Virus record (IMG/VR): IMGVR_UViG_3300037504_000201 | Coordinates: 1 to 64,000 of that record | Direction: 5' to 3' (one strand) | Origin: a virus | Taxonomy: Duplodnaviria; Heunggongvirae; Uroviricota; Caudoviricetes | Length of the DNA stretch: 64,000 nucleotides | Shown here: piece by piece, positions 1 to 64,000 of the stretch | Layout of the letters: the number at the start of each line of letters is the position of its first letter | Position numbering within the stretch: the first letter of the stretch is position 1 | The notes under the pieces: model-generated | The model's database searches: none | What the model was told of the DNA's origin: nothing | What the model saw: only the letters and a program-made list of their open reading frames with translations | Position numbers and translations under genes: made by a program

Positions 1-1
1 A

Positions 2-1678
2 GCCCTTTTTCAGCCCGCCACGTGTCGTTACGCCCACGAGATGATTTCGTGGATGAAAAAGGGCTACCCCGGCATGGAGATGTGCCTGCAACTTTGCACC
101 GGCGACGGGCACATTCACGATTGCCCATTCCGCCGCCAGTCCAAGCGCAAGGAACCCATCGTCTACGGGCGGCACGAACACCTCGCCTACGGCGTTAGCG
201 TGAGAGACGGGTTCACACTGGGCGTCGTGGACGAACTGCCGCTCAAGGCGTTTATCCGTGAGCGCAAGATCGGGCACAAGCAGATCGACGAGGTGCGCGG
301 GAACGGCGGCCCACTAGACGCGCTGTTCGACCGGCTATACAACTTGATAAAATTCCCCGAGTCGTTTGGGGAGGACACGTGGTGGGGGCACCGTCTACTT
401 GATGAGATCGGGCCGATTCTTGACGACGTGTTTGCCGCCGTCGAGGTGGGCCAACTGCCGCTGCCTGAGATTCCGCCATTGTACGAGGCCAAGGATGTGT
501 TCGACGTCCCGGCCTTCTTTTGGGACGATCTATTGAAAAAGCTGTCCCCCGAATACGAGTGCTGGAAGGCAGGCTGGGTCAATTGGGTCCCCCGCGTCAA
601 GGTCAAGCCCGGCGTGGGCTTGCAAATCTTGGGCCGTGAGACGGTGTGGGAGAATCTGCCAGAGGCGCTGGTGGTGCTAGACGCCACCGGGTCCCCCGAG
701 ATATACGAGCATATTTTTAGACGCCCCATCCACAAGATCGTCGCCCCATCGGTCAAGGCGTCCGGGCGCATCTTCCAAGTCGTCCAGCGACTCAACAACA
801 TCACCGCCGTGATGGAGGCGACGGGCGAGGTAGACGACGAAGGGAAGAAACTGTACGCTCCTAAAAAGAACGGCGCCGAGATGCTCAAGTTAGCAGAGAT
901 GATCGCCGGGCACTATGAGCGACCGGGCCTGGTCACGTTCAAAGGATTAAAACGACACGCGCCTGAATGTTTCGGAGGGCGCGTGTTGCATTTTGGCGGA
1001 CTGCGAGGGCGCAACGTGCTAAAAGACGTGGATTGCTTGATCGTCGCCGGCGGGTTCTGCCCACCCATCCTTGCCGTGATGGACGCCTGCGCCGCAATCA
1101 CCGACCGGATGAAGCCATTCTTCGGCTACTCTGGAAGCGACCCGGTCAGCCCCTGGGTGCCCGCCGCCGTGCGCTACGTGACCAAGGACGGCTCGTGGGC
1201 ATGGCGTTACGTATCGGGATTTTGGAACGACCCCGACCTGCGCGCGTTCCTTGAGCAGTTCCGCCAGGCCGAGCTGGTGCAGTCCATTCACCGCTCACGC
1301 ATCAACTCGCGCCCAGAAAGCGACCCGGTGGATGTGTGGGTGCTGACGTCCATTCCGACCCAAGTCGAGCTGGACGGTGTGTATCAGTGCATCTCAGAGT
1401 CGCATCTATTCCCCAAGCGTGACACCGAGACGCACGAGGGTGTGTACTGGCCCCACTGGCTAAAGATCAAGCCAAAGCTGGACGAGCTGTGGGCGGCGGG
1501 CAGCGCGTGGGTAGACGCAGAGATGCTAGCCGGGTGGACGGGCGTGCAAGTTGAGACGGTGCGCTCTCAAAAGTGGCTTTCGTCCATCGCCGACTATGAA
1601 ACCGAGCGCTGGATTCTCAAGGACAAGCAGATCGGCAACGGACGACCACGCCTGGGGCTGCTGGCGGTGGAGAGTTAA
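2..1678 (+). CDS. hypothetical replication-module protein (5' end lies outside window)
   Basis: Long ORF whose frame is open to the window edge. Strand-like motifs VVLDATG and LIVAGG. No family recognised. Confidence 0.5.
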   Translation, partial: ALFQPATCRYAHEMISWMKKGYPGMEMCLQLCTGDGHIHDCPFRRQSKRKEPIVYGRHEHLAYGVSVRDGFTLGVVDELPLKAFIRERKIGHKQIDEVRGNGGPLDALFDRLYNLIKFPESFGEDTWWGHRLLDEIGPILDDVFAAVEVGQLPLPEIPPLYEAKDVFDVPAFFWDDLLKKLSPEYECWKAGWVNWVPRVKVKPGVGLQILGRETVWENLPEALVVLDATGSPEIYEHIFRRPIHKIVAPSVKASGRIFQVVQRLNNITAVMEATGEVDDEGKKLYAPKKNGAEMLKLAEMIAGHYERPGLVTFKGLKRHAPECFGGRVLHFGGLRGRNVLKDVDCLIVAGGFCPPILAVMDACAAITDRMKPFFGYSGSDPVSPWVPAAVRYVTKDGSWAWRYVSGFWNDPDLRAFLEQFRQAELVQSIHRSRINSRPESDPVDVWVLTSIPTQVELDGVYQCISESHLFPKRDTETHEGVYWPHWLKIKPKLDELWAAGSAWVDAEMLAGWTGVQVETVRSQKWLSSIADYETERWILKDKQIGNGRPRLGLLAVES

Positions 1679-1766
1679 CACGGTTCCGTGTTAATCAATT
1701 TGAGATAATTGATTGTCTTAAAATATAATAATAATGTTTTAAGCCAATCAATTAAGTCAAATTGAA
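1678..1766. repeat. AT-rich composite palindromic element, copy 1
   Basis: TAACACGGTTCCGTGTTA palindrome, then left arm AATCAATTTGAGATAATTGATT, an AT-rich spacer and right arm AATCAATTAAGTCAAATTGA. TTGAGA-18-TATAAT on the + strand (1700-1729). Confidence 0.8.
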
Positions 1767-1779
1767 CAAGGAGAAGACC

Positions 1780-1995
1780 ATGCTATTGATAATCTTGGCC
1801 CTACTATCCCCCATCGTCCCGCCCAATCAGCCCCCACTGGACGACATCGCGTGCATCGTTGGCGGGGAGGCGTCGCACTGGGACGCACAAGTTTTTATCG
1901 CCACCCAACTCATCCATGATCACGAACGCGGCGTTACTTGCGCGACCGCTGGTATGGCTGGCGTTGCGGGTCTGAGCAGGCCGAGCGCGCGGTGA
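1780..1995 (+). CDS. hypothetical small protein with hydrophobic N-terminus
   Basis: ATG at residue 7 of the tracked ORF with RBS AAGGAGAAG. Downstream of element copy 1. Confidence 0.5.
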   Translation: MLLIILALLSPIVPPNQPPLDDIACIVGGEASHWDAQVFIATQLIHDHERGVTCATAGMAGVAGLSRPSAR

Positions 1996-2155
1996 GGCTG
2001 GCGCTGGCTTACTACCCGTTACACTCACACTGCCGGTTCGTCGGAAGCGAGGCCGACGCCGTCACGTGGCGCGCGTGTGGTTGGATTGACGGTGAGGCCG
2101 ACTTGGTGTTTCGCGGCCCAGTTCTGGCGTTTGGATGTGAATAGCAAGCAATTGC

Positions 2156-2184
2156 TTGACATATTCTAGAATGTGTTATATAAT
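2156..2184 (+). promoter_or_regulatory. sigma70-type early promoter class A, copy 1
   Basis: TTGACA-17-TATAAT with the palindrome ATTCTAGAAT in the spacer and CAATTG just upstream. Confidence 0.7.
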
Positions 2185-2230
2185 CTAATCAAGTTAGTAA
2201 ACAACAGATGCGAGATTGAAGGAGACACAA

Positions 2231-2713
2231 ATGAAGCGCACGCAAGATCAAATCAACCAGATGACCAAGCAAGAAAAGATTGACGCCGCGATTGCGACGA
2301 TCCGCAAGCAGTATACCAGCGGAGAACTTACCTTCGAGCGTTTTGACCGGGCTTTTAACAACATTGAGCGCGCTGCCAAGATGATGGGTTGCGAGTTCAA
2401 CCACACCCGCCGCGAGAACGAAGTGCGCTATACCGAGGCGTGCGGGACAGTTGAGGCAGAGGACGGCACAGAGATTAAAATGACCGTCCAGCATGTCAAC
2501 ATCGACCCCGAACGCGCCAGGGCGATATTTGAGACGGGGCATGACGAAGGCGACTGGGGCTGGAAGCACAAGTCTTGGTATTGCCGAGACGAGCAAGAAC
2601 TGAGAGAAACGCAGGCAGCCGCCCGGTTTTACTATGGGTGGAAGGATGGATCGGAAAAGATCACGCCCATCGGCACCGGCGCATTTTGGTACGATGCGCG
2701 ATACGCTTGCTAA
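2231..2713 (+). CDS. hypothetical protein
   Basis: ATG with RBS GAAGGAGA. First gene after promoter A1. Confidence 0.6.
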   Translation: MKRTQDQINQMTKQEKIDAAIATIRKQYTSGELTFERFDRAFNNIERAAKMMGCEFNHTRRENEVRYTEACGTVEAEDGTEIKMTVQHVNIDPERARAIFETGHDEGDWGWKHKSWYCRDEQELRETQAAARFYYGWKDGSEKITPIGTGAFWYDARYAC

Positions 2714-2766
2714 TCGCAATTGAATCGGGGCGGCCTAACCAGCCGCCCCAGAAAGGATTAGAGACG

Positions 2767-2949
2767 ATGAAACAACAACCTAGCATTGATGAAATGAAGA
2801 GGATATGGCACTATCTAAACATCGGTTTGTCGCCAAGGCAGATAGCTGAAAAGATGGAGGCCGCCGGGTACGACTATCTGTGGTCGCTGGACGTTATAGG
2901 CAAAGAGATTGACGATGCCTATAGCGTGGCGCTTGGGAGCGTGCGATGA
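2767..2949 (+). CDS. small helix-turn-helix DNA-binding protein
   Basis: 60-aa ORF from an internal Met. LSPRQIAEKM resembles an HTH. Confidence 0.45.
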   Translation: MKQQPSIDEMKRIWHYLNIGLSPRQIAEKMEAAGYDYLWSLDVIGKEIDDAYSVALGSVR

Positions 2950-3024
2950 ACACAGAGCGAGTACTACCCAACGGAATGGACGAGATCGTCAATCGGCTAA
3001 TCGAGAGTAATTTACAGCAATTAC

Positions 3025-3053
3025 TTGACATATTCTCGATTATGCTATATACT
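3025..3053 (+). promoter_or_regulatory. sigma70-type early promoter class A, copy 2
   Basis: TTGACA-17-TATACT. Near-identical to the copy at 2156, preceded by CAATTA. Confidence 0.65.
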
Positions 3054-3089
3054 ATCTATAGATTGATAGAATGATGGAGGGAGACACCA

Positions 3090-3398
3090 ATGTATTACAT
3101 CAAGCAGGTTGAGGGCGAGCTAGCAGACGCAGCCAAGTCCATTCGCGCCGCTGTCAAAGCCAAAGACTTTGACCGGGCGCGTGAGATTTGGCGCGATGTG
3201 ACCGGTGAGGACGATAAGGATGAGTCGTGGTTTCGCTACAATGCGGCTCATTACATCGCTTGCCGGTCCGGTCTCACCGTCAATGACTGGCACCTGCTAT
3301 ACGAGCGGTGCAGCGACGAAGAGATGCGAGCCAAGGCCGCCGCTCGATTGGCAGAGCGCAAGGTCGGCGGCAAGTGGGCCGTCGAGTACACGTATTAG
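3090..3398 (+). CDS. hypothetical protein, tandem paralog 1
   Basis: 102 aa with RBS GGAGGGAG. Paralogous to 3408-3716. Confidence 0.65.
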   Translation: MYYIKQVEGELADAAKSIRAAVKAKDFDRAREIWRDVTGEDDKDESWFRYNAAHYIACRSGLTVNDWHLLYERCSDEEMRAKAAARLAERKVGGKWAVEYTY

Positions 3399-3407
3399 GA
3401 GGCTTCA

Positions 3408-3716
3408 ATGTTCTACATCGAGCAGACTGAAGGCACACGCGTCACCGCCGCTAACGACATCCGTCTGGCGGCTGAGCTTGGCGAATTCGCCCGCGCCCGC
3501 GCGATTTTTGAGCGCGTGACCGGCGAGCGGATGCCAAGCGCGACGGATGACGCCTGGTGGGCTGAAGCCGCGCCAATCGCCATTCAACGTTTTGTCCCCC
3601 GCCACATCACAGACACTTACCCGATGTGGCGCGAGGAATATTTCAGCGCCCGCGCCGCCGCCGACCACGCAGAGCGTGAGTTGGGCGGACGGTGGGCCGT
3701 TCGATTTGGATACTAG
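3408..3716 (+). CDS. hypothetical protein, tandem paralog 2
   Basis: 102 aa with RBS AGGAGG. Shares its N- and C-terminal motifs with 3090-3398. Confidence 0.65.
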   Translation: MFYIEQTEGTRVTAANDIRLAAELGEFARARAIFERVTGERMPSATDDAWWAEAAPIAIQRFVPRHITDTYPMWREEYFSARAAADHAERELGGRWAVRFGY

Positions 3717-3726
3717 GAGGGAGACG

Positions 3727-4092
3727 ATGCAGAAGATTTATTTAATCCGTGGCTGGCACAAGCTAGATTTGAATGTGCCGGATGACGTACCGGACGATTG
3801 GCAGATTTGGAACGCTGCCCGCCCGTTCCCCGCCCACAAGACGTGGCAAGGCGACTTTGTCCATGGTGTCTTTTACGGCGCCATTGACCCACAAGGCGAC
3901 TTCGGACAAGAGTACATCGAGCGTGCTCAAGAGCTGGATGCCAGCGTCATTGAATGGAAGGCTGAAGATGACGTATGGGCCTATGGGGAGATGATTTGCG
4001 CCAAATACGGGCGTGAGTTGGACGGGTTCACATTCGACCAGATCGCCGAAAGCTATGCCGGTTGGTTGCGGCGGCAAGAGGAGGGAAGATGA
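3727..4092 (+). CDS. hypothetical protein
   Basis: Internal Met with RBS AGGAGGGAG. Confidence 0.55.
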   Translation: MQKIYLIRGWHKLDLNVPDDVPDDWQIWNAARPFPAHKTWQGDFVHGVFYGAIDPQGDFGQEYIERAQELDASVIEWKAEDDVWAYGEMICAKYGRELDGFTFDQIAESYAGWLRRQEEGR

Positions 4093-4394
4093 AGTGGTAT
4101 ATTGGCTTCACCTTCGCCGACACCCGCGCATATCTCGACCAGCGCGGCATAGACGCAAGCCGCGTCAACATCGAGCGCTCGACGCGCTACCTTGAGTGCT
4201 TGGTGGCGCTGGCGATTCAGCATCAGTGGCCCCACGCGGGCTATCAGTGCAACGATGGACCGAGCGGGCGAACGCTCGAGATCGCGGGCGACGTAGGCGA
4301 CCCCACGTCCATTGTCGAGCGCGTCAAGGCGCGGCTCGGGTGGCCGGTGGACGATTACGGACAGGTGGCGCGATGCCAGAACGATCCGGCATAA
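4089..4394 (+). CDS. hypothetical protein
   Basis: ATGA overlap with the upstream gene. RBS AGGAGGG. Confidence 0.5.
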   Translation: MKWYIGFTFADTRAYLDQRGIDASRVNIERSTRYLECLVALAIQHQWPHAGYQCNDGPSGRTLEIAGDVGDPTSIVERVKARLGWPVDDYGQVARCQNDPA

Positions 4395-4924
4395 TCGCCT
4401 TCACCTACGCCTGGCGCCTTGTCGGGCCGACCCACCCGCGTCACTTGTGGCCAGGCGACCAACGCCCGGTATCCACCCAGTTCGTCGTCTACGGTGGGCT
4501 ATCGTTCCACACCGACCGCGACGACGCGCCGGGCCGGGTATGGATGCCGCACGTCATGGCGGTAACGGCAGAGGCGTTTTACCGTCACGCCTGGCGCGAC
4601 CGCAAGCCATTCCACGTCAACACCCACGTTGATTTGGAGGGCAAGTACACGCTCCACCCCTATTCGCTCGTCGCCGGCCTGGTCGTGTTGCTCGACTTTG
4701 ACAAAAACGGCGTGAACGACGTATGGGCGGACGTGATAGTCAGCAGGCCCGGCGACATCGAGTCGCTGGGTAACGAGATGGACGAAACGCTTGACTTTAT
4801 GCGAATGAGTCAAGCGGACAAGCAGCCGCTAGGTCAGTTCAGTTGGGGCGCCATCGTGCAAAGAGTGAGCGACGTGACGTTCCAATATGACGGCCCGGCG
4901 GCAGCGGCACAAGAGGCTTTTTAA
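4373..4924 (+). CDS. hypothetical protein
   Basis: Internal Met overlapping the upstream stop. Confidence 0.45.
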   Translation: MPERSGIIAFTYAWRLVGPTHPRHLWPGDQRPVSTQFVVYGGLSFHTDRDDAPGRVWMPHVMAVTAEAFYRHAWRDRKPFHVNTHVDLEGKYTLHPYSLVAGLVVLLDFDKNGVNDVWADVIVSRPGDIESLGNEMDETLDFMRMSQADKQPLGQFSWGAIVQRVSDVTFQYDGPAAAAQEAF

Positions 4925-4938
4925 GAAGGAGATAAACA

Positions 4939-5211
4939 ATGTTTACGAGGGTAATCGCGGATGAAAATGGTCCAGTTTACTTGCCGTATGAATTTAGCGG
5001 CGCATGGACTGGCGAAGAAAAGCAGATCGTCAAAAGCACGCTGGACAAGCACGTGCCAGAGCACGTCTACGCCAGCTTTAACAACTGGCACATCGCCAAG
5101 TATCACGACGGGCTTTTTACCGCCCGTCGCGCAACGTGGACAATGGGCGGCATCACGGGCGAGACGGCGCAAGAGTTAACTCAAAAGATTGCGGAGTACT
5201 ATCATGATTGA
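4939..5211 (+). CDS. hypothetical protein
   Basis: RBS AAGGAGA. Confidence 0.6.
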   Translation: MFTRVIADENGPVYLPYEFSGAWTGEEKQIVKSTLDKHVPEHVYASFNNWHIAKYHDGLFTARRATWTMGGITGETAQELTQKIAEYYHD

Positions 5212-5821
5212 ATTCGAATCAGACACCCAGACCAATAGAGTGCGGCTCGAGTGGGCCGCGCGGCGCATCGCGTCCAATCATGACAAGGCCCCCGCGTCCC
5301 CGCTCTACGCGCTATCTAAGCTCGTCATCGCCCCGCGCTGGATTGGGCGAGGCGTGCGAGCACCGGGATTGCGCCGCTGGAAGCGTGGCGAGCTGATCGA
5401 GGTCGTAGGCGCGCTGTTGCGCCGCGACAAGGCGGCGGCGCGTGAGGAATGGGGCGACGTGGGCTATTACGTCGCCCAATCGTGGGGCTGGCTGTGGCGC
5501 GCCTATGTGGCCGTCACGCCCAACGACGTCATCGAGGCCGCGTGCCGCAAGTTCGAGGCGCGCGCTGCGACAAAGCGAGTGGTACCCGTCGGACGTCGGC
5601 GGGTGATCAGTGCAAGGAGGGGTGAATCTATGTTACAGTTTCCACTTTTTGGGTTTGGCGATGCGAGCGTCTCCCGCTCGCCTGACGGGTGCACTGTTTA
5701 CACACAAAGAATGGGCATTGTATTGCGCACGATTACTTATTCGCCCAGTGGCGCGTACATAAGTACCGTTGATGTAAACACTGCCACAAAAGAGACGATA
5801 ATGGTGCAGCTCAATGAGTAG
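5204..5821 (+). CDS. MazG-like nucleotide pyrophosphohydrolase domain protein (putative)
   Basis: EL-IEVVGALL...EEWGDVGYYVA follows the EExxE...EexGD pattern of MazG/HisE. Confidence 0.4.
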   Translation: MIEFESDTQTNRVRLEWAARRIASNHDKAPASPLYALSKLVIAPRWIGRGVRAPGLRRWKRGELIEVVGALLRRDKAAAREEWGDVGYYVAQSWGWLWRAYVAVTPNDVIEAACRKFEARAATKRVVPVGRRRVISARRGESMLQFPLFGFGDASVSRSPDGCTVYTQRMGIVLRTITYSPSGAYISTVDVNTATKETIMVQLNE

Positions 5822-6149
5822 AATCAGCAACGAATGGGATGAGAATAGCGTGGCTGTCGAGGCGTTGATAATCTTCGCCAAGCTTCGCCGCGCCAAATGT
5901 TACCCCGATTGCCACAAAGTCGGCAAGCCCGAGATCGTCGCCGAGCGTCAGCACCTCGATGGAATGTCATACGAGGTCGTCATCCCCTACGAGGTGGCGC
6001 CGAACACCTACGGACCTGACCGGCTGGCCCGCTACCGGTTTGGCCCACGCTGTGATTACTGTCTTGGCACCGGCTTTAGCTCATCCGGCTCGACCGACGG
6101 CGTGACGTGCCGTGCGTGTCAGGGCTGGGGCGTAAAGCCGCCAGTGTAG
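5814..6149 (+). CDS. hypothetical protein with C-terminal CxxC-x-CxxC
   Basis: CDYC and CRAC motifs. Confidence 0.5.
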   Translation: MSRISNEWDENSVAVEALIIFAKLRRAKCYPDCHKVGKPEIVAERQHLDGMSYEVVIPYEVAPNTYGPDRLARYRFGPRCDYCLGTGFSSSGSTDGVTCRACQGWGVKPPV

Positions 6150-6158
6150 GAGGGAGAA

Positions 6159-6872
6159 ATGCCTAAACGTAAACGACCCACTTTGCAGCAACTCGAGGCC
6201 CATTCCGCGCCGATTATGAGCGCGATGGGCACAACGCTCACCGACACCGAGCGTGCAATTTACTGGCACGTGCGCAAGGCCGGCCCCAGCACGTCGCAAG
6301 ACCTGCTGGACGCCAGAAACGAGATCGGCGCGTGCGAAAGCGGTATTCGCAACGCACTGACTGACCTGGTCAAGCTAGGCCTGCTCACGCGTCGCCATGG
6401 AACATACCCTTACGTCCATGAGGCCGTGACGCACTTCCCGCTGGACGACGCGCAGAAGCTGTGCCAAGACGAGCGCGAGGTGGCGCGATGTCTGTCCGGC
6501 TGCGGAACCGACCGGTTCATTAGCCTGGCGCTGGATTTCTTCTGGCGCGCCAAGCCGGTATTAAGGATGGGGAAAGGATTGAGCGGTAGATACTTGGTAT
6601 ACGGCGTGAGCTACAAAGGCGGGTTCAAGGAACGGGTGTCCGTCTCGTTGGTTGAGCAGCACGAATACAAGCCAGACTACCATGTCCATATTAGCCCCGC
6701 CTGGTTTGAAAATATCGGTGCTGATGCACCGCTGATCAGCTTGCTCGAAGCCGACTTGGGCGCCTACCCGTGGGCTTATACCTACTGGGTGCGGCGCAAC
6801 GAGGGAAAGCTACCGCGCTACCTACTGCCCGGTCAAGAGGCGGCGATAATGGAGGAGCTAAACGATGCCTAA
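6159..6872 (+). CDS. winged-helix DNA-binding protein (putative regulator)
   Basis: RBS AGGAGGGAG. The N-terminal 90 aa are wHTH/MarR-like. Confidence 0.45.
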   Translation: MPKRKRPTLQQLEAHSAPIMSAMGTTLTDTERAIYWHVRKAGPSTSQDLLDARNEIGACESGIRNALTDLVKLGLLTRRHGTYPYVHEAVTHFPLDDAQKLCQDEREVARCLSGCGTDRFISLALDFFWRAKPVLRMGKGLSGRYLVYGVSYKGGFKERVSVSLVEQHEYKPDYHVHISPAWFENIGADAPLISLLEADLGAYPWAYTYWVRRNEGKLPRYLLPGQEAAIMEELNDA

Positions 6873-7167
6873 ACCGATTTTGTGGCACGCCTACGAAACT
6901 GACACGCGCACCGGCGCGCGCCGTCGCTTGACCGAGCGCCCAATGGCGTGGGCGTGGTGCGCGCGGCTGTTCGAGAACTTCAAGTCCTCCAACTCCAACA
7001 ACGGCGTCACCATCATCGACGTCGAGCCGGAGGGCGGGTGGCGCGTCATCGAACACGAGCCAATTATGGTAATTTTGCAAGCGTTCCGCGATGGACAGTT
7101 GGACATGCGCGGCGCGCTACAGGCGATAAAGCAGGTCGGGCAATGTGACCCGACGGATGAGCTGTAA
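6865..7167 (+). CDS. hypothetical protein
   Basis: RBS GGAGGAG. Overlaps the upstream stop. Confidence 0.55.
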   Translation: MPKPILWHAYETDTRTGARRRLTERPMAWAWCARLFENFKSSNSNNGVTIIDVEPEGGWRVIEHEPIMVILQAFRDGQLDMRGALQAIKQVGQCDPTDEL

Positions 7168-7174
7168 AGGAGAG

Positions 7175-7396
7175 ATGATGAAACCAAAGATTAAAAAAGA
7201 AGTCGCCGTGTCTTGGGTGTATAAGCCAGTGGGGATAATCTATTTGTACGCCACGAACGATGCCGCCAACGAGCTATCTGAGTTTGGTGATTTATTCCAG
7301 CGAGATTCAGGCGAGTGGCGCATGATCGTTGATCCAAGATTTGATTTTGATGAAGTGCTTGCGTACATCGAGCGCTACGGAGAAGATAAGAAATGA
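7175..7396 (+). CDS. hypothetical protein
   Basis: Internal Met with RBS AAGGAGAG. Confidence 0.5.
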   Translation: MMKPKIKKEVAVSWVYKPVGIIYLYATNDAANELSEFGDLFQRDSGEWRMIVDPRFDFDEVLAYIERYGEDKK

Positions 7397-7674
7397 ACCT
7401 ACCAACCGACAAAACCAAGCTGGACCACCTCGTCGCCGCCGTGCTGCTCAAGCTAGGCGATGCGACCGAGGCTCAAGAGGTAGTGGACGAGCTGGGGGCG
7501 ATGGGCTACGACGTGAGCGAATTCTCCAAACATGCTTGCGGGCACTGCCTGGCCCGCTTGCGCCGTGGGCACCCGGCAATCGCAGACCGCTACCGGGGCA
7601 CAAGTAATGTGTGGTCCCTCACGCGCATCGGGCGCGCGCGGGCCGAACGGTGGGCAGAGAGGATAGAGGTGTAA
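7393..7674 (+). CDS. hypothetical protein
   Basis: ATGA overlap (translational coupling). Confidence 0.5.
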   Translation: MNLPTDKTKLDHLVAAVLLKLGDATEAQEVVDELGAMGYDVSEFSKHACGHCLARLRRGHPAIADRYRGTSNVWSLTRIGRARAERWAERIEV

Positions 7675-7675
7675 T

Positions 7676-8278
7676 ATGGAATACATTGATAATCTGATGG
7701 ACAAGCTGGAAGTGGTATTCGCCCCACCGTGGAAGCGTATACCTGGTAACACAATCGTCGCCGGCGATTACATCGACGTGAGCGTCAAAGGCCAATCCGG
7801 GAAGGTCGTCATTAACTTGTACTGTCGCCCTGACTGGCGCCTGCTCTATGAACGCTACGGACAAAGCGTGCTGGACGCGCGGGGAGACGAGCAATCCAAG
7901 ACGATAGCCGTGACGTGGGTGTACCCAAGTGCTGACGCAGTCGATCCGCAAGACGTCAGTCGGCGCGTGGAGTTCTTTCTGCGCGAGTTTGGCGTTGCGC
8001 ACCTGGTTGACCTCGACCTATGGGACGCGGCGGCGCTGTTGGTCGGCAACGGGCCGAAGTGGTGGGCGTACACAGAGATCCCGCTTGTCGAACGAGAGAT
8101 CAAGGACGGAGTGGTCACGGCGCACTACCGGCGCAACGATGAGGGTGAGGTGGTAGGATTCTTGCACGTCAAGCGCGCGTCCATTGACTTACCAGACGGC
8201 GCCGACAATATGTCGCTGACGTGGTCGGGCACGCCGGAAGAGATCAAGTCAGTCTGGGAGACGCTAGACTTCGCATAG
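7676..8278 (+). CDS. hypothetical protein
   Basis: 200-aa ORF. Start is 2 nt after the upstream stop. Confidence 0.55.
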   Translation: MEYIDNLMDKLEVVFAPPWKRIPGNTIVAGDYIDVSVKGQSGKVVINLYCRPDWRLLYERYGQSVLDARGDEQSKTIAVTWVYPSADAVDPQDVSRRVEFFLREFGVAHLVDLDLWDAAALLVGNGPKWWAYTEIPLVEREIKDGVVTAHYRRNDEGEVVGFLHVKRASIDLPDGADNMSLTWSGTPEEIKSVWETLDFA

Positions 8279-8289
8279 ATATATGACTT

Positions 8290-8350
8290 TGTTGATTCTC
8301 CTAAAACATTATTATTATATTTTAAGAGAATCAATTATGTCAAATTGAAT
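8290..8350. repeat. AT-rich palindromic element, copy 2 (right arm only)
   Basis: Arm GAATCAATTATGTCAAATTGAAT. TTGACA-18-TATAAT on the minus strand, so it points antisense here. Confidence 0.7.
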
Positions 8351-8373
8351 TCTAGGAGGGAGATAGAAACCGC

Positions 8374-10149
8374 ATGACAATCACTCTACGCCCTTATCAA
8401 CAAGACGCCGTCGACGCCGCCTGGGTGCGTTTTGCAACCGACCAGAGCACGCTTTTCGCAATGGCGACGGGTTGCGGCAAGACCGCCGCCGCCTGCGGGA
8501 TGGGTGCCAGGCTGGTCGAGGAATACGGTCGGCCTATCCGCACGCTGCTCTTGTGCGACCAGCGGCACCTCACCAAGCAAGCGGTGAAGCACGTCGCCAA
8601 ACACTGGCAACACGTGCTGGGCACGCCGGGTGTGGTGATGGGCAAGCTGGACGAGTACAAACGCGACTTTGTGGCGTGCACCGTCCAGTCGCTCGTGTCG
8701 AACGGGCGCATGGCGCGCCTGCTGAGCAAGCCGGTTGACTTTGTCATCCTCGACGAGTGCCACCACGCTGTGGCACCCACCTGGCAACAGTGCATCGAGG
8801 AGATCAAGGACGCCAACCCCGACGTTAAAATCCTGGGTCTGACCGCCACGCCCCGCCGCACTGACGACGTGGGGCTTGAAAAAGTCTTTGACTCCGTCGC
8901 TTGCCGGTTGAGCATCGCCAAGGCGATTGAGATCGGCGCGCTGTGCCCGTTCGAGGCGCTGGGCTTCCGGCTTGAGCAAGCCGACCTCGACGCGCTGCGC
9001 CAGAACGAGGACGGAGAGTTCATCGACCAAGAAGAGGTGGACCGGATCCTTGAGGCCGCCAACGCCGAAGAGATTGTCATTGAGAAATGGGAAGAGTACG
9101 CGGCAGGACGCCCCACGCTCGTCTTTACCTCGACCGTGGCCCAAGCCTACCGGCTGGCGGCAAAGTTCCACGCCGCCGGGCACAAGTTCTATGCCATTGA
9201 AGGTAACACGCCCCAAGAGGAACGGGACCGGCTGGTCAAGGCCTACCGTGCTGGGGACATTGACGGCATCGTCAATGTGCGTGTGTTCGCCGAGGGGTTC
9301 GACGCCCCTTGGACCGAGTGCATCGCGTTCCTGGCCCCCACCGGCTCAGACCTCGTCTACGTGCAAAAGGTCGGGCGTGGCCTGCGACTCTACCCCGGCA
9401 AGGTCAAGGCGCTGATCCTCGACTTTGTGCCCGCCGGCGAGCGCGACTTCCGTATGGCCGGCGACCTACTGGAAGGCAAGCCCAAGGCTCAGCGCAAGGC
9501 CGAGAGCAAGGCCGCCGACGTAGGTGTGCTGTTCGGCCTGGGCATCAACTCAAAAGGCGAGGGCATCGACGCCGACCCCGACCAAGTGCGAATGATGGTG
9601 CTGGACTATCTGACCAACGGCGCGCGCGACTTGCCCTGGACGCTGTACAAAGACGACGGGCTGGCGACGTGCGCGATCTCGTTTAGTCGCACGCTGGCCG
9701 TCATCCTCAAGGGAGACGGCGACACCCCGCCCGAGGTCGCCGCCCGGCTTGATAAAGCGGACGGGGTCCGGGCGAACGGGGAATGGCAACCCAACTACGA
9801 CCCCGTCTACAAGGCGCTGTTGCGCCAGGACCACGGCAGCTTTAAGGTGCTGGAAGTGCGCGCGATAAAAGAAGAGGGACGCCGCACGCGATACGTCGTG
9901 ACGCCGTTGGGCCGGTCAGAGGATTGGGAGACGGCACGGGACATCGCAGAGCGGCACGCCGACAAGTGGGAAGACAAGCGCGTCGCCCGGCGCCGCAAGC
10001 AGTGGCGGGGTAAGCCGATGTCAGACAAGCAAATCCCGCTGTTGAAAAAGCTGCACATCTACTCGCCAGACCTAGACCGCGGTCAAGCGAGCCAGCTCAT
10101 TGACCACACATTCACCCGCCAGCGCCTTCAGCGCTACGGATATTTGTAA
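8374..10149 (+). CDS. SF2 DEAD/DEAH-box DNA helicase
   Basis: Motif I AMATGCGKT, motif II ILDECHH, motif III TATPRR. RBS AGGAGGGAG. Confidence 0.85.
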   Translation: MTITLRPYQQDAVDAAWVRFATDQSTLFAMATGCGKTAAACGMGARLVEEYGRPIRTLLLCDQRHLTKQAVKHVAKHWQHVLGTPGVVMGKLDEYKRDFVACTVQSLVSNGRMARLLSKPVDFVILDECHHAVAPTWQQCIEEIKDANPDVKILGLTATPRRTDDVGLEKVFDSVACRLSIAKAIEIGALCPFEALGFRLEQADLDALRQNEDGEFIDQEEVDRILEAANAEEIVIEKWEEYAAGRPTLVFTSTVAQAYRLAAKFHAAGHKFYAIEGNTPQEERDRLVKAYRAGDIDGIVNVRVFAEGFDAPWTECIAFLAPTGSDLVYVQKVGRGLRLYPGKVKALILDFVPAGERDFRMAGDLLEGKPKAQRKAESKAADVGVLFGLGINSKGEGIDADPDQVRMMVLDYLTNGARDLPWTLYKDDGLATCAISFSRTLAVILKGDGDTPPEVAARLDKADGVRANGEWQPNYDPVYKALLRQDHGSFKVLEVRAIKEEGRRTRYVVTPLGRSEDWETARDIAERHADKWEDKRVARRRKQWRGKPMSDKQIPLLKKLHIYSPDLDRGQASQLIDHTFTRQRLQRYGYL

Positions 10150-10155
10150 TTCAAT

Positions 10156-10184
10156 TTGACACAATTGATTTTTTGTTGTATGAT
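10156..10184 (+). promoter_or_regulatory. promoter within truncated element copy 3
   Basis: Arm TCAATTTGACACAATTGATT gives TTGACA-17-TATGAT pointing at 10208. Confidence 0.6.
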
Positions 10185-10207
10185 AGATTCTAGGAAGGAG
10201 ACAGTCT

Positions 10208-11170
10208 ATGAGTACTACTAAAATAGAATGGACCAACAAGACTTGGAATCCCATTACCGGATGCACGAAGGTCAGCGCCGGTTGCCAGCACTGTTATGCA
10301 GAGCGCATGGCGCGGCGGTTGGCCGGGCGCTTTGGCTACCCAGAGGCGCCGCATCATTTCGATGTGACGCTGCACCCCGACCGATTGGACGAACCGCTGC
10401 GCTGGCGCAAGCCACGGCGGGTGTTTGTGTGCTCGATGTCGGATCTGTTTCACGAGGATGTGCCGGATGAGTACATTTGCGATGTATTTTATACAATGCA
10501 TCGATGTACACAGCACACATTCCAGGTGCTCACGAAGCGACCCGCTCGGATGTTGGAGTGGTTCAATCGCCCTGCTGCATCACTCAGTAAGTGGCATAGG
10601 CCGCTACCCAATGTTTGGCTGGGCGTCACCGCCGAAAACCAGAAAGCCGCCGACGAGCGCATACCGCTGCTGCTCAAATGCCCGGCGGCGGTGCGGTTCG
10701 TGAGTTGCGAGCCGTTGCTGGGTGAGATTGTATTGGAAGCTCGCCCGAATGAAAATTGTCGTTCTTGTTTCGGCGCTGGATTCCAGCGCGGCGGAATGAT
10801 TGGCGATGTCGAGTGTCATTGCTGGGGCGATGGGTATCTAGGTAGTAATGGCGGTCCATCGCTCGACTGGGTAATCGTCGGCGGTGAGAGCGGACCCGGC
10901 GCACGCCCGATGGACCCAAGCTGGGCGCGTTCGTTACGTGACCAGTGTCAGGACGCTGGTGTGGCGTTCTTTTTCAAGCAGTGGGGTGAGTGGATTCACG
11001 AAAACCAAGCCAATGATTCATTGCGCCCAACTTCGTGCGGAGGACTAGGGGCTCTGATGGACAGAGGGAAAGTCATAACCCTAGACGGTGAGAGCTTTTT
11101 TTGGCGCGTCGGCAAGAAGCGCGCCGGTCGTCTGCTCGACGGGCGCGAATGGAATGAGTACCCCATCTAA
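10208..11170 (+). CDS. phage Gp37/Gp68 family protein (DUF5131)
   Basis: N-terminus EWTNKTWNPITGCTKVSAGCQHCYAERMA is the signature of this family. Confidence 0.8.
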   Translation: MSTTKIEWTNKTWNPITGCTKVSAGCQHCYAERMARRLAGRFGYPEAPHHFDVTLHPDRLDEPLRWRKPRRVFVCSMSDLFHEDVPDEYICDVFYTMHRCTQHTFQVLTKRPARMLEWFNRPAASLSKWHRPLPNVWLGVTAENQKAADERIPLLLKCPAAVRFVSCEPLLGEIVLEARPNENCRSCFGAGFQRGGMIGDVECHCWGDGYLGSNGGPSLDWVIVGGESGPGARPMDPSWARSLRDQCQDAGVAFFFKQWGEWIHENQANDSLRPTSCGGLGALMDRGKVITLDGESFFWRVGKKRAGRLLDGREWNEYPI

Positions 11171-11186
11171 GGAAGGAGACACTTCG

Positions 11187-11369
11187 ATGGAATTCAAGTA
11201 CCGCGACACCACAGCAACAATCGAGCAGACCGACCCATGGACCGTGCGCGTCACTACCGGCGCCGGGAACGTCATCGAGATTCACATCACGTCAGACGAT
11301 AGCGCCGACGGCGAAACCGGCGCCATCCTGGAGTGTGACGTGATCCAGACGGCGCAAGGGTCGCTTTAA
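11187..11369 (+). CDS. hypothetical small protein
   Basis: Internal Met with RBS AAGGAGACA. Confidence 0.45.
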   Translation: MEFKYRDTTATIEQTDPWTVRVTTGAGNVIEIHITSDDSADGETGAILECDVIQTAQGSL

Positions 11370-11770
11370 TGATAATCTCAATAGCCATCCACAGGGGCAC
11401 ACTCGCCGTCGTCACCTACGACGGCGCCGAGGTGACGTGCATCAAGACCTTGGCGATGAACCGCACGACGTGGCCCGACCTTTGGAACACGCTGTTCGGT
11501 TACGCCGCCGGCCGGGCACGCCAGAACGGCGGCAAGGTTGGCAAAGTCGTGCTGTACCAGAACGGCGGGGACATATCGGAGACCGAACGGATGTTCGGGT
11601 TGCTGACGGGCGTGGCGGGCGAGTTCAATTGCCCGCTTGAGCGGGCGCATTGTGACGACGAGGATGAGGCGCGCGCGTGGCGCATGTTGCCGGGCGGTGA
11701 GGATACCGCCGTGGCGCTGGCGCTGGGTGCGGCGATGAAGGTGATAAACAGAAAGGAAGATGAAAAATGA
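11369..11770 (+). CDS. RNase H-like fold protein, possible RuvC-like resolvase
   Basis: N-terminus MIISIAIHRGTLAVV and C-terminal ALALGAAMKV are RuvC-like, but the N-terminal Asp is not conserved. Confidence 0.25.
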   Translation: MIISIAIHRGTLAVVTYDGAEVTCIKTLAMNRTTWPDLWNTLFGYAAGRARQNGGKVGKVVLYQNGGDISETERMFGLLTGVAGEFNCPLERAHCDDEDEARAWRMLPGGEDTAVALALGAAMKVINRKEDEK

Positions 11771-12384
11771 AATACCCAAAAATTGAAACGTTGTGGAATC
11801 GCGGGGACGACTTTAAAGTCATGCCCGGAGATTTCAGAATGCCAGAGTTTGTGCTTGTCAAATCTTGGCTGATCACCGAGAAAATTGATGGGCGCAATCA
11901 TCGCGTGATCCTAAACGTAGACGGCACTGTCGAGCATCGCGGACGAACCGACCGCGCGCAATTTGCCGACTTTGAGCTTGAAGCGGCGCAGCGTATCATT
12001 GACGACGATTTGGTGCGCGCCGCCTTCGACCGAGGCTCACAAGCCGTTCTTTACGGGGAGCTGTACGGCCCTAAGATTCAAAAGGGAGGTGTGTATGGTG
12101 ATGAGATTCAGTTTAGACTGTTTGATGTTCGCGTTGGCGATTGGTGGCTAAATTGGAGAGACGTTGAGGATGTGGCGCAAAAGATCAACGTATCGACTGT
12201 GCCGCTGATTTACGAAGATGAATTTTTACCGACCTGCAAGGATGAGCTTGGGGACTATTTTACTGACGGCAGCTATGTCGGCGGCGACAGACCGGAGGGC
12301 ATTGTGGCGCGAACAGACCCTCTTTTATTCACTCGACGCGGAGAGCGTCTAATGTGGAAGCTAAAATTTAAAGATTTCAAATGA
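11767..12384 (+). CDS. ATP-dependent RNA/DNA ligase-like nucleotidyltransferase
   Basis: Motif I TEKIDGRN (KxDG). 205 aa, Rnl2-like size. Confidence 0.6.
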   Translation: MKYPKIETLWNRGDDFKVMPGDFRMPEFVLVKSWLITEKIDGRNHRVILNVDGTVEHRGRTDRAQFADFELEAAQRIIDDDLVRAAFDRGSQAVLYGELYGPKIQKGGVYGDEIQFRLFDVRVGDWWLNWRDVEDVAQKINVSTVPLIYEDEFLPTCKDELGDYFTDGSYVGGDRPEGIVARTDPLLFTRRGERLMWKLKFKDFK

Positions 12385-13367
12385 CCACCACTGACGAACT
12401 CCTTGACCGGCTAGCCCGGCACTTTGGCTCGGGTCGCATCACCGACCAGCGGGGATACACACACGTGGATTGCCCGTTCCCCGGTTGCGACGTCGAGGCC
12501 AAGGACCGCGCTTGTTCGTACTGGCTAAAGGACGGCTACGTCCGGGCCGGGTGCTTCAAGTGCGGCTTGCTGACCAAGGAGTTCCTAGACCTATCCATCG
12601 GCTACCGTTCCAATGGCTCGGCGCCAATCAGACGCGCAAGGCGGCAGAAGAAGGCGCCGCCCAAGCCAACCTACTACGCCTGGAAGCAGCCGGGGCAAGC
12701 GGAGATCATCCTGCGCCAGCAACTCAATCACCCCGATCGGGTGCGGCTTTGGCAAGAGTACCGACCCTTTGACGTGGCGGACTTGGACCGCTGGGAGCAC
12801 GGGGTAGGCGTGCTGCCCAACACCGCTTGTCGCCACCTTCGCCTCACCTATCCCGTCCGAGCACGTGGCGGACGCATCGTGGCGTTCCGGGGGCGCCGGA
12901 TAGACTGTGATTGCCGTGGCAAGTGGCTGACGTGCGGCGGCGGCAAGGTACAAAAGACGCTCATGATCTGCGGGCCGCTTGAACCAGGTCGCGTCGTCGT
13001 CATCGCCGAAAGCCCAATTGACGCACGCCTCGCCTACAAATTTGAGCCCGAGTACACCTACGTGGCATCGGGCGGCGGGGCCGGGCTATGGAACGACGAT
13101 TGGACCAGGCGCATCGCCGCTAGCTCCCCCGCCAAGGTCATCGTGTGGTTTGACAACGACCTCGCCGGTCAAGCGGTTGGGGACACGCGTGATAGGCTCG
13201 CGCGGGAGTGGTGGCTCAAACACCCCAACGCGCCACGCGGGCCGATTGCGAACGGGATTAGACTTTTTAACCGATTGCGGTTCAAGCTCCCCGTCGAGTT
13301 GTACGACTGGGGGGATGCACCGCCCAAGAGCGACATAAGCAGTTTGATAATAAGGAGGATGAAGTGA
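12381..13367 (+). CDS. DNA primase (zinc finger plus Toprim)
   Basis: N-terminal Cys cluster. IAESPIDA and WFDNDLAGQ resemble Toprim E and DxD motifs. Confidence 0.6.
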   Translation: MTTTDELLDRLARHFGSGRITDQRGYTHVDCPFPGCDVEAKDRACSYWLKDGYVRAGCFKCGLLTKEFLDLSIGYRSNGSAPIRRARRQKKAPPKPTYYAWKQPGQAEIILRQQLNHPDRVRLWQEYRPFDVADLDRWEHGVGVLPNTACRHLRLTYPVRARGGRIVAFRGRRIDCDCRGKWLTCGGGKVQKTLMICGPLEPGRVVVIAESPIDARLAYKFEPEYTYVASGGGAGLWNDDWTRRIAASSPAKVIVWFDNDLAGQAVGDTRDRLAREWWLKHPNAPRGPIANGIRLFNRLRFKLPVELYDWGDAPPKSDISSLIIRRMK

Positions 13368-13558
13368 CCGACAAATACTTGGTAGTGATGTATGGCAAAG
13401 ATGGAACATACGTGCATGAATGGAGCAACGTCGATGATGCGTGGATTGACTACAACAACATCGCCCAGCAAGGCTTTGGTGTCGTCATCTCACAAGTCAT
13501 TCAAGATTCAAGCATGCCCGACACGTATGCAGATTGCAACGCAGGAGAGGCAGAGTGA
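13364..13558 (+). CDS. hypothetical protein
   Basis: Overlaps the upstream stop. Confidence 0.45.
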   Translation: MTDKYLVVMYGKDGTYVHEWSNVDDAWIDYNNIAQQGFGVVISQVIQDSSMPDTYADCNAGEAE

Positions 13559-13746
13559 TGACCGATAACCGCCCAATCCTAGACCAGCTGCTGGACTTGC
13601 TCAACGTCAGCACCTACGGCGAGATCGTGCCGGCGGTGCGGGCGCTGATGAATGACTATGACGCATTTGTCATCAGCTCGTTTAAGCATTTAGCAGAAGT
13701 GGACGAATTCATAAAAGAGATGAGGGAGCTATGCACCAAGCCATAA
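13558..13746 (+). CDS. hypothetical protein
   Basis: Internal Met with RBS GGAGAGG. Confidence 0.45.
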   Translation: MTDNRPILDQLLDLLNVSTYGEIVPAVRALMNDYDAFVISSFKHLAEVDEFIKEMRELCTKP

Positions 13747-14150
13747 TCGACCAAAAGACAGACGTAAAAGAACAACTGCGCTACATTCGGCGCCAGATTG
13801 ACCAAGACGCATTCTTGATCAACCAGATCGAACGCGGGATAGTATTGAACGGCAAATCATACGCCCGTCTCATAGACACGCACACGCTGCGCATCGTCAC
13901 CGATGAACACGAACTTACCTCCGCCATCCGTCACGCTAACACCGTGCCCGGCTTTTGGGCCAGCCCCATCGGCCAGATTGTCGCGCGCGGTATTGTGCGC
14001 GACTTGCCAACATTGTCGCTGACCGAGTACGCCGAGCGCGAGGGTATCACGTTAAGCGCCGCCTCCCACAGAGTGCGACGAGGGGCGGCGGTGGCAGTCC
14101 CGGACCCGGATGAGCCGAACCCGCGCAAGGCGACGAGGGTGCTGGAATGA
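13731..14150 (+). CDS. DNA-binding protein with C-terminal HTH
   Basis: LSLTEYAEREGITLSAASHRVRRG is HTH-like. Confidence 0.45.
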   Translation: MHQAIIDQKTDVKEQLRYIRRQIDQDAFLINQIERGIVLNGKSYARLIDTHTLRIVTDEHELTSAIRHANTVPGFWASPIGQIVARGIVRDLPTLSLTEYAEREGITLSAASHRVRRGAAVAVPDPDEPNPRKATRVLE

Positions 14151-14479
14151 TAAATCGAACTCACGACCCACACGACATCGCGCACTTTGAGGCCGTGCGC
14201 CTGGCTCGCGAGGCCGGGCTGGACCCGGTATACTACCACGACCCGTTCGCCAAGCCGCCGGTGATGTTCGGCGACGCGCCCGACATCCGGCGGCGCGGGA
14301 TACTGGACGGGTCGGACGAGGCGCCGTTCGACCTTGGCGACAGCTGGCGCGCGCTGCCCGCCGGAAACACGGGCTATTGGTTCGTGGTCCCAAGGCTTTC
14401 CGCGCCAGATAGCCGATTGAGGACGTTGATTTGCACGCGACGTGAGATCGTGGCGTGCGATCCGTTGGATTTGCTATGA
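14147..14479 (+). CDS. hypothetical protein
   Basis: ATGA overlap with the upstream gene. Confidence 0.45.
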   Translation: MINRTHDPHDIAHFEAVRLAREAGLDPVYYHDPFAKPPVMFGDAPDIRRRGILDGSDEAPFDLGDSWRALPAGNTGYWFVVPRLSAPDSRLRTLICTRREIVACDPLDLL

Positions 14480-14673
14480 ACCTAACCCCCAAGACTTTCG
14501 CGTCCTACGACAAGAACGAGCTGGACGAACAGGAGCGCGCGTTCCTTGCTGGCACGTCAGGCGTCGTGCGCAAGATGGACTTTAACGTCACCGAAGTGGA
14601 CGACAGGCCATTCTTCGCCGTTCACATATTGTACGAAGAGTTCCCAGATCACACACAGATAAAGGAGGTATGA
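14476..14673 (+). CDS. hypothetical protein
   Basis: Internal Met overlapping the upstream stop. Confidence 0.4.
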   Translation: MNLTPKTFASYDKNELDEQERAFLAGTSGVVRKMDFNVTEVDDRPFFAVHILYEEFPDHTQIKEV

Positions 14674-15275
14674 TGAGTGACGATCCGCTTTTGGACAAAT
14701 ACGGACTAAAACCAGAAGACGTGATGGTATGCTTTCTCGAACGCGCAATAGGAGCGCACCCTACAGTTCTGTACTTTCTGAGCGAGGCAACCTACTGCCC
14801 GGAAAGCCCGTCCATGTTCGATGGCTCTTTGTCAAATGACTTTGACCGAACATCAAAGCTGCTAGAGAAGATGCTTTACGATGCGCTTCCAGGCGGCACT
14901 TATGACCGATTGCTTGCGCGAATGCAGCAACGCAAAGCGAGCCATTACGCATTCTCGTATGGCTTACACGGCAACGGCGCGGGCAAGTGGGAGAGAAAAG
15001 TAATCGCAGAGGTAGTGGGGCTATTTGAGATTCAACGCGAGAGTGAGTGGGGGAAAGATAAAGAAGTTTACTCGGCTGTCAAGAACGCCGATGACGCCAT
15101 ACACCTACTCGACGAATCTGTGATCCATTCCGCGTTTGCAAGCATTGACAATGTCCGACAGTTCGTTCTTCTATTCTTTAAAAATTGGTCAGAAGATGAC
15201 GGCGAAACAATGCAAGAGAGATGTTACGCCGCCGTCAACAAAGCCAACCAAAAAATGACAGGCAAGGAGGTATGA
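14670..15275 (+). CDS. hypothetical protein, paralog A
   Basis: RBS AAGGAGG. Shares LPGGTYDRLL...RKAS with 15272-15799. Lower-GC segment. Confidence 0.55.
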   Translation: MMSDDPLLDKYGLKPEDVMVCFLERAIGAHPTVLYFLSEATYCPESPSMFDGSLSNDFDRTSKLLEKMLYDALPGGTYDRLLARMQQRKASHYAFSYGLHGNGAGKWERKVIAEVVGLFEIQRESEWGKDKEVYSAVKNADDAIHLLDESVIHSAFASIDNVRQFVLLFFKNWSEDDGETMQERCYAAVNKANQKMTGKEV

Positions 15276-15799
15276 TGCACAAGCTAAAGATCAACAAGGC
15301 GACAGATTCAGAGGGTGGGACGCTCGTCATTGATGAGCGAGGGCTGGACGGCACAGCCGATACAGGAGTGCTACTGTCATTCTACGAAGGTGAAGCCGAG
15401 AAGTTAGAGCGATTCCTGTACAACACGCTCCCCGGCGGCACCTACGACCGGTTGCTATCCGATATGATGACGCGCAAGGCGAGCTTGTTCAAGGTGCGAT
15501 GGGGGGATGGCAATGCCTCAGAGCCGCCAGGAAAACCGTTCCGATGGGACGGCGAGATTGTCCAGCGAGTCCTGGACAAGTGCCACGAGTTGCCTGGCTT
15601 ACGTGACTGCATTGACACCACCGACAGCGCTCGCAAGCTACTCAACGACTCAACACTCGTGCCCGGACTCGATGGTCTGGATAGCGTGATGGTGTGGATG
15701 GAGCGATTTATGGCGAACTGGCCCCCCGCAATAGGGATGACGGAAAGCGAACGTTATCTTTTCGCCGTCAACAAAGCCAACAGCATAGGTGGTTTGTAG
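15272..15799 (+). CDS. hypothetical protein, paralog B
   Basis: Identical RBS context AAGGAGGTATGATG. Paralog of 14670-15275. Confidence 0.55.
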   Translation: MMHKLKINKATDSEGGTLVIDERGLDGTADTGVLLSFYEGEAEKLERFLYNTLPGGTYDRLLSDMMTRKASLFKVRWGDGNASEPPGKPFRWDGEIVQRVLDKCHELPGLRDCIDTTDSARKLLNDSTLVPGLDGLDSVMVWMERFMANWPPAIGMTESERYLFAVNKANSIGGL

Positions 15800-15801
15800 T
15801 G

Positions 15802-16062
15802 ATGGACGAGATATCCATATTTGAGCTAAAATGGACAGATACCGTTGTTGACGGCGTGATTGATATGTGCGAGACTTGGGACGTCGGAAGGTTTATCAAT
15901 ACGCGCGCAGACGTCGAGTTGCTGTTGTATTGCGCCGACTTGCGCGGCAAGGACATGTACACATGGTCATTCGATTTTACCAAGGCCCTGGTCGCCAACA
16001 AGGGCATGACCAGCGACCTTGAGCGATACAGAGACGCGATAAGGAGCGCGAACGATGACTAA
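15802..16062 (+). CDS. hypothetical protein
   Basis: Internal Met after RBS AGGTGG. Confidence 0.4.
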   Translation: MDEISIFELKWTDTVVDGVIDMCETWDVGRFINTRADVELLLYCADLRGKDMYTWSFDFTKALVANKGMTSDLERYRDAIRSANDD

Positions 16063-16924
16063 CCCACTATCCAACTCACTCGCCATCTTCGACTTGTCAG
16101 GCACGCTCACAGTCGAGCGGGGCGGCCCACCCAACATGCCCGGCGAGGTGGTGTTGGTTGACGGTGCGCGGGACGTGGTGCGCTGGCTTGAAAATAGCAG
16201 CGCCAGCGTTTACATCGCGTCCAACCAAGGCGGGGTCGCATACGGCTACCTTGACATCGACACGTGCGACGCGATTATGTCTAGATGCGCGATGCTGCTT
16301 GATCTTCCCAAAGAGCGCTTCTTCTGGTGCCCCCATCACCCCAAGGGCAACGTCAGCCCCTGGAACAAGGCTTGTTACAACCGCAAGCCCAACCCCGGCA
16401 TGCTCTTGACCATCATGCAAGAGACTGGCGTCCCATCCAAGCGAACGCTGTTCGTCGGGGACCGTAAAAGCGACGTAGACGCCGCGGGGCGAGCTGGCGC
16501 GCACTATGTCCACGCATCGCCGATTCGGCACGTGTTCGGGCGCGCCTGGTCGCTCTTCTCCCGGCCCGTCTTTATCATCGACGGTACCGAGGTTGCGCGC
16601 GACCTACGCGTCAAGCTGGTCAAGAAAGGGATCGAAGGCGATTTTTTAGACGAGATGATAGAGCTGTACGTCGGCCCGGCGATTGACGATGTTGAGCCGA
16701 CCTTCACACACAACAGCAAGCTATTCTACGCTGTCGATGGTGACGACGGCACCGTGACACAGCTGGCCCAAGTCGGTGCCCAGCGCATCGAGTACGTGGA
16801 GCAAGACACGTTCGACCGATTTGCCGAGATCAAACGTCGCTTGCACGGCGGGTGTAGCGACGACGTGTTGGTGGATTTGTTTGTTGAGCATCTACTCGTC
16901 GAGCGTGGTTACGCGACGAGATGA
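16055..16924 (+). CDS. HAD-superfamily phosphatase (GmhB/PNKP 3'-phosphatase-like) with extra C-terminal domain
   Basis: FDLSGTL (motif I variant), RKPNPGM and GDRKSDV, the HAD IIIA signatures. Confidence 0.6.
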   Translation: MTNPLSNSLAIFDLSGTLTVERGGPPNMPGEVVLVDGARDVVRWLENSSASVYIASNQGGVAYGYLDIDTCDAIMSRCAMLLDLPKERFFWCPHHPKGNVSPWNKACYNRKPNPGMLLTIMQETGVPSKRTLFVGDRKSDVDAAGRAGAHYVHASPIRHVFGRAWSLFSRPVFIIDGTEVARDLRVKLVKKGIEGDFLDEMIELYVGPAIDDVEPTFTHNSKLFYAVDGDDGTVTQLAQVGAQRIEYVEQDTFDRFAEIKRRLHGGCSDDVLVDLFVEHLLVERGYATR

Positions 16925-17033
16925 AGCATGGGGCGTGATCTCACACAGAAAGGAGGATGCTCCGCTAAATTGGCAATGAGGGAATGCCCCCGGCGGTACG
17001 TGCCCCGCCGCCGGGGCAAGCGGAGTGAGTAAT

Positions 17034-17243
17034 ATGACGAGAGCTGTAAGAATGGCAACTGGATTAGTTTTTATGGCCCTTCTGTTGCTACATCCACTGA
17101 GTAGGTCTGTGATTTATTTTTTACTACCATTGGGTAGTGGCGCAGATGATTACGTGGCGATTGCTTTGTTGGTGATCGCCGCAACAATCTTGTTCATCAA
17201 GGGATGGACAAGTATTCCAGATTTTTTCAAGAAAGGAAAGTGA
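17034..17243 (+). CDS. small two-TM membrane protein (possible SPFH partner)
   Basis: Two hydrophobic helices. Lower GC. Immediately upstream of the SPFH gene. Confidence 0.5.
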   Translation: MTRAVRMATGLVFMALLLLHPLSRSVIYFLLPLGSGADDYVAIALLVIAATILFIKGWTSIPDFFKKGK

Positions 17244-17244
17244 T

Positions 17245-18117
17245 ATGTACAAGTTTCGTTTTGTTCTCGCATTGGTTGTTCTGTCGCTACTGATTAGCGG
17301 ATGTTACTTACCGGGTACCGTGGATAGCTCCGAGGTCGGTCTGAAGATTACAAGCGGTAAGGTCGAGGATGTCCTGGAGCCTGGGCGCTACACCGACGTG
17401 GGTTGGTATACGTCTCTCGCTACCGTGGATACGTCTGCGAAGACCACTGACTGGAAGGACCCGGACCTGGTGACTAGAGATAAACAGCCCATCGGCCTTA
17501 CTATCTCGGTGACCTACGCACGAAACCGTGACCACAAGTCTATTAAACAGATGTGGACCCAGTACAATACAGAGGCGCGAGACGATAAAGCGCTGGCTGC
17601 ACAGGTGCTTAAACGTGTCCCTGGCGCAGCTAAGGACCTTACTACCCGTTACAGCCTGGACGAGATGCTCGGGATTACGCCAGACGCCCCTGGTCGGGCT
17701 ATCGTGACCCAAGCGCTATTCGACGCCTTAGAGCCGGAGCTTGAGGAGATCGGCATCAGTTTGCTCAATGTCACCATCGGTAACATTGCCCCGAGTGAAC
17801 AGTATCTTAATCTCTTGGAGGAAAAGGCCAATGCGCAAGCATCTACAGAGGTAGCGCGGGAGATGACTAAACAGCTTGAGGAACAGCTCAAACAAGAGGA
17901 AGCTCAAACCCAAATCGAGTTGGAGAAGGCACGTCGTCAGAACGAGGTCAATTCTGAACTAGCAAAGACGTATGAGCAATCGCCTGAATACTTTGAGCTG
18001 GAGAAGCTACGCTTGATGCAGGGCGTGATCGGCGGTAAAGACAAGCTCATTTTTATTCCACCCGGTACCGACCTGTCGTTATTGTTCTCTGCTGATGGAT
18101 TAGTCCCGCTTCAATGA
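17245..18117 (+). CDS. SPFH/band-7 (HflK/prohibitin-like) domain lipoprotein
   Basis: Signal peptide with lipobox LLISGC. EVGLKITSGKVEDVLEPGRY and a C-terminal coiled coil typical of SPFH. GC content is clearly below the surrounding genome. Confidence 0.7.
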   Translation: MYKFRFVLALVVLSLLISGCYLPGTVDSSEVGLKITSGKVEDVLEPGRYTDVGWYTSLATVDTSAKTTDWKDPDLVTRDKQPIGLTISVTYARNRDHKSIKQMWTQYNTEARDDKALAAQVLKRVPGAAKDLTTRYSLDEMLGITPDAPGRAIVTQALFDALEPELEEIGISLLNVTIGNIAPSEQYLNLLEEKANAQASTEVAREMTKQLEEQLKQEEAQTQIELEKARRQNEVNSELAKTYEQSPEYFELEKLRLMQGVIGGKDKLIFIPPGTDLSLLFSADGLVPLQ

Positions 18118-18305
18118 ACGAATACTCATTCAACCTGGCAGGCTGGACGGCGCATCGAGAAGACACGGTGCTGACGATGCTACTGGCAAACGTGATACAA
18201 GACCGGGTCACCGTCAACGTCGAGCCGGGCAGTCAAGTAGACGGCGCGGGCGTGGTGATGCAATGCGACGAGGAACGCGCCAAGGCCATCGTGGGCGTGG
18301 CGTAA
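18114..18305 (+). CDS. hypothetical protein
   Basis: ATGA overlap with the upstream gene. Confidence 0.4.
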   Translation: MNEYSFNLAGWTAHREDTVLTMLLANVIQDRVTVNVEPGSQVDGAGVVMQCDEERAKAIVGVA

Positions 18306-18361
18306 GAGAAGTACCATCGCAATTTGATGCGCTTTTACCGGCGCAAGGAGGGAACAAAGAC

Positions 18362-18712
18362 GTGGAAGAGGATGTGAGGCTTATAAATCTACTGAGTGAA
18401 AATGTTGAGTCTCTAACGACGGAAGTGGTGCAAGACATCATTGACGGATCGGACGAGGCACTTGTATTTTTTGCCGGGGACCCATTTAACCGGCGAGGTA
18501 TTGAGCCGGATGTCGTGCGCCGAATTCACACGCGCGACGCCAATACGACGGCGCGGCTGATCGTCGAGCGACTACGGTCGTGGAACAAAAGGCGACAAAG
18601 AGCGTGCATGGACCACAGTCGCCATCTTCAAATGATCAACGAGCACCTTTATCACGAGATAGAGGAAGCGGACAAAGAGCTTAAAGATTGGCTGTATGGG
18701 CCGGGAGGGTAG
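18362..18712 (+). CDS. hypothetical protein
   Basis: GTG after RBS AAGGAGGG. Start is uncertain. Confidence 0.35.
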   Translation: MEEDVRLINLLSENVESLTTEVVQDIIDGSDEALVFFAGDPFNRRGIEPDVVRRIHTRDANTTARLIVERLRSWNKRRQRACMDHSRHLQMINEHLYHEIEEADKELKDWLYGPGG

Positions 18713-18714
18713 CC

Positions 18715-19062
18715 ATGCCATATCACGTAACCTGGGACGACTTTTACGACGACCAGTTGCCAGACGAAGCGGAGCCAAGCGAGCGTGTGGCCTTTATCCA
18801 TTCCGGCGTCATTGTCTATGCAACATCGAACCGCTTTTATTACAAGGTGTTTAGCAAATCGCGGGGTTGGTACGCTATCGATATTCGGCAAGCTGCACAC
18901 TTGATGATTGCGCCAGAGTCGGTTGATGAGGTGGTGAATGGCGACCACCGACCATTGATTCAGATGCTGATTGACCAGGCCTTCGGCGCAACGGAGCCGG
19001 AGGACGTATTGATAAACCATATGGAAAGATTGAAAGGAGATAAACAAGAATGGCCGATTTAA
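18715..19062 (+). CDS. hypothetical protein
   Basis: RBS GGGAGGG. Confidence 0.5.
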   Translation: MPYHVTWDDFYDDQLPDEAEPSERVAFIHSGVIVYATSNRFYYKVFSKSRGWYAIDIRQAAHLMIAPESVDEVVNGDHRPLIQMLIDQAFGATEPEDVLINHMERLKGDKQEWPI

Positions 19063-19256
19063 CACTTTACGGTGCATGGATTATGGGCGATAACGAGTGG
19101 GGCACCACCGGCACCGGCGAGGTGTTCAACACACCCCACGTCGGCGTAGCCCGCGCGCAGGCGTGGCAATGGTGCAAATTTAGAAACACCGTCCCGGCCA
19201 AGTTTGGCGACGACGGCAAACCGATATTCTTAGGTGAACTCCCAGCGGACGAATAA
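19050..19256 (+). CDS. hypothetical protein
   Basis: RBS GGAGATAAACAAG. Confidence 0.5.
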   Translation: MADLTLYGAWIMGDNEWGTTGTGEVFNTPHVGVARAQAWQWCKFRNTVPAKFGDDGKPIFLGELPADE

Positions 19257-19416
19257 TCCGCTATGGAATAGGGGGCGTATAGGCACGACAAGAAAGGGGG
19301 TACTCATCAAAGCACTTAAAACTAGACCGGGCACGCTACATCTGAGGGGTCAGATAGCTGACCTGGTTGGCTTGAGGTAGTGGGCGGTGGTCGTGCCCCC
19401 GTCACCGCCCACGATT

Positions 19417-19506
19417 TACACGGTTCCGTGTTACTTAGCCGACTTAGTTTTAGCTCTTAAAACATATATTATATATTTTAAGAGAATCAATTATGTCAAA
19501 TTGATT
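19417..19506. repeat. AT-rich palindromic element, copy 4 (hairpin-extension type)
   Basis: TACACGGTTCCGTGTTA, then CTTAGCCGACTTAGTTTTAGCTC, spacer and arm GAATCAATTATGTCAAATTGATT. The TTGACA-18-TATATAAT it carries is on the minus strand. Confidence 0.75.
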
Positions 19507-19526
19507 TTAGATGAATAGGAGGTAAA

Positions 19527-19691
19527 ATGATGCAAGTAGTATGGATGGTGTTAGGTGTGGCGCTATGCTTCACCGGCGGCCTTGGCGTCGGGCTTGTCCT
19601 GGGCCGCGCCAACGGGTACAAGGAGGCGAGTCGTGTCAGGCGGCGCTATTACGGCCTGGGCGAGGAAGGGGCAGAACGTGACTTTACGTGA
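19527..19691 (+). CDS. small membrane protein (54 aa)
   Basis: RBS AGGAGGTAAA. One TM helix (VLGVALCFTGGLGVGLVLG). Not in the ORF track because it is under 60 aa. Confidence 0.45.
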   Translation: MMQVVWMVLGVALCFTGGLGVGLVLGRANGYKEASRVRRRYYGLGEEGAERDFT

Positions 19692-19908
19692 TTATCAAGT
19701 GGTCGAGGGCTACACGGCCCACATGCTGCGTAGTCGCGTCGTCAAGGCGATGCGTGACGGCTGGCGCCCCATTGGCGGTGTGGCGATGATGTACGACGGC
19801 AAGGTGTCGCGCTACGCCCAGGCGATGGTAAAGGACGAGGAAGATCAGTCGGTTTTGGACCGTCCCATTATCGACTATGCAGAACAGTTTAACGAAAGGG
19901 GTAAGTAG
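19678..19908 (+). CDS. hypothetical protein
   Basis: GTG start after GAAGGGG. Overlaps the upstream ORF's end. Confidence 0.4.
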   Translation: MTLRDYQVVEGYTAHMLRSRVVKAMRDGWRPIGGVAMMYDGKVSRYAQAMVKDEEDQSVLDRPIIDYAEQFNERGK

Positions 19909-20216
19909 TGATGACCAATAAAGAGCTACAAATAAATGTCAAGCGCGCGCTTGAACTGGCGCTTGAGCTTGAGCAAGCCGCGGCCGACGTGGCACAAGCG
20001 CTCGACGCATTCAATGAGGCAAGTTGCGAGCTTGGCGCCGCAAATCAGCGCCGACACGAACTGGCAATGGAGCTTCAACAGGTCGCGGACTTGAAGGGGC
20101 ATGTGCCCGGCGCGTCGGTGTGTATCCAGACCGGTGACGACATCGTGGTCACCATCACGCGCGTGCAAGGCGAACCGGTCAAGGCGTCGCGCCGCAAGCT
20201 ATACCGCGCCACTTGA
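19908..20216 (+). CDS. hypothetical protein
   Basis: ATGA overlap. Last gene of the + block. Confidence 0.5.
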   Translation: MMTNKELQINVKRALELALELEQAAADVAQALDAFNEASCELGAANQRRHELAMELQQVADLKGHVPGASVCIQTGDDIVVTITRVQGEPVKASRRKLYRAT

Positions 20217-20240
20217 CACGGGCGCGCGCCTGCGATACAA
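20212..20240 (+). promoter_or_regulatory. sigma70-type promoter
   Basis: TTGACA-17-TATACAAT-like (TACAAT). The -35 overlaps the stop codon of 19908-20216. Confidence 0.5.
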
Positions 20241-20246
20241 TAGAAG

Positions 20247-20320
20247 CATCTCCTCCTTGAGAGGCACCAATCGCTTGCCCCATCGGGCCACCGCACCCCC
20301 GATGGGGCAGCCTCTTTTTT
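20247..20320 (+). ncRNA. candidate small RNA (about 70 nt) with anti-SD motif
   Basis: Sits between the promoter at 20212 and an intrinsic terminator. Contains UCUCCUCCUU, complementary to the AGGAGG RBSs used throughout. Confidence 0.3.
20270..20320 (+). terminator. rho-independent terminator
   Basis: Stem TTGCCCCATCGGG / CCCGATGGGGCAG followed by CTCTTTTTTAT. It sits at the convergence of the + and - blocks. Confidence 0.75.
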
Positions 20321-21329
20321 ATCCCTCATCTATCACATCGGCCAGCTCATCAACCTGCGCGTCAAGCTCTTGCAGCGCCACAATACGCGCTGCTATCCGG
20401 TCGGCCAGCGCCGTAAGCTCGGCGGCCTTTTCCCGCAGCTCCGCCTCGTCCGCTCTCATCTCGTCAATCAATGCCATTAAATCCACCTTTCCATATTGTT
20501 GCAACAGCTCTTCTAGTCGCACTTCACGCGCGTCATCGTAGCCGGGCTGAATCGCCTGGAATATTGACGCGCCGGCAAATCCAAACCCATCAGCAGCGTC
20601 CAGCCTCCGCTCCACTCCGTCGATGTCGATACGGTAGCTTCCTCGATCAGGGCACCATCCGACGCCCATTATTACGCGCGAAATGTCGTGATGGGTGCGC
20701 CACCAGTCTAGCTCGAATGTCCAGTCATTGATGCTGGATTGATAATTCATCGGGACGAGAAAATCCACGCCCCAATTTAGCGCATCCTGCTGGACCTCGC
20801 GAAAGAATGGCGTGCCGCGGGGCCAGTCGGTGTACGGCCCGCCACTCAATCCGCCATCATACGTCGCCGTTCGGATAGCCGCCGACAACTCGCCAGTCGC
20901 CGATGCACGAAACGCCTCGACGATGCGCGTGATACCGGCTGTAATTCTATCGTCGATGCGTGGGCGATGGTCGTTGCCGGACACGTCGTATTTGTCCACT
21001 CGAATGCCATCGAGGTGGACATTGCCACTCAGCGCGGGAAAGCGCTCTATCGGCGCCAGCGATGACGCAACGAACCTATGCAATTGCGTCTCGCCCTGAT
21101 CGCCCACCGCCCAAGGCCGCGCGAACTCCAGACACCACACCCACAAGTGACAGCGCACGCCAATACCGGTCAGCGCGTCGATAGTAGCGCCAAATGCCTC
21201 TGCCGTGCCGCCGTACACCTCCGGCTGCAAAAGGTAAGCGTCGGTATACGATGCACGCTCAAAATGCTCAATCAGTCGCTCCTGCCGGTCGGTATACGCA
21301 CTCGGATTGATCCACGCCGCAATTCTCAT
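20319..21329 (-). CDS. TIM-barrel glycoside hydrolase-like protein with C-terminal coiled coil (possible endolysin)
   Basis: 336 aa. GH-like barrel pattern. Terminal gene of the late operon. Confidence 0.35.
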   Translation of the reverse strand: MRIAAWINPSAYTDRQERLIEHFERASYTDAYLLQPEVYGGTAEAFGATIDALTGIGVRCHLWVWCLEFARPWAVGDQGETQLHRFVASSLAPIERFPALSGNVHLDGIRVDKYDVSGNDHRPRIDDRITAGITRIVEAFRASATGELSAAIRTATYDGGLSGGPYTDWPRGTPFFREVQQDALNWGVDFLVPMNYQSSINDWTFELDWWRTHHDISRVIMGVGWCPDRGSYRIDIDGVERRLDAADGFGFAGASIFQAIQPGYDDAREVRLEELLQQYGKVDLMALIDEMRADEAELREKAAELTALADRIAARIVALQELDAQVDELADVIDEG

Positions 21330-21616
21330 CCCATCACCTCGTAAATTTGCGGCAGTATCTCCGGCTCGACCACTACATCACCCACGACCTCCATAAGCAG
21401 CACGCGCTCGGCCTGCGATAGCTCAAGCTCGCCGGCCTCAATCCGCGCCAACAGATCCGCCTTGGCGAGTGTCACGAACGCCTGGTAGGCCGGCAATTGT
21501 CGCGTGTGACCGCGTAGCGCCTGGGCCAGCACGTCGCCAACCGTGAGCGCCTTTCCGTTTCGCGTGGCCGGCTTACCGTTGATCTTGACAACTTGCGACA
21601 ATTCAATTACGTCCAT
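21326..21616 (-). CDS. hypothetical protein
   Basis: Overlaps the downstream gene's start. Confidence 0.45.
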   Translation of the reverse strand: MDVIELSQVVKINGKPATRNGKALTVGDVLAQALRGHTRQLPAYQAFVTLAKADLLARIEAGELELSQAERVLLMEVVGDVVVEPEILPQIYEVMG

Positions 21617-21996
21617 TACGCCACCTTTTCGAGATTGGTGTCCGTGCCGCCGTCGAACGTCGTGTACAGCGTGCCGAGATTGGAAATCACGCTCGTAAAC
21701 GACGTCAGCCGTGATTCGTTGGTCGGGACAATCCCTAGATGCTCGGGGTCAAAGCTGGCCTCATCAATGAGAGACTGAAACAGCGTCTCCCAGCGCTCGG
21801 TCAGCGAGTGCGCCCGTTCCATCATGAGCCGGTAATCCCGCGCAAACTGCCGCACGTCCTCGATGAACTGTCCTTCTTTGGTCATTTCTGCCATTTTCTC
21901 CATAGCCTCCGTTTCGCTATCGAAATACAATTTCTCGTCTATGTCGCGCAGCCATAGCACCCACTGCGTCTCGTCTCTGTAAATTCTTGCATTCAT
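21616..21996 (-). CDS. hypothetical protein
   Basis: 126 aa, acidic. Confidence 0.45.
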   Translation of the reverse strand: MNARIYRDETQWVLWLRDIDEKLYFDSETEAMEKMAEMTKEGQFIEDVRQFARDYRLMMERAHSLTERWETLFQSLIDEASFDPEHLGIVPTNESRLTSFTSVISNLGTLYTTFDGGTDTNLEKVA

Positions 21997-22005
21997 AATC
22001 CAGTC

Positions 22006-23763
22006 CTACGCATTATACAACTGAATGTATTTAAATGTGCCGTTGACGGCCACACGAAGCCGGGCATAGGCCGACCCTACAGCGTTGACGGTATCAACCG
22101 GGTCGCCGTCGCCTACGCTGCTGATGAAATTGATAAACTCCTCAGAGTCGTCGGCCTGATCCAATTCTAGCACCGGAATGGCGCCGGACGAATCCGATTG
22201 GTCAATGGAAACCTGGCCGGATGGCGATATGGTGCCTATGCCGACGCGACCAGAATACAGAATAGACAATAGATTGTCTGAAAATCCGCCCGCGTCCGTG
22301 CGGGACTGAAAAGCAAGCCGATTGTCGCCGCCCGCTGCGCTTGGTGTCACGTTGACCATCGCGAAATTTTTTCTATTCGCAGCCGCCTGCGAGCCATCAG
22401 AATTTAGCTCAAATCGTGATACGCCATTATTAAGAGTGGTTAGTCCACTGTCAATTCGAAATACAACATTTGACGAATTGTATACCTCCACGCTTGCATC
22501 GGGGCTATTTGTGCCAAATCCAACCTTGCCATCGCTCCCCCGCACGAACAGCGCGTTGGCCTCTCCGACGGCTTCAATCCGCGTGTCAACGTCCTGGGCG
22601 TCGTCGTTTATCACCACCTCGCCCTCGTCGATGCTGCCGTTGTATCCACTAAGGCGCAACAGCTCGCGTTGTGTATCATCCATCCATATTTTAAATATCA
22701 ACTCGCCGCCCTCGCCGCCGTCGGTAACATCGGCGCTTTTACCGCCTATGGTGACGAATCTTGTCTGATTATCACCGTCGTCGTTGCCGTAAAAATCAAT
22801 GGCGCCCAGCCAATCCCCGTCTGCCGGGCTGGAGCTATCCTTGATAAAAAGCAGCGCCGCAGGGTTGGCGTCGTCGTTGGTATTCTCAATCTCGATTTCC
22901 GGCTTGTTTGTTGCGCTATCCGTGACCTTGAACTCGTGCAGCGTCAGCAAGCCGTCCGAGTCCGTCGCTAACACGCGCGCGTTAGCGCCGGGGTCACTGT
23001 CGGCGCCTTCGATATACACATTGTCCCAGCCGCTGATCGTGCCGGTGACGTGTACGTCTTGCAGATAAAGATCGGCCCCCGCCACACCGGTCAAGTCGCC
23101 GTCGATGCGCGTGGAACGGATGCGTGTTGTGGTCGCCGCTGAGCACACCACATCGCCTTCAATCTCGCAGCCCTCAATATCTACCCCGCCACCGCAAAGG
23201 TCTACCGCCTCTCCACTGGACTCGTTGCTCATAAAAATGCGACATTGGACAATCGTGCTCTCGATAGTCCCATCGCCTCTCATTTTTACGCCGGTCACAT
23301 CGCGCCCGGTAGCGGCACCGTCCATGTTGATGTAGCATTGCTGCAAGTGCGTGTGGAATGCTCCGCTTGCGTCGATACCGATAAAATCCCCAGCGCCACC
23401 GGACAACGTGCGCGTGATGTGCATCCACACAACGTTAACATCGTTGTCTAGATCGAGAATCGGCCCGGTATCGTCCTCGCCGCCCAGTTGCACGATGCCG
23501 CTATCTTTAGCGCCGCCAAAGCCCAGCATCGTGACAAATTGCTCGTCAAGCGTCACATTTTCATTGTACACGCCTGGCATAATCGCCAATAGGTCGCTGG
23601 TAGAGCACGCGGCCTCGCCTTCCGTGACGGTGTCGTAATCCGCGTTGGATTTGGCGACGACGACAACGTTCTCAAAGTCCTGCAAATTGCCGCCAATACT
23701 CTCGACAATGACTTTCGAGAGTACGCTGCCGCTTGTGTTGATCGTAACCGCCGGAAACCTCAT
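22006..23763 (-). CDS. tail fibre/spike with beta-helix (pectin-lyase fold)
   Basis: ATGA coupling at 23763. Repeated beta-helix rungs (GDGTIESTIVQCRIF, VDIEGCEIEGDVV). Confidence 0.5.
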   Translation of the reverse strand: MRFPAVTINTSGSVLSKVIVESIGGNLQDFENVVVVAKSNADYDTVTEGEAACSTSDLLAIMPGVYNENVTLDEQFVTMLGFGGAKDSGIVQLGGEDDTGPILDLDNDVNVVWMHITRTLSGGAGDFIGIDASGAFHTHLQQCYINMDGAATGRDVTGVKMRGDGTIESTIVQCRIFMSNESSGEAVDLCGGGVDIEGCEIEGDVVCSAATTTRIRSTRIDGDLTGVAGADLYLQDVHVTGTISGWDNVYIEGADSDPGANARVLATDSDGLLTLHEFKVTDSATNKPEIEIENTNDDANPAALLFIKDSSSPADGDWLGAIDFYGNDDGDNQTRFVTIGGKSADVTDGGEGGELIFKIWMDDTQRELLRLSGYNGSIDEGEVVINDDAQDVDTRIEAVGEANALFVRGSDGKVGFGTNSPDASVEVYNSSNVVFRIDSGLTTLNNGVSRFELNSDGSQAAANRKNFAMVNVTPSAAGGDNRLAFQSRTDAGGFSDNLLSILYSGRVGIGTISPSGQVSIDQSDSSGAIPVLELDQADDSEEFINFISSVGDGDPVDTVNAVGSAYARLRVAVNGTFKYIQLYNA

Positions 23764-24362
23764 GTTATCACCCTGCACCTAAACTCTGAGACGGGTTCGG
23801 TGTAAAACACTTTCATCTGCATCAAGTCAATGTCGGCGCGCGTGTTGGTAGCCGTGGCAAACGCCTCAACCTGAATCGCCACGCCAAAGGAAGAATGCTC
23901 CACATACGCCTCGTTGATCGTGCCGGACAAGCCCCACAGATTCGACTCGTCGCCGCTAGGCAGCGTCACCGTCTCGTAATTGTCGGTACTGACACCCGAT
24001 GCGGCTTGCCAGTCCGCCGTATCGCCAGAGTTATCACTGCCAACAAGGCTGCCACCATAGACGAGCTTCATCACCTTGGTGCGCAGCGAGCGGTCAACAC
24101 CACCATCGGCGTCGTATCGCTTTTGGCGCACCATCTTGACTTGCACGCCGGTGATCTCAGAGCCGGTCGGGATAGAGAAGTTGAAATCGTAGGCTTTTAA
24201 AATGTCCGACTCTTCACCAGAGTCAAATCCGCCAGCGCCACCGACGGTAGATGCCGGCGTGGCGTCCTGGGAGCGGATGTTGCTGGTATTGCTCCAGGTC
24301 ACGCCGTCGGCGCCTGCCGTCGTCGCCTCTGCCGTAGACGATTTCCATCCCGTATCACTCAT
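23760..24362 (-). CDS. tail/baseplate protein
   Basis: TGATG coupling with RBS GGAGAG. Confidence 0.45.
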   Translation of the reverse strand: MSDTGWKSSTAEATTAGADGVTWSNTSNIRSQDATPASTVGGAGGFDSGEESDILKAYDFNFSIPTGSEITGVQVKMVRQKRYDADGGVDRSLRTKVMKLVYGGSLVGSDNSGDTADWQAASGVSTDNYETVTLPSGDESNLWGLSGTINEAYVEHSSFGVAIQVEAFATATNTRADIDLMQMKVFYTEPVSEFRCRVIT

Positions 24363-24784
24363 CAGTCTATTCTCTCCACAAAAATGATGACTTCGATCTG
24401 CGTGCACGTCGTGACGCTATCTAGGTTGAATACCAACCAGTCGCCTTCGTTGATTGTCAATTGCGACCAGTCCGGCGCGCTATCTTCGCGCACCTGCTCG
24501 CTCGATAGATAAGGCTCGGTGCCGGTATCCACCATGCTGTCGGCGTTGGTGGGCGGAAAGTTGGCGTGCGTGTCTTTCCAGATGTCAACGACGCAACTTC
24601 CGGACTGATCCGCCGCCACCGACCAGCCGGTTACACGGCATTTGAATGATAATCTTTCGTACCCCTTTACGCCCGTCGTCGGCTCCGACTGTCCGTTGCC
24701 GATAGTGGCGTGAATTTGACCTTCCGGATAATCTTTAGTGCTGTCTCGCACTACAAGGCGACCTGAGCTATCTAGCGTTGGCAT
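24362..24784 (-). CDS. tail/baseplate protein
   Basis: TAATG coupling. Confidence 0.45.
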   Translation of the reverse strand: MPTLDSSGRLVVRDSTKDYPEGQIHATIGNGQSEPTTGVKGYERLSFKCRVTGWSVAADQSGSCVVDIWKDTHANFPPTNADSMVDTGTEPYLSSEQVREDSAPDWSQLTINEGDWLVFNLDSVTTCTQIEVIIFVERID

Positions 24785-26121
24785 TAGTTGTTGATTGCCT
24801 CCCCCGTGATGTAGGCGTAAATTTTACTGGCCTCTTCCGCCTCTACCACTATCGTCTCAGACGCATCCAGCGCCCCCGCGCCGTCAATGATGTGCGTGTG
24901 CCCGCCGCCAAGCTCAATGTCCACAATGACGCGGCTGTCTAGCTTGACCGAAATGTCCAGCGCAGTCGATTTTGAGTTGTGGAGCGTGATCGACTCGACG
25001 CGCAATTTTTGTCCAGCCGCAACCGTGTAAGCCGTCGTCGCGGCTGCCGGCACCTGCGCGCCGTACAACTGCTCGGTCGCCACGTCAACGATCCCGCTGA
25101 TGGAATAATCCACCTTTGACGCGGTGTCGGTGTGGCCCTCGATCAAATCCAGCGCGTCAAGCGTGCGTGGCGTGGCGTCGATGTAGGTGCCGCCCGCCTC
25201 CAGCGAAAAATCAACGACGACCTGACCATCCATCTTAATCTGGATGTCTTCGCTTGACGAGTTGGTGTTGTGGATGACAATCCTCGTCACGCGCACGTTC
25301 TCGCCAGCCGGCGCCGTGTACAGCGTGTTGGACGCCGAGGGAAGTTGTCCGCTCGCCAGCTTCTCTTCAACGTCCACCGACAATCCTTGCACGCTGTTGA
25401 GGAAGCGCAAATCCATCCTCACACGGCTGGTGCTGGCCGACGTGTCGCCGGCCTCAAGCCAAATCGCCGCCAGCGCAAACTCACCCTCCGGCACCCGCGG
25501 CACATCCTCTATCGTGATCGCCGCCTCGGCATCGCCCTCTGTGACGTTGACCGTCGCGCTCTCGGTCAATGTCAGTAGCACCCACTTGGCGCCATTTGCA
25601 GGCACGTAGCTAGACAGATCGACCTCGGTCACCGTCTTGATCTCGGCATAGGTGGCACCGACCGGATAGGCGCCGGGCAGCACGTCGTATTTGACGCCCG
25701 TCGCTTGCGGCTGCACGCGCAAGGGGAAGATTTGCAGCATATGCAGATTGTTGGTGCGATCCGTGCCGTCCCATCCGTGCTCTTCACCGTGCAGATGCAT
25801 TAAATCTGGCGGTGTCACCCCGTCGATGATATAACTCTCACGCTCCACGCCGACGATGACCCAGCTTGCGTCCCCCCACCGCTTGCGGTCGCGTGTCACG
25901 CGCACCAGCGCATCAGGCCATGGCTTTACATCGCCGTACACCCGGATGCGTGATCCCTCTGTGCCGTCGGGATTGAGAATCGCGACCAGATGCTCTTGCT
26001 TGTCCTCATCTGCAAGCTCGATATAGCGCGCCAGATAGACCGACGGCGCATCTTCTTTTTTGTTGCTCCAGGCCGACACAGCGGCTTGAAGGCGCGAGCG
26101 TGCATCGTTGAGGTTAGCCAT
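24784..26121 (-). CDS. tail protein with two internal Ig-like repeats
   Basis: Two 50-aa segments repeat (LYTAPAGENVRVTRIVIHN and AYTVAAGQKLRVESITLHN). Confidence 0.45.
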   Translation of the reverse strand: MANLNDARSRLQAAVSAWSNKKEDAPSVYLARYIELADEDKQEHLVAILNPDGTEGSRIRVYGDVKPWPDALVRVTRDRKRWGDASWVIVGVERESYIIDGVTPPDLMHLHGEEHGWDGTDRTNNLHMLQIFPLRVQPQATGVKYDVLPGAYPVGATYAEIKTVTEVDLSSYVPANGAKWVLLTLTESATVNVTEGDAEAAITIEDVPRVPEGEFALAAIWLEAGDTSASTSRVRMDLRFLNSVQGLSVDVEEKLASGQLPSASNTLYTAPAGENVRVTRIVIHNTNSSSEDIQIKMDGQVVVDFSLEAGGTYIDATPRTLDALDLIEGHTDTASKVDYSISGIVDVATEQLYGAQVPAAATTAYTVAAGQKLRVESITLHNSKSTALDISVKLDSRVIVDIELGGGHTHIIDGAGALDASETIVVEAEEASKIYAYITGEAINN

Positions 26122-29100
26122 CAGTCATTCGTCCAATCCGAGATGATACCACATCCCCCATCGCATCCCAACGCCCGCAAATTGCCCGACTTGTCCGAGA
26201 ACGTCGCGCCGTCGGTGGTGGCATAAAACACCGACGGGTAAGAGACATTGGCGTCCTCGTCGTTGAAAAACGAGCGAAGCGCATACACCACGTCGCCATC
26301 GACCAAAAAGCAGTGTAGCGTGCGGTACGGGTTGGGCAAAGTGTCAACTGTGCTGCCGTTCTTTTGTACGTAAGTATCGCCCGTGCGGTCGTTTGGCGTG
26401 ACAACTTGCAGCGCATACCACGCGTCGTTGGCATTGATCGCCAGCATGTCCCGCACATCGGCATAGCTGTCTTCGTCGGTCAACGTCTTGACAGTGCTGA
26501 TCACCGGCGTCCCGGCGCCAATGTTGGAACACGAAGCGATGACGTGATTGCCACTTGTGGCGTCTTTCCAGCGCGCAAGCCAGAGCTTGCCGGTCGAGTC
26601 TACGTCAGCCGCGGTAACACCCTCTGCCGAGTTACCAACACCGCCATCGCCTTCTGGGTAGTCGTCGAACCCTTCCCAGGTGGCACCCCAATCGGTAGAG
26701 ATTTGCACACCGCTAAACTCTGACGCGGTTGGTGATTTTGCGCACAGCAGCAGACGAGAACCGTCATAGACCAGTTCGCCGTCGCCGGCATCGGTGATCG
26801 CTGCTCCGGACCCCTCAGTATCCTTGTTATAGTACACCCATCCCGTGTACTCTGTGGCGCCGACCTTGTGCCCGGCAATCTCGCCACCGCACGTCCAATT
26901 GTCACCCCAGTCGGTTGAGCGAAGTACGCGTGTCTGCTCGTCCGGTGCCGCGCCGTATTCGTATTGAATCACTGCCAGCAGGTACGTGGTTGAATAATCT
27001 ACAGAGATCGCCACCACGTCAACGATAGCTAAGGAGTCGGCGGTTATCGTGTCACCTATTGCCGTCTCGACCAGCGTCGTAGCGGCAGCGGGGGTTAACT
27101 TGCTCGACCACGACGTGGTGCCGCGCCAGTTGGTTGTGACGTACACAATACCGTCGTCTGGCGCCGTGACGCTCGTGTGCGCCAGGCAGCACGCCCACCG
27201 CGGATTAAGGCTTGGTTGGTCCAGCGCCGAGATGTAGGCGACGGACGTCAGTCCGGTGTTGAATGCCGCCCAAGTTGGCGGGCTGCCCGTCAGCGCATCG
27301 TCGGTCCAAAAGAAACCGCCGATACCCCCAACCCCCACCACCTCGCCTGTCCCAATTGCCGGACGGGGGTCAATCTCCGGGTCCTCGAGGTCGGGCGGGT
27401 CAGGGCGGTCAGGGGCATCGGGGATGTCTTTTGTCTCGCCGCCGTACTCACCTGGGTCTGCAAGGAGCGTCCAGGTTGACATTGTGACGCCCGGCTCGTC
27501 TCTAAATGAAATGGACTCAATCGTGTATGGACCGTCTGGCAGTCGCGCGTCAAAATCGCTCAAATCGCCGTCCAATATCTCGCACAATGCCGGGTCGGCC
27601 ACGTCAAACTCACCCGCCATCTCGACGCGAATGGGCTTTTGCCAGTTTTTGATTGCCAAATCCTGCCCCGCCCACCGGTTTAGCTCGGACTGGGTCTTAG
27701 GCGCCAGATTCATTACCTCTCCAGGCCGACCTCCATCCAATGGACTGGGGGGCGCACCGGACAAGTAAGCGTTAGTACCCTCTGTGCCGCCCAGTCTCAC
27801 CTCGCGCACCGACGCTTGGTGTGGGTCGGTAAAGCTGACGCTGATGATATGCGATTTGGCGAGGGTAAACAGCGTATCGCGCGCTGCCTTCTCCGTGTCG
27901 CTAAGATGCCAATAGTCACGTGTGGCCCGAAGAATACCTTGCCGGTCGCATCGCAGATTAGCAAAACAAGCGCGCAAAACGTCATCTATTTGATCGAGCA
28001 GAGAGTCAGCCTTGCAGTTCTCCCCCGGCCTGGCCCGGTCGGTCCAGTCACCGATAGGGATATAGTCACACACCTGGAGCACCGTTGAATGCCAGCGCAG
28101 AATGTGGACGACCACGCTATCAATTGACAAGTCGGTCAGGCCGTACCAATCGGACGGCGCCGCCTCGTCACGGATGCCAATTGGATAAGCCGGGATGTTG
28201 GAGATCAATTCGTTGGACGAAACAACGTCAAATGACACCGTTCTGTTCAGCGCGTCGCGGCGAAGTTGGTCGCTCGCACACCAGCCGACGTAACGCGTCT
28301 CGGCCCGATTGTCAACGAATGCCTCGTCCGCTTGCTGGTCGTCGTCTTGAGAGACAAGGATGATCAACGCGCCGTCGTAAAGATAGTCGTCGATGGTGTT
28401 GATCACGTCGTCGGTCAACGTCTCAAGATTGAATGATAATCGCCAGCCGCTCTTGTCCCCGTCGCGCCTACCAAGCGTCACGTAGCCCAGATCAAGCGTC
28501 CCGTCGTCAATGATGACCGGCACGTATTTTACGTCCGTCTCGCCGTTCGCGTCTGTCACGGTCAGAGAGACGTAATAGTATCCCGCCGACGTGTAACGAT
28601 AAGTGACGGTGCTGGTGTTCTCGGCCCCGGCCTGCACGGCCGGCGATCCGCCCAGCGCGTCCCACTCGTAGGACGTGACGGCGCCGCCTGACGGCACCAC
28701 GAACGAACCTTCGTCACTAAACACGACATCAGCTTGTCCGCCAGATAGCGTAGCCACAACCGCCGGGCCTGCGTTGGCGACGGGCGGCTGAGCAGCATTG
28801 TCGCTTGACCATGTAGTATCACCGTCTTTGCTGATTGCGCCGGTGTCCTGGTCGATAACCGGCACGCGCGGTCCTAATTCCCAAAAGCGGTAGACATAAA
28901 CTTTGTCTCCGGCATCCCAGTCTATCGCATTCTCTGCAACGTCCAGTGTTCCCGTTATGAGCACAAGCGGTGTCCAGTCCTTTGCGCGCACTTTACTTGG
29001 CTTCATCTTGCTCGCGCCGCCAGCCGTCGTTACACGACACGTCATTCCTGCAGTGACATCTGAGCCGTTCCCGGTGAGTGTTTCCACACTCAATGATTCT

Positions 29101-29228
29101 GCCCCTTGCGCATGCGCGAAAGGCAACTCACCGCTCCAAACGCACACCGGCTGGTATGCGTAAAGTTTAAATCGCTGCGCAAGCGGACGGGATGTAACCG
29201 TCGAGAGAGACGTGATCTTGTCTGCCAT
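26121..29228 (-). CDS. large tail protein with PKD domain and BNR/Asp-box repeats (candidate receptor-binding protein)
   Basis: 1035 aa. STDWGATW and STDWGDNW Asp-boxes. PKD-like TVTYRYTSAGYYYVSLTVTDANGETD. Confidence 0.5.
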   Translation of the reverse strand: MADKITSLSTVTSRPLAQRFKLYAYQPVCVWSGELPFAHAQGAESLSVETLTGNGSDVTAGMTCRVTTAGGASKMKPSKVRAKDWTPLVLITGTLDVAENAIDWDAGDKVYVYRFWELGPRVPVIDQDTGAISKDGDTTWSSDNAAQPPVANAGPAVVATLSGGQADVVFSDEGSFVVPSGGAVTSYEWDALGGSPAVQAGAENTSTVTYRYTSAGYYYVSLTVTDANGETDVKYVPVIIDDGTLDLGYVTLGRRDGDKSGWRLSFNLETLTDDVINTIDDYLYDGALIILVSQDDDQQADEAFVDNRAETRYVGWCASDQLRRDALNRTVSFDVVSSNELISNIPAYPIGIRDEAAPSDWYGLTDLSIDSVVVHILRWHSTVLQVCDYIPIGDWTDRARPGENCKADSLLDQIDDVLRACFANLRCDRQGILRATRDYWHLSDTEKAARDTLFTLAKSHIISVSFTDPHQASVREVRLGGTEGTNAYLSGAPPSPLDGGRPGEVMNLAPKTQSELNRWAGQDLAIKNWQKPIRVEMAGEFDVADPALCEILDGDLSDFDARLPDGPYTIESISFRDEPGVTMSTWTLLADPGEYGGETKDIPDAPDRPDPPDLEDPEIDPRPAIGTGEVVGVGGIGGFFWTDDALTGSPPTWAAFNTGLTSVAYISALDQPSLNPRWACCLAHTSVTAPDDGIVYVTTNWRGTTSWSSKLTPAAATTLVETAIGDTITADSLAIVDVVAISVDYSTTYLLAVIQYEYGAAPDEQTRVLRSTDWGDNWTCGGEIAGHKVGATEYTGWVYYNKDTEGSGAAITDAGDGELVYDGSRLLLCAKSPTASEFSGVQISTDWGATWEGFDDYPEGDGGVGNSAEGVTAADVDSTGKLWLARWKDATSGNHVIASCSNIGAGTPVISTVKTLTDEDSYADVRDMLAINANDAWYALQVVTPNDRTGDTYVQKNGSTVDTLPNPYRTLHCFLVDGDVVYALRSFFNDEDANVSYPSVFYATTDGATFSDKSGNLRALGCDGGCGIISDWTND

Positions 29229-29584
29229 TAGCTCAAATCCACCATCGAGATGACCATCTCGAGTGAGCTTACCGCGCCGCCAGTCTCAGCGCCGCCCGGC
29301 GTCACGGTGCAATACACACTCGAATAATCCGACCACACGCGCCCAATCTCTGGCTCTATTAGCGTCGCGGTGTGGGTGCTGCCATCGTCAAAATCAAACC
29401 AGTTGACGTTGTTCAGGTTCAACGCACGCCCGGACACGCGCAGCCGGCAAGAGCCGTACTTGCGCTTGATGGGCGCGCCAAGTCCATCACGCCCCACCAC
29501 CAAAGCATCGCCGTATTCCCATTCGTACTCTGTCGGCTGGGGAAACAATGGCGCGTCGTCAATCTCAAAGGCGTGTTCTGTCAT
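29228..29584 (-). CDS. tail protein
   Basis: ATGA coupling. Confidence 0.4.
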   Translation of the reverse strand: MTEHAFEIDDAPLFPQPTEYEWEYGDALVVGRDGLGAPIKRKYGSCRLRVSGRALNLNNVNWFDFDDGSTHTATLIEPEIGRVWSDYSSVYCTVTPGGAETGGAVSSLEMVISMVDLS

Positions 29585-30342
29585 CCCCGATCTCCCATCC
29601 CCAGATGCTCATCATAATCGTCACGGGGCGGTGTGGGCGCGGTAGGCAGCCGGAATGTAGCAAAGCTCTTGAACAAGTTAGACCGCGTAGTCTGCTGCTC
29701 AACCATCAGCGGCCCGATGTTTTGTCCGTATTGTGCCGCCGCCGCCACCAGCTCGTCACCCCACAAGTGCAAGTCGCCGGGGCAAGCCGTCGCCTGCCAG
29801 TACTTGTGCCCGACAATGCCTTGCAGGCTCGGAAGCTGGGGCACGAGCCACGCCATGAGTTGCCCGAAACAATCCAATTGCGCGTCGTTAGGCCGCACGT
29901 CGTGACCGGCCCGCAGGTCACCCGACATGCACACGCCCACGGTTTGATAATTCTTAGTGTCGTGCCAGGATACGGTCGCCAACTGGTTAAGCTGGTACAA
30001 TTCAATAACCCCGCCCGGTTCCCAGGCCGAGATTCCAAAATGATACCCCACTCTCGACCAGCTCTTGTACTCTCTGTGGTAGCGGTCCCACCAGGCGATG
30101 TTCTGCGTATCGCGTGAGCCAGCAGAGTGATGCACGGTGATCCACTTGATGTCAGTAAGCGGACGGTCCCAAACCGGGAACGGCCAGTGGGCGCCCTTAT
30201 TGGTCGCCAGCTCGTCAACAATGTCGATGGGCGGATAGACCTCTGGCTCGTCTTCAACCTCAATCTCGACGGGCGTGAAGGTGATGACGCCTTCGGGGGA
30301 CACGTCGCGTCGGTACAGTTCAATATCGCTTGCGCCAGACAT
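29581..30342 (-). CDS. N-acetylmuramoyl-L-alanine amidase (Amidase_2/PGRP fold)
   Basis: ITVHHSAG...YHF...ACPG zinc-amidase motifs. RBS CAGGAGG. Own upstream palindromic element. Confidence 0.7.
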   Translation of the reverse strand: MSGASDIELYRRDVSPEGVITFTPVEIEVEDEPEVYPPIDIVDELATNKGAHWPFPVWDRPLTDIKWITVHHSAGSRDTQNIAWWDRYHREYKSWSRVGYHFGISAWEPGGVIELYQLNQLATVSWHDTKNYQTVGVCMSGDLRAGHDVRPNDAQLDCFGQLMAWLVPQLPSLQGIVGHKYWQATACPGDLHLWGDELVAAAAQYGQNIGPLMVEQQTTRSNLFKSFATFRLPTAPTPPRDDYDEHLGMGDRG

Positions 30343-30358
30343 TGTTAACCTCCTGATA

Positions 30359-30451
30359 AATCAATTTGAGATAATTGATTGTCTTAAAATATATAATATA
30401 TGTTTTAAGAGCTAAAACTAAGTCGGCTAAGTAACACGGAACCGTGTACAC
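30359..30451. repeat. AT-rich palindromic element, copy 5 (reverse-complement of the copy-4 type)
   Basis: Arm AAATCAATTTGAGATAATTGATT, spacer, then GAGCTAAAACTAAGTCGGCTAAG and TAACACGGAACCGTGTA. Confidence 0.75.
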
Positions 30452-30453
30452 TT

Positions 30454-30546
30454 TAACCATAATGACTTGGGCTGCTAAGTTGAAGCACCCACAGCATAAA
30501 GCCGATTGCCGCCAATAGAGCCAGCGCGGTGATGATGCATTCCATG
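30454..30546 (-). CDS. 30-aa hydrophobic peptide (MECIITALALLAAIGFMLWVLQ...)
   Basis: RBS GGAGTGGAAC 6 nt upstream. Single TM helix. Sits between the tape measure gene and element copy 5. Confidence 0.35.
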
Positions 30547-30579
30547 TTCCACTCCTTTATACACGGTTTAGTGTGCACT

Positions 30580-33500
30580 TTAAGCCTTCTCGAACACCGA
30601 TGCCAGGTCATTCATGATAATCGCGGCGGCAGCGTCTGCCACCTTGCCGCCAATCTGGTCTCCCAAGCCGCTCACATTCACATCCACGCGCCCGCCGACG
30701 TTCACATTTTGCGGCGCCATCGTCGGGGTGCCGGGGAGCGCCATCTGGGCCGGGCTGGCGGCGCCGCCAAGGGCGCCGGATGCGTATACGTACTCACGCA
30801 CGCCCGGCTCGACGACGAAGGCGTGTGGGCCGGTCACCACGCCAGAGAATCCGTGTTGCACCGCGTCGGTGGGCATTTGGTATCCGCCAGGGCGTTGGTA
30901 GCCCGTCGCGCCGACCGGCGTCTGTCGCGCTGACATCCGAGCGTTGAACTGCGCAATCATCGCCTCATACTGAGCAATGTACGCTTGCAAGTCGGCAAGC
31001 TCTTGGTTGTATTGCTGGCGCTTGATCTCGATTTGATTGTTAGCTGCCTCTTGCTCGCGCCGTACCTCTTCTTGCAAGCTTTGATTCAGCGCCGCCAGCC
31101 GTTGCTGGTACGCCTCTTCTGCCGCGCGTTGTTGCTCGGCGTAATTGCGGCTTTCGGTGCGCACCTGCTCGCTGTAGTTCTGCTCCTCGTCCATCACGGC
31201 TTCGTCGCGTGCTTCACGCGCCTCTATAATGGCGAGGGCATTGCGCTCAATCGCTGCCTTGCGCACCGTGATGTCATAGTCGCGCTGGATGTCGCGCAGG
31301 CGTTGGCGATGTGCGCGCTCGATGTCCTCCATTCGCATGCGGTGGGCGCGTTCGTTCTTGGCGCGCTGGGATTGATAATCGCTGCTAAGCTGGTTGCGCC
31401 GCGCGAGGGCGTCTTGGCGGATCTGTGTGATGTTGTCTTGTGTATCGCGCTCGATCTGCTCGACCTCGGCGCCCATCTGACGTTGAATGTCGGCCTCTTG
31501 CTCTTGCGCCGCCGTCAATTCCTCATAGGCCGCGCCCTTGTCCTTCATCACGCGGATAGTCTCAAGCGTTGACTCGATGCTCTCACGCTCGGCGTTGCTC
31601 AGCTCAATGATGCCTTCCTTGGCTTGTTCTGTGTATTCGACCAGCTCCTGCTCGGTGATAATCCCGCGCGCATAGGCCTCGCTCAGCATCTCCATCGTGT
31701 CGCGCGCCTGGACCTGCTCCCACGACGTCTCGCCCAGCGCAACGGCAAGAGCGTTCTGCTTCGCCGCTAGCACCTCGGGGTCCATATCCACGTCGCCCAG
31801 GCCCCCGCGCGCAAGCTGCACTGCCTCTTCGCCCAGGGCAGATCGCTCTTGCAACGCGATAAGCTCTTCTTCTTCGAGCTTGAGACTCGCCGCCGCAAGC
31901 TGAGCCTTGGCGAACGCCTTCTCGACACCGCTAAGATTCTCTACCTTCCACTCAAGCCATTCGACCAGCGCCGCCGTGCTATCGCCCATCTCATCGACGA
32001 TTTGCGTGTACTTCCACGCGGCCTCACTGGCTTGCCCTATCGCCTCGGCATGCTTGGGCAGTTCTTCATTTGCCTCTTGCACGGCCCGGATGTACTCCGG
32101 GTAGCTCTGGCTTGATAATTGCAATAGCGTCTGAATCTCTTCTTCTTGTGCGTTGACAAGCGATTCTTCGTCCATGTGATTGCGCGCGACCCAGTATCTG
32201 TAATCTTCAAGCGGTCCCTCTGAATCGTATAGCGCCGCGCTGACATCGCGCCGCTTTTGCGCATAGTCCTGCGCGATAGCGATGGCTGATTGTTCTTCGC
32301 CGCCTACCTCGCGGATGGACTCAAGGTATTCACTCCATTGATCCTTGGTTTCCTCTGTCCCATCGCGCACTTCGGCACTAACTTTTTCGACTTGCTTGAA
32401 CATCACAACGAGGCCGCCAATAGCCGCAGCAAGGGCAGCGAACGGTGCCGCCGCGGACGCAGCACCGACTGCCAACTCTTTCAGCCCGCCCAGCATCGCG
32501 CCGGTCCCGCCGACGTTCTTGAGCGCGCTCAGATATTGCAGGTTACCCTTTAGCCCGGCGCTGATCTTTGTGGCGACGGTGTTCTGCCCCATCGCACCGG
32601 TCTGCGCGATAAGCGCCTTGTTCTCCGTCGCCAGCGCCGCCGCGTGGGCCGCTGCTGCCGTCGCCGCCGCCTGCTTGGCGAGGATGAACGGCGTAAACAG
32701 CGTACTCGCCATCTGCAAAAAGTTGGTGAATTTAGAGAAGAACGGGCCAATACCGGACTGGTCGATCAGGTTGTTGACGACGTTGGTCACTCGCTGAACG
32801 GACACACCGAATTGGTCATAGGAGTCGGTGGCCTTGGTGACCCCGTCCGGGAATTCCTCAAGCTGCTTGTCCGCCTGCTGCAAGAGCGCGTTCCATATCG
32901 CCATAGATCGCTCTTGGCTTGATAATTCCCCCGTCGTCTTGCCAAGCCGCTCTGCCGTCATCTCCAGCGCGTCGTTGAGCTTGATGGTGATGCCCAACTC
33001 GTCAAGGAATTCAACCTCGGCCTTGACGGCGCCGTAGGACATACGGGTGAAGGCGGCTTCTGTGGTCAGCCCGAACTGCTTGGATTTTAGCCGGGCAAAC
33101 TCCATCATCTGCGCCATGTCCTCGACGCTGGTCTCAAAGTTAGCGCCGAGCACCATGTTAGACACTTGCATGATGTTGTTGGCCGATACGGTGCCGTTCG
33201 CCGCGCGTTGCATCGCGTCAACCAGCTCGTCACCGGACAGCCCGGCGCGCTCGGCGAGGTGGTCGAACGACTCTGACATGTCGCGCAGTTGCGCGCCTTG
33301 CCGGCCCATCTGCGCGAATTGCTGCCCGACTTCGTTCCACGTGTCCAGCATTTCGTCGCCAGCCGCGCGGAATTGACGCCCCATATTCTCAAAGTGACCC
33401 AGCATCCCGTCAAGGTCTTGCTCGATGAGCACAACCTTGTCATGGGCCTCTTGGGCCATCTCGGCAAAGGCGCGCTGAATGTCCTCTGACGCGCCGGACG

Positions 33501-33633
33501 CCTGGTCACCTACTGAACCATACTTGGATTCCAGGTTATCCAACATGGCGACGAGGCGCGAGGCTTTGCCCTCGACGTCCTGAATGTCCATCTGGACCAG
33601 GATTTTGATAATGTCCTCGCGCGTCATCGCCAT
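30580..33633 (-). CDS. tape measure protein
   Basis: 1017 aa, extensively coiled-coil, with Gly/Ala-rich hydrophobic segments. Follows the chaperone genes. Confidence 0.8.
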   Translation of the reverse strand: MAMTREDIIKILVQMDIQDVEGKASRLVAMLDNLESKYGSVGDQASGASEDIQRAFAEMAQEAHDKVVLIEQDLDGMLGHFENMGRQFRAAGDEMLDTWNEVGQQFAQMGRQGAQLRDMSESFDHLAERAGLSGDELVDAMQRAANGTVSANNIMQVSNMVLGANFETSVEDMAQMMEFARLKSKQFGLTTEAAFTRMSYGAVKAEVEFLDELGITIKLNDALEMTAERLGKTTGELSSQERSMAIWNALLQQADKQLEEFPDGVTKATDSYDQFGVSVQRVTNVVNNLIDQSGIGPFFSKFTNFLQMASTLFTPFILAKQAAATAAAAHAAALATENKALIAQTGAMGQNTVATKISAGLKGNLQYLSALKNVGGTGAMLGGLKELAVGAASAAAPFAALAAAIGGLVVMFKQVEKVSAEVRDGTEETKDQWSEYLESIREVGGEEQSAIAIAQDYAQKRRDVSAALYDSEGPLEDYRYWVARNHMDEESLVNAQEEEIQTLLQLSSQSYPEYIRAVQEANEELPKHAEAIGQASEAAWKYTQIVDEMGDSTAALVEWLEWKVENLSGVEKAFAKAQLAAASLKLEEEELIALQERSALGEEAVQLARGGLGDVDMDPEVLAAKQNALAVALGETSWEQVQARDTMEMLSEAYARGIITEQELVEYTEQAKEGIIELSNAERESIESTLETIRVMKDKGAAYEELTAAQEQEADIQRQMGAEVEQIERDTQDNITQIRQDALARRNQLSSDYQSQRAKNERAHRMRMEDIERAHRQRLRDIQRDYDITVRKAAIERNALAIIEAREARDEAVMDEEQNYSEQVRTESRNYAEQQRAAEEAYQQRLAALNQSLQEEVRREQEAANNQIEIKRQQYNQELADLQAYIAQYEAMIAQFNARMSARQTPVGATGYQRPGGYQMPTDAVQHGFSGVVTGPHAFVVEPGVREYVYASGALGGAASPAQMALPGTPTMAPQNVNVGGRVDVNVSGLGDQIGGKVADAAAAIIMNDLASVFEKA

Positions 33634-33634
33634 G

Positions 33635-33970
33635 TCATTCGTTCCTCAGTCTGATCTGTTCGCTAATGTACGCCTCGTTACGCAGCTTCTGCCGCCGATA
33701 GCCAATCATCAGCGCCCGCCAGCGCCTGTCGATCTGGCTCCATTGGGGCGGCTGGTAGTTAAACAGCTCCATCGCCCGGAACTCTTCCATCACCGGCGGC
33801 TCGTACACCGCCACCGTGGGCTTGGTGGGCGGGACGGGCTTGCCATCACTCAGATGACTTTCGAAAAAGCGCCCTGGACGCTTCACGCTCACTCTCGGGC
33901 ACAATGCCAGAGACGGCGGCGTCCAGGGTTTCCTTGTCGCTCTTGGTGCGCAAAATCTCATAGCGCACAT
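33635..33970 (-). CDS. tail assembly chaperone, frameshifted extension (T-like part)
   Basis: Overlaps the 3' end of 33846-34376 in the +1 frame. Putative shift site CUU_UUU_CGA. Confidence 0.4.
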   Translation of the reverse strand: MCAMRFCAPRATRKPWTPPSLALCPRVSVKRPGRFFESHLSDGKPVPPTKPTVAVYEPPVMEEFRAMELFNYQPPQWSQIDRRWRALMIGYRRQKLRNEAYISEQIRLRNE

Positions 33971-34376
33971 ATTGCACCAGCCGATCGATCTTGTCCGTGG
34001 AGGTCTCTACGCCCGAAAGCCGGAATATCTCGGGCACTTCCCAATCGTCGGGCACCTCGACGATGCCCTTAAAGGCGTAGTACCACCTCACGCGCTGGAT
34101 GATGCGGCTGATCTTGTCGGTGTATTCGTCGATCTCGATGTAATAGCGAATCCAGCGCGGGTCGTCGGCCTTGGGGCGCACAAGTTCCGTGGTCCCCGCC
34201 GCCGTCTCAACCTCGTCTACCGGCTCTTCCGGTCGCGGGTTCGCCGCGTGAATGTCAGCCCACAAGTGGATAGGCACCTCGCGCGCGTGCACGGTGCGCC
34301 CGCCACTCAATGGGATGACAAGTAACTCTTCTTTGCTGCCGTCCAGAATCTCGACGGTCTCTCGTTCAAACCCCAT
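33846..34376 (-). CDS. tail assembly chaperone (G-like)
   Basis: 176 aa, acidic. Immediately upstream of the tape measure gene. Confidence 0.55.
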   Translation of the reverse strand: MGFERETVEILDGSKEELLVIPLSGGRTVHAREVPIHLWADIHAANPRPEEPVDEVETAAGTTELVRPKADDPRWIRYYIEIDEYTDKISRIIQRVRWYYAFKGIVEVPDDWEVPEIFRLSGVETSTDKIDRLVQYVRYEILRTKSDKETLDAAVSGIVPESEREASRALFRKSSE

Positions 34377-34394
34377 TATGACCCCCTTTTACTT

Positions 34395-34736
34395 CTACTC
34401 TACTTTTATCCCCCCGCCACGGCGCTCGATTGCGCCGCTGGTGACGGGGTTGTACAAACTCATTCGCTTCGACAAATAGTGCGACACGTTTGATCCCAAC
34501 AGCGCGATGACGAGTTGCCCGACGAGGCCGGCAATCTCGGTTAATTGCGCTGCCAGGTCGCCGGACAAGTCAAAGTCAAACACTTGCACGACGAACGTCA
34601 ACAGTGCTGCGATGACGATGTTGGCGCCGGTGGCCCATTTGCCGCCCTGCCCTTCTTTGATAATCCCGGCGTACTTTAGCACTCCAAGCACAGCCGTGAT
34701 CAACGTCCCAATCCCTACCGGGATAGCTACCCACAC
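34395..34736 (-). CDS. membrane protein (2-3 TM), holin-like
   Basis: GTG start with RBS AAGGAAGG. TM helices. Confidence 0.4.
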   Translation of the reverse strand: MWVAIPVGIGTLITAVLGVLKYAGIIKEGQGGKWATGANIVIAALLTFVVQVFDFDLSGDLAAQLTEIAGLVGQLVIALLGSNVSHYLSKRMSLYNPVTSGAIERRGGGIKVE

Positions 34737-34752
34737 GGATCACCTTCCTTTC

Positions 34753-36246
34753 TTAGCTCAGATTGGAGCCTTCACCGGCCCCAAAAATCTTCTCGATCCA
34801 GGTCGTGGTCACGACGTCACCGACCACCCACGCAAGATTGGCGTGGCACACGTGGCATGCGTTCAAGCCGGTATTGCTGGCGCCGGTGTCCTGCGCCGTC
34901 CACGTCATCCCGCCGTCCTCCGAGCGATACACCACGTCGTCGCTACCCGAATCGTCCACGAGCAGATACAAGATGTAATGATAATCCGGGTCGATCTGGA
35001 TATCGTTAATCGCCGATATGGTGTCGGGCAATGAGATGGTGGTGAACGTGTCGTCTTCGGTCTTGGTGTATTTGAGCGATGTGCCGTCAATGACAAACAC
35101 ATACCCGGCATAGTTGACGCACACACCGCCACCGTTACCGCTTAGCGTGCCCGCGGAGGTCCACGTCTTGGCGTTGTCCTCTGAGTAATAGAACTCATTA
35201 GAGTCGCCCACCGCCCAGATTTTGCCGTCGGTCGGGGACACTGCGAACGCGCGCACGTCGTTGGAGCCTCCGTAGGAACCAAGGCTCCAAGAAGCACCCT
35301 TGTCGGTAGAGTACACAACCTCTCCCTGGTCCGTCCCGGCGACCAATAGGCCGTCGTGGACTTTGATCGCGGCGGTGACAAACTCTGCGTCATAGTCAGA
35401 GTCGCCACTCATCAGCTCGACCTCGGTCCAGTTGGTGCCCCAATCGTCAGTGTAGATTGCGACTGGGTTTTCTGCGGCTGCCGTTTCGGTGCGGAACACG
35501 ATCACGCGCTTGGCAAGCGTCTGTGGCAAATCCACGCCCAACGGGAAGCCTACGTTTTCATAGGTCCCGTCAGTCAATGGCGTTGCCGCGGCAGCCGTCC
35601 ACGTCGCGCCATAGTCGGTCGTTAGCAACACGTTCGCCTCGGCGGCGGCGTCAGCGTCGGCGGTGATGACGCCATACTCGCCAGCGTCACGCGCCATTAG
35701 CCCGCCGTCAATCGGCTCGAAGAAAAACACACCGTTGCCCAGCTGGTCTTCGGTGGTGGTCTGGCGTGAGGCGTCGAGCGACTTTAGCTCAAATCCGTGC
35801 ACGCCCGTGGCGGACACTTGCATCATCATGCGCGACACGTCACCGGACTGGAGCGGCTTGGACCCATCGAATGCCGGGCCGCCCAATGACGCCTGCGTCC
35901 AAATGTACGCCACGTCATAGTTCTCCAAGTCGGTCTCGGCACCCCACCGCGCATAGTTCACGCGCAGATTGATTGGCCCTTTCTTGCGCAGCATGTCCAA
36001 ATAGTTCTTCTCGCGCAGCGGGCGGGACATCTGGAAGCCGGGGTCGATCTTGCCGCCCGGCAACACGCGCCGATTGACAAAACGCCCGCGCCGTCCAGGG
36101 TCAGAACACTGCACCGGACTACCCGGCTCCTGCCCGGATAGCTGCATGTTGCTGATCATCGAGCAACCCAGCCACTTGGGCGTGTCGTCGGGGTAGACTT
36201 GATAAAAGATACTTGCTTCACTGTTAAAGAATTCCTCGTTACTCAT
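34753..36246 (-). CDS. tail protein with BNR/Asp-box beta-propeller repeats (in the major tail protein position)
   Basis: Repeats TDYGATWT, DDWGTNWT, STDKGASWS, SEDNAKTWT, SEDGGMTWT. RBS GAGGTGAAGG. Confidence 0.5.
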   Translation of the reverse strand: MSNEEFFNSEASIFYQVYPDDTPKWLGCSMISNMQLSGQEPGSPVQCSDPGRRGRFVNRRVLPGGKIDPGFQMSRPLREKNYLDMLRKKGPINLRVNYARWGAETDLENYDVAYIWTQASLGGPAFDGSKPLQSGDVSRMMMQVSATGVHGFELKSLDASRQTTTEDQLGNGVFFFEPIDGGLMARDAGEYGVITADADAAAEANVLLTTDYGATWTAAAATPLTDGTYENVGFPLGVDLPQTLAKRVIVFRTETAAAENPVAIYTDDWGTNWTEVELMSGDSDYDAEFVTAAIKVHDGLLVAGTDQGEVVYSTDKGASWSLGSYGGSNDVRAFAVSPTDGKIWAVGDSNEFYYSEDNAKTWTSAGTLSGNGGGVCVNYAGYVFVIDGTSLKYTKTEDDTFTTISLPDTISAINDIQIDPDYHYILYLLVDDSGSDDVVYRSEDGGMTWTAQDTGASNTGLNACHVCHANLAWVVGDVVTTTWIEKIFGAGEGSNLS

Positions 36247-36475
36247 CCTTCACCTCACTTTCGATCTTGGCTTGACGCGGCGGCTTGACCTTCTCCCATT
36301 GCCGGGCCTCGAACGTCTCCACGTCCCGCTCGTCGATTACAACCACCTCACCGGGCGTGGCGTTGTAGCCTTGCCCGCTCACCGGCCCACGAACGTAGGG
36401 GTTGTGGCGCGGCGGGCCGACGTACCGCATTTTTACCCCATCCTTCACTGGAAAACGTCTGCGCGTTTTCGCCAT
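36239..36475 (-). CDS. hypothetical protein
   Basis: RBS GGGAGG, 8 nt before the internal ATG. Confidence 0.4.
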   Translation of the reverse strand: MAKTRRRFPVKDGVKMRYVGPPRHNPYVRGPVSGQGYNATPGEVVVIDERDVETFEARQWEKVKPPRQAKIESEVKDE

Positions 36476-36486
36476 ACACAACCTCC

Positions 36487-37020
36487 CTAGTTACCATATA
36501 CCCGGTCCGTGCTGCGCCGGGTGTCAATCATCAACGTGAACACCCCGGCAAAATATTGTTCTTTGCCATAAGGCCTCACGACCAATCCACTAAAATCTGT
36601 AATCTGTGCGCGTCTCACGCCCGCGTCGTCAAAGTCAAAGTCCTGCCATGCCTCGTCTGCGCCCAGTCCCTCAGCGTTGACCAACTTGGGACGAGCGTCG
36701 AAGGCGGTATAGATGTCGGGTATCAAGTCGTCCAGTGTGCGCGCCGCGTCGCCCACCAAGCCCTGAGTGACCGGAGACACGTACACCACCATCTCCAGCG
36801 TCACGCCCTCAAGCATGTAGCACGACGCGCGCGACCCGACCTCGTTGTCCACGTCGCGCGTCGTCGGGCCTGGCACCGTGATGGTGGACGGCAAATCCTC
36901 CCTGTTCAGCGCGTGCGGCGTCTCGTCGTAGGAGAATGCCGTCTGCCCGCTCACATTCTCATTGAGAATGGACGCAATCTGATCCACTACCGGGCCGTAT
37001 TCAAAATCTCCGCTGGTCAT
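36487..37020 (-). CDS. head-tail joining/tail completion protein (putative)
   Basis: Position. ATGA coupling. Confidence 0.35.
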   Translation of the reverse strand: MTSGDFEYGPVVDQIASILNENVSGQTAFSYDETPHALNREDLPSTITVPGPTTRDVDNEVGSRASCYMLEGVTLEMVVYVSPVTQGLVGDAARTLDDLIPDIYTAFDARPKLVNAEGLGADEAWQDFDFDDAGVRRAQITDFSGLVVRPYGKEQYFAGVFTLMIDTRRSTDRVYGN

Positions 37021-37952
37021 CCTATCAACACCTGATCTTCATCTCTCAGCAAGTACCCGTATCGCTTCGTCTCGCTCCCCACGCCCACCAACACGCGCGC
37101 GTAGGGGGCGATTAGCTCTATCGCCGTCTTGGGGATGGTGAGCGGTATTGAATAATCACCCGTCGCCGTCCCCACCTCGATGGTGCCGAACGGTGCGTTG
37201 GGTAGCTCGCGCAAGTAGTCGGCGGTGATAAGCGTGGCGCGAACAACAGGCATCATAGGGCGATAGATGTAAACCTTGTCGCCCGTCGAGTGCGCCGCCG
37301 CCGTCGATCCGCCTTGCGCGCGCAGGACAGTAAGCTTGTCGGTCGTCGCATTGACGTCGGACACGTACATCCACTCGTCGCCAATCTTGAGCGTCTGGCC
37401 AATCTGGAATCTGGGGTATGTGCCGTCTCCGCTTACCCCGTCGGCGTCGTTGACGGTCAACTCTGTGCCAGAGTCCGTTACGTCCACGGCAAGCGCATCA
37501 AGGCTATCGAGGTAGGCATCAGAGTACTGCTCGTGATAGCCCCATACCCCGGCGATGACGTTGGCCTTGACGAACGTGTCATCGTAGCTCAACGCGTCTG
37601 CGGAGTCGGGCATCATCACCAATCCGAATTTGACCTCGGTGTTGTAACGCCCCTCGCCAGAGATCAGCTCGTAATCGTCGGACGAGATGAGCGTGTTGCC
37701 GTTGTCGGTGTGAAACGTCGTGACGGACAGCAAATCCTCTTCGCCAAAGTCCAGCCGGTCGGCGTACAAGTAATCAAAGTACTTGGTGGCGATGGTCGGA
37801 TAGAACAGCCGCTCACAATAGGTCTCGATGCGCCGGCTTGCAGTCTGCAAGTCACGGATGATGTCCGTGATCTGCGCGTTGCTCAAGTCGACCCGTGCCG
37901 TCGCTATGTGTTTATAGGCGTGGAACTCGTCCACCGTTGCGTAGAGCATCAT
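37017..37952 (-). CDS. virion structural protein
   Basis: ATGA coupling. 311 aa. Confidence 0.4.
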   Translation of the reverse strand: MMLYATVDEFHAYKHIATARVDLSNAQITDIIRDLQTASRRIETYCERLFYPTIATKYFDYLYADRLDFGEEDLLSVTTFHTDNGNTLISSDDYELISGEGRYNTEVKFGLVMMPDSADALSYDDTFVKANVIAGVWGYHEQYSDAYLDSLDALAVDVTDSGTELTVNDADGVSGDGTYPRFQIGQTLKIGDEWMYVSDVNATTDKLTVLRAQGGSTAAAHSTGDKVYIYRPMMPVVRATLITADYLRELPNAPFGTIEVGTATGDYSIPLTIPKTAIELIAPYARVLVGVGSETKRYGYLLRDEDQVLIG

Positions 37953-38416
37953 TTTATCAATAGCTCCAGGAATTGCAGTGCGCCGCCGATCAAGGACAGC
38001 ACGACTAGAACGATGGTCACGTAGACTAGCACCGTCGTTGCCCTCTGATTTTGCCTCACCAAATCCTTAACGTCTCTCAATGCATCCCTCAGAAACTCAA
38101 AATAAACGCTCTCATCATCGCCGTCCAAATAAGCCTTTTCGGGCAGTGGCGGTTGCATCACGCCTTCGTCGATCGCTACCTTGGCAAATATCTTGCGCCA
38201 GAACTCATTATCGCGTCTTAGGACGATAGCGCCGATGAGCTTGTGTAGCGCCATGCGCTGCTCAAAGTGAATAATGAGCTTGCGAACCAGCTTGGATTTA
38301 GGCGAGCCGGGCGCGCACAGCATCTCGGCATCAACCCCAAGGTCGAAGCAGATGTCGCGCAGCTCCTCTTCGTTAAAGTATTGATCGAGAATCTGACCCA
38401 GCTCTTGACGATCCAC
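37949..38416 (-). CDS. hypothetical protein with C-terminal TM helix
   Basis: GTG start with RBS GAGGGG. Helical N-terminus, C-terminal membrane anchor. Confidence 0.4.
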   Translation of the reverse strand: MDRQELGQILDQYFNEEELRDICFDLGVDAEMLCAPGSPKSKLVRKLIIHFEQRMALHKLIGAIVLRRDNEFWRKIFAKVAIDEGVMQPPLPEKAYLDGDDESVYFEFLRDALRDVKDLVRQNQRATTVLVYVTIVLVVLSLIGGALQFLELLIK

Positions 38417-38423
38417 ACGTCAG

Positions 38424-38990
38424 CTACCCCTCGTACTCGTGTATACCGATGTAAAAGTCGAACGTGCCCGTGTTCTCGCCGGGGCACTTGCACCGCGCCC
38501 ACAGCTTGCTTCCAACCGGGGCACGTCCAGTCTGTACTTGGATAATCCCGGCTTCTTTTTGCACAGACGCGGAGTAAATAAACTCAGAGAACTGCCCCGC
38601 CGCCAATCCGGCGGCAAATGAGTCGCCGCGCGCAATCTGGATAAAGTAGGTCGAGGCACGTTCGGTGTCCTCTACAATGCACTGGTGCGGGTCGAAATAG
38701 GCAAAGCCGGACGATACCGGCGTGTCGTCGGAGCCCAGCACTTGAATCGCCGTGCCCCAATCGTCGTTCCCGGCGTCCATCTGGAATGCGCCGCCACCGT
38801 CGCCAATCCGGTCTGCGACGTGCGTCTCGCCAGACGGTGAAGCCGCCGCCTCAAACCAGCGTGCGCCGCCATGCAGGTGCCGCTCAATCTCTTCAACCTT
38901 GTAAGCCAAGCTGTTCGCCGTGCCCTCCAACCCGTCCACAGCGGATTGGTCTAGCTTTAGCGTGTCAACCGGGGGGTTATTCAACGGCAT
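38424..38990 (-). CDS. virion structural protein
   Basis: Internal Met coupled (TGATG) with RBS GGAGGG. Confidence 0.4.
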   Translation of the reverse strand: MPLNNPPVDTLKLDQSAVDGLEGTANSLAYKVEEIERHLHGGARWFEAAASPSGETHVADRIGDGGGAFQMDAGNDDWGTAIQVLGSDDTPVSSGFAYFDPHQCIVEDTERASTYFIQIARGDSFAAGLAAGQFSEFIYSASVQKEAGIIQVQTGRAPVGSKLWARCKCPGENTGTFDFYIGIHEYEG

Positions 38991-39388
38991 CACACACCCT
39001 CCGTCACGAGCAGCGTCTTGGATCCGCTCGCACAAATCGCGTTGACGGCGCCGGTGTACAGGTTGCCCAGCGCGCCGCTCATCTCGTAGCTGCCGCCCGA
39101 TGCGTTGAGCCGAATACCCTCATTCAGCACCGCTGATGCACCGAGCTTGACGTAAATTACCTCGTCGGAGTCGTTGACAAGTAGCAAGTACTTGCGGCTT
39201 GTGTTGGTGGCCTTGGCGGTGGTCGTGGCAGCGCCGACAGTCACGGCGGTGTGGGTGGGCGTGGTGTAGGCGCCGCTCTCGGCAAAGTCCAACCCGCCGA
39301 CGTAGACGACCTCGGCGTGGGTGTCGTCGCCCATGTCCTTGTATCGCTTGTCGATGCGACTAAACGCCTCGAACGTGTAATCAGCCAC
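38990..39388 (-). CDS. virion structural protein
   Basis: GTG start overlapping the upstream stop, with RBS GGAGGG. Confidence 0.35.
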   Translation of the reverse strand: MADYTFEAFSRIDKRYKDMGDDTHAEVVYVGGLDFAESGAYTTPTHTAVTVGAATTTAKATNTSRKYLLLVNDSDEVIYVKLGASAVLNEGIRLNASGGSYEMSGALGNLYTGAVNAICASGSKTLLVTEGV

Positions 39389-39815
39389 TGTCGCCCTCCA
39401 ATCGTTCGCGTAAATCTGCCAGCCGCTTGGGGCCAATGCCGTCGACCTTGAGCAATGTATCGTCGCTGGCGTCGCGCAAGCGCTCAAACGAGTCAAGGCC
39501 CAGCGCCTTCATGAATTCGATGGTGTTTGCCGGCAAGATGTCGTCGAATGTGTCAAGATCGATGACCGCTTCAGGCTCATCGCTGTGCGTCATTGTCACG
39601 GTAGGATAGTGCGCCCATCCGTTGCCAACCATCATCCCAGCGTAGGTCGCACGTGATACCAGCCGGTCTCCGGCCTCGCATGGCACGCCAGACAGCGTCA
39701 CGTCGAGATAAGTACCCGGCACGTCGACCACCACCTCGCGCCCGGCGTTGGGCTTGTCGCCCTTGCCCAGCGCGTTCTGCTCGGTGACCGCGTTGCCCAA
39801 ATCGTCAATGAACAT
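39381..39815 (-). CDS. protein with C-terminal helix-hairpin-helix motif
   Basis: LLKVDGIGPKRLADL is an HhH motif. RBS TAGGAGGG. Confidence 0.45.
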   Translation of the reverse strand: MFIDDLGNAVTEQNALGKGDKPNAGREVVVDVPGTYLDVTLSGVPCEAGDRLVSRATYAGMMVGNGWAHYPTVTMTHSDEPEAVIDLDTFDDILPANTIEFMKALGLDSFERLRDASDDTLLKVDGIGPKRLADLRERLEGDSG

Positions 39816-39824
39816 AGTTCCCTC

Positions 39825-40355
39825 CTACAATACCTTAAACTCTCGCGCGTCCACTTCCATCTGCGAGTCGGTCAAGTGCTCCTTGGCCCGCTCAAGCGCC
39901 AAGTCAACCGCCAACCTTGGCACGTCGCCCAAGATTTTCAATAGCAGCATCCCCAGCTTGTCGGCGCCTGCCACGCCCTTGTCGCGCCCGTAATTCTCGC
40001 CCGGCCCGCCAATGACGGTCGCGCCGGCTTTTTTAAAATAATACGGGAACTTGGTATCAGTAAAGTGACACACACTCGCATACACCACCACGCCCTCAAG
40101 GTTCAGGTCGCGGATGTCGCCAGCGTACAGCGCCTTTACCTTGATGGGGAAGGGGTTAGACGGGATGGAGTTGCCATACAGATAATGCGGGTCGGTCGTC
40201 ATCCCGTGCAGCCCAAGCCACACGAACCGTGCTTGCTCCATCACGCGCGTGTCGAACGTGCGATAGTCGAATGGTGGGCAGGTGACGGGGTGTGTCCCCG
40301 TCGCCCGCCACACCACGTCGGCCTGGCTTGCCATGCAGTAGGCCAAGGTCTTCAT
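39825..40355 (-). CDS. hypothetical protein
   Basis: Internal Met 3 nt after the upstream stop. Confidence 0.35.
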   Translation of the reverse strand: MKTLAYCMASQADVVWRATGTHPVTCPPFDYRTFDTRVMEQARFVWLGLHGMTTDPHYLYGNSIPSNPFPIKVKALYAGDIRDLNLEGVVVYASVCHFTDTKFPYYFKKAGATVIGGPGENYGRDKGVAGADKLGMLLLKILGDVPRLAVDLALERAKEHLTDSQMEVDAREFKVL

Positions 40356-40357
40356 AT

Positions 40358-41311
40358 CTAGTTTGCGTCGCTCCAGGTGCCGGTCTCTTGAAGCGGAATC
40401 CAAAACTCGCCGTCGATAGCCACCAACCATATGCTGTCACCGGCAGTGCCCGCGTTCTGAAGTCTATCAGCCGTTGCGTTGGTCAAGTGGTGCACCTGGT
40501 CCCCCGTCGCCGGCTGAATCGTGATCGTTTGGGCCTCGTAAACGTAAAATCCATACGATAGATCGGTGGTTGCGGACGGCAAAGTAATGGTAATCTCGCC
40601 ACTAGCGCCCTTGTTGTCAATGAGCGCGCCGGACAGCTGTCTGGTAAGCGTGTAATCCGCAGTCTTTGACAGAGACGGCACACGCGCATAGATCGGCATC
40701 AGATAGTAACTGGCCGCTTGAGTGAACGAGATCATATCCTGCCCACCAATCTCCCAATCAATCTGGTCGTCGGTGTCGGCGGTCACTGACGTATCCGCGT
40801 CGGCGTCCAAGTCCAGCTTTTGCCCGTTCAGATCAAAGGTGTCGCTTACAGTCGTAGTGCCGTCCACCGTCACGTTACCCGCCACGTCCAGTGTGGTGAC
40901 ATTGGCGGTGGTCGCCGTCAAGCTCGTGACCGTCTCGGTCGTCACGGTGTTGGTCGTGAGAATGCTGGTCGTAGCTGTAAGATTGGTTGCGGTCAAGTCC
41001 GTGATCGTCGCGTCGGTCAGCGTCATCTCGGAGAACGACGCCGTCCCGGTCCAGGTAAGCGTGCCGTCACCTTCAAGCGTCCCGCCGACCACCCAGGTGT
41101 TGCCACCGTCGGTAGAATAGTTGTCGGTCTGGTAGCCATAGGTGACAATGTCGCCTTCTTCCGGCACATCAGTCGTGGCGGGCGGCGGGGGGTAGTCAAC
41201 GTCCTCGATACCCCACTCGTTCATAAAGTATGCGGCGCCGAGAATGACAACGACGGTGATAACCCATCGCCCCAACTCGAATACCTTGCGCTTCAGTTCA
41301 TCGTTCGACAT
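40358..41311 (-). CDS. membrane-anchored Thr-rich repeat protein
   Basis: RBS GAAGGAG. N-terminal TM helix. Long T/A/D-rich repeats (TDLTATNLTATTSILTTNTVTTETVTSLTATTANVTTLDV). Confidence 0.45.
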   Translation of the reverse strand: MSNDELKRKVFELGRWVITVVVILGAAYFMNEWGIEDVDYPPPPATTDVPEEGDIVTYGYQTDNYSTDGGNTWVVGGTLEGDGTLTWTGTASFSEMTLTDATITDLTATNLTATTSILTTNTVTTETVTSLTATTANVTTLDVAGNVTVDGTTTVSDTFDLNGQKLDLDADADTSVTADTDDQIDWEIGGQDMISFTQAASYYLMPIYARVPSLSKTADYTLTRQLSGALIDNKGASGEITITLPSATTDLSYGFYVYEAQTITIQPATGDQVHHLTNATADRLQNAGTAGDSIWLVAIDGEFWIPLQETGTWSDAN

Positions 41312-41360
41312 ATTTCACTCCTTCGTAAAGGGTGGGGCGGTTAGGCCCCACCCGATTATG

Positions 41361-41819
41361 CTAGTCGTCGCCAGCGTGGCGCATCTGGTTATCGCTCGGG
41401 CACACGCTCGTGGTCTGAGTCACCGGCTTGGACTTTTCGTCCAGCAGATAGGTGATCGTCGCATAGTTGTTGCCGCTCACACCGGATACCACCATCGTGG
41501 CGTACCAGTGGTCAGAGGCCAGCTTGCGATTTTCAACCGTCCACACCGCAACTTGCCCGTCGTCAGTGTCGGCGAACGTCTTCTTCAGGTCCGTCGCATC
41601 AATACTATCCGGCGTCCCGTCGGCGGCTTCAGCAATCTTTAACTCCATGCTGATCCCGTCCGCCAGGTCGCCCAGGGCGACGATGACGTGGAAGCGCTCG
41701 CACTTGCTCACATCGACAAAGCTGCCCGAAGCCGGGTAGTTGCCGTTGGACAAAGCGACTTGCGCGTCAGCGTTACCGACTGCCAGCTTGTATTCGTTCC
41801 CTAAAATCATCCCGTACAT
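41361..41819 (-). CDS. head decoration/accessory protein (putative)
   Basis: Directly downstream of the major capsid gene. Confidence 0.35.
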   Translation of the reverse strand: MYGMILGNEYKLAVGNADAQVALSNGNYPASGSFVDVSKCERFHVIVALGDLADGISMELKIAEAADGTPDSIDATDLKKTFADTDDGQVAVWTVENRKLASDHWYATMVVSGVSGNNYATITYLLDEKSKPVTQTTSVCPSDNQMRHAGDD

Positions 41820-41837
41820 CTCTTGTACCTCCCTATA

Positions 41838-43265
41838 CTAAGCGCTGCACTTGAGTGCGGCGGCTCGCCAAGGCTCCATGAGCTTGCCGCCCACGCGCCT
41901 GCGAATCTGGAACTCGACCTTGTTGATCCCGGTATTGGAGTCGTTGTAGCGCACCACGGACAATCCGGCGCGCTCGACGATGATATACCCGGCCAGGTCG
42001 ATAAACACGATGGGGTAAGCGCTTGCCGCGATGTCGGGCATCGCCTCGGTCTCGGCGACCTGGAACCCGAACAGCCGGTCACCGGATTCGGCGGTGTCAA
42101 AGTAGAAGCGACCGAACCCGTCTTGCCAAAGCTCGATCTCGGCGGCGGTGTCAGAGTTCATCAGCCACACCGCGCGTCTGTCTGCGCGATATTGGCTGGC
42201 GATCTGGCGCCGAAGCTGCTTTGTGGTCGTGATCTGGATGTCATCCGCCACGCCCGTATCCAGCTCGGTGATCCCATCTTCCAGCGTGGTCCCGCCGGGA
42301 ACGATACCGCGCGGCTCACCCGCAACGCCCGTCCCGGCCACAAAGGCGTCGTCCTCGTCAACCGCCAGCGTGGTCGAAACCTGTGCAGAGAAGACGTCCT
42401 CGATGTTCTGCCCGTCCTCAAGGAAAGACACGGACATCGGGACCTTGTAGGTGTACAGCTCGACGGGAATCTCTTCAGTCCCGAAGGTTAGGTTGGTCTC
42501 TTCGGGGCTTTGCGTCTCGTCGCCCCACTTGCCGCGCAGGGCCGTTGGGTAGCGCTCGTCGGTGCTGGCGCCGGTGAGCTTGATCCAGCGCATAGAGCTG
42601 GACACGGTCTGAACGACCGTGGCGCCGTAGCGCCGGACGGCGGTCAGCCCAGCCATGCGAGTGATAATCCGGTCGGCGATTTGCGGAGGGACCGCGTAGC
42701 CGCCCAGAATGTCAACGCCCTCGACCATCGTCGCTTTGACCTCAGAGATGGAGTAGCCGGACTTGACCATGTCCAACACGGTGTCCGGGCTCCAGTATTG
42801 AGAATACAAGCTCTTCAGATCGTAACCCTTGCGTGCGGCGGTCTCGCCCCAGCGCATGTAAGCGGTGAACGCTTGCTTTTGGTCCCACAGCAATTGGCGC
42901 CAGTCGGCGCTCTTGGTGCTGCCGTAGGCCTCGCCCATCACTAGGTCGGTGTGCTCGTCCACGTCGCCGTAGCGCAACACCTGGATGGTCTTGTAGATTT
43001 TGCTCTTGTCGGCGCCTTTGTTCTCGCCTTCCGCCGGTTCGCCACCCATCGGCAATCGGTCGCCGCCGGCGGGTTGCGCGTCGCTCTCGGTCAGCTCGGC
43101 GTAGCTGTCAAGGCTCTTGAGCGCTTCGATTTGCGCCTTGAACTTGTCCAGTTGAGGTTGCACCTCTTCCTGGAACGCCTTTAAGCTCATCTCGCCAGCG
43201 GACATCTTGGCCCGGCTGTCGTCGATGAGTGCCTTCATCTTTTTCTGCAACTCTTGAATCGTCAT
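41838..43265 (-). CDS. major capsid protein (HK97 fold) with N-terminal coiled-coil delta/scaffold domain
   Basis: 475 aa. N-terminal 100-aa coiled coil. Position after the protease. RBS TAGGAGAG. Confidence 0.65.
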   Translation of the reverse strand: MTIQELQKKMKALIDDSRAKMSAGEMSLKAFQEEVQPQLDKFKAQIEALKSLDSYAELTESDAQPAGGDRLPMGGEPAEGENKGADKSKIYKTIQVLRYGDVDEHTDLVMGEAYGSTKSADWRQLLWDQKQAFTAYMRWGETAARKGYDLKSLYSQYWSPDTVLDMVKSGYSISEVKATMVEGVDILGGYAVPPQIADRIITRMAGLTAVRRYGATVVQTVSSSMRWIKLTGASTDERYPTALRGKWGDETQSPEETNLTFGTEEIPVELYTYKVPMSVSFLEDGQNIEDVFSAQVSTTLAVDEDDAFVAGTGVAGEPRGIVPGGTTLEDGITELDTGVADDIQITTTKQLRRQIASQYRADRRAVWLMNSDTAAEIELWQDGFGRFYFDTAESGDRLFGFQVAETEAMPDIAASAYPIVFIDLAGYIIVERAGLSVVRYNDSNTGINKVEFQIRRRVGGKLMEPWRAAALKCSA

Positions 43266-43280
43266 GATTTCTCTCCTATT

Positions 43281-45161
43281 TTACAAAGTTGATAACTCGT
43301 ACTCGTACAGCTCCAAGATCGCCTTGGCTTCGCTGATCTCATCCCGCCCCTTCAGGCCAGTCTCTAGCCTCTCTTCCAGAGTGGGTTCGACGTAGCGCAA
43401 GCCGGCAGCGTCGTAAGCTGCTTTTACGTAATCAAGGGGCCGGTCCCGAAGCGCGTACTGAATCGGGATCGGCGTAAACGTATCGTCGGCAACCGGGAAT
43501 GATAATATCTCCCGGTCCGGCGTTCGTTTTACCAGGTGGGGCACGGAGCCGGGGCTGTAGTAGAGTGCCTTTTGCGCCAGCAAACCATCTATCATATCCC
43601 AATAATCACTAGACACATCAATCCAGTCTTGCACCCACAAGCCAACCTCGTCTTGCCAGGCGTCGTCACGGTGCCCCAGGGTAGCAACGCCTAGCTTGGG
43701 GTCCTTGCCGTGATGGAACAATGCCGGCGCCTTGCTGTAGGCGTCAAGGTAAAACTCGGTCTTGGGGGTAAAATAATCGCCGTGCAAGTCTCTGTGGTCT
43801 GGGTCGCCCCATAGTGCCATGTAGCCGCCGATGACGGCGCCCTTGCGGTCGCCTCCAGGCAGCGCCACGGCTTTAAGGTAGGGGAATGAAAATGCCTTTT
43901 GCATCGTCATCGCCGAACCGGCTTGTATCTGTGGCTGGCCCTCGCTGTAGCGCGCCCAGGCCAGCACCGCGTCCAGCTTGGCGATAATCTCTTCGAGCGA
44001 TGATTGGGCCATTTTGCGCAAGGACACAAGGTCTTCCACCTTGCTTTGAGCGATGCGCTTGCCGGCCTTGGTGGCGCCGGTGTCGATGGGGACGATCTCG
44101 TTCGCCCACATCAGAGCCAGTTGCATCACGACCGGCTCTGTCGGCAAGTCTGGCGCGTCCGGCATCGGCGCGCCGCTTGGCACATAAGCCAGCGTCAGAT
44201 GGGGCGTGTAACCGTGCTCCGAGACGTTCAGTGTGCTGAACGCCCGCCGCAGACCCTCAATGTCGGGGCTGTCAGCGTTGACGTAGACAGGGTCGCCCGC
44301 CTCGTCGGTGCCACGGAACCGACCAATGCCGTTTAGCATCACCGGCACCGCCGTCATTAGCCCACGCGCCGTGTCGCGCACGGCGGACAACACGCGCGCC
44401 CGGTCCAGCTCGTCCACCTCGCCCAGGTAGGCGATGGTGACGTGTAGCGTCTCTGACGGTAACCCGCCGGGGATCACCAGCATCTCGGCCACTGTCGGGT
44501 CGGGGATCAACACCACCGCCGCGCCGTCCGAGCCGGGTGTCTCTTTCTCCGGTTCATATTGCTTGGTGACGGGGATAGGTTCGCCGAATGAAAATCCGTC
44601 TTGCCCCTCTGCGTAGGGATAACGCAGCAACTGCCCGTCCTCCATCCGACGCGCAATGACGGCGTCGTTGAGGATATCGTGAATCCAAATGTCGACGGGC
44701 GACGGGACGAGAATCCCTTCATCGTCGTAGCGACGGGGCCTAAACTCAGCCTCCCAGGCCGACCTCACCTTCTCTTCGTACTCGGACAGACTGTATGATT
44801 TGGCCTCGTCTTCGTCCATCGCTTGCGGTTCACCGAATACCGGCTCGCCTTCGTCGTCCTCTGACCACGGGTAGCTCATTAGCCCGTCGTCGTCCTTGGC
44901 GATCACAGCATCGTCGGTCACCTCAAGCACAGACCCGCCGTGCTCCTTCTCCCACGCGGCGCGGACGTCGGACTTGGAGCAGGCTTTGGCCTCGGCGCGA
45001 GGGGACGATTGAATCTTGTCTTCTAGTTTCTCAATCTCTTCCAGCTTCTTCTCATACGACGCCTTGAGCTTGTCCGCATCTTCCGGCGGCACGTCTTGCA
45101 TTGTGTGGAATAGAATGTAAGCGTCGATTACTAGCTGGTCCAGCTTTTCTTGATCGTTCAT
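43281..45161 (-). CDS. prohead protease (S78/U35, C-terminal) fused to a 2H phosphoesterase domain (LigT/Acb1-like fold)
   Basis: Two H-x-T motifs, LHVTIAYLG and PHLTLAYVP, about 75 aa apart. C-terminal IGGYMALWGDPDHRDLHGDYF...LFHHG matches the prohead protease. N-terminal coiled coil and two internal repeats. Confidence 0.5.
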   Translation of the reverse strand: MNDQEKLDQLVIDAYILFHTMQDVPPEDADKLKASYEKKLEEIEKLEDKIQSSPRAEAKACSKSDVRAAWEKEHGGSVLEVTDDAVIAKDDDGLMSYPWSEDDEGEPVFGEPQAMDEDEAKSYSLSEYEEKVRSAWEAEFRPRRYDDEGILVPSPVDIWIHDILNDAVIARRMEDGQLLRYPYAEGQDGFSFGEPIPVTKQYEPEKETPGSDGAAVVLIPDPTVAEMLVIPGGLPSETLHVTIAYLGEVDELDRARVLSAVRDTARGLMTAVPVMLNGIGRFRGTDEAGDPVYVNADSPDIEGLRRAFSTLNVSEHGYTPHLTLAYVPSGAPMPDAPDLPTEPVVMQLALMWANEIVPIDTGATKAGKRIAQSKVEDLVSLRKMAQSSLEEIIAKLDAVLAWARYSEGQPQIQAGSAMTMQKAFSFPYLKAVALPGGDRKGAVIGGYMALWGDPDHRDLHGDYFTPKTEFYLDAYSKAPALFHHGKDPKLGVATLGHRDDAWQDEVGLWVQDWIDVSSDYWDMIDGLLAQKALYYSPGSVPHLVKRTPDREILSFPVADDTFTPIPIQYALRDRPLDYVKAAYDAAGLRYVEPTLEERLETGLKGRDEISEAKAILELYEYELSTL

Positions 45162-46135
45162 AGTCCTAATTCCTCCGCCGCCTTTGCCATCCCGCGCATT
45201 TGAATGTCCTCCATGTCCTCATGCTTCATGCTCAAATCGCGCAACGTGTATTGGAACATCGCGCGGCGACGAATAGCATCTGCTTTTCTTCGACTTCGGC
45301 TGCTATAGCTGTAGCCGCTGATTACCTCGTCCAAATCGGCAATCTTGGACTCTATTCTGTCAACGTTCTGACGTAGTTTTTTTTGGGTGCTCTTGATCCG
45401 CGTGGTCCTCACCGCCTGTTTGACTTGCTTGATCTGGCTTGCATTGAGCTTGGTGCCGTCAGCGACGTGAAAATATTGACTGGCGATGTCGCGCGCCACA
45501 TCCGCCGCCTCGGGTGCAACAACCCAGCGTTTCTTACTTGGATTCCACTGGCGCATGCTGTACGCGATGTTGTTTTTTAAATCATCAACAAAGTCTCGAT
45601 TGTACGGCGTCTCAAAAGTTGTGCCTCCGCCCTTGTTTTTACCGATCACGGCCACGTCGCGCTCGGGATTCTTGGCGATTTGCTGGCGCAAGTCAGCGGT
45701 CGCGCCGGTGCGCAGTGACATAGCCGAAGTCCTTGGCGCGCTACCGCCGCGCTTCCCTTTGCGCCCGGCGTGCCCCCAGTTGCCGCTACCTGGGCCGCCC
45801 TTGGCCTCTTCCCGCTTGATAATCTTCTCACTGTCGGGGTCATAGCGATATGTATCGCCGTCCAGCATCTCGGCGATGCGCCGCCCGATGACGCGCCAGT
45901 CAGATTCCGAATAGTTGCCGGCCTCACGTTGCCCATCGTGGTTAAAGTACTGCATCGCCGCCAGCGCCCGGTCCCCGTCGCACGGGTACTTCCAGTTGAC
46001 GGGGTCGGCAAATTTACTCTCCGGCACGTCTTCATACTCTGCGGGTTTGGTGAGATGCCCGCCTTCGACGGGCGATATCCCGTATTTTTTAGCGCGCTTG
46101 GCTTGCGCTTCTTTTAGCTTCTCACGATCTGCCAT
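45158..46135 (-). CDS. head-module protein carrying Gly-rich motif GGPGSGNWGHAGRKGKRGGS
   Basis: RBS ACGGAGG. The motif is shared with the portal's C-terminal region. Confidence 0.5.
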   Translation of the reverse strand: MADREKLKEAQAKRAKKYGISPVEGGHLTKPAEYEDVPESKFADPVNWKYPCDGDRALAAMQYFNHDGQREAGNYSESDWRVIGRRIAEMLDGDTYRYDPDSEKIIKREEAKGGPGSGNWGHAGRKGKRGGSAPRTSAMSLRTGATADLRQQIAKNPERDVAVIGKNKGGGTTFETPYNRDFVDDLKNNIAYSMRQWNPSKKRWVVAPEAADVARDIASQYFHVADGTKLNASQIKQVKQAVRTTRIKSTQKKLRQNVDRIESKIADLDEVISGYSYSSRSRRKADAIRRRAMFQYTLRDLSMKHEDMEDIQMRGMAKAAEELGL

Positions 46136-46145
46136 ACATCGCCTC

Positions 46146-46210
46146 CGTAAAATAAAAGCGGTTCGCTAATGAGTCAAGCAGTCTTGCTTGACTCATTAGC
46201 GAACCGCTTA
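46146..46210 (-). terminator. rho-independent terminator (25-bp perfect stem)
   Basis: AAGCGGTTCGCTAATGAGTCAAGCA-agac-TGCTTGACTCATTAGCGAACCGCTT, then UUUAUUUUA on the minus-strand RNA. A GGCC-UUCG-GGCC tetraloop hairpin just upstream. Confidence 0.7.
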
Positions 46211-46242
46211 TCCGGCCCGAAGGCCTTGGGGTGGCTATTTGC

Positions 46243-46482
46243 TTATCTGGCCTGGCGGTTTAGTCCGTATCGGTGGCACAAATAATCGTCGTACACCACC
46301 AGGCATTTGTGCAAAACTATCGCGACGTCGCGCGCCCTATCCGACCACGCCCACCGCTGCCGGTGGGTCGGGAATGACGCCTTGGCGCCGTCTCCGTTGC
46401 GCGAGAATGAAAACTGCTCGCATAGATAATCATCGAGTAGAACGCATATTCTGTGAATGACTGTCGCGTGTGCTCTGTCCAT
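46243..46482 (-). CDS. hypothetical 79-aa protein with internal repeat (autonomous moron)
   Basis: Leaderless start 4 nt after the -10. Repeats LLDDYLCEQF and VVYDDYLCHRYG. Has its own promoter and terminator. Confidence 0.5.
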   Translation of the reverse strand: MDRAHATVIHRICVLLDDYLCEQFSFSRNGDGAKASFPTHRQRWAWSDRARDVAIVLHKCLVVYDDYLCHRYGLNRQAR

Positions 46483-46486
46483 ATCT

Positions 46487-46516
46487 AGTATACACTATCC
46501 CGTGTATGGTTGTCAA
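46487..46516 (-). promoter_or_regulatory. leaderless promoter class C, copy 1, with TACAC-N6-GTGTA operator
   Basis: TTGACA-ACCATACACGGGATAGTG-TATACT-AGAT-ATG. Confidence 0.7.
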
Positions 46517-46522
46517 TATGCC

Positions 46523-47143
46523 TTAACCGTGCCTCGTTAACGAGTACAACAATCCAGCGTCAAAGTTCTCATTAATGACATCCTCACTCCACCTCGATCG
46601 CACCTCGTCGGCAGTCATTCCCAGCTTCTGCTCAAGCCTCTTGATCTCGGCTTGCTCTTCGTCGCCAGTCATTATGCCGTCGTAACCAAGAAACCAACGA
46701 ATTGCTTTAAACCATCCTGGATTACGATAAGGCTCTTTGTTGTCCAGAACTATGTCAATAAACTCTCTCAGCGCCGTCGCGTAATCTCTTAGCGCTTCAA
46801 CCAGGCACAATCCCTCACCATAGCAAAACGTCACGTCGTCGTTGACGATAAAGTGGCATCGCCCATCCCGCTCTATGTTTATGGCATAACGCATACTCAT
46901 ACCGTGATCATTATCATTAATTGGGGCGTCTCTTGATTGTGTCGGTCTATCGTCGGGAAGCTGTGGTATATCACGGTACACTATGATGCATTCATTGCAG
47001 GCATTAGACGTCGCGCATCCAACTTGCCCCAGGTCGCCACCGTATTTGCTCTTGTCCGGATCGACAGCGACAAAGACGGGCATGTCGCCAAACGCATTAA
47101 GATGAACCTGTAATTGGTGGATCAACTCAGATAGTGACGCCAT
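46523..47143 (-). CDS. hypothetical protein (lower-GC moron)
   Basis: RBS GAAGGGG. Cys-rich. GC below the genome mean. Confidence 0.5.
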   Translation of the reverse strand: MASLSELIHQLQVHLNAFGDMPVFVAVDPDKSKYGGDLGQVGCATSNACNECIIVYRDIPQLPDDRPTQSRDAPINDNDHGMSMRYAINIERDGRCHFIVNDDVTFCYGEGLCLVEALRDYATALREFIDIVLDNKEPYRNPGWFKAIRWFLGYDGIMTGDEEQAEIKRLEQKLGMTADEVRSRWSEDVINENFDAGLLYSLTRHG

Positions 47144-47164
47144 AATATCCCCTTCGTATAGATA

Positions 47165-47233
47165 TCTGACTTTATCGATTCTCCTAAAACATTATTATTA
47201 TATTTTAAAAGAATCAATTATCTCAAATTGATT
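47165..47233. repeat. AT-rich palindromic element, copy 6
   Basis: CTGACTTTATCGATTCTCCTAAAAC, spacer, arm GAATCAATTATCTCAAATTGATT. TTGAGA-18-TATAAT on the minus strand points at 46523-47143. Confidence 0.75.
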
Positions 47234-47698
47234 TTACCGCCCCAGTACCTTGCGGATCACACCGACCACACCGTCAACGAACTTGTCGCGGAACATCTCC
47301 GCTGCCTCGTCAATGCGACGCCAGCCGCGCGCGCCGTGATAGTCAGCTTGATAGCCGCCGGGGCCGTGCACGTCTTGCGCATAGCTAACAGGGTTCTCGA
47401 CGGTCACCTCGGTCACGTCCGACAGGTAGGTTGACCAATGGTCACCCAACTGCTCGGACACAGACGTCTGCTCAAGCGTGCCGTCGGAGTAGAGATACAT
47501 CCCACCGGTGCCGCGCTTGTAAAATGACCCCCACGTGCCATACCTTGGCCGGTTAGCCTCAGACTCGGGCGGGTACTTGCCTACCCAATTCTCCATGGCC
47601 TTGCCTTGCTTGATAAGCATCGGCTGGGCTGCCCTGCGCAAGTCATCTACTAAGTTGGCGAACGTGGTTCGGACGGCACGGGTGTAGGCGCGGATCAT
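47234..47698 (-). CDS. hypothetical protein
   Basis: ATGA coupling. Confidence 0.45.
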   Translation of the reverse strand: MIRAYTRAVRTTFANLVDDLRRAAQPMLIKQGKAMENWVGKYPPESEANRPRYGTWGSFYKRGTGGMYLYSDGTLEQTSVSEQLGDHWSTYLSDVTEVTVENPVSYAQDVHGPGGYQADYHGARGWRRIDEAAEMFRDKFVDGVVGVIRKVLGR

Positions 47699-48213
47699 CT
47701 CAAAAGCTCCGGCATGTCCAATTGCTCATCCAACGCGTCGATGAACGTGTGCCACTCGGGCAAGCGATGGGCCTTGCGTTGGCCTCGGATGCGCTTAAGC
47801 GTCTTATAATTCGTCTTGATAATCCGGCGCTGAAGGAACGACTCGGGCAGCTCGCGCTTGACTTGCCGCCAGTCGCCGTCTGCTATCAACGTGTTAAGCC
47901 AGAACAGTGTGGACGGCACAATCTCGCCCTCAAAGTCATCTTGCGTCAAGGGGCGCCTGGTGATCGTATACATTGTGGATTCGCTCTGCTTGGACACGCC
48001 CACGCGGTAGGTGTCAGCTTGCTGCCACCAATAGCGAGGGGCCGTCACGTCAATCCACACCTCGATGAACTCAAGGAATTTGTTGTGCCCGCCGTCTTTG
48101 GGCGCCAGTCTCTCCGCAACTGCCGACATCTGATCAACCGGCTTATTGCGCGATAAGCTCAGGCCCAACAGCGCGAATTCGTAGCCGTATTCACCCAGCA
48201 CCTTGACAATCAT
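47695..48213 (-). CDS. hypothetical protein
   Basis: ATGA coupling. Confidence 0.45.
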   Translation of the reverse strand: MIVKVLGEYGYEFALLGLSLSRNKPVDQMSAVAERLAPKDGGHNKFLEFIEVWIDVTAPRYWWQQADTYRVGVSKQSESTMYTITRRPLTQDDFEGEIVPSTLFWLNTLIADGDWRQVKRELPESFLQRRIIKTNYKTLKRIRGQRKAHRLPEWHTFIDALDEQLDMPELLR

Positions 48214-49160
48214 TCCACCACCGCCTGGACCAGCTGCCCGCTGTAAAATTCCGTCGCGTCTGCAAACGCTAACACCGGATCGTCAGGCACCCGGTTGTTG
48301 AACACGCGCCGGGCGAGGGCGCGGACAATGCGCTGCTCGCCTTCCAATCTCAATACCCCATCGCCTAGCGAGAATGCCGCCACGTCGCGCGCCGCCCGCT
48401 CGTTGTGGTCAAAGACATAAAAGGTCAACGTCATCCGCTCGTCGCTGTCAACCTCTGCTTGCCCGGCTTGCAACATCGCGTTGAAAGCTTGATAATCGGC
48501 CTCAAGCGCGTTGCGATCCATCGCGGTGCCGTAACGGTCAACCATGCGGCGCTCGGCTACCTCGTCATCTCCGTTGAACCAACGAATGGCGCGCATGCTA
48601 ATGAGCCGCTCGGCGGCCTCACGCACAGCGATCTCGACTTCAGCACCGACGTCGCCATACTCAAGCGCTTCAACCCGCGCTATCATCATATCTCTGACAC
48701 GATGCGAACCGTAACCGCTGCCCATCAGGCACGTGTCGAGGCCCATATCGCGCTCGACCTCGGGAAGCGCCGTGTAAAGCGCGCTCGCCGGGTTGGTGAC
48801 GGGGGCCAGTGTCGCCCCTTGATAATCCACGCCCCACACCGCCCCCACTCCGTCCACAATCAAGCTGGACGGGGAGCGAACGGGGACGCCCAGTAAGTAG
48901 TCCAGCACCAGCAGCGCCTCGGCCCGCTCGTTGCGTGGCACATCGATGCCCAGCGACGGCTTGGCGCCGACGAACTCACGCAAGAATTTACCGTCCGCCA
49001 CATCGACGGTGACCGGAACAATAGGATTGCTTGGCAACAGCTTCTCGGACAGCACATAGGCGGCATAGTTGAGCGGGTCTTCCATCTCGACTAGAATGTT
49101 ATCATCGGTGTAGCATAGGTATTTATACATCTTCCACCTCGGCACTTCGCCGGTATACAA
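48210..49160 (-). CDS. hypothetical head-module protein
   Basis: 316-aa ORF. The alternative start at Met11 (49130) has better coupling. Confidence 0.4.
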   Translation of the reverse strand: MYTGEVPRWKMYKYLCYTDDNILVEMEDPLNYAAYVLSEKLLPSNPIVPVTVDVADGKFLREFVGAKPSLGIDVPRNERAEALLVLDYLLGVPVRSPSSLIVDGVGAVWGVDYQGATLAPVTNPASALYTALPEVERDMGLDTCLMGSGYGSHRVRDMMIARVEALEYGDVGAEVEIAVREAAERLISMRAIRWFNGDDEVAERRMVDRYGTAMDRNALEADYQAFNAMLQAGQAEVDSDERMTLTFYVFDHNERAARDVAAFSLGDGVLRLEGEQRIVRALARRVFNNRVPDDPVLAFADATEFYSGQLVQAVVE

Positions 49161-49770
49161 GCCGACACCGGCAATTGGTCAGACACTGCGTGCTCCCATC
49201 ACCGGGGAACGCGCCGCCATACGGGTTTAGTCGCATTGGACGCCACTCCATCGCCGCAAACTCTACGCAGTCCGGGCAGCTCTCGGCCTCGGGATCCAGC
49301 ACCCACTTCACCTCGTCAAATCGCGCCTCAATATGCGCGCGTTGCTTGCCACGCTCGTAGGCTTCGCGGGCCGAGTTGATGTACATCCGCGCGCGCGCTC
49401 TGATCTGCGCTGTGGACAATGCGCCGTCCGCTATCTGCTCGGCAAATCGATCAAGGAACCGGTATTGCTCGGTGAGCATCCCGCCGATTGAGCCCCAGTC
49501 CGCAGGCGTCATCTGGTCGCGCCCGCCACGCCCGAACAGATACTGTCGGATGTACTCGTCCTTGATCTCTTGGCGCATCGCGTCGCGCCAGTCTCCAGGC
49601 GAGATAAGCGGCGGGTCGCTGCCGGCCATCTCGGCAAGCGTGTCGGTGCGCGACGCGCTCACCTCAAGCGACGCGTCGACCAGCTCTATCGCGCGGGCAC
49701 GGGACATATAGCGACCGGTCTCCATGTCGCGGTAGCGCGCTGATCGGATGTCCCAAGCCCAGGTTGCCAT
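49123..49770 (-). CDS. minor head protein (MuF/SPP1 gp7-like, tentative)
   Basis: Position after the portal. C-terminal CPDC...C motif. TAATG coupling. Confidence 0.35.
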   Translation of the reverse strand: MATWAWDIRSARYRDMETGRYMSRARAIELVDASLEVSASRTDTLAEMAGSDPPLISPGDWRDAMRQEIKDEYIRQYLFGRGGRDQMTPADWGSIGGMLTEQYRFLDRFAEQIADGALSTAQIRARARMYINSAREAYERGKQRAHIEARFDEVKWVLDPEAESCPDCVEFAAMEWRPMRLNPYGGAFPGDGSTQCLTNCRCRLVYRRSAEVEDV

Positions 49771-49952
49771 TACTCTTCGCCTTCCTCCGCCTCGACCACG
49801 TAATACCACGGCGTCTGCTTGGCAATTTCGTGCGGCGTGTCGCTGGGGACGATGACGGAGGCGATAACGCCCTCTTCTAGCTCTTTACCTTGAACCTCGT
49901 AAAGCTTGCGGTCGCCGTGTTTGTCCGGGTCATAGTCGATGTATCTGGGCAT
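49770..49952 (-). CDS. small acidic protein
   Basis: TAATG coupling to the portal stop, with RBS GGAGG. Confidence 0.4.
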   Translation of the reverse strand: MPRYIDYDPDKHGDRKLYEVQGKELEEGVIASVIVPSDTPHEIAKQTPWYYVVEAEEGEE

Positions 49953-52396
49953 TAGTCACTGCCTCCAAATATTTCATCTAGGGAATCGACTTCTAAATAT
50001 TCGGCAAGAGCTTGTCGCTGTTCATTCGAACCATAATGATATACCCTAAAGGTATCGGCCTTAAATTCGAGATCTTTGGTTAGTGAGTACTCACGAAGGC
50101 CATACCTAGCAAGGTCGCCCTTCGTCACTCTATCCACAAACCCATACCTATAAGCATCCTTCATGTCCTTAAAACCATTAACCAATAAATCGTTCGCCCT
50201 TTGACCACGCTTACTCTCCAAGAACGCAGAGCGCATGGTTACATGGTGCCCAAGCTCGTGAGAGAAGATATACCTTGAAGACGATATAAAATCAGGATTT
50301 ATATGTATTGATTGCTCTTGCGGATCGTACACTCCTGCAGCATCATAATCGCCTACGTGGGAACGCCAAGGATTATCTGGCGAAAGTTGCGCGCGGATCT
50401 TTGTTGGCTCCGTCGTAATCCGCTTCAGCCCTTCCAAGTGTCGCGGCTGAATCTCATCTCGCACCATCATATCAACAACGACTTTGCGCGTCTTTTCATC
50501 AAGGCCCTCTACCAACTTGCGCCCAGGCCCAACCTCAAAGTATCGCGGATTGACACGTCCGCTTCCACGCATTGAACCCGGAGCACTCCCGCCGCGTTTC
50601 CCAGGGCGCCCAGCATGCCCCCAGTTGCCACTACCTGGGCCGCCTTTCACGTTCTCATCCCACGTCGGCGCGTTCATCAACTGCGCCCACTCGTCACTCA
50701 CCCGCGCAGCGCCCGCCACGGCCCGCTCGGCGTCGGTCTGCGTGATGGTCAACGTATCGTTGGCGAATAACGTGTCTCGGTCGGGCACAGGCATAAACTC
50801 GACGACCTCCTCCGGCTCCGACTCATTGTAGCGCGCCAAGAGCAGCGCCTCGGCGGTGGCGTCCTTGACCTCTGTGATAGGCAGATCGACCGGCGTCGCC
50901 GCAATCTCACGCAGGCCGGCAAACACCTCAAGCACGCCTTGGTCGCTCACGCCATCGGGTAGCGCAGTCAGCGCCGCTTCGGTCAGTGATTTTAGCCAGG
51001 CGGGGATGTCGTGGCACACGAACGGCGCCGACGACGGGTGCCGGCCAGACTGAGCGAAGCGCAACGCCTTGCGCTCCCACTTGCCCAGCTCGTCAAGCGC
51101 CTTGTTCTCTTCTTCTGCGGGCGGCTCTTCTTGCGTCTGTTCCTCGCCTTGCTGCCCCATCGATGCCAGCTCCGGTATCAATGGGATAAAGCGGGTGGGC
51201 AACGTGTCGCAGTACTCTGCCACCGGGCCGGCCTCGATAGGATCCAGGCCCTGCTTGGCCCGCGCCTCGTTGACCGTCATGTCCGGCGCGTATGTCGTAT
51301 AATCTTGACGGTCCTCATCACGTCGGGCGGGGCGAAAGTCCTCGTACTGACAAATGAATTGCTCGCCGTAGGTGGGCCGAATGAACTGCGTGGTGATGTC
51401 CCCGGCTAGAAGCTGCGCAATTGGGTAAACGTGCCACTCGGTCACCATGTCAAGGGACGCATACATCGAGGCGTAGGTGGTGTTCTGCGCCCCCAGCGCC
51501 TCCGACCAGCCCAGCACCTCCATAAACTCGCGGCGGTTGGAATCGCTCAACTGGACGATAGCCAGGTCGTCCAGGTTCATCTCCATCGCCTTGACGTCCA
51601 TATCGCCCGCGCGCATCACCAGCGCCGCCCGGTCCACCACCCGCAGCTCTTTGATAATCTCGTCGCGGATAGCAAAAAACTGCGAGCGCGTGACCGGCTT
51701 TTTGATGTTAAAGATGGTGGTGGGGGAGGCGTTCCTTGGCCCGAAAAAGTTCTCACGGAATCTCCGCTGGCCTAACTCAGTCTTGATGGTGCTCTCAAGC
51801 GCGCTTACCCCGCTCATCCCGTCCAATGGGTCGAGGATGTTGGGCATGCGACACCAAATGACTTGCGTGTGAGGAATCAGATAGGGCCGCCCGTCGCGCC
51901 CAGAGAACTCGTAGCCCAACACCGGCGTCTTGGTGTCGGGGCCTGGGATAGGCTGCACCGACATCGGCGGCAAGGGCCACAATGACTCCGGTTCAAGATT
52001 ATCATCCAGCCCTACAAAGATGAACGCGCTACCGCGAATCGGCAGACATAGCCCAATGAACCAGCGGAAGAACACGCCCGACATGAATGAGTTGGGGTCG
52101 TGCAAGAGAAGCTCGAACGGGTGATTCTCGACCGGCGTCGGCTTGTCCTCGGGCTTGGCACGCTCATAGATGCCGGGGATATAGCTGGAGAGAATCTTGG
52201 CGATGCCGTTGGCTGCTGTGTAGACGGGCGGGAGCTTGAGCGCCTTGCGCTGCAAGCTCTCGTGACTTGCGCCGGGCGCGGCACGTGATATGCCGCCGCC
52301 CATCGAGATAGGCAGATCGGGCACGGCGGGGTAAGGCTCACGTTCCCCAGGCCGTTCAATGCTCAGCTTTCCGACCCCCGGAATTCTGAATCTCAT
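49952..52396 (-). CDS. portal protein with C-terminal extension containing Gly-rich motif and HExxH zincin-like domain
   Basis: N-terminal 480 aa is portal-like. Then GGPGSGNWGHAGRPGKRGGS. Then a 230-aa domain with IFSHELGHHV. Confidence 0.65.
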   Translation of the reverse strand: MRFRIPGVGKLSIERPGEREPYPAVPDLPISMGGGISRAAPGASHESLQRKALKLPPVYTAANGIAKILSSYIPGIYERAKPEDKPTPVENHPFELLLHDPNSFMSGVFFRWFIGLCLPIRGSAFIFVGLDDNLEPESLWPLPPMSVQPIPGPDTKTPVLGYEFSGRDGRPYLIPHTQVIWCRMPNILDPLDGMSGVSALESTIKTELGQRRFRENFFGPRNASPTTIFNIKKPVTRSQFFAIRDEIIKELRVVDRAALVMRAGDMDVKAMEMNLDDLAIVQLSDSNRREFMEVLGWSEALGAQNTTYASMYASLDMVTEWHVYPIAQLLAGDITTQFIRPTYGEQFICQYEDFRPARRDEDRQDYTTYAPDMTVNEARAKQGLDPIEAGPVAEYCDTLPTRFIPLIPELASMGQQGEEQTQEEPPAEEENKALDELGKWERKALRFAQSGRHPSSAPFVCHDIPAWLKSLTEAALTALPDGVSDQGVLEVFAGLREIAATPVDLPITEVKDATAEALLLARYNESEPEEVVEFMPVPDRDTLFANDTLTITQTDAERAVAGAARVSDEWAQLMNAPTWDENVKGGPGSGNWGHAGRPGKRGGSAPGSMRGSGRVNPRYFEVGPGRKLVEGLDEKTRKVVVDMMVRDEIQPRHLEGLKRITTEPTKIRAQLSPDNPWRSHVGDYDAAGVYDPQEQSIHINPDFISSSRYIFSHELGHHVTMRSAFLESKRGQRANDLLVNGFKDMKDAYRYGFVDRVTKGDLARYGLREYSLTKDLEFKADTFRVYHYGSNEQRQALAEYLEVDSLDEIFGGSD

Positions 52397-52403
52397 ATGC
52401 TAC

Positions 52404-52586
52404 CTACCTCTCAATTTTAAACCAGCCCTCAACCCACAACGTCGCCACGATAACTCCGAGCCAGAACACCGGCGCGCCAACCCACCACGCCCACCCGGCG
52501 CCGAATGCCAGCCCGGCGAACGGGCAAGCGACCAGCGCATAGCACGCAGCGCGGCGGACGAGCCAAGACAAGCTTATCTCTGGCAT
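52404..52586 (-). CDS. small two-TM membrane protein
   Basis: Internal Met with RBS GGTGAGAG. W-rich TM helices. Confidence 0.4.
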   Translation of the reverse strand: MPEISLSWLVRRAACYALVACPFAGLAFGAGWAWWVGAPVFWLGVIVATLWVEGWFKIER

Positions 52587-52694
52587 ATCGCTCTCACCAC
52601 GGCAAAGCCCACACCAACATTTAGTAGGACGAATGCCCAAAAGTCGAGGCGCTTCCAGAACTCACGCACGCGCATCACAATGTAACACCCATCG

Positions 52695-53570
52695 CTAATC
52701 TCTTTTAGCTTGATCGTTCGCATTAAACACCACGTATGCAAAGACGCTCTCGGAGAACGTCTGTCTAAAATATGCCGGCGGCATGCGCCGGACGGCGCCG
52801 TCGTAGGCGTCCACAATGATAAACTCTAGCTCGTCCACTTCGTCTACGCCCACTACCAACACCCACGCCCGTCCCCCTTGGTCTCCCGACACTTGCAGCC
52901 CGACCAGCCCGCCGGCCTCAACCAACCGACTAAGGCGGTTGACGGGCAAAGGGGACGCCATCGTCGATTGATAATCTATATCGATATTGGGATAGGCCCG
53001 GTTGACGGCGGGCCAGTTGATGTCGGGCCTAAACGCATCGACTTGCAATAGCGTCGCGTTGGCGTCGAGGGGAGAGACCATAAAGCTACCCAATCGGCTG
53101 GCGGCCATAGCGACGGTCGTAACGGCGCCGCCGTGCGTGGCGAACGTCTCTGGCCCACCGCCCACCGGCTCGTCGGCCCAGCGCGTGTCGGTCTGGGCGA
53201 ACAAGTACAGCTCTTCGTGCGGGTGAAACAAGTCAATGAGACGACGAACACGCCTAATCTGCTCGTCAGCACGCGCCATTTGCGCAGCCAAGTCGGCCTG
53301 GTGCTCAAGCAAGTGCTGCTCCAGCGCCTGCAAGTCTTGAATGCCCAAATGCACCATCCCTCTAATATCGCTGTCCTCAGTCATTCGCTTGCACACCTCG
53401 CACAGCCGCTGAATGTGGACTACCTTGAGATTGGCGAAGGCGAGACGGGGATTGTCGTGCCCCATCGCGCTCAGCCGTTCAAGCGCCTCTTCCTCCGGCA
53501 GTGCAATCAGTTCGTGGTACAGCACATCTTCACTCGTCGTCACGGCGCACCACCGAGAACTCAACGTCAC
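52695..53570 (-). CDS. hypothetical protein
   Basis: 291-aa ORF. Start is uncertain (alternative GTG at 53543). Confidence 0.4.
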   Translation of the reverse strand: MTLSSRWCAVTTSEDVLYHELIALPEEEALERLSAMGHDNPRLAFANLKVVHIQRLCEVCKRMTEDSDIRGMVHLGIQDLQALEQHLLEHQADLAAQMARADEQIRRVRRLIDLFHPHEELYLFAQTDTRWADEPVGGGPETFATHGGAVTTVAMAASRLGSFMVSPLDANATLLQVDAFRPDINWPAVNRAYPNIDIDYQSTMASPLPVNRLSRLVEAGGLVGLQVSGDQGGRAWVLVVGVDEVDELEFIIVDAYDGAVRRMPPAYFRQTFSESVFAYVVFNANDQAKRD

Positions 53571-53733
53571 CTTGCACCATCAACACGTCAATGCCCGGCA
53601 GCGCCAGGCGCAACTCTTCGTAAAAGGCAACGGCGTGCTCGTGCTTCATGTCGCGCGGGATGCGCACCATGAGACGGTCACCCGGCCCAATGTCCAGCTT
53701 GGCAATCTCGACGGTCACAGCATCGATCTTCAT
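53530..53733 (-). CDS. hypothetical small protein
   Basis: TAAATG junction. Confidence 0.4.
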   Translation of the reverse strand: MKIDAVTVEIAKLDIGPGDRLMVRIPRDMKHEHAVAFYEELRLALPGIDVLMVQGDVEFSVVRRDDE

Positions 53734-54300
53734 TTAGTCCTCGTCTGGGTGCTCTCTCATATAATGCGCAAAATCTGCACTCATCTCTCGATTGCGCCGC
53801 TCAAGATGCGCAATCTCTTTAACGTACCCATCGAGGTTGTCTTGCAGCCTCTCGTTAATCGCCTTATATCTTTCGCACTCTCGTTTCAATTCTTCAACGC
53901 GCTGCGACCATTCTTCGGCGGTGTAGAGACTGCGAACGGCTTTTACTTTCCCGTCCTTATCAAAGCAATAAACGAATCCCTCCGGCGCGTTCTCTGAGCA
54001 CACGGCATTTTTTACAAAGTGCAGCACTTCAGGCGCACACCATACCCGATCCGCAATGTGCTGCATTGCCGATAGCGCTTCGTGGACATTGACGAACGGC
54101 ATGAACTTTATTATGTACGTATACATATCGTAGGACCGCCAAGTCTTCGTCTTTTCTTTTTTTATCAACTTAAAGCACGGCCCAACACTATCGTCTGAGA
54201 CAATAGCGCTCATCGCCTCTTGCGTTGTTAGGATGGTCGCGCCTTTGTCGTCGTGGCAAATGACGGTAAAATCGTTGACTAGGTCATATCTTGGTGTCAT
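53734..54300 (-). CDS. hypothetical protein with C-terminal coiled coil (lower GC)
   Basis: RBS AGGTGG. Confidence 0.45.
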   Translation of the reverse strand: MTPRYDLVNDFTVICHDDKGATILTTQEAMSAIVSDDSVGPCFKLIKKEKTKTWRSYDMYTYIIKFMPFVNVHEALSAMQHIADRVWCAPEVLHFVKNAVCSENAPEGFVYCFDKDGKVKAVRSLYTAEEWSQRVEELKRECERYKAINERLQDNLDGYVKEIAHLERRNREMSADFAHYMREHPDED

Positions 54301-54354
54301 GGTCTATCTACCACCTAAACGGATTGAGATTAAATCTAGTATCCATATCAATGC

Positions 54355-54927
54355 TCATTCCACCCTCGCCGTCACAATGCCGCGCTGGCGCTGATACTTG
54401 CCATTCTTGTCGGCGTAGCTCCGGGCGCACTCGCTCGACGCGCGCTGGAACAGCACTTGCGCGATGCCCTCGCCGGCGTAAATCTTGGCCGGGAGCCGCG
54501 CGGTGTTGCTGATCTCAAGCGTCGCATAGCCTTCCCACTCTGGCTCAAAGGGCGTTACATTCACAATAATACCACAACGCGCATAGGTGCTCTTGCCCAA
54601 ACAGATCGTCAGTATATCGCGTGGTACTCTAAAATACTCGACGGTGCGGGCCAACACGAACGAGTTAGGCGGGATGATGCAATATGGTCCCTGGTGTCGC
54701 TCCAACAGCTCCGGGTTAAACGCCTTGGGATCGACGATGGAACCGCCGTTGTAGCTGGGCCTAAACACATCGAATTCATCCGCCACCCGGATGTCATAGC
54801 CATAGCTTGACAGTCCGTAGCTGATCACGCCGCCGCGTATCTGCTCCGGCACGAACGGCTCTATCATCGGCGGGTCAGCGTTGCATCGTCGCTTGATCTC
54901 GTGGTCGGGAAGTAAGCCGTTAGTCAT
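54355..54927 (-). CDS. dcd: dCTP deaminase
   Basis: [35 protein letters not shown] match the Dcd family. RBS GGGAGGA. Confidence 0.85.
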
Positions 54928-55232
54928 TTACTAGCATCCTCCCAGGCGTCCACCGCTTTTCTCGCTATCATGAACGTATCAATGCCCATGCCGAACAATA
55001 ACGACGTTTTTACGTCTGGCAAAAAGCTATAAATTCTCTCTCTCAGAAAATCGCCAGACGTTCCGCCGAACTGCCTTGGTAGACAAATGATCAGCTCGTC
55101 ACCAGGACTAATAAGCTCGCCAATTTCGGAGATGATAAACGCAGCCGCGTCCGCATGATCACTAAAAGAATGGCACGTTACAACAAACGCCATCCCGGAT
55201 TTTGTAGGTATCACATTGTACCCGTCACTCAT
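54924..55232 (-). CDS. hypothetical protein
   Basis: ATGA coupling with RBS GGAAGG. Confidence 0.4.
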
Positions 55233-55690
55233 CCAGGGTCCCATCCTTCCAGCGGCACCAGCCAGCTCGCCGGGTTGGTCAGCTTGACCAGCTCTATGCC
55301 GATCTCGTGTAGCAAGTCGCGCGGCCAGCTCTTGCGGTCCAGCTCGGCACGCGTGCGCGCCAGCTCGCCGAACGGGACGAGCAAGGCCACGCCTCGGTCG
55401 CGCGGGGCGTAGAACTCGAAGGCGGCCCACGTACTGGCGGTGGTGGCGTGACACGTCGCCAGTGCAGTCCACTGCTCATCGCTGAATGTGTCCGTAAAAT
55501 TGACGCTCGTCACCGGCTCCTTGCACGTCTTGCACTCACAAAAGAATCCTTTGCCGTTGACGAGACATCCCAATAGGTCGATTGGGTTTTTTAGCCCTCT
55601 ATAATCCGTCGGGCGATGCACCCAAGCAACCATCGGGGACGCCTGGAAGCAATTCTTCATCTCGGTCTCAAAACTGCTGTGGCGACTCAT
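55229..55690 (-). CDS. PD-(D/E)xK nuclease (Hjc/RecU-like resolvase candidate)
   Basis: Leaderless start. IDLLGCL...FFCECK fits the D...ExK motif. Confidence 0.4.
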   Translation of the reverse strand: MSRHSSFETEMKNCFQASPMVAWVHRPTDYRGLKNPIDLLGCLVNGKGFFCECKTCKEPVTSVNFTDTFSDEQWTALATCHATTASTWAAFEFYAPRDRGVALLVPFGELARTRAELDRKSWPRDLLHEIGIELVKLTNPASWLVPLEGWDPG

Positions 55691-55696
55691 ATTACA

Positions 55697-55726
55697 AGTA
55701 TACACCATACCGTGTATGGTTGTCAA
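55697..55726 (-). promoter_or_regulatory. leaderless promoter class C, copy 2
   Basis: TTGACA-ACCATACACGGTATGGTG-TATACT-TGTAAT-ATG. Confidence 0.7.
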
Positions 55727-55747
55727 CGGGCGGGAATGGTAAAAGTG

Positions 55748-55855
55748 TACACGGTTCCGTGTAACTTAGCCGACTTAGTTTTAGCTCTTAAAACATTATA
55801 TATATATTTTAAGGGAATCAATTATGTCAAATTGATTGCTCTTGAATGCACTAGG
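55748..55855. repeat. AT-rich palindromic element, copy 7 (hairpin-extension type)
   Basis: TACACGGTTCCGTGTA, CTTAGCCGACTTAGTTTTAGCTC, spacer, arm GAATCAATTATGTCAAATTGATT, extension TGAATGCACTAG. The minus-strand TTGACA-18-TATATATA is in sense. Confidence 0.75.
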
Positions 55856-55888
55856 CGAGTGAGCAAGTGTAAGTGTCGGGTCGGGGAA

Positions 55889-55918
55889 TAAAAAAAGCCC
55901 CGCCGGGGGTGGCGGGGT
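55889..55918 (-). terminator. rho-independent terminator
   Basis: On the minus RNA: CCCCGCC-ACCCCC-GGCGGGGC, then UUUUUUUAUU. Confidence 0.7.
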
Positions 55919-55937
55919 TGGGGTTGGTACGGCGTGG

Positions 55938-56408
55938 CTATTTGTCGATAAGCATCTCTTCCAGTTCGTCCCACATCTCGGACGCCAGTTCATCCCGGTA
56001 AAACCAGGCGCTTTCTTCCTCGATCTGCTCGTCCGTCAGCGCTGGGACGCGGATGATAACGCCGTTCGATTGGTAGCGGTTGCCGATCTGGGCGCTCGAC
56101 AGCACGCGATAGGCGCCGTCGTCGAACAGCTCGGCGGCGTAGTACTCGCCATTCGCCGCTGCTTGCGTGCTCTTGACGATAGTCGGCACAAAGTCAATGC
56201 TATCGATGAATGCCCTCAGCGCCCACTTGAGCGCGGCAAAGCGCTGTCCGCGAAGGTGGGATGCGTAGTGTCTCAGCGCGTCGTCGATGATTGCCACGCG
56301 GTCGCCGTGCTGCCCGGCATCGCGGTGGGTCAGCACGGCAAGCTCGTCGAATAAGTCAGCGCGGTTGTCTGCCGCGCTGTAAACGTTGGTGTATCCGTTG
56401 CTGGACAT
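55938..56408 (-). CDS. hypothetical protein
   Basis: TAATG coupling. Confidence 0.45.
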   Translation of the reverse strand: MSSNGYTNVYSAADNRADLFDELAVLTHRDAGQHGDRVAIIDDALRHYASHLRGQRFAALKWALRAFIDSIDFVPTIVKSTQAAANGEYYAAELFDDGAYRVLSSAQIGNRYQSNGVIIRVPALTDEQIEEESAWFYRDELASEMWDELEEMLIDK

Positions 56409-56695
56409 TAGAGCCACTTCTTCGTTGAGATGGCACCATCTGCGCTCTCGACAACGCTGACGCGGCGATTCACATCGGCCATGTATGGTCGACCGTGCTG
56501 GTCAACGTGGACCCAGCCGCGCCGCTTGACTTCAATGCCGTTTTTGTGCGCCCAATCGCGCATCCGGCGCTTGAAGCTCTCGACATCGGATTGAGTCGGA
56601 GCGATGACCTTTTCAAGGTTGACGCCACGGTCAACTTGCACGCCACTCAAGCGCGCATGGTATAAGCACTTTTGATTTTGATTACAAACACACAT
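56408..56695 (-). CDS. hypothetical Cys-rich protein
   Basis: RBS AAAAAGGAGATTGAG. N-terminus MCVCNQNQKC. Confidence 0.45.
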   Translation of the reverse strand: MCVCNQNQKCLYHARLSGVQVDRGVNLEKVIAPTQSDVESFKRRMRDWAHKNGIEVKRRGWVHVDQHGRPYMADVNRRVSVVESADGAISTKKWL

Positions 56696-56807
56696 CTCAA
56701 TCTCCTTTTTCATTCTAGCGATCCCCCATTACCGCATCGTTTTCAGCGGCACCCGCACGGCGCGGGCTGTAGGGCCAACCCTGCTTGTTAGGCGGGGGTT
56801 TTAGATA
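56696..56807 (-). ncRNA. conserved structured RNA leader, copy A
   Basis: 90-nt repeat with multi-hairpin potential. Compensatory changes relative to copy B. Confidence 0.4.
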
Positions 56808-57017
56808 TTAGTCCAAGTGAGTCGCTTCATTCGCCCATGTGGCGACGTGGGCCGAGTACACCTGCCCGCATCGCGTGCAACGCGCGGCATAGCTACGCTG
56901 CTGCGGGACGAATCCAGCCTTGCGAAAGCCGCGTCCGTGCTCCCAGTACCCGTCTTCGACGGGCGCGCCACATTCGCATTTGCCATTTACCAACTCATCG
57001 GTTGATTTGACCTTCAT
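56808..57017 (-). CDS. zinc-ribbon protein (CxC...CxxC)
   Basis: RBS AAAAGGAGAGATTGAA. GKCECG and CTRCG motifs. Confidence 0.45.
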   Translation of the reverse strand: MKVKSTDELVNGKCECGAPVEDGYWEHGRGFRKAGFVPQQRSYAARCTRCGQVYSAHVATWANEATHLD

Positions 57018-57136
57018 TTCAATCTCTCCTTTTCTCATCAAGGCGATCCCCCATTACCGCATCGACTTTTCAGCGGCACCCGCACGGCGCGGGCTGTGGG
57101 GCCAACCCCGCTGGCTAGGCGGGGGTTTTGGAATTT
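57018..57136 (-). ncRNA. conserved structured RNA leader, copy B
   Basis: Near-identical to copy A, with a covarying GGGG-UUGG-CCCC versus AGGG-UUGG-CCCU stem. Confidence 0.4.
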
Positions 57137-57607
57137 CTAGGCGGGCCAATCCACAACCCACCAAGAGCCATCAATGAAGTATGCGCTAAACCAGCGGTCG
57201 CGGTCTCCGCCATCCTCGACATCGCGGGTCATATCGAGGCACTCGTGCACCCAGTAGGCATTGGGCACATCGTCCTCGCTCGCCAGCTCGCGCCAGGCTT
57301 GGACGTCTTGGGCGAAGCCGAGAGGAACATAGACTCGGCTCAGTGAGTGGGCAATTAAGTCACCCTGGCGTTGACCGCACCCAGCTATGACGGGCTCATA
57401 CTGCTCACCCGCAACAAGACGGCCTATCTCGATATTCACCATCTTGAAGCCGTCGTTTTCCCCGACGGCCAGAGCGATGGTGTGGGGTGCGCCCTTACTC
57501 AGCGACGCGAAGGAGATCATCTCCTCGCCATCATTGAATAGCATGTCCGCACAAACCCACCGCCACGGCAAATAACCTAATCTCATTGATAACTTTTCCA
57601 CGTTCAT
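57137..57607 (-). CDS. hypothetical protein
   Basis: RBS AAAGGAAG, 4 nt before the ATG. Confidence 0.45.
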   Translation of the reverse strand: MNVEKLSMRLGYLPWRWVCADMLFNDGEEMISFASLSKGAPHTIALAVGENDGFKMVNIEIGRLVAGEQYEPVIAGCGQRQGDLIAHSLSRVYVPLGFAQDVQAWRELASEDDVPNAYWVHECLDMTRDVEDGGDRDRWFSAYFIDGSWWVVDWPA

Positions 57608-57719
57608 CTTACTTCCTTTCTGCCGGTTTCTCGCGCACTCCGGCAAACGCTATCGGCCTTGCCACATCAGCTCCGGGCGGCCATCCCCGACGGACGCGGG
57701 CGCGTTGCCCGCGTTTCGG

Positions 57720-57947
57720 CTAGCGCTTTTTCAATTCGCGCCAAACGTCATCCTCAATCTTGGCATGAATGAAGCGCTTTTCGCCCTCATCGTACTCAAT
57801 CCCCTGCTCGCGACACCTCTTTTCCCAGCTATTCAAAACACCTTCGACGTATAGGCCAATGGACCAATCGAGAAATTCAGCAATGCTGAATGGGCTATCT
57901 TCCATCGCGCTATCGGCCACGCTGGCTAGCTTGTCAATGCTAGTCAT
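57720..57947 (-). CDS. hypothetical protein
   Basis: Internal Met overlapping the upstream stop. Confidence 0.35.
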   Translation of the reverse strand: MTSIDKLASVADSAMEDSPFSIAEFLDWSIGLYVEGVLNSWEKRCREQGIEYDEGEKRFIHAKIEDDVWRELKKR

Positions 57948-58131
57948 AATCCAGCCGTCCGCCGTGGACGGCCCAACGCTCGGCGTCTTCGACCTCGACG
58001 CGCAGCTTCTTGCCGCGCTTCCAGCCGATCTGCTCGGATGCATCGGCGCCGACGCGCTTGAACTTGTCCGACGCTCCGGCAGCGCTGATGCTACCGCTTC
58101 CATCGCCCTTGATCTTGATTACTGCCTTCAT
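57940..58131 (-). CDS. hypothetical protein
   Basis: RBS TAGGAGGAACAG. Confidence 0.45.
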   Translation of the reverse strand: MKAVIKIKGDGSGSISAAGASDKFKRVGADASEQIGWKRGKKLRVEVEDAERWAVHGGRLDYD

Positions 58132-58140
58132 CTGTTCCTC

Positions 58141-58380
58141 CTATCGATTTCCCGCGAACAAGGAGCGCGCCCACTCCTCGTCCGTCTGCGGCTTCTCATT
58201 CTCTCGTTCTGCGCGCGCTTGGCGCTGAATATCACGCGCGCGCTCTAACTCTTCCTCGCTCAGCCGGCACCACTCGTGGCGCCAAGCGCTGGACAACCCG
58301 TGCTGCTGAGCTTGCCCGGTCTCGATTTGCTCGCGGGTGACCGGCTTGCCGCACTTGCGGCACTTGCGCTCGTATATCAT
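58141..58380 (-). CDS. zinc-ribbon protein
   Basis: TAGATG junction with RBS AAGGAG. CRKCG...C motifs. Confidence 0.45.
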   Translation of the reverse strand: MIYERKCRKCGKPVTREQIETGQAQQHGLSSAWRHEWCRLSEEELERARDIQRQARAERENEKPQTDEEWARSLFAGNR

Positions 58381-58839
58381 CTACTCAATCTCCTTAATCG
58401 CGCTCAAGTCCCAGACCACCAGGTTGTAGCTCTGTTGCTGCCACATCCCCTTGTAGCCCAGGTCCTTGAGCCAGTTGGTCGTCATTTGCCAGATCGCGTC
58501 GTCCTCGTGCGCGAACTGGCTAACGAATTCGTCGGCCTTTGCGGTGGGCTGCCCATCGGCTACCCAGCCGTTGGCTTCCAGCCACTCGCCAAAGCCGGCG
58601 ATCTCGGTGGGATTGACGGCGATGTCGTCCATTTCTACCGTGACCTGCACTACGGGCTGAATCCCGTAGTGCCCGAAGATTTGGCCTTCCCAGTATTCGG
58701 GGTTCTGGCTCAGATAGACGCCTTGCCCCATCTGGGTGCCGCCCTTGCTTCCGGCTTGGCTTGCGCTGAAGCCATTGGCGCGGATGCTCTTGGCTGATTC
58801 TTCGGTCGTTATGTGGTAGAATTTCTTGGTCGCCATTTG
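58381..58839 (-). CDS. ADP-ribosyltransferase-like (H-Y-E type) protein, tentative
   Basis: RBS AGGAGA. FYHITTEE...GVYLSQNPEYWEG...VEMDD is consistent with H/Y/E ART or Tpt1-like folds. Confidence 0.3.
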   Translation of the reverse strand, partial: QMATKKFYHITTEESAKSIRANGFSASQAGSKGGTQMGQGVYLSQNPEYWEGQIFGHYGIQPVVQVTVEMDDIAVNPTEIAGFGEWLEANGWVADGQPTAKADEFVSQFAHEDDAIWQMTTNWLKDLGYKGMWQQQSYNLVVWDLSAIKEIE

Positions 58840-58875
58840 CCGTCTCCTAGTTGGTCCATCTCCTAACCTGGCTAT

Positions 58876-58904
58876 AGTATACCACACATTCTAGAATATG
58901 TCAA
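58876..58904 (-). promoter_or_regulatory. sigma70-type promoter class A, copy 3
   Basis: TTGACA-TATTCTAGAATGTGTGG-TATACT. Same ATTCTAGAAT palindrome and upstream CAATTG as the copies at 2156 and 3025. Confidence 0.65.
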
Positions 58905-58945
58905 GTAAGTGGTGGCAATTGGTCTAAGTTTTTAAGGTTCGGTAG

Positions 58946-59036
58946 AATTCAATTTGACATAATTGATCGGCTTAAAACATATATTATATATTTTAAAAGA
59001 ATCAATTATGTCAAATTGATTGTGCGTGAATGCACT
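58946..59036. repeat. AT-rich palindromic element, copy 8 (complete two-arm copy)
   Basis: Left arm ATTCAATTTGACATAATTGATCGG, spacer, right arm GAATCAATTATGTCAAATTGATT plus GTGCGTGAATGCACTAG. Minus-strand TTGACA-18-TATATAAT. Confidence 0.8.
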
Positions 59037-59056
59037 AGATTGCGATGCAATAGGAA

Positions 59057-60664
59057 TTATACCCAACCCATAAGGACGGCGTTGTCGCCTTCGAGGGCGA
59101 AGGATAGCGCCAGGGCGTCGGCTTTATCTGGGGATCGTCCGAGGGAATCGCGCATCTTGTCTTTAGGCGTGATGCGTCGCACGCCACCTTTGTTCTCGTA
59201 CTGGATCGCCGTCAGCTCTTGCGCCAGTTGGTCGTCTGGCGGCAGCATCGCCGTAGGGTCGTCGTGAAGCCAGCGGCGCACCTGGTCGAATAGATAGGCG
59301 CGCAGGTCATAGTAGGCGGTGACGCCATCCTCGTTGGGTGGTGACTTCCAGCTTACCTTGACGCCCAGCACCTGCGTCTCGGCGAACGGCACGCGCTCGG
59401 AGCGGGCGAGGCCGGCAATCTCTTGTATCCTCTCAATCTCTTCGCGCATCCTTGGCGCCACACCGGCACCAACTCCCACGGCGTCCACGGCCACGGCGGC
59501 GGGGTGCACGTTGGCCAGGCGCATCGTCGCCTCTTTCGCCGTCTCGTTGGGGTCGATGCCGTTCCACAGCTCAAGCGGCGCCACCCACCCACCGTAGCGC
59601 TTGCACAGACAGTTAAAGTCGGCGCCAAACTCGGCGATGTCCAGCCCGACCAGCGGCGCGATGCCAGGCGGTTGGTCGCCCACCAGCTCTTGCCTCAGCT
59701 TCCATCGCCCCATCGCGCGCGTTACGTCGCTTTCGGGGATGAGCTGATTGAGCGACTGGCCGGGGAAGCGGGCCAGAACGATGTAGGAGAGTTGCGGGTC
59801 TTCGACTTTGCGCCACCCGGCGCCGACCTGGTCTGCTAAAAAGTCGGGCACCTTAAAATATTCAAGCTCGGCCTCGTCGAACTTTTCTCCGTCAACAACC
59901 GGGCGCGACCACTTTTCTATGCGCCGGATCGTTCGTCGTCTCGTCACGGCCCCGCCGGGGATCACTGTCTCGCCGGTGATGACGTTAGGATGGGAGAAGG
60001 CGTCGAGGGTGACGACGTGGGCGCCTTGGGTGATGAGCTTGTAGGCCGGTGAATTCTTGGACCTCGGGTTGAACATCACAAGCAGCCGGGCGAACCCGCC
60101 GCTCATACACGACTCAATGCCGCGATACACCTCTTCGGGCACCGCATCCCCTTCGTCAATGATAAAGAGAAGGAAGGGAGCGTGCTTGCCGGCAAACTTG
60201 GCTTCACGTTCTGCGCTGGATCCGCTCGTCGGGATCGCCACACCGTCAAACCACCAGTTAGGCCCGGCAGCGATGTGCATGGTGTGCACGTCGCAATCAT
60301 TGAACAGCTCCGGATGGTCCATAACGCGCTGGTCCACCTCGCCCCACAGCAGGCGCTGGAGGTTGTCAAGTGGCGGGGCAGCAGCGCTGACGATCTTGGA
60401 GTTGGTGAGGCAGCGGAAGAACCACACGCCCACGTCGGCGGCGATAAACGTCTTGCCGACGGCATTAGCCGACTTGACGACGGTGACGCGGTGGTCGACG
60501 ACGGACTGCAGTACCTCGGCTTGCCCGTCGGTGACGTGGTGGCCCAGTACGCGCCGGGAGAAGCCGATAGGGTCGAAGGCCCAGGCGGACCATTCGTTGG
60601 GGGAGAGGCGTTTTAGCCCGGCGACGGCCTCGCGCTGAAGAAGGTAGCGGTCATTCCTCGCCAT
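59057..60664 (-). CDS. terminase large subunit
   Basis: Walker A KSANAVGKT. About 535 aa with a nuclease-like C-terminus. Overlaps the small subunit gene. Confidence 0.75.
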   Translation of the reverse strand: MARNDRYLLQREAVAGLKRLSPNEWSAWAFDPIGFSRRVLGHHVTDGQAEVLQSVVDHRVTVVKSANAVGKTFIAADVGVWFFRCLTNSKIVSAAAPPLDNLQRLLWGEVDQRVMDHPELFNDCDVHTMHIAAGPNWWFDGVAIPTSGSSAEREAKFAGKHAPFLLFIIDEGDAVPEEVYRGIESCMSGGFARLLVMFNPRSKNSPAYKLITQGAHVVTLDAFSHPNVITGETVIPGGAVTRRRTIRRIEKWSRPVVDGEKFDEAELEYFKVPDFLADQVGAGWRKVEDPQLSYIVLARFPGQSLNQLIPESDVTRAMGRWKLRQELVGDQPPGIAPLVGLDIAEFGADFNCLCKRYGGWVAPLELWNGIDPNETAKEATMRLANVHPAAVAVDAVGVGAGVAPRMREEIERIQEIAGLARSERVPFAETQVLGVKVSWKSPPNEDGVTAYYDLRAYLFDQVRRWLHDDPTAMLPPDDQLAQELTAIQYENKGGVRRITPKDKMRDSLGRSPDKADALALSFALEGDNAVLMGWV

Positions 60665-61145
60665 CAATTCGCTGCTCGACCAGCGCGTCGATTAGCGCGT
60701 CCAGCTTCTCCGCGCGCTCGGTGTCGGTTAGGCCGGCGTGGACGGATTCAATGGGGCCGCCGTCCTTGCCGGTCAGCTCGGTGCGCGTCGGCGCGTCCAG
60801 TCCCATGAGGTCAGCCCGGCGCTTCATCAACTTGAGCACCCGGTCAATCGCGCTGTAATCGCCTTGCGCCGCCCGCGTCCAGATGCCAAGCAGCATCCGG
60901 TCGATGCGCTCAAGTTCTAGCGTGCGAACGGCGCCCGCATCGTCTGCGATTTGGTCACGCAACTTTTCAAGCTCGCGCTTGACGTCTTTGTGCGCGTAGC
61001 GTTCACCCCACCCACCGGGTAGATTGTCAATGCCAAACTCTCGCACCGCAGCGGCGGCGATGTCGCGATATGTGGCACCGGCACGGCGCATTTTTAGCAC
61101 GTATTCACGTCGTTCTGCCGTGTCTAACAAATCGCTTGTACCCAT
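60651..61145 (-). CDS. terminase small subunit (putative)
   Basis: N-terminal HTH (RRAGATYRDIAAAA). Position immediately upstream of the large subunit. Confidence 0.55.
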   Translation of the reverse strand: MGTSDLLDTAERREYVLKMRRAGATYRDIAAAAVREFGIDNLPGGWGERYAHKDVKRELEKLRDQIADDAGAVRTLELERIDRMLLGIWTRAAQGDYSAIDRVLKLMKRRADLMGLDAPTRTELTGKDGGPIESVHAGLTDTERAEKLDALIDALVEQRIDGEE

Positions 61146-61159
61146 CTTTGCGTACCCTA

Positions 61160-61894
61160 TTACTCCAACAACTCTGGTTCAAGCCCCATATCGGCCAAGC
61201 GTTGGAGCGCCACCGCCACATATTTCGGCTCTATCTCGATTCCTCTGCATTGCCGGCCTAGTCGCTCGCAAGCCACGGCGGTTGTGCCGGAGCCAAGGAA
61301 GGGGTCGAAGACCACATCACTGGAGTCGCTGCCGTGACGAAGCGCATTCTCGCACAATTCGACCGGCTTCATGGTTGGGTGCTCCCGCGACGCCGAAGGC
61401 TTGTCGTACTCCCACACAGTCGTCTGCTTGCGGTCGAGCGGCGCATGATGGTCTGCGCCGGGCTTCCATCCATAAAACAGTACCTCGTGCCTGTAATGGT
61501 AATCCGAATGCCCAAGCACCATCGTGTTTTTTACCCATACGATTGTCTGTCGCCACACCCCAATGCTCTTTAGTACTGTTGCGAAATCGTAGAATTGCGG
61601 CCCCGCCGGGGCCGCAATGTACCAGCACGCCCCATCGCGGCTCACATCGAAGGCCATGCATAGCGACTCGGACAGCAGCCCCAGAAGATCGTCCGCGCCG
61701 TCGTTCTGGATGGTAAGCGCGTCATCGGTCTTGCCGACGTAATCCACTCCATACGGCGGGTCAGTCACCACGCAATCCGCCTTCTCCCCGTCCATCACTA
61801 AATCAACAACGTCGGGATCGGTACAATCACCACAGACAAGTCTATGGCGGTACTTGATCTCTGGCTCAAATTCGTGACCGCATTGGCATTTCAT
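61160..61894 (-). CDS. DNA methyltransferase (N6-adenine/N4-cytosine, beta class) with N-terminal zinc ribbon
   Basis: DPPYG (motif IV) precedes FDPFLGSGTT (motif I). Starts 2 nt after the ParB-like stop. Confidence 0.8.
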   Translation of the reverse strand: MKCQCGHEFEPEIKYRHRLVCGDCTDPDVVDLVMDGEKADCVVTDPPYGVDYVGKTDDALTIQNDGADDLLGLLSESLCMAFDVSRDGACWYIAAPAGPQFYDFATVLKSIGVWRQTIVWVKNTMVLGHSDYHYRHEVLFYGWKPGADHHAPLDRKQTTVWEYDKPSASREHPTMKPVELCENALRHGSDSSDVVFDPFLGSGTTAVACERLGRQCRGIEIEPKYVAVALQRLADMGLEPELLE

Positions 61895-61896
61895 AG

Positions 61897-62529
61897 CTAA
61901 TCCAGCTTGTGCAATCTGCCGCACTTGGGGCAAATTGTATAACGCCCAATCCCCCACAACTGCCCAGATTCAACCCCCCACTTTTTGCGCAGCTCTTCCG
62001 CCTTGTCGATCTGCGCGCCGGGGTCCTCGGGCGGCTCTTGCGATAGCGCCAACAACGCCTCGATATCGCCCACGTCAAACGCCACCGGCGCCTCGTCCAT
62101 CTGCGCAAGCTCGGCAAGCTGCTGCTCAAAGTCGGCTTCCCACATTCGCATATGGTCAGTGAGATCAAAGTCGCCGCCGGATAGCGTCAATGCGTTGTGG
62201 TCCACTCCGTACGACTTGGCAGCCGCCTCGCTGGCAGCGTCAACGCCGAACGTGACGGGCACAAGCCAGCCGCCGTTGTCGTCAACAGCAATCCCGCGCG
62301 GCGGGTCGTCGCCAGCATTGCGCATCGCGTCCAACGCGATAAAGCGCCCGTTGCCTTCAACAATCCCGCCGTCGCCCTTGTTCAGCTGCGGCTCGAATTT
62401 AGGCGAGTCCTTGAATCCGTGGCGTTTGAAGGACTTAATCAGCGCCTCAATGTCATGGCGCTTCTTGTTATCGTCCCAAAGCAGCGCGAGGTTCAATGGC
62501 ACGTATTCGATGGTCAGTTTATCACTCAT
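61897..62529 (-). CDS. ParB-like nuclease domain protein
   Basis: Leaderless start. GNGRFIALDA and surrounding region are ParB/Srx-like. Paired with the methyltransferase. Confidence 0.5.
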   Translation of the reverse strand: MSDKLTIEYVPLNLALLWDDNKKRHDIEALIKSFKRHGFKDSPKFEPQLNKGDGGIVEGNGRFIALDAMRNAGDDPPRGIAVDDNGGWLVPVTFGVDAASEAAAKSYGVDHNALTLSGGDFDLTDHMRMWEADFEQQLAELAQMDEAPVAFDVGDIEALLALSQEPPEDPGAQIDKAEELRKKWGVESGQLWGIGRYTICPKCGRLHKLD

Positions 62530-62535
62530 ACCTCA

Positions 62536-62565
62536 AGTATACACTATCCCGTGTACGCTTGTCAA
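62536..62565 (-). promoter_or_regulatory. leaderless promoter class C, copy 3
   Basis: TTGACA-AGCGTACACGGGATAGTG-TATACT-TGAGGT-ATG. Confidence 0.7.
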
Positions 62566-62578
62566 CTGGATACGCCTA

Positions 62579-62652
62579 AAATCAATTTGACTTAATTGAT
62601 TGGCTTAAAACATATAATATATATTTTAAAGGAATCAATTAAGTCAAATTGA
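62579..62652. repeat. AT-rich palindromic element, copy 9 (two-arm)
   Basis: Arms AATCAATTTGACTTAATTGATT and GAATCAATTAAGTCAAATTGAAT. TTGACT-18-TATATA on both strands. Confidence 0.8.
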
Positions 62653-62668
62653 ATTCTACCGATTGGTA

Positions 62669-62698
62669 TAAAAAAAGCCCCGCCGGGGGGGCGGGGCC
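62669..62698 (-). terminator. rho-independent terminator
   Basis: On the minus RNA: GGCCCCGCC-CCCC-GGCGGGGC, then UUUUUUUAUACC. Confidence 0.7.
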
Positions 62699-62715
62699 TT
62701 GCGGGGCGGGTTGCT

Positions 62716-62931
62716 CTACACTCGTTCGTCGAACTCCTGGGCGCGGATGATGCGTGTCTCGTGGGCGGTGACGTCAATGCCGGCCTCGCGGCACGCATAG
62801 CGCCAATCTTTGATCAGCCCGTCGATGTACTCATCACGCGAGCGTCCAAACTCGGTAAGCGTCAACGGGCAATAGGCGAGTGTCTGCTCGGCGATGCGCC
62901 GAAGGACGGTCCAGCGGGCGTCGTTATTCAT
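62716..62931 (-). CDS. hypothetical protein
   Basis: RBS GGGGAGG, 4 nt before the internal ATG. 8-nt overlap with the upstream gene. Confidence 0.45.
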   Translation of the reverse strand: MNNDARWTVLRRIAEQTLAYCPLTLTEFGRSRDEYIDGLIKDWRYACREAGIDVTAHETRIIRAQEFDERV

Positions 62932-63169
62932 CGTCCTCCCCTTTCGGCATCTTGGCGCCATATAGCGACAGATGCAAATTCTTCCACGCCACCGCCGCGC
63001 TGGTGCCGAGCGAGCCTTTAGCCGCTTCGGCGTCGTCGCGCGACGGGAACAGCTTGATTGTGCCATCGTCGTTCTTGATAGCTTGTTGACCGCTCGTCAC
63101 GGCGATGAAGACGATGTCGTCGGCGGCATGCTGGCTAGCGTTGAATAGACTGTGTTGCGTGGCGTTCAT
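62924..63169 (-). CDS. hypothetical protein
   Basis: ATGA coupling. Confidence 0.45.
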   Translation of the reverse strand: MNATQHSLFNASQHAADDIVFIAVTSGQQAIKNDDGTIKLFPSRDDAEAAKGSLGTSAAVAWKNLHLSLYGAKMPKGEDDE

Positions 63170-63468
63170 TCCAGCACCTCATCCGCCTTGGGCGCATAGG
63201 CCCAGGCGTCAACATTGGACGGATCAATCTCCCATCCGTCGTCGTCGATAAAGCGGCTGGGGCGCGTCGCGTCGTATGACGCGATTTGCAACGCGCCGTC
63301 CATCATAATCAAGCAGCGCGCATACGGCTTGGGCTGATCAGTATTTGCGTGCCATTCAAGCGTTGTCCGCCGCAGAACCTCCTTATGATACGGCCCCGGC
63401 TCGCTGTTTACAATTCCTCCCTGCGCCTTGATAAAACTCTTGGCTAATCGCAAGCCCTTCTTGCTCAT
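63166..63468 (-). CDS. hypothetical protein
   Basis: ATGA coupling with RBS GGAGGG. Confidence 0.45.
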   Translation of the reverse strand: MSKKGLRLAKSFIKAQGGIVNSEPGPYHKEVLRRTTLEWHANTDQPKPYARCLIMMDGALQIASYDATRPSRFIDDDGWEIDPSNVDAWAYAPKADEVLE

Positions 63469-63854
63469 TTCAACCCTCCATAAATCTTTCGCCACTCCTC
63501 AAATCCCAGCCGCTCGGCATCCTCTGACGGCGCGCGCTCTGCGCACTCGTCATAGCTCAGATGCTTGGATCCAGCCTTCACCCACTCGCCAATGGCCTCG
63601 TCGGCGCTGCAAGCGTCGTGAGCGCGAATGGCACGTTCGGCAGTCTTGACGTCGATCTCGCCGTTAACGAGCCCAGACACCACCCACTCGGCAAAGTCGC
63701 CCTGAGCGTCGGGGCTATCTGACTGCTCGATGGTCCAAGAGATGAGATTGAGCAACTCGGACCACGTTAGGGCTTGGATTGCGTCGAATCCGTAGACGAT
63801 CGCGCCGCCGGGCCAGCGCCTGACGGTTACGTCGGGGGATAGTTGTTTTTTCAT
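63465..63854 (-). CDS. hypothetical protein
   Basis: RBS AAGGAGAG. A 100-bp GC-rich structured leader lies upstream. Confidence 0.45.
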   Translation of the reverse strand: MKKQLSPDVTVRRWPGGAIVYGFDAIQALTWSELLNLISWTIEQSDSPDAQGDFAEWVVSGLVNGEIDVKTAERAIRAHDACSADEAIGEWVKAGSKHLSYDECAERAPSEDAERLGFEEWRKIYGGLK

Positions 63855-64000
63855 TGATCTCTCCTTATCACTATGTGCCAGCCATTCCGGCACTCCTGCC
63901 CGCCCCGGTGGTCTGGCGCTTCCACCGTCTCGCCCGTGCTGTGAAGCTGTCGCCATCGGGTGGGCGGGCAGCAGGGCCGGAAACCCGGCGCCTGCTAAAT

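Follow-up and report, generated by a model that had tools for sequence, protein, structure and literature searches.

Three promoter cassettes at the locus

The stretch of phage DNA analysed here (the window) is 64,000 nucleotides long and holds three short promoter-like cassettes, named class A. Two of them, on the plus strand, accompany a run of small orphan genes; the third is on the minus strand among the late genes. The cassettes, together with the genes behind the first two, are as follows.

2140..2197, plus strand: class A cassette copy 1, with the -35 at 2156-2161, a 17-bp spacer at 2162-2178 and the -10 TATAAT at 2179-2184
2159-2176, plus strand: dyad of copy 1, the 18-bp ACATATTCTAGAATGTGT, with a perfect 10-bp core at 2163-2172
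2231..8278, plus strand: presumed early transcription unit of ~20 small genes, with copies 1 and 2 upstream
2231-2713, plus strand: first gene behind copy 1, 160 aa
2767-2949, plus strand: gene for a 60-aa protein with a three-helix model
3004..3055, plus strand: class A cassette copy 2, with the -35 at 3025-3030, the -10 TATACT at 3048-3053 and a degenerate dyad position at 3028-3045
3090-3398 and 3408-3716, plus strand: tandem paralogues, 102 aa each
58863..58925, minus strand: class A cassette copy 3, with the -35 at 58904-58899, the -10 TATACT at 58881-58876 and a TGn extended -10
58884-58901, minus strand: dyad of copy 3, 18 bp, with a perfect core at 58888-58897

The cores of the three copies read TTGACA-TATTCTAGAATGTGTTA-TATAAT (copy 1, 2156-2184, plus strand), TTGACA-TATTCTCGATTATGCTA-TATACT (copy 2, 3025-3053, plus strand) and TTGACA-TATTCTAGAATGTGTGG-TATACT (copy 3, 58876-58904, minus strand). 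The spacer is 17 bp in all three. A first-pass annotation described these sequences as nearly identical promoters of perfect consensus. They do lie where it placed them, far above chance, but they are less uniform than it described. Only copy 1 is perfect (12/12 positions); copies 2 and 3 carry TATACT and match the consensus at 11/12. Homology extends across ~52-58 nt at 77-86% identity, and copies 1 and 3 have 22 identical bases in common (CTTGACATATTCTAGAATGTGT).

Perfect TTGACA-N16-18-TATAMT sites occur 7 times in the window, compared with 0.02 expected. Likewise, the 17-mer TTGACANATTCTAGAAT is matched 6 times with at most three mismatches, compared with 0.13 expected. All three copies are held in AT-rich intergenic islands of a genome with 58% GC, and copy 2 overlaps the 3' end of a 42-codon ORF remnant (2946-3074). 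The distance from the end of the -10 to the ATG is 46-48 nt in each case, and a GGAG-type ribosome-binding site precedes the ATG. In their hexamers, spacing, leader-length distance and orientation toward the downstream gene, the sites are of the sigma-70 type. The earlier description of consensus housekeeping-sigma promoters, correctly placed to drive the genes it named, is upheld in this respect.

It is highly improbable that these sequences have no promoter function, either in a real host with another promoter grammar or as incidental neighbours of functional 74-nt palindromic elements. One of the 8 such elements in the window is found 43 nt upstream of copy 3 and has a TTGACA-18-TATATA arm of its own. 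However, copies 1 and 2 have no adjoining palindromic element. The hexamers, the 17-bp spacing, the fixed distance to the ribosome-binding site and the strong use of Shine-Dalgarno sequences fit a sigma-70-type host, and the number of perfect sites cannot be incidental.

Class A is best explained as three homologous ~55-bp promoter cassettes of a novel 77.75-kb phage, recognised by the housekeeping-sigma RNA polymerase of the host. This explanation as a whole, including the mechanism set out below, is given a probability of about one half. Since each copy pairs a consensus -35 with a near-consensus -10 across a 17-bp spacer, the cassettes should fire on DNA entry without a phage factor. Transcription would start at ~2191 for copy 1, at ~3060 for copy 2 and at ~58869 for copy 3.

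The 6-kb orphan block (2231-8278) lies before the helicase, primase and RNA ligase genes. A search for PHROG or Pfam matches to its ~20 genes found none, and no plus-strand terminator is predicted inside the unit before a palindromic element at 8276-8349. Copies 1 and 2 would act as tandem promoters for this block, upstream of the replication genes; the early timing of the class A units is suggested by the layout, taken by itself. The gene at 2231-2713 had been counted as the first early gene, but plus-strand ORFs at 74-1678 and 1780-1995, and an uncertain one at 1938-2144, lie upstream of it. The tandem 102-aa genes are indeed paralogous (38% identity, E 1e-17).

A dyad in the spacer

The spacers of copies 1 and 3 contain a perfect 10-bp palindrome, ATTCTAGAAT. 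It had been attributed to all three copies, but copy 2 reads ATTCTCGATT at this place. The palindrome is the core of a longer dyad, the 18-bp ACATATTCTAGAATGTGT, in which 8/9 positions pair; it begins inside the -35 hexamer and ends at position 15 of the spacer. Copies 1 and 3 match at every position of the dyad but diverge in the flanks and the -10. The dyad includes CTAG, which is avoided genome-wide (75 found, 238 expected).

The significance of the symmetry depends on how much of it is counted. In composition-matched spacer shuffles, the 10-bp palindrome alone has p = 0.03-0.07, and a looser dyad score gives p = 0.03-0.09. The 18-bp dyad with 8/9 pairs has p = 0.005 in copy 1 and 0.0005 in copy 3, two values that amount to roughly one observation because the copies are homologous. 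In copy 2 the left half-site is retained, whereas the right half is changed at 3/8 positions and the symmetry is lost (p = 0.5-0.9). More operator copies beyond copies 1 and 3 were sought across the window, and none was found. By these statistics, the built-in operator proposed by the first-pass annotation has moderate support, and it is degenerate in copy 2.

The dyad lies at about -32 to -15, where it would most likely serve as an operator for a dimeric phage repressor that occludes the polymerase. Such a repressor would silence the strong class A promoters after the first minutes. Copy 2, with its damaged right half-site, would be regulated weakly or not at all. Because copy 2 lies at a rearrangement junction, class A cassettes may also behave as recombination modules.

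The 60-aa protein had been described as a small HTH protein. Its model (pLDDT 74) has three helices and its best Foldseek matches are HTH domains, but these matches are non-significant (E > 2) and there is no family match; the HTH assignment is tentative. A search for HTH or RHH family matches among the proteins of both class A units found none.

A CAATTG palindrome beside the -35 was also described for each cassette. It is present there in copy 1, but copy 2 has CAATTA, and in copy 3 CAATTG lies 11 nt farther upstream and out of register. As a second operator it was rejected, since it is out of register and shows no enrichment (19 in the window, 17.4 expected).

An example of a symmetric dyad mutant that keeps the hexamers is the change of ATTCTAGAAT to ATTGTACAAT.

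It is possible, if somewhat improbable, that class A consists of plain strong promoters with no operator. In this case the copies would be alike through recent duplication and recombination of the PeSL type, and the palindrome would be an accident of an AT-rich spacer. The p-values of the 10-bp palindrome speak for this, as does the loss of symmetry in copy 2, where hexamers and spacing are intact, and a DNA-binding protein is found in neither class A unit. PeSLs are themselves promoter/terminator motifs that occur repeatedly and mediate shuffling (PMC4122927). The position of copy 2 points in the same direction. It is missing from the relative L026 (SRR17165183), which is 83-88% identical, and lies 10-30 nt past the synteny breakpoint with this one partial relative. 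An accidental palindrome is, however, difficult to reconcile with the p-values of the extended dyad, with its preservation in copies 1 and 3 even though their flanks and -10 differ, and with the retention of CTAG in a genome that avoids it.

A megablast of positions 1-6000 against GenBank phages gave no match, and IMG/VR scans seeded with the 160-aa and ART proteins gave nothing. Matches to short motifs were rejected as chance: 10 to the 17-mer in IMG/VR, all in AT-rich contigs; two to a degenerate 21-mer in metagenome contigs, in DNA of 31% GC; and one to the degenerate 21-mer among 185,579 genomes, in Alicyclobacillus. Terminase homologues are at most 55% identical and their contigs differ in architecture. 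At 90% clustering, five window proteins are singletons.

The cassette behind copy 3

Copy 3 lies in the terminase/portal region, as first noted, with the large terminase gene (59057-60667) and the portal gene (49952-52396) on either side. The following features accompany it.

55898..55917, minus strand: intrinsic terminator closing the cassette, seven G-C pairs and then a T run
55938..58380, minus strand: rest of the cassette, with seven small orphan genes, a type II hammerhead ribozyme and GC-rich repeats
57651-57721, within the cassette: the type II hammerhead ribozyme
58381..58836, minus strand: ART-fold gene, first behind copy 3, 151 aa
58947..59020, no strand assigned: palindromic element, 74 nt, AT-rich, with a ~32-bp hairpin, between the terminase stop codon and copy 3

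The start of the ART-like gene is at 58836 and not, as previously given, at 58839. Two of the seven orphan genes at 55938..58380 encode Cys-rich, zinc-ribbon-like products, and the same interval contains two copies of a ~100-nt GC-rich structured repeat. An Rfam assignment of these repeats and of the palindromic elements was rejected, as only spurious miRNA-like matches were obtained. No terminator is predicted within the cassette. Since there is also none between the terminase and copy 3, the cassette may be read late as well, by read-through.

Copy 3 would drive a self-contained 2.9-kb accessory cassette consisting of promoter, eight genes, hammerhead ribozyme and terminator. The slot that it occupies is variable. 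In L014, a terminase relative, the portal gene directly follows the terminase, and in L015, the closest relative, other small genes fill the slot over 3 kb.

In lambdoid and other temperate phages, morons are autonomous promoter-gene-terminator units between late genes. The copy-3 unit fits this anatomy, with its own promoter (58876-58904) and terminator (55898-55917), its place between late genes and its absence from some relatives. It differs from a moron in having eight genes and a ribozyme instead of one gene, and in sharing its promoter with the main orphan block; no integrase or repressor was found in the window.

A moron-like unit is typical of temperate phages, and the dyad could be the operator of a lysogeny (immunity) repressor. 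Class A would be silent in the prophage, as opposed to being shut off in the lytic cycle by an early autoregulator. This is quite unlikely. An operator within the core promoter is the classic design for an immunity repressor (lambda PL/PR), the contig of L014 carries an integrase, and the window leaves 13.7 kb of the 77.75-kb contig outside. Against this, a screen of ~60 window proteins turned up no integrase and no repressor family, CI/Cro-like or other, there are just two good operator copies in the window, and the layout of orphan block, replication block and long structural arm looks lytic.

The ADP-ribosyltransferase fold proposed for the first gene of the cassette is borne out by structure and by family profile. 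The AlphaFold model has a pLDDT of 90.3 and a pTM of 0.83, its Foldseek matches belong to the ADP-ribosyltransferase superfamily, and the family profile matches the H...Y motif of PARP10 and PARP14. Residues H8 and Y41 are invariant among 13 homologues and align with the H and Y of these two proteins. The H-Y NAD-binding motif of the PARP/diphtheria-toxin clade is present. The catalytic Glu was not found on the following strand, where N138 stands (assigned by strand register, not superposition); across the family this position is N, Q, T or S. Because the catalytic Glu is missing, enzymatic activity is uncertain, and the protein resembles H-Y-variant mono-ARTs or inactive PARPs. It is probably a host-takeover or counter-defence effector.

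An example of such proteins can be found in phage T4, where the ADP-ribosyltransferases Alt, ModA and ModB reprogram host proteins at the start of infection. All three belong to the R-S-E clade, and ModA and ModB are encoded by early genes read by the host polymerase. The ART-fold protein, in contrast, is of the H-Y clade (PARP/diphtheria-toxin-like) with N or Q at the catalytic position, and no sequence homology to the T4 proteins is established.

Relatives of the ART-fold protein are rare (17 among 1.8 billion cluster representatives). In 4/6 contexts with enough upstream sequence, the gene lies directly behind a consensus promoter. These include TTGACA-17-TATAAT in L017, TTGACA-16-TATAAT in L020 and TTGACA-18-TATAAT in L024. 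The first two contigs were compared with the window and share with it just the ART-fold gene. The L020 promoter, which is unrelated to class A, contains a perfect spacer palindrome of 14 bp (CATAGAATTCTATG, p = 0.006), with a second near-copy in the leader and a terminator upstream. Such a palindrome, better than that of class A and placed before a homologous gene, argues against plain promoters with accidental symmetry. The 170-nt duplicated promoter cassette of L017 shows no obvious spacer dyad and argues for them. The idea that a partner or regulator is conserved downstream of the ART gene was rejected, since the neighbour genes are unrelated across contexts.

Known control systems and class B promoters

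Several known systems resemble class A. [quoted passage not shown] Class A differs from them in that no Aca-type HTH gene is detected in the operon and no sequence homology to known Acr or Aca proteins is established, the similarity to AcrIF11 being at the superfamily level alone. In addition, acr-aca is a two-gene operon, whereas the class A promoter would drive a 6-kb early block as well.

Another known design is that of P22 Pant with the Arc operator, or of promoters with synthetic lacO or tetO spacers. In these, a strong promoter has a dyad between its -35 and -10, and the bound dimer excludes or stalls the polymerase. In P22, the Arc operator shuts off the early burst. The class A dyad, as a putative operator, has the same location. 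Unlike in P22, no Arc/MetJ-type (ribbon-helix-helix) protein is identified, and the operator sequence is unrelated. The putative class A repressor would act as Aca does on anti-CRISPR promoters and Arc on Pant.

The PeSLs of T4-type phages are repeated short early-promoter cassettes among variable orphan genes, and are points of recombination (PMC2839356, PMC4122927). Copy 2, at a synteny breakpoint, and copy 3, which follows a long hairpin element, may be comparable to these. However, class A has only three copies, no stem-loop adjoins copies 1 and 2, its sequence shows no relation to the early promoters of T4, and the phage itself is not of the T4 type.

A strong promoter with a core dyad is already familiar from anti-CRISPR operons and P22, which makes the general lesson small. 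In its sequence, class A appears to be a well-made but familiar type of phage control element, in which a built-in repressor site is plausible. If true, the reading provides a compact map of the transcription programme for a phage lineage without cultured or annotated relatives. It also points to a rare ART-fold family whose members are candidate early effectors of host takeover or anti-defence.

Class B is a different promoter, carried by each of the terminase, portal and head operons. These late promoters are also consensus TTGACA/TATACT. Because they are equally near consensus, the hexamers alone cannot mark a promoter as early. The class B spacers have a class-specific dyad of their own, ATACAC-N6-GTGTAT, and this repetition of the dyad-in-spacer design speaks against an operator-free class A. 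Four ACACGGWWCCGTGT palindromes that stand free elsewhere are related to the class B dyad.

A more far-reaching proposal, which is doubtful, extends the operator reading to the whole phage programme. All of it would run on consensus host-polymerase promoters, told apart by class-specific spacer dyad operators (ACATATTCTAGAATGTGT for A; ATACAC-N6-GTGTAT and free ACACGGWWCCGTGT for B), and the 74-nt elements would join these as a third component. Under class A control, expression of the early orphan block would be coordinated with that of a mobile counter-defence cassette. This cassette would be led by a previously undescribed H-Y-N/Q ART family that is repeatedly coupled to strong promoters in unrelated mobile elements, one of them with an operator-like spacer palindrome. 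The whole would amount to an Acr-like module of the "fire hard, then repress" kind, combining a new effector with a non-HTH regulator.

Three homologous consensus promoters

Three related promoter cassettes, here called class A, lie where the first-pass annotation had placed them.

2156-2184 (+), copy 1: TTGACA-TATTCTAGAATGTGTTA-TATAAT
3025-3053 (+), copy 2: TTGACA-TATTCTCGATTATGCTA-TATACT
58876-58904 (-), copy 3: TTGACA-TATTCTAGAATGTGTGG-TATACT

The spacer is 17 bp long in all three, and the -10 of copy 3 is of the extended TGn type. The homology between the copies covers 52-58 nt at 77-86% identity, from about 16 nt 5' of the -35 to beyond the -10, and copies 1 and 3 have 22 identical bases in common. 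Perfect TTGACA-N16-18-TATAMT sites occur seven times in the window, compared with 0.02 expected from shuffles. Class A sites are very probably real sigma-70-type promoters (probability about 0.85), and the case leans towards their being early.

The original observation is real, but idealised. Each copy had been described as carrying a perfect palindrome, a CAATTG just upstream of the -35 and a TATAAT. The palindrome ATTCTAGAAT is present in copies 1 and 3, whereas copy 2 reads ATTCTCGATT. CAATTG adjoins the -35 in copy 1 only and occurs in the window about as often as expected (19 times against 17.4). Likewise, only copy 1 has TATAAT as its -10; the other two have TATACT.

Near-consensus hexamers are not peculiar to class A, because they are also found in a second group, class B (TTGACA-N18-TATACT). 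The minus-strand genes form three operons, each with a class B promoter in front:

62536-62565 (-): ahead of the terminase operon, with ParB-like/methyltransferase genes and the large terminase (59057-60667)
55697-55726 (-): ahead of the portal operon, with dCTP deaminase and the portal gene (49952-52396)
46487-46516 (-): ahead of the head operon, with the major head protein (41838-43265) and the tape measure protein

What distinguishes class A from class B is the spacer. About 280 nt 3' of the last of these promoters, past the first small head-operon gene, a hairpin with perfect 25-bp arms is followed by a T-rich tract (46156-46209, -, CTTTTATTTT). It may be a terminator or attenuator ahead of the structural genes.

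Units behind the class A promoters

The window (64 kb, 58% GC) is part of a metagenomic phage contig of 77,750 bp. No close relative was found among GenBank phages, in IMG/VR or in pattern scans of metagenomes and genomes. The first 20.2 kb or so have their genes on the plus strand; in the remainder of the window they are on the minus strand. An isolated 11/12 promoter-like site with a GC-rich spacer, TTGACA-17-TACAAT, is located where the two arrays converge (20213-20241, +).

Copies 1 and 2 are on the same strand, 869 bp apart, and no terminator is predicted on the plus strand either between them or ahead of a palindromic element at 8276. They can therefore be read as tandem promoters of an orphan block (2231-8278, +), consisting of about 20 small genes that match no PHROG or Pfam family. 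Genes for a helicase, a conserved phage protein, an RNA ligase and a primase follow from 8374 (+). The two promoters had been assigned to the first early genes, but they do not precede the first genes of the plus strand: 74-1678, 1780-1995 and an uncertain ORF at 1938-2144 are further left.

A 1429-bp relative (L026), which comes from a different sequencing run (SRR17165183), matches the window at 2582-2770 (88% identity) and 2744-2974 (83%). Its gene order is different, with a 96-aa gene and a single paralogue of a 102-aa family both 5' of a 60-aa gene, and it has no class A promoter anywhere in positions 1-1429. The ORF after its 60-aa gene has 132 codons. In the window, this ORF is cut to a 42-codon remnant. 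Homology ends at about 2975-2991, the remnant enters the class A block (from 3004), and the promoter and two paralogues come next. These differences indicate that copy 2 is a recent addition or an exchange point, consistent with a PeSL-type mobile promoter cassette (PMC2839356, PMC4122927).

Copy 3 lies 153 nt past the stop codon of the terminase and 43 nt 3' of a palindromic element that can fold into a hairpin of about 32 bp. The unit behind it contains the following:

58836 down to 55938 (-): eight small genes
57651-57721 (-): type II hammerhead ribozyme between two genes (Rfam RF02276, 41 bits with the gathering cut-off at 37, E 3e-6)
57031-57135 and 56706-56808 (-): two copies of a GC-rich structured repeat of about 100 nt, 85-92% identical
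55898-55917 (-): strong intrinsic terminator

Each GC-rich repeat is directly 5' of the ribosome-binding site of a small Cys-rich gene. Its predicted structure is multi-stem, with CCCCC/GGGGG closing and one compensatory change, and has no Rfam match at E <= 1; it may represent a structured RNA or ribozyme not yet classified. Among contigs with related terminases, one (L014) has the portal gene directly after the terminase, and the closest (L015) has 3 kb of other small genes in that slot. The slot is thus variable, and the copy-3 unit that fills it is a self-contained cassette resembling a moron in its anatomy. This ribozyme-containing cassette, a side product, is one of the more interesting leads.

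The ART-fold gene and its promoters in other contigs

The first gene behind copy 3 (58381-58836, -) encodes 151 residues and had been called ADP-ribosyltransferase (ART)-like. The protein matches nothing in Pfam or PHROGs, and a word-indexed protein search returned only itself. Among 1.84 billion cluster representatives, 17 relatives came up in an exhaustive HMMER search. AlphaFold with a 13-sequence alignment gives a model with pLDDT 90.3 and pTM 0.83, and in the family profile the invariant H8 and Y41 align to the H and Y of PARP10 and PARP14. This confirms the fold, but not enzymatic activity, since the residue on the strand where the catalytic Glu should be is N138, and family members have N, Q, T or S at this position.

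Six contexts of the gene, the window included, have sufficient upstream sequence. In four of them, it comes first after a consensus promoter: in the window and in three other contigs.

L017: TTGACA-17-TATAAT, within a duplicated 170-nt regulatory cassette (3373-3545 and 5828-5990) with a TTGACA...TGTCAA palindrome, an TTGTATAGATACAA dyad and then this promoter
L020, 5840-6000: a terminator, then TTGACA-16-TATAAT
L024, 1-132: TTGACA-18-TATAAT

L017 is plasmid- or phage-like, with ParM-like, FtsK and methylase genes. By tblastx, neither it nor L020 has anything in common with the window besides the ART gene. L020 has a perfect 14-bp palindrome in its spacer, CATAGAATTCTATG (p = 0.006), and a second, operator-like near-copy in its leader. 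Neighbours are not conserved across the contexts, and no partner or regulator emerges. A strong promoter, sometimes with a spacer dyad, recurs independently ahead of an ART-fold gene, and this is the best support for the first-pass idea of immediate, controlled expression. This rare H-Y-N/Q family, tied to strong promoters in unrelated elements, also came as a by-product and is a more interesting lead.

Spacer dyads as candidate operators

In copies 1 and 3, the palindrome belongs to a longer 18-bp dyad, ACATATTCTAGAATGTGT, which pairs at 8/9 positions, starting at base 4 of the -35 hexamer and ending at position 15 of the spacer. Each class A spacer was randomised with composition and hexamers held fixed. 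The 10-bp perfect palindrome was attained by 7% of shuffles for copy 1 and 2.6% for copy 3, and the 18-bp dyad with one mismatch by 0.5% and 0.05%; because the two copies are homologous, this is close to a single observation. The dyad of copy 2 is not significant in such shuffles (p = 0.5-0.9), and recent addition or exchange may explain its decay.

Several points favour an operator. The dyad does not differ at any base between copies 1 and 3, whereas their flanks and -10 do. The dyad includes CTAG, although the genome strongly avoids this tetramer (75 in the window, 238 expected from base composition). Class B promoters also have a dyad in the spacer, which returns outside promoters as four copies of ACACGGWWCCGTGT, and the L020 palindrome is an independent case. 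Against an operator are the degenerate dyad of copy 2 and the failure to find a recognisable DNA-binding protein encoded in either class A unit. On balance, an operator is a tentative reading. CTAG is also kept in several ribosome-binding regions, for instance TTCTAGGAGG at 8349 and 10187.

The regulator proposed in the first-pass annotation, the 60-aa protein (2767-2949), is predicted to fold as three helices (pLDDT 74). HTH domains head its Foldseek matches (DosR C-terminal domain, DesR, small terminase, Pax, resolvase), but with E > 2 throughout. The protein has no match in Pfam or PDB sequences, and the sole homologue found is the 90% identical copy in L026. Such a role is unlikely, and the earlier interpretation of class A is partly supported.

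In the proposed mechanism, host holoenzyme would fire the class A promoters when the DNA enters. A dimeric phage protein on the 18-bp dyad (roughly -32 to -15) would then occlude polymerase and end the early burst, with copy 2 escaping control or only weakly controlled. The ART-fold protein would modify or bind a host target early in infection. Among the closest functional analogues is Pant/Arc of P22. Another is the acr-aca promoters (PMC9410906); since no homology to the acr-aca family was seen, class A may be said to work like these, not to be one of them. Class A adds one more case to a known type of element, here in a phage lineage that has no relatives.

The class B spacer dyad is ATACAC-N6-GTGTAT. 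A related perfect palindrome, ACACGGWWCCGTGT, is free-standing at four sites (0.03 expected), each beside a 74-nt AT-rich palindromic element of which the window has eight copies:

1693-1766, with ACACGGWWCCGTGT at 1678-1691
8276-8349
19432-19505, with ACACGGWWCCGTGT at 19418-19431
30359-30432, with ACACGGWWCCGTGT at 30434-30447
47159-47232
55763-55836, with ACACGGWWCCGTGT at 55749-55762
58947-59020
62580-62653

The class B dyad and the free-standing sites suggest a second regulator, acting within and outside promoters. The 74-nt elements are found at operon boundaries, in either orientation relative to genes. Their arms are of three types, the most frequent being AATCAATT-TGACAT-AATTGATT, a dyad containing a TTGACA. 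With the central TATAAT-like run, the arm TTGACA forms face-to-face promoter-like sites, one of them perfect (8314-8343, -, antisense into the orphan block). As RNA, the element is predicted to form a hairpin of about 32 bp (-37 kcal/mol, z = -10). A promoter pair, a protein-binding site and an RNase III-type processing site are candidate roles. This genome-wide set of class-specific dyads and 74-nt palindromes is likewise a more interesting lead obtained on the side. A half copy at 10148-10190 (TTGACA-17-TATGAT) looks like an ordinary promoter for gene 10208.

What the first reader, a model, noticed from the sequence alone, without database searches (positions are those of the whole stretch)
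17034..18117. Low-GC moron encoding an SPFH/band-7 lipoprotein plus a small membrane protein
The two-gene cassette 17034-17243 / 17245-18117 has clearly lower GC and different codon usage from its neighbours (roughly 50% against over 60%). It is preceded by a GC hairpin at 16985-17020.

The larger protein has a lipoprotein signal (MYKFRFVLALVVLSLLISGC) and an SPFH domain with a C-terminal coiled coil. The upstream 70-aa two-TM protein is in the position that NfeD-like partners occupy in bacterial SPFH operons.

A phage-borne membrane-scaffold pair suggests a role in superinfection exclusion, in modulating a membrane protease (HflK/C acts on FtsH, which in turn controls phage lysis-lysogeny regulators), or in lysis timing. 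It is clearly a horizontally acquired accessory module.
Basis: partly seen in the sequence, partly recalled or inferred. Interest (0 to 1): 0.7.

Follow-up and report, generated by a model that had tools for sequence, protein, structure and literature searches.

The report
Mobile lipoprotein SPFH plus membrane partner
A novel tailed phage carries a two-gene membrane module, a lipid-anchored prohibitin/HflK-like scaffold protein and a previously undescribed 70-residue membrane partner, that also occurs in unrelated phage-like contigs and in Chloroflexota chromosomes; its role in infection is untested.

Summary
Two translationally coupled genes sit at 17034-17243 and 17245-18117 (+). The larger is an SPFH/Band_7 protein (Pfam E=2.8e-24) with a family-conserved lipobox cysteine. 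Its AlphaFold model (pLDDT 87) matches prohibitin, HflK/C, stomatin and QmcA cage subunits along its full length.

The small gene is not NfeD. It founds an unannotated family of about 160 representatives among 1.84 billion proteins. The family has two hydrophobic helices flanking an invariant NPxTR...LPLGSGxDD signature. The partner lies directly upstream of the SPFH gene in 13 of 15 distinct loci, and 3 of 3 partner-first look-ups found Band_7 immediately downstream. In one genome the two are fused in frame.

Only these two genes are shared between the window and about 20 other loci: diverse phage-like contigs and Anaerolineae chromosomes. So it is a mobile accessory pair.

The composition claim is overstated. 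The cassette is 50% GC against 57.7% for the window, not over 60%. Only the small gene is a clear outlier. The hairpin is unremarkable, and the pair is embedded in the replication-gene operon, not an insulated moron.

The most likely mechanism is an extracytoplasmic SPFH ring or cage with the partner as its transmembrane subunit. The biological role (membrane-client control, superinfection exclusion or other) remains inference. I rate it a new variant of a known kind, of moderate interest.

The parts
16985..17018 (+). GC-rich stem-loop in the 109-nt spacer upstream of the cassette. It is not demonstrably functional.
   Evidence: RNA fold gives -24.6 kcal/mol, but z=0.14 against dinucleotide shuffles. 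There is no U-tract and no terminator call. No Rfam match.
17022..17025 (+). GGAG Shine-Dalgarno-like element 8 nt upstream of ATG 17034
   Evidence: Read directly from the sequence. It favours ATG 17034 over GTG 17025 as the start.
17034..17243 (+). Partner gene encoding a 69-aa membrane protein. It has a basic N-terminus, helix 1, the NPxTR-type turn (HPLSR here), a short hydrophobic segment, the invariant LPLGSGxDD loop (residues 31-39), helix 2 and a basic C-terminus.
   Evidence: ORF. Hydropathy and charge distribution. Family alignments A3 and A5 show invariant P21, L31, P32, G34, D38 and D39. 160 representatives were found, and the motif is strict in 118 of 150. No Pfam, NCBIfam or PADLOC family matches. 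The AF2 model has low confidence (pLDDT 64), with helices at 3-18, 21-30 and 38-67.
17245..17304 (+). Lipoprotein signal peptide and lipobox (MYKFRFVLALVVLSLLISG|C; Cys20 codon at 17302-17304)
   Evidence: Read from the sequence. G19 and C20 are >=90% conserved in 48 homologues. The model shows an N-terminal helix at residues 2-17.
17245..18117 (+). SPFH/Band_7 lipoprotein gene (290 aa). Domains are SPFH1 beta region 22-93, SPFH2 97-183, long helix CC1 185-245, CC2 247-258, and a conserved C-terminal DKxxFxP tail.
   Evidence: Pfam Band_7 at 2.8e-24 and phrog_200 at 6e-30. AF2 pLDDT 87. Foldseek against PDB matches PHB1/2, HflC/K, stomatin, erlin and QmcA at E 4e-13 to 2e-8. The PDB profile search matches prohibitin-2 at 7e-12 and HflK residues 83-353 at 7e-10. 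61 homologues at 25-100% identity (60 of them at 40% or more).
18114..18305 (+). Downstream 63-aa ORF whose ATG overlaps the SPFH stop (ATGA). It is not part of the mobile pair but shows the pair is embedded in the operon.
   Evidence: Sequence. GC3 is 0.75, typical for this phage. It is a called gene in L001 and is not shared with any other locus.

Best explanation
The cassette is a mobile two-gene membrane module of the kind found in host (Anaerolineae) chromosomes.

- Gene 2 encodes an SPFH protein that is exported and lipid-anchored through Cys20. Its SPFH1-SPFH2-coiled-coil body therefore lies on the outer face of the cytoplasmic membrane, the same side as HflK/C.
- Like every solved full-length relative, it most likely assembles into a closed ring or dome that fences off a patch of membrane.
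- Gene 1 encodes the membrane-spanning subunit that the lipid-anchored SPFH lacks. It is a two-helix hairpin with both ends in the cytoplasm, and its invariant LPLGSGxDD loop sits at the outer membrane face, where it can contact the SPFH base.
- The two are made in fixed proportion by translational coupling.
- In the phage, the pair is transcribed with the replication-arm genes. It probably acts during infection to scaffold or shield a membrane microdomain or a membrane client.

Shown: the domain identities, lipobox conservation, strict gene linkage in both directions, one natural fusion, mobility, and operon embedding.

Inferred: lipidation, oligomeric cage formation, partner-SPFH contact, partner topology, and the biological role.
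For: - SPFH identity and full-length cage-subunit fold.
- Lipobox conserved across the family.
- The partner lies immediately upstream in 13 of 15 distinct loci, mostly -4 to +9 nt from the SPFH start.
- The reverse test also holds: 3 of 3 partner-first look-ups have Band_7 immediately downstream.
- Natural in-frame fusion P0025 (partner, then signal/lipobox, then SPFH) was verified on DNA. It only makes topological sense if the partner C-terminus is cytoplasmic and the SPFH body is outside.
- Both partner termini are basic, consistent with the positive-inside rule.
- The partner signature is conserved across 150 representatives.
- Apart from DUF5131 in L010/L011 and three isolated weak ORF matches, only the two genes are shared among unrelated phage-like contigs and Anaerolineae chromosomal loci. 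Phage and cellular copies are interleaved in an NJ tree.
- The 1-nt gap and internal RBS between the genes, and the ATGA overlap with the downstream ORF, are read from the sequence.
Against: - No experiment exists and no multimer model could be built. Ring assembly and partner contact are argued by analogy with solved relatives that share only 14-20% identity.
- The partner model has low confidence (pLDDT 64).
- Two Ardenticatenales contigs have the SPFH lipoprotein with no partner within 0.6-1.3 kb. The partner may therefore not be obligatory, or it may be encoded elsewhere.
- The fusion rests on a single metagenomic contig.
- Lipoprotein processing in the unknown, presumed Chloroflexota host is assumed.
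- Nothing identifies the client or the benefit to the phage.
Confidence: 0.5

Rival explanations
1. Superinfection-exclusion device. The early-expressed surface lipoprotein and its small membrane partner would cover or alter the cytoplasmic-membrane site used for genome entry by later phages. This would resemble the lipoprotein exclusion proteins Llp of T5 and Ltp of TP-J34 (my own knowledge, not checked here).
For: The protein has an extracytoplasmic lipoprotein topology. It is co-transcribed with early/replication genes. It recurs as accessory cargo in many unrelated phage-like contigs. In Vi01-like phages an SPFH gene lies next to an annotated superinfection-exclusion gene, but this is annotation only.
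Against: The same pair is an ordinary chromosomal operon in several Anaerolineae genomes with no phage genes nearby. That points to a cellular housekeeping or stress role, not a phage-specific one. There are no PADLOC hits. No exclusion protein is known with an SPFH fold (literature searches).
Confidence: 0.2
2. An HflK/C-like modulator of the host FtsH protease. The phage-made cage would enclose FtsH and change the turnover of phage or host membrane and regulatory proteins, for example in a lysis-lysogeny decision.
For: HflK and prohibitin are the best sequence-profile matches, aligned nearly full length. The protein has the same extracytoplasmic orientation as HflK/C. Solved HflK/C and prohibitin cages hold FtsH or m-AAA proteases (PDB titles; PMC13220708 and PMC13376388 abstracts).
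Against: The NCBIfam hflK and hflC models score 18-20 bits against cut-offs of 159 and 134. There is a single SPFH gene, not a K/C pair, and a lipid anchor in place of the N-terminal TM helix. No integrase or repressor was found among the window ORFs scanned, although that scan was not exhaustive and 13.7 kb of the contig lies outside the window. An FtsH interaction cannot be tested here.
Confidence: 0.12
3. Lysis module. The small two-TM protein would be a class-II-type holin or antiholin, and the lipoprotein a spanin-like or lysis-timing factor.
For: The partner has generic holin features: about 70 aa, two TM helices and a charged C-terminus. The larger protein is a lipoprotein with a coiled coil. 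An endolysin lies 2-4 kb away in two other contigs.
Against: No endolysin is adjacent in any locus. The window cassette lies in the replication arm, on the opposite strand to the late genes. The pair occurs in chromosomal, non-phage contexts and as a fusion protein. The SPFH protein lacks the C-terminal TM segment of a unimolecular spanin. The invariant loop motif is unlike that of any holin family in Pfam or PHROGs.
Confidence: 0.05
4. Functionally inert passenger. The low GC would simply reflect a hydrophobic small ORF plus a recently captured host gene that gives the phage no selected role.
For: Only the short gene is a strong compositional outlier. Partner genes have lower overall GC than their genome in all the loci compared, though their GC3 is usually within 2 SD of resident genes. 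The phage carries several other low-GC ORFs.
Against: Both ORFs are intact. The pair is retained, with its coupling, in at least 10 different phage-like genomes at 44-60% identity, and its GC is ameliorated to each genome. Invariant residues are maintained.
Confidence: 0.05

Closest known systems
HflK/HflC (E. coli FtsH-modulating SPFH cage; PDB 7VHP, 7VHQ, 7WI3, 9CZ2)
   Same: The domain order SPFH1-SPFH2-CC1-CC2-C-terminal tail aligns over HflK residues 83-353, with Foldseek E about 1e-12. The body is predicted to sit on the extracytoplasmic side of the cytoplasmic membrane.
   Different: Identity is only 18-20%. The NCBIfam hflK and hflC models score far below their cut-offs. There is one SPFH gene, not a K/C heteropair. 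A lipobox cysteine replaces the N-terminal transmembrane helix. A separate two-TM partner gene is present. No link to FtsH has been shown.
Prohibitin PHB1/PHB2 complex (PDB 8RRH, 9O9Z, 9URZ)
   Same: This is the best sequence-profile hit (7e-12) and the best fold hit (4e-13). It shares the cage-subunit architecture.
   Different: It is eukaryotic and mitochondrial, anchored by a TM helix and hetero-oligomeric. Identity is 15-17%.
SPFH-NfeD operons (QmcA-YbbJ, PDB 8Z5G; FloA-NfeD; PH1511-PH1510)
   Same: A small membrane-protein gene lies immediately next to, and is co-transcribed with, an SPFH gene. QmcA-YbbJ forms a cage of SPFH-partner heterodimers (PMC13086221; PDB title).
   Different: The partner here has no NfeD OB-fold domain and no PF01957 hit in 34 members. 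It carries a different invariant signature, NPxTR...LPLGSGxDD. QmcA protrudes into the cytoplasm, whereas this SPFH is predicted to be external and lipid-anchored.
Other phage and giant-virus SPFH/Band-7 proteins (Rhizobium phage Pasto, Vibrio phage pVa5, Streptomyces phage StarPlatinum 'band-7-like membrane protein', Vi01-like and T4-like phages; phrog_200 'lipoprotein')
   Same: These are phage-borne SPFH proteins of unknown role, annotated as accessory or moron genes.
   Different: Identity is <=19%. tblastn found no match in 50,697 GenBank phages at E<=1e-5. None has been reported with this partner family, and none has been functionally tested in the literature searched.

Membership tests
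SPFH / Band 7 superfamily | Match to the SPFH domain model above the curated threshold | tested here: met
   PF01145 scores 86.6 bits against a cut-off of 23.6, E=2.8e-24, residues 25-212.
SPFH / Band 7 superfamily | Cage-subunit architecture: SPFH1 and SPFH2 followed by long coiled-coil helices and a C-terminal tail | tested here: met
   The AF2 model (pLDDT 87) has a beta-rich region at 22-93, an alpha/beta region at 97-183, and helices at 185-245 and 247-258. Near-full-length Foldseek alignments (243-323 columns) to PHB, HflK/C, stomatin, erlin and QmcA.
SPFH / Band 7 superfamily | Assembly into a large ring or cage oligomer on a membrane | not testable with these tools
   Only monomer prediction was available. 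This needs multimer modelling, native PAGE or cryo-EM.
HflK/HflC | Equivalog-level sequence match to the hflK or hflC models | tested here: not met
   TIGR01933 scores 18.3 bits against a cut-off of 159.4. TIGR01932 scores 19.6 bits against a cut-off of 134.4.
HflK/HflC | Two paralogous SPFH genes (K and C) in tandem, each with an N-terminal TM anchor | tested here: not met
   Each locus has a single SPFH gene, and the upstream gene is a 70-aa non-SPFH protein. The anchor is a lipobox Cys, not a TM helix.
HflK/HflC | Physical and functional association with the FtsH protease | not testable with these tools
   The host is unknown and no interaction data exist.
NfeD (partner gene) | C-terminal soluble NfeD OB-fold domain (PF01957) | tested here: not met
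   No PF01957 hit at E<=1 for the window protein, nor at E<=0.1 for any of the 34 family members. The protein has only about 13 residues after helix 2.
NfeD (partner gene) | Membrane protein encoded adjacent to an SPFH gene in one operon | tested here: met
   There is a 1-nt gap in the window. Adjacency holds in 13 of 15 loci and in 3 of 3 reverse look-ups.
Bacterial lipoprotein | Signal peptide ending in a lipobox [LVI][ASTVI][GAS]C, with the Cys conserved | tested here: met
   The sequence reads MYKFR-FVLALVVLSLL-ISG-C20. G19 and C20 are >=90% conserved in 48 sequences. Actual acylation was not testable.
Phage moron (strict sense) | Own promoter and terminator allowing autonomous expression | tested here: not met
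   There is no + strand promoter-like site in 16925-17033 and no terminator-like site after 18117. The upstream hairpin lacks a U-tract and does not differ from shuffled sequences. The SPFH stop overlaps the next ORF's start. The scans use E. coli-type consensus sequences, so this is weak negative evidence.
Phage moron (strict sense) | Present or absent between conserved flanking genes in related phages | tested here: inconclusive
   No close relatives of this phage with long contigs were found. The indirect evidence is strong: the flanks are unrelated in all other carriers.
Phage moron (strict sense) | Atypical base composition | tested here: inconclusive
   The partner GC3 has z about -3.8, but the SPFH GC3 has z about -1.4 and its codon-usage distance is ordinary.
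Holin / spanin lysis proteins | Adjacency to an endolysin. For a unimolecular spanin, an N-terminal lipobox plus a C-terminal TM segment. | tested here: not met
   No lysis-family hit was found among the neighbours scanned. The SPFH model has no C-terminal hydrophobic helix.
Known anti-phage defence systems (PADLOC) | Match to any defence-system protein model | tested here: not met
   There were no significant hits for SPFH or for the three partner variants tested.

The most novel reading that the evidence does not exclude
The pair would be a previously unrecognised type of SPFH machine: a lipid-anchored, homo-oligomeric cage on the outside of the cytoplasmic membrane. Its transmembrane fence would be supplied in trans by a dedicated LPLGSGxDD hairpin protein. 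Phages of Chloroflexota would repeatedly capture this machine to seal or shield a membrane patch during infection, for example to block genome entry by competing phages or to sequester a host membrane protease or channel.
Probability: 0.2. Interest if true: 0.75.

Novelty: new variant of a known kind. Interest (0 to 1): 0.5.

Why it matters
- SPFH proteins are universal membrane scaffolds whose cage structures were solved only recently. What defines their membrane fence and their clients is still debated.
- A natural split design, with a lipid-anchored dome plus a separate minimal two-helix membrane subunit that is once found fused, would be a simple system for asking how SPFH cages attach to and partition a membrane.
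- SPFH genes have been annotated in many phages for 20 years with no function shown. A compact two-gene module, repeatedly exchanged between phages and Chloroflexota hosts, is a tractable case for finding out what phages gain from them.
- The work also defines an unannotated small-protein family of about 160 representatives and gives it a clear functional context.

Tried and rejected
- GenBank phage searches with 8 kb of DNA (blastn) and with the SPFH protein (tblastn) found no match. The phage has no sequenced relatives.
- An IMG/VR scan with the single SPFH protein found nothing. The alignment-based scan found only 3 loci.
It worked with a 12-sequence alignment.
- The core-versus-accessory test failed. 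Relatives of the flanking HAD gene were only distant domain hits at 35% identity. Capsid relatives at 47% identity were short structural fragments without the cassette region.
- The combined alignment for modelling the natural fusion P0025 (A4) was rejected, because MAFFT placed the partner sequences against the SPFH N-terminus. The partner was modelled alone instead, and that model has low confidence.
- The afdb50 fold library was unavailable.
- The word-indexed search with the single partner sequence found only 2 hits. Alignment and profile searches were needed.
- I considered and rejected four readings: the hairpin as an intrinsic terminator; the partner as NfeD; the pair as a defence system; and the antisense ORF 17308-17712 as a gene, since its apparent conservation is the mirror of the SPFH gene.
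- A resemblance of GSGxDD to the GxGD motif of intramembrane aspartyl proteases was noted. I did not pursue it, because the spacing differs and the protein is too small.
Full report
**What the window is.** The 64-kb window is part of a tailed phage. It encodes a portal (49952-52396, -), a major capsid protein (41838-43265, -) and a tape-measure protein (30580-33633, -). A + strand arm carries a helicase (8374-10149), DUF5131, an RNA ligase (11767-12384), a primase (12381-13367) and a HAD/PNK-phosphatase-like protein (16055-16924). It has no nucleotide match in 50,697 GenBank phages, and the SPFH protein has no tblastn match there. An identical SPFH protein is recorded on a 77,750-bp JGI contig.

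**Checking the observation.**
- The two ORFs exist as stated. The partner starts at ATG 17034, with GGAG 8 nt upstream, and stops at 17241-17243. The SPFH gene starts 1 nt later at 17245, with an AGGAAAG ribosome-binding site inside the partner's 3' end. It stops at 18115-18117, overlapping the ATG (18114) of the next ORF. The pair is therefore translationally coupled internally and embedded in a longer co-directional operon.
- The hairpin at 16985-18 folds at -24.6 kcal/mol. Dinucleotide shuffles fold equally well (z=0.14). It has no U-tract and no terminator or promoter call, and no Rfam family fits.
- Composition: the cassette is 50.0% GC against a 57.7% window mean, which is the 0.7th percentile of same-sized windows. 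Gene by gene, the partner is the lowest-GC ORF of 86 (GC 0.42; GC3 0.41 against a mean of 0.68-0.69; z about -3 to -3.8). The SPFH gene is only about 1-1.4 SD low (GC3 0.59, rank 14 of 86), and its codon-usage distance to the genome is ordinary (14th of 23 similar-sized genes).
- The neighbours are 59-60% GC, not over 60%, and the surrounding 14-20 kb is patchy.
- In twelve other genomes that carry the pair, both genes mostly lie within 2 SD of resident GC3. The pair is therefore ameliorated wherever it lives. Partner genes have lower overall GC than their genome in all the loci compared.

**The large protein.**
- Pfam Band_7 matches at E=2.8e-24, and PHROG 200 ('lipoprotein') at 6e-30.
- The signal peptide ends in ISG-C20. 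In a 48-sequence alignment G19 and C20 are >=90% conserved, as is the tyrosine that follows in most sequences.
- An AlphaFold2 model built with that alignment is confident (pLDDT 87). It shows a signal helix, a beta-rich SPFH1, an alpha/beta SPFH2, a 61-residue helix (185-245), a second helix (247-258) and a conserved tail.
- A profile search of PDB sequences ranks prohibitin-2 first (7e-12) and then HflK (7e-10, aligned over HflK residues 83-353).
- Foldseek ranks PHB1/2, HflC/K, stomatin, erlin, flotillin and QmcA, all cage or ring formers, at E 4e-13 to 3e-8.
- It is not an HflK or HflC equivalog (18-20 bits against cut-offs of 134-159), and it hits no PADLOC defence model.
- Viral SPFH proteins with the same fold are common (Rhizobium phage Pasto, Vibrio phage pVa5, Streptomyces phage StarPlatinum, giant viruses), but they share <=19% identity.

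**The small protein.**
- It has no Pfam, NCBIfam, PHROG or PADLOC family.
- Aligning the upstream ORFs from other loci revealed a clear family with invariant P21, R24, L31, P32, G34, D38 and D39. The signature is (N)PxTR-x6-LPLGSGxDD, lying between two hydrophobic helices.
- An exhaustive profile search of 1.84 billion representatives found 160 members (90 at E<=1e-10), with a median length of 84 aa. Of 150 listed, 118 have a strict PxGxGxDD motif, and 107 of those also have PxxR upstream.
- None of 34 members hits NfeD or any other common Pfam family.
- Both termini are basic and acid-free while the loop carries DD. By the positive-inside rule, the ends are cytoplasmic and the signature faces outward.
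- The AF2 model is low-confidence (pLDDT 64) but gives helices at 3-18, 21-30 and 38-67, with the LPLGSG stretch unstructured.

**Linkage of the two genes.**
- The signature occurs once per locus and always directly upstream of the SPFH gene, in 13 of 15 distinct loci. The gap is -4 to +9 nt in most.
- It is absent from two short Ardenticatenales contigs.
- In the reverse direction, three partner-family proteins from contigs not seen before each have a Band_7 gene immediately downstream.
- One family member, P0025 (371 aa), is an in-frame fusion of partner, SPFH signal/lipobox and SPFH body. It was verified on its DNA, in a bacterial-type neighbourhood.
- The fusion is topologically coherent only if the partner C-terminus is cytoplasmic and the SPFH body external, which agrees with the lipoprotein reading.

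**Mobility and distribution.**
- A BLASTP of all window ORFs against all fetched loci shows that, apart from DUF5131 in L010/L011 and three isolated weak ORF matches, only the two cassette genes are shared.
- Some carriers are long phage-like contigs of 50-121 kb with 40-55% GC. They have dense co-directional small ORFs and terminase-like, endolysin, helicase, primase or partition genes. Three carriers are IMG/VR contigs.
- Other carriers are Chloroflexota MAGs (Anaerolineae, Anaerolineales, Ardenticatenales), plus one Microgenomates bin.
- The cellular copies sit among ordinary chromosomal genes, each in a different neighbourhood: PUFA synthase and a histidine kinase; GSDH, DUF2079 and an XPB helicase; LigA, SpoIIE, AlkZ and a two-component system; rho.
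- In an unbootstrapped NJ tree, phage and cellular copies are interleaved. The window copy groups with the Anaerolineae copies at 56-60% identity. This suggests repeated exchange and a Chloroflexota host, but the direction of transfer is unresolved.

**Mechanism.**
- Established knowledge of solved relatives is that full-length SPFH proteins form closed rings or domes that delimit a membrane patch. HflK/C and prohibitin cages enclose AAA proteases, and QmcA forms a cage of heterodimers with its NfeD partner (PDB titles; abstracts; PMC13086221).
- By analogy, the best-supported reading is an extracytoplasmic, lipid-anchored SPFH ring. Its membrane-spanning element would be supplied in trans by the hairpin partner.
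- The domain identities, lipobox conservation, linkage, fusion, mobility and operon context are shown. The acylation, oligomerisation, partner contact and biological role are inferred.
- For the role in infection, I rank general membrane-microdomain or client control first. Superinfection exclusion is second: it fits the surface lipoprotein and early expression, but it is weakened by the chromosomal housekeeping-type copies. FtsH modulation is third. A lysis function is unlikely.
- The literature held here only annotates phage SPFH genes and offers no functional test.

**Verdict.** It contains a new partner family, a lipoprotein SPFH subfamily, and a mobile, sometimes fused, gene pair. The 'low-GC moron' framing is only partly right, the NfeD analogy is positional only, and function is unproven. 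I rate it a new variant of a known kind, with interest about 0.5.

Noticed in passing
window 57651-57721 (-): A type II hammerhead ribozyme lies in the gap between divergent ORFs 57137-57646 (-) and 57769-58248 (+). It matches Rfam RF02276 at 41 bits (gathering score 37), E=6e-5.
   Followed up: no
window 14670-15275 and 15221-15799 (+): These are tandem paralogous ORFs of unknown function, 32% identical (E=2e-19), sharing an LPGGTYDRLL...RKAS motif. Neither has a Pfam or PHROG family.
   Followed up: partly
window 11767-12384 and 16055-16924 (+): An RNA ligase (Pfam RNA_ligase, 5e-19) and a HAD/PNK-3'-phosphatase-like protein (PNK3P, 1.9e-5) sit in the same arm. Together they could form an RNA-repair set of the kind phages use against tRNA-cleaving defences.
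   Followed up: no
window 10208-11170; L010 2375-3184; L024 187-975; contig of P0069: A DUF5131 gene lies 5-7 kb upstream of the SPFH pair in four otherwise unrelated phage-like contigs. The window copy (320 aa) is about 75 aa longer than the Pfam model (243 positions).
   Followed up: no
window 7145-7396, 46523-47143, 53734-54300, 55616-55891: These are other small low-GC, low-GC3 ORFs scattered through the genome (GC 0.43-0.49). The SPFH cassette is therefore not the only compositionally odd insert. Two of them have no Pfam hit.
   Followed up: partly
P0192, P0222, P0233, P0242 (partner-family representatives): A subset of partner-family proteins carries an extra C-terminal soluble extension of about 150 aa after the two-helix core. 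That extension would be cytoplasmic under the proposed topology.
   Followed up: no
L002 8337-9311; contig of P0069: An actin-like ALP_N/ParM-type partition protein (phrog_691, 5e-43) is encoded within a few kb of the SPFH pair in two carriers. Some carriers may therefore be phage-plasmids, not strictly lytic phages.
   Followed up: no
L021 7974-8917: In the Microgenomates OLB22 bin the SPFH gene is split into two ORFs, by a frameshift or an assembly error. Its partner has a divergent loop (LPYGMKPDD), and the pair sits directly after rho.
   Followed up: no
window 61160-61957 (-): An N6/N4 DNA methyltransferase (Pfam 8e-27) lies at the far end of the window.
   Followed up: no

What the first reader, a model, noticed from the sequence alone, without database searches (positions are those of the whole stretch)
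19417..19506. Three element copies carry their consensus promoter antisense to the flanking genes
In copy 2 (8290-8350, before the helicase), copy 4 (19417-19506) and copy 5 (30359-30451, before the amidase) the arm sits next to the RBS of the downstream gene. The TTGACA-18-TATAAT promoter reads away from that gene. It reads into the upstream gene's 3' end, or into the hairpin-rich non-coding stretch 19257-19420.

This could make antisense or non-coding RNAs that regulate the early-to-late switch. In these copies the arm could instead act as an operator downstream of a weaker sense promoter. In copy 2 that would be TTGATT-17-TTATAT, and in copies 4 and 5 TTTTAG-N-TATATT.
Basis: partly seen in the sequence, partly recalled or inferred. 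Interest (0 to 1): 0.6.

Follow-up and report, generated by a model that had tools for sequence, protein, structure and literature searches.

The report
Inverted promoter cassettes in a phage
An uncultured phage carries eight copies of a conserved host-type promoter cassette, and three of them point against the surrounding genes, so they probably make short antisense RNAs or block read-through; this is a known kind of arrangement and is untested here.

Summary
The window is a novel siphovirus-like phage from a metagenome. It has eight copies of a near-palindromic AT-rich element and a ninth locus with the arm alone.

All eight share one polar block of about 51 bp: TCAATTTGAnnTAATTGATT-nnn-TTAAAA-(12 A/T)-G-TTTTARG. 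This reads as TTGAnn, an 18-bp spacer, TATA(A/T)(T/A), 6 nt, then G at +1. I call this promoter P-beta.

P-beta points with the genes at five copies, two of them directly after strong terminators. It points against the genes at 8276-8349, 19417-19506 and 30359-30451, where its arm lies 5-12 nt from the next gene's ribosome-binding site. Only the 8276 copy is truly TTGACA-18-TATAAT. Copies 4 and 5 have TATATA, which lacks the -7 T.

The sense-direction promoter in these three copies is degenerate: its -35 is ATGACT or CCGACT. The arm is a 22-bp palindrome over the -35, which looks like an operator.

Best reading: a repressible host-RNAP promoter cassette whose three inverted copies fire antisense at the 3' ends of three gene blocks. 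No RNA data, no informative relatives and no known host exist. This is a new variant of known kinds (bidirectional promoters, PeSL cassettes, OOP-like antisense RNAs). Interest is moderate to low.

The parts
19417..19506 (-). Copy 4 (C type), P-beta antisense to the + strand genes. Components: 14-bp palindrome ACACGGTTCCGTGT at 19418-19431; degenerate second arm or 'C leader' at 19432-19456; AT core at 19457-19481; beta arm at 19476-19505. On the - strand: -35 TTGACA at 19499..19494, -10 TATATA at 19475..19470, predicted +1 G at 19463.
8276..8349 (-). Copy 2 (B type), P-beta antisense. On the - strand: -35 TTGACA at 8343..8338, 18-bp spacer, -10 TATAAT at 8319..8314, +1 G at 8307. The left end overlaps the TAG stop (8276-8278) of gene 7676-8278. 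The beta arm lies 5 nt from the helicase SD.
30359..30451 (+). Copy 5 (C type, inverted), P-beta antisense to the - strand genes. On the + strand: -35 TTGAGA at 30366-30371, -10 TATATA at 30390-30395, +1 G at 30402. The 14-bp palindrome is at 30434-30447 and is followed by ACACTTTAA. It is 98% identical to copy 4 over 91 nt.
   Evidence: (I2)
19257..19416 (.). Non-coding stretch that the copy-4 P-beta would read into. It contains the hairpin GGGCGGTG..CACCGCCC, followed on the + strand by ACGATTT, a weak + strand terminator candidate. Folding is not better than shuffles on either strand.
1693..1766 (+). Copy 1 (full: beta arm plus alpha arm), P-beta sense. TTGAGA-18-TATAAT, +1 G at 1736. The alpha arm lies 3 nt from the SD of gene 1780-1995. 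The 14-bp palindrome at 1678-1691 sits just upstream.
10150..10184 (+). 'Copy 3': the arm alone (TTCAATTTGACACAATTGATT) supplies the -35 of a sense promoter TTGACA-17-TATGAT ahead of DUF5131 gene 10208-11170.
47159..47232 (-). Copy 6 (B type), P-beta sense. TTGAGA-18-TATAAT, +1 G at 47190, with a 47-nt leader to the ATG at 47143.
55748..55837 (-). Copy 7 (C type), P-beta sense, +1 G at 55794. It lies about 60 nt after the strong terminator at 55917-55898 and is followed by the leaderless-mRNA promoter at 55726-55697.
58947..59020 (-). Copy 8 (full), P-beta sense, +1 G at 58978. It follows the terminase stop codon and is followed by promoter 58904-58876. A 97%-identical relative (L122) has the beta arm starting at the same place.
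62580..62653 (-). Copy 9 (full), P-beta sense, +1 G at 62611. It lies directly after the terminator at 62700-62674 and is followed by promoter 62565-62536.

Best explanation
The repeated element is a polar promoter-operator cassette of about 55 bp, read by the host's housekeeping-sigma RNA polymerase.

Anatomy (shown by the sequence):
- A -35 hexamer (TTGACA, TTGAGA or TTGACT) is embedded in a 22-bp palindrome, AATCAATT-N6-AATTGATT. I take this palindrome to be the operator of an unidentified dimeric regulator.
- An invariant 18-bp spacer follows, then an A/T-only -10 region, then a G at +1.
- Downstream of +8 there is one of three things: a second copy of the operator (full copies), or one of two decayed versions of it (B and C types) that have lost the TTG of the mirrored -35.

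Placement: six of the nine loci have this promoter in the sense direction at the head of transcription units. The three named copies are the same cassette in the opposite orientation. Each sits at the 3' boundary of a gene block: 1780-8278, 10208-19256 and 47143-30453.

Mechanism (inferred):
- RNA polymerase starts at about 8307 (-), 19463 (-) and 30402 (+).
- It makes non-coding RNA antisense to the end of the upstream block.
- While bound or firing head-on, it hinders read-through into the next gene (helicase; 19527-20216; the amidase and tail-fibre genes).
- Occupancy of the arm by the regulator would switch this off.
- The arm lies next to the ribosome-binding site simply because the cassette fills the short intergenic gap.
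For: - Conserved block. 8 of 8 cores carry the same polarity. The palindrome TTAAAA..TTTTAA is broken at one fixed position, which puts a G exactly 7 nt after the -10 hexamer on the beta strand and a C at -12 of the mirrored promoter.
- Invariant geometry. The -35 keeps TTGA in 12 of 12 arms, varies only at hexamer positions 5-6, and the spacer is 18 bp in all eight.
- Sense use. Copies 7 and 9 follow strong intrinsic terminators, so a new promoter is needed there. Copies 1 and 6 have 44-47-nt leaders to a start codon preceded by an SD. The arm alone provides the -35 of a normal sense promoter at 10156-10184.
- Host RNAP uses this consensus. Two other repeated promoter families are TTGACA-17/18-TATA(A/C)T.
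- The B and C second arms align to the alpha arm but read ATGACT, CTGACT or CCGACT, so one direction has been disabled.
- Operator-like features. The half-sites TCAATT and AATTGAT are invariant although they lie in the promoter's spacer and upstream flank, while the centre varies. The two arm centres in full copies are 53 bp apart, about five helical turns.
- Literature. At symmetric bidirectional promoters, strengthening one -35 boosts that direction and strongly reduces the other through polymerase competition (PMC12825309). Convergent promoters exert transcriptional interference (PMC6593788, PMC5001618). Lambda OOP is an antisense RNA that suppresses CII activities (PMC5869508).
Against: - There is no transcript evidence of any kind.
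- At the 18-bp register, copies 4 and 5 (and 7, 8, 9) have TATATA without the -7 T, normally a key -10 base. TATAAT occurs only at a 20-bp spacer. Copies 4 and 5 may therefore be weak.
- Orientation relative to genes (5 sense, 3 antisense among the eight; 6 to 3 with copy 3) is compatible with random insertion.
- No regulator was identified. Twenty early proteins gave no DNA-binding domain: no Pfam family reached its curated cut-off except an RNA ligase.
- No clear terminator bounds the antisense RNAs. The C-type hairpin is only -9 to -11 kcal/mol, with a z-score near 0.
- A head-on promoter in the middle of the late operon (copy 5) would be costly if strong.
- The host is unknown, so its promoter rules are inferred from the phage's own promoter families.
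Confidence: 0.45

Rival explanations
1. Orientation-neutral cassette. The elements are regulatory cassettes spread and homogenised by recombination, as with PeSLs in T4-type phages. They land in intergenic gaps in either orientation. The three inverted copies are tolerated by-products whose antisense output, if any, is noise without a regulatory role.
For: - The 5:3 orientation split does not differ from chance.
- Copies 4 and 5 are 98% identical over 91 nt, while other pairs are 64-93%, pointing to recent copying or gene conversion.
- B and C types each occur in both orientations relative to genes.
- PeSLs are repeats conserved over nearly 100 bp that combine a promoter and a stem-loop and mediate modular shuffling (PMC2839356).
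- A 92%-identical relative has an extra 388-aa gene right after the amidase, so this region is plastic.
- Bacterial antisense transcription is pervasive but rarely conserved (PMC3419515).
Against: - The mirrored -35 is specifically degraded in single-armed copies, which suggests selection on direction.
- Orientations alternate perfectly over the first six loci (+,-,+,-,+,-). Each of three blocks therefore has a sense copy at its head and an inverted copy at its tail. The chance of such alternation is about 1 in 32, a post-hoc estimate.
- No target-site duplications or transposase were seen.
Confidence: 0.25
2. The arm works only as a protein-binding site or a 5'-UTR element for the sense gene. 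In copies 2, 4 and 5 (and the alpha arm of copy 1), the palindrome just upstream of the ribosome-binding site is an operator or roadblock on DNA, or a small hairpin operator in the mRNA. Sense transcription comes from read-through or the weak sense promoter. The TTGACA inside the arm is not used as a -35 there.
For: - Four arms end 3-12 nt before an SD.
- The arm is a 22-bp palindrome with invariant half-sites.
- In full copies the second arm lies at about +10 to +30 of P-beta, a classic downstream-operator position.
- In the distant relative L121, a CTTGACATAAC motif forms the outer ends of 76-nt palindromes. It also sits about 25 bp upstream of real TTGACA-17-TATAAT promoters, where it has no -10 partner.
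Against: - TTGA is invariant in 12 of 12 arms even though it breaks the palindrome's centre symmetry. It always sits 17-18 bp from an A/T -10-like block.
- The arm hairpin in RNA is weak (-5 to -8 kcal/mol, z about 0 to -0.9).
- Arm-to-SD spacing is not fixed.
- The sense promoters in copies 4 and 5 score only 2-3 of 6 in the -35.
Confidence: 0.17
3. RNA-level hairpins. When read through in polycistronic mRNA, the palindromes fold into long AU-rich hairpins. These would act as RNase III processing sites, stability elements or attenuators between genes. The promoter-like hexamers would be secondary.
For: - Full copies fold at -29.5 to -32.8 kcal/mol (z -7 to -9).
- In every pair tested, the fold is more stable on the P-beta strand than on the other strand, through G-U pairs: -29.5/-25.6, -32.0/-29.1, -32.8/-27.2, -23.0/-18.1 and -22.4/-9.5.
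Against: - Any palindrome folds like this.
- C-type copies, including the finding's own copy 4, lack the second arm and fold only to about -19 kcal/mol.
- Copies 7 and 9 sit right after strong terminators, so little read-through RNA would contain them.
- For copy 2 the better-folding strand is the antisense strand.
- Hairpin function does not explain the invariant 18-bp geometry and the +1 G.
Confidence: 0.1

Closest known systems
Pseudo-symmetrical bidirectional sigma-70 promoters (Warman, Grainger and co-workers; PMC12825309, PMC10268837)
   Same: - An A/T-rich, near-palindromic -10 region is flanked by -35 hexamers on both sides in the full copies.
- Direction is set by the relative quality of the two -35 elements.
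- The stronger side is expected to suppress the weaker by polymerase competition.
   Different: - Here the whole 74 bp is a conserved repeated cassette, with extra invariant palindromic arms.
- It lies between co-directional genes, not at divergent gene pairs.
- The predicted opposite starts are about 12-13 bp apart, whereas 18, 10 and 23 bp are the common spacings.
- In the three named copies the second -35 is degraded.
PeSL (promoter-early stem-loop) cassettes of T4-type phages (PMC2839356, PMC4122927)
   Same: - Repeated intergenic cassettes, conserved over about 70-100 bp, combining a strong sigma-70-like promoter with a stem-loop.
- AT-rich.
- Often end at the SD of the next gene.
- Likely recombination substrates.
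   Different: - As described, PeSLs end at the SD and start codon of the downstream gene, so their promoter reads into it.
- PeSLs carry G/C-rich terminator stems.
- PeSLs cluster in hyperplastic ORFan regions of myoviruses.
- Here the stems are AT-rich, three copies are inverted, and the phage is an unrelated siphovirus-like lineage.
Phage cis-antisense RNAs and interfering convergent promoters. Examples: lambda OOP (PMC5869508); lambda PaQ and P22 sar (from my own knowledge); phage 186 pR/pL interference (PMC6593788, PMC5001618).
   Same: A promoter placed at the 3' end of a gene and reading back into it (copy 2 into 7676-8278; copy 5 into 30453-30545 and the tape-measure gene). The expected effects are antisense pairing or head-on interference.
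   Different: - Those are single, dedicated promoters with defined short transcripts and terminators.
- Here the antisense promoters are copies of the same cassette that drives sense genes elsewhere.
- No terminator or target logic is established.
Dispersed repressor sites: mycobacteriophage L5 stoperators and phiC31 conserved inverted repeats (both from my own knowledge)
   Same: Many copies of a regulator-site-like sequence lie scattered in short intergenic gaps. In L5 the site overlaps a TTGACA -35.
   Different: - Stoperators are asymmetric 13-bp sites, number more than 20, and are orientation-biased.
- Here there are 12 palindromic arms with no orientation bias.
- No repressor was identified.

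Membership tests
Housekeeping-sigma (sigma-70/sigA type) promoter | -35 hexamer close to TTGACA | tested here: met
   TTGACA (copies 2, 4, 7, 8), TTGAGA (1, 5, 6) and TTGACT (9): 5-6 of 6 in all eight.
Housekeeping-sigma (sigma-70/sigA type) promoter | Spacer of 16-19 bp to a -10 hexamer with A at -11 and T at -7 | tested here: inconclusive
   The spacer is 18 bp in all eight. TATAAT is present in copies 1, 2 and 6. Copies 4, 5, 7, 8 and 9 have TATATA (A at -7), with TATAAT or TATATT only at 20 bp.
Housekeeping-sigma (sigma-70/sigA type) promoter | Purine start 6-8 nt after the -10 | tested here: met
   G lies exactly 7 nt after the hexamer in 8 of 8 copies. It is the one fixed break in the palindrome.
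Housekeeping-sigma (sigma-70/sigA type) promoter | Mapped transcription start or in vitro activity | not testable with these tools
   No RNA data; metagenomic contig with unknown host.
Symmetric bidirectional promoter | Usable -35 on both sides of a shared -10 region | tested here: not met
   Applies to the three named copies. The mirrored -35 is ATGACT (copy 2) or CCGACT (copies 4, 5), with -10 CATTAT or CATATA. The feature is met only in full copies 1, 8 and 9.
Symmetric bidirectional promoter | Opposite-strand starts about 10, 18 or 23 bp apart | tested here: inconclusive
   The predicted spacing is about 12-13 bp from geometry alone (with PMC12825309).
PeSL cassette | Strong sigma-70-like promoter plus adjacent stem-loop in a repeated intergenic motif | tested here: met
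PeSL cassette | Stem-loop is an effective, usually G/C-rich terminator, and the promoter reads into the downstream gene | tested here: not met
   The stems are AU-rich and have no consistent U tract. Three copies read away from the downstream gene (PMC2839356).
OOP-like cis-antisense RNA | Promoter convergent with, and overlapping the 3' end of, an upstream gene | tested here: met
   Copy 2's +1 at 8307 lies 29 nt from the stop codon at 8278. Copy 5's +1 at 30402 lies 51 nt from the gene end at 30453. Copy 4 reads into 164 nt of non-coding sequence first.
OOP-like cis-antisense RNA | Short discrete transcript ending at an intrinsic terminator | tested here: inconclusive
   The C leader has a 5-bp hairpin followed by ACACUUU(U)A in copies 5 and 7 (-9 to -11 kcal/mol, z -0.2 to -0.9). 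Copy 4 has no U tract. No terminator was found for copy 2.
Stoperator-type dispersed operator | Orientation bias relative to transcription, and a cognate repressor gene | tested here: not met
   Arms split 6 against 5 by orientation (or 6 against 6 if the sense 'copy 3' arm at 10150-10169 is included). Only sub-threshold matches appeared, and none to a DNA-binding family, in 20 early proteins. The repressor could lie outside the window or be a novel fold.
MITE / Correia-like mobile repeat | Terminal inverted repeats with target-site duplication | tested here: not met
   Inverted arms are present, but the flanks of same-type copies share no duplicated bases (inspection).

The most novel reading that the evidence does not exclude
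The phage uses one switchable promoter cassette for two jobs. Pointing with the genes, it opens a transcription block. Pointing against them, it closes one. Orientations alternate c1+, c2-, c3+, c4-, c5+, c6-. Blocks 1780-8278, 10208-19256 and 47143-30453 are therefore each bracketed by a sense copy at the head and an inverted copy at the tail, where strong intrinsic terminators are absent.

Head-on firing would act as a regulated insulator in place of a terminator. It would gate read-through into the helicase, the 19527-20216 genes and the amidase/tail-fibre module until a regulator binds the arm.

In addition, the 98%-identical inverted copies 4 and 5 could allow inversion of the 10.85-kb tail-fibre segment.
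Probability: 0.12. Interest if true: 0.7.

Novelty: new variant of a known kind. Interest (0 to 1): 0.38.

Why it matters
If the inverted copies fire, the phage would show the same repressible promoter reused as a head-on insulator at module boundaries. That would be a compact way to time helicase, lysis and tail-fibre expression without dedicated terminators. It would also add a phage example to the recent work on symmetric bidirectional promoters.

In practice the value is limited. The phage is an uncultured metagenomic contig with no known host and no informative relatives, so the idea cannot be tested without synthesis or reporter work. Each ingredient (antisense promoters, promoter-plus-stem-loop cassettes, operators over a -35) is already known.

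Tried and rejected
- **Relatives carrying the element.** The exact-pattern scan found 0 in IMG/VR and 0 in GTDB genomes. It found 2 chance hits in AT-rich JGI contigs. A shorter pattern gave only single chance hits. blastn of copy 4 against cultured phages gave only E of about 1 noise.
- **Protein-guided relatives.**
  - TerL has no relative in IMG/VR.
  - Helicase homologues reach at most 44% identity.
  - TerL is at most 55% apart from one 97% fragment.
  - The amidase has a 92% fragment whose contig starts inside the gene.
  - Conservation of copies 2, 4 and 5 could therefore not be tested.
  - L122 shows only that copy 8's arm begins at the same spot.
- **Distant relatives.** L120 and L121 have their own palindrome-plus-promoter arrangements. 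A 12-mer, GACTTAGTTTTA, is shared with L120. I treat shared short motifs as suggestive only, because about one chance 12-mer match is expected across the loci searched.
- **Regulator hunt.** Pfam on 20 early proteins and PHROGs on 10 proteins around copies 4 and 5 found no DNA-binding domain.
- **ncRNA in 19257-19420.** Rfam gave nothing near threshold. Folding z-scores were -1.2 and -1.6. No tRNA was found.
- **Hidden ORFs served by the antisense promoters.** Only ORFs without an SD and running antisense to well-formed genes were seen. Gene 7676-8278 is clearly coding on the + strand, and there is no paralogy with the gene after copy 6.
- **Phage-RNAP promoter reading toward the gene.** I considered this and dropped it. 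No RNAP or sigma gene was seen among the proteins searched, and the block fits sigma-70 geometry on the other strand.
- **Mobile element.** No target-site duplications.
- **Replication origin or telomere-resolution site.** Eight to nine dispersed copies argue against it.

Full report
**What the window is**

The 64-kb window is most of a 77.75-kb metagenomic contig from a siphovirus-like phage with about 58% GC.
- Genes run on the + strand up to about 20.2 kb. They include the helicase at 8374-10149, a DUF5131 gene, an RNA ligase and a Toprim-like protein.
- Genes run on the - strand from about 20.3 kb to the end. They include the large terminase at 59057-60667, the portal at 49952-52396, the tape-measure gene at 30580-33633 and an Amidase_2 gene at 29581-30342.
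- Nothing similar exists among cultured phages at the DNA level. The portal is about 24% and TerL about 39% identical to the nearest cultured phages.

**Checking the observation**

The repeat is real.
- The 29-nt arm has 11 matches at up to 3 mismatches against 0 expected.
- The palindrome ATCAATT-N6-AATTGAT has 12 matches against 0.12 expected.
- The core TTAAAA-W12-GTTTTA occurs at exactly eight loci.
- The repeat finder groups eight copies: 1693, 8276, 19417, 30359 (inverted), 47159, 55748, 58947 and 62580.
- A ninth locus, 10150-10169, has the arm alone.

In the three named copies the conserved arm does abut the next gene's Shine-Dalgarno sequence, and its TTGAnn hexamer reads away from that gene. 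The gene directions are secure.

One correction is needed. 'TTGACA-18-TATAAT' is literally true only for copy 2 (12/12). Copy 4 is TTGACA-18-TATATA and copy 5 is TTGAGA-18-TATATA. In both, TATAAT appears only at an unfavourable 20-bp spacer.

**Anatomy**

I oriented all copies on the strand that carries TTGAnn of the best-conserved arm, which I call beta. All eight then share one block from about -43 to +8:

(A/T)TCAATTTGA-nn-TAATTGATT-nnn-TTAAAA-TATA-(8 A/T)-G-TTTTA(A/G)G.

The large palindrome is broken at one fixed position in 8 of 8 copies. This places a G exactly 7 nt after the -10 hexamer on this strand, and a C at -12 of the mirrored promoter. The element is therefore polar, not symmetric.

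Beyond +8 the copies fall into three types:
- A second 'alpha' arm, in copies 1, 8 and 9.
- A B-type sequence, in copies 2 and 6.
- A C-type sequence, in copies 4, 5 and 7.

B and C align to the alpha arm, but their mirrored -35 reads ATGACT or CTGACT (B) or CCGACT (C), so the TTG is lost.

Each arm is itself a 22-bp palindrome, AATCAATT-N6-AATTGATT. Its half-sites are invariant and its centre is variable, except for the TGA of the -35. In full copies the two arm centres are 53 bp apart.

**Is it a promoter?**

The geometry is that of a housekeeping-sigma promoter. The phage's other repeated promoter families show that the host polymerase uses TTGACA-17/18-TATA(A/C)T.

P-beta is sense at copies 1, 6, 7, 8 and 9:
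- Copies 7 and 9 lie immediately after strong intrinsic terminators.
- Copies 1 and 6 have 44-47-nt leaders ending at an SD and ATG.
- At 10156-10184 the arm alone provides the -35 of an ordinary sense promoter.

I therefore regard P-beta as a real promoter class. This is an inference; nothing has been mapped. By sequence identity the inverted copies are promoter-competent. Copy 2 is the best match in the genome. Copies 4 and 5 are weakened by a -7 A.

**What the inverted copies would do**

Predicted starts are 8307 (-), 19463 (-) and 30402 (+).
- Copy 2 reads into the 3' end of gene 7676-8278, 29 nt away.
- Copy 5 reads into the 30-codon gene 30453-30545 and the tape-measure gene.
- Copy 4 reads into 164 nt of non-coding DNA before gene 19050-19256.

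None of these paths contains a credible ORF with an SD, by inspection.

The non-coding stretch 19257-19416 has one strong hairpin that looks like a weak + strand terminator. Otherwise it folds no better than shuffles (z -1.2 and -1.6), and it has no Rfam match. The C-type leader is weakly structured.

The likely outputs are therefore antisense or non-coding RNA and head-on interference with read-through. Published work on symmetric promoters shows that a stronger -35 on one side suppresses the other direction (PMC12825309). The poor sense promoters in these copies are therefore unlikely to matter while P-beta is free. The palindromic arm over the -35 offers an obvious off-switch.

**A pattern worth noting**

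Along the genome the arm-promoter orientations run +, -, +, -, +, -, -, -, -. Three blocks are therefore each bracketed by a sense copy at the head and an inverted copy at the tail: 1780-8278, 10208-19256 and 47143-30453.

Strong terminators are absent at those tails, whereas they are present before copies 7 and 9. This is post hoc, with about a 1 in 32 chance of perfect alternation over six loci. It is the basis of the 'novel case', not of the main claim.

**Rivals**

1. *Orientation-neutral cassettes* spread by recombination, with the inverted ones being noise.
   - For: the 5:3 split fits chance. Copies 4 and 5 are 98% identical. The PeSL precedent exists (PMC2839356). Antisense transcription is rarely conserved (PMC3419515).
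2. *The arm acts only as an operator, roadblock or 5'-UTR element* for the sense gene.
   - For: four arms sit 3-12 nt from an SD. The distant relative L121 uses a CTTGACATAAC motif where it cannot be a -35.
   - Against: TTGA is invariant, the geometry is fixed, and the arm hairpin in RNA is weak.
3. *RNA hairpins in read-through mRNA.*
   - For: full copies fold at about -30 to -33 kcal/mol, and the fold is consistently better on the P-beta strand.
   - Against: C-type copies lack the second arm, and two full or C-type copies sit behind terminators.

**Comparison with known systems**

The element works like a pseudo-symmetric bidirectional promoter that has been made directional. It resembles PeSL cassettes, in that it is a repeated promoter plus stem-loop at intergenic gaps. 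The inverted copies resemble lambda OOP-type convergent antisense promoters.

It is not a member of any of these families by their defining features (see the membership table). No sequence relative of the element was found in any collection searched.

**Limits**

- There are no transcript data.
- The host is unknown. Amidase homologues at 56% identity come from Planctomycetota MAGs.
- No regulator was identified.
- Close relatives exist only as 1-2-kb fragments that do not cover copies 2, 4 or 5.

**Verdict**

This is a careful and essentially correct sequence observation. The most likely meaning is a repressible host-type promoter cassette, three copies of which face backwards. It is a new variant of known themes, and its regulatory role is plausible but unproven.

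Noticed in passing
window 57651-57721 (-): Rfam type II hammerhead ribozyme hit at 41 bits (gathering score 37, E 6e-5). It lies in the gap between genes 57137-57646 and 57720-58103 of the late strand.
   Followed up: no
window 20213-20315 (+): Consensus promoter TTGACA-17-TACAAT at the very end of the + gene block. About 65 nt later comes a strong terminator (GCCCCATCGGG..CCCGATGGGGC AGCCTCTTTTTTAT). This is a candidate small RNA of about 70 nt at the convergent junction, and it contains CUCCUCC (anti-SD-like).
   Followed up: no
window 46516-46487, 55726-55697, 62565-62536 (-): A second repeated promoter family, TTGACA-18-TATACT. The ATG lies 4-6 nt after the -10, so the mRNAs would be leaderless. 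The spacer carries ACACGG-N4-GTGT.
   Followed up: partly
window 1678-1691, 19418-19431, 30434-30447, 55749-55762 (also 30561-30574): A 14-bp perfect palindrome, ACACGGTTCCGTGT, flanks copies 1, 4, 5 and 7. It shares the motif ACACGG-N4-GTGT with the leaderless promoter family: 8 loci against 0.12 matches expected. This is probably a second operator type.
   Followed up: partly
window 2147-2184, 3016-3053 (+), 58904-58876 (-): A third promoter family, TTGACA-17-TATA(A/C)T. At 2147 and 58904 it has a perfect palindrome ATTCTAGAAT (degenerate, ATTCTCGATT, at 3016) and a TGTG '-16' motif in the spacer. One copy lies just downstream of element copy 8.
   Followed up: no
window 19417-19507 and 30358-30448: Copies 4 and 5 are 91-nt inverted repeats, 98% complementary. 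They bracket 10.85 kb holding the amidase, a PKD-domain 1035-aa protein and other tail-fibre-like genes. This is a possible substrate for inversion or module exchange.
   Followed up: partly
window 8329-8349 and 10150-10170: The helicase gene is flanked by inverted arms, 20 of 21 nt matching. Both -35 hexamers point outward.
   Followed up: partly
window 56706-56805 and 57031-57132: An intergenic unit of about 100 nt is duplicated 325 bp apart (85-92% identity). It carries G/C-rich hairpins.
   Followed up: no
window 46156-46209 (-): A 25-bp perfect inverted repeat plus a U tract forms a very strong terminator. It closes a small self-contained unit of leaderless promoter at 46516, an ORF of about 78 aa, and the terminator, which is moron-like.
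   Followed up: no
L120 9813-9885; L121 273-348 and 7702-7777: Distant relatives (helicase 40% identical) have their own palindromes in the same kind of place.
- L120 has 25-bp perfect arms around TATTATATATAAGACTTAGTTTTAT upstream of the helicase. It shares the 12-mer GACTTAGTTTTA with the C-type copies.
- L121 has 76-nt palindromes with CTTGACATAAC at both ends, arranged as terminator, palindrome, then consensus promoter.
   Followed up: partly
L124 738-1904: A relative with a 92% identical amidase has an extra 388-aa gene between the amidase and the 118-aa gene. The window lacks this gene.
   Followed up: no
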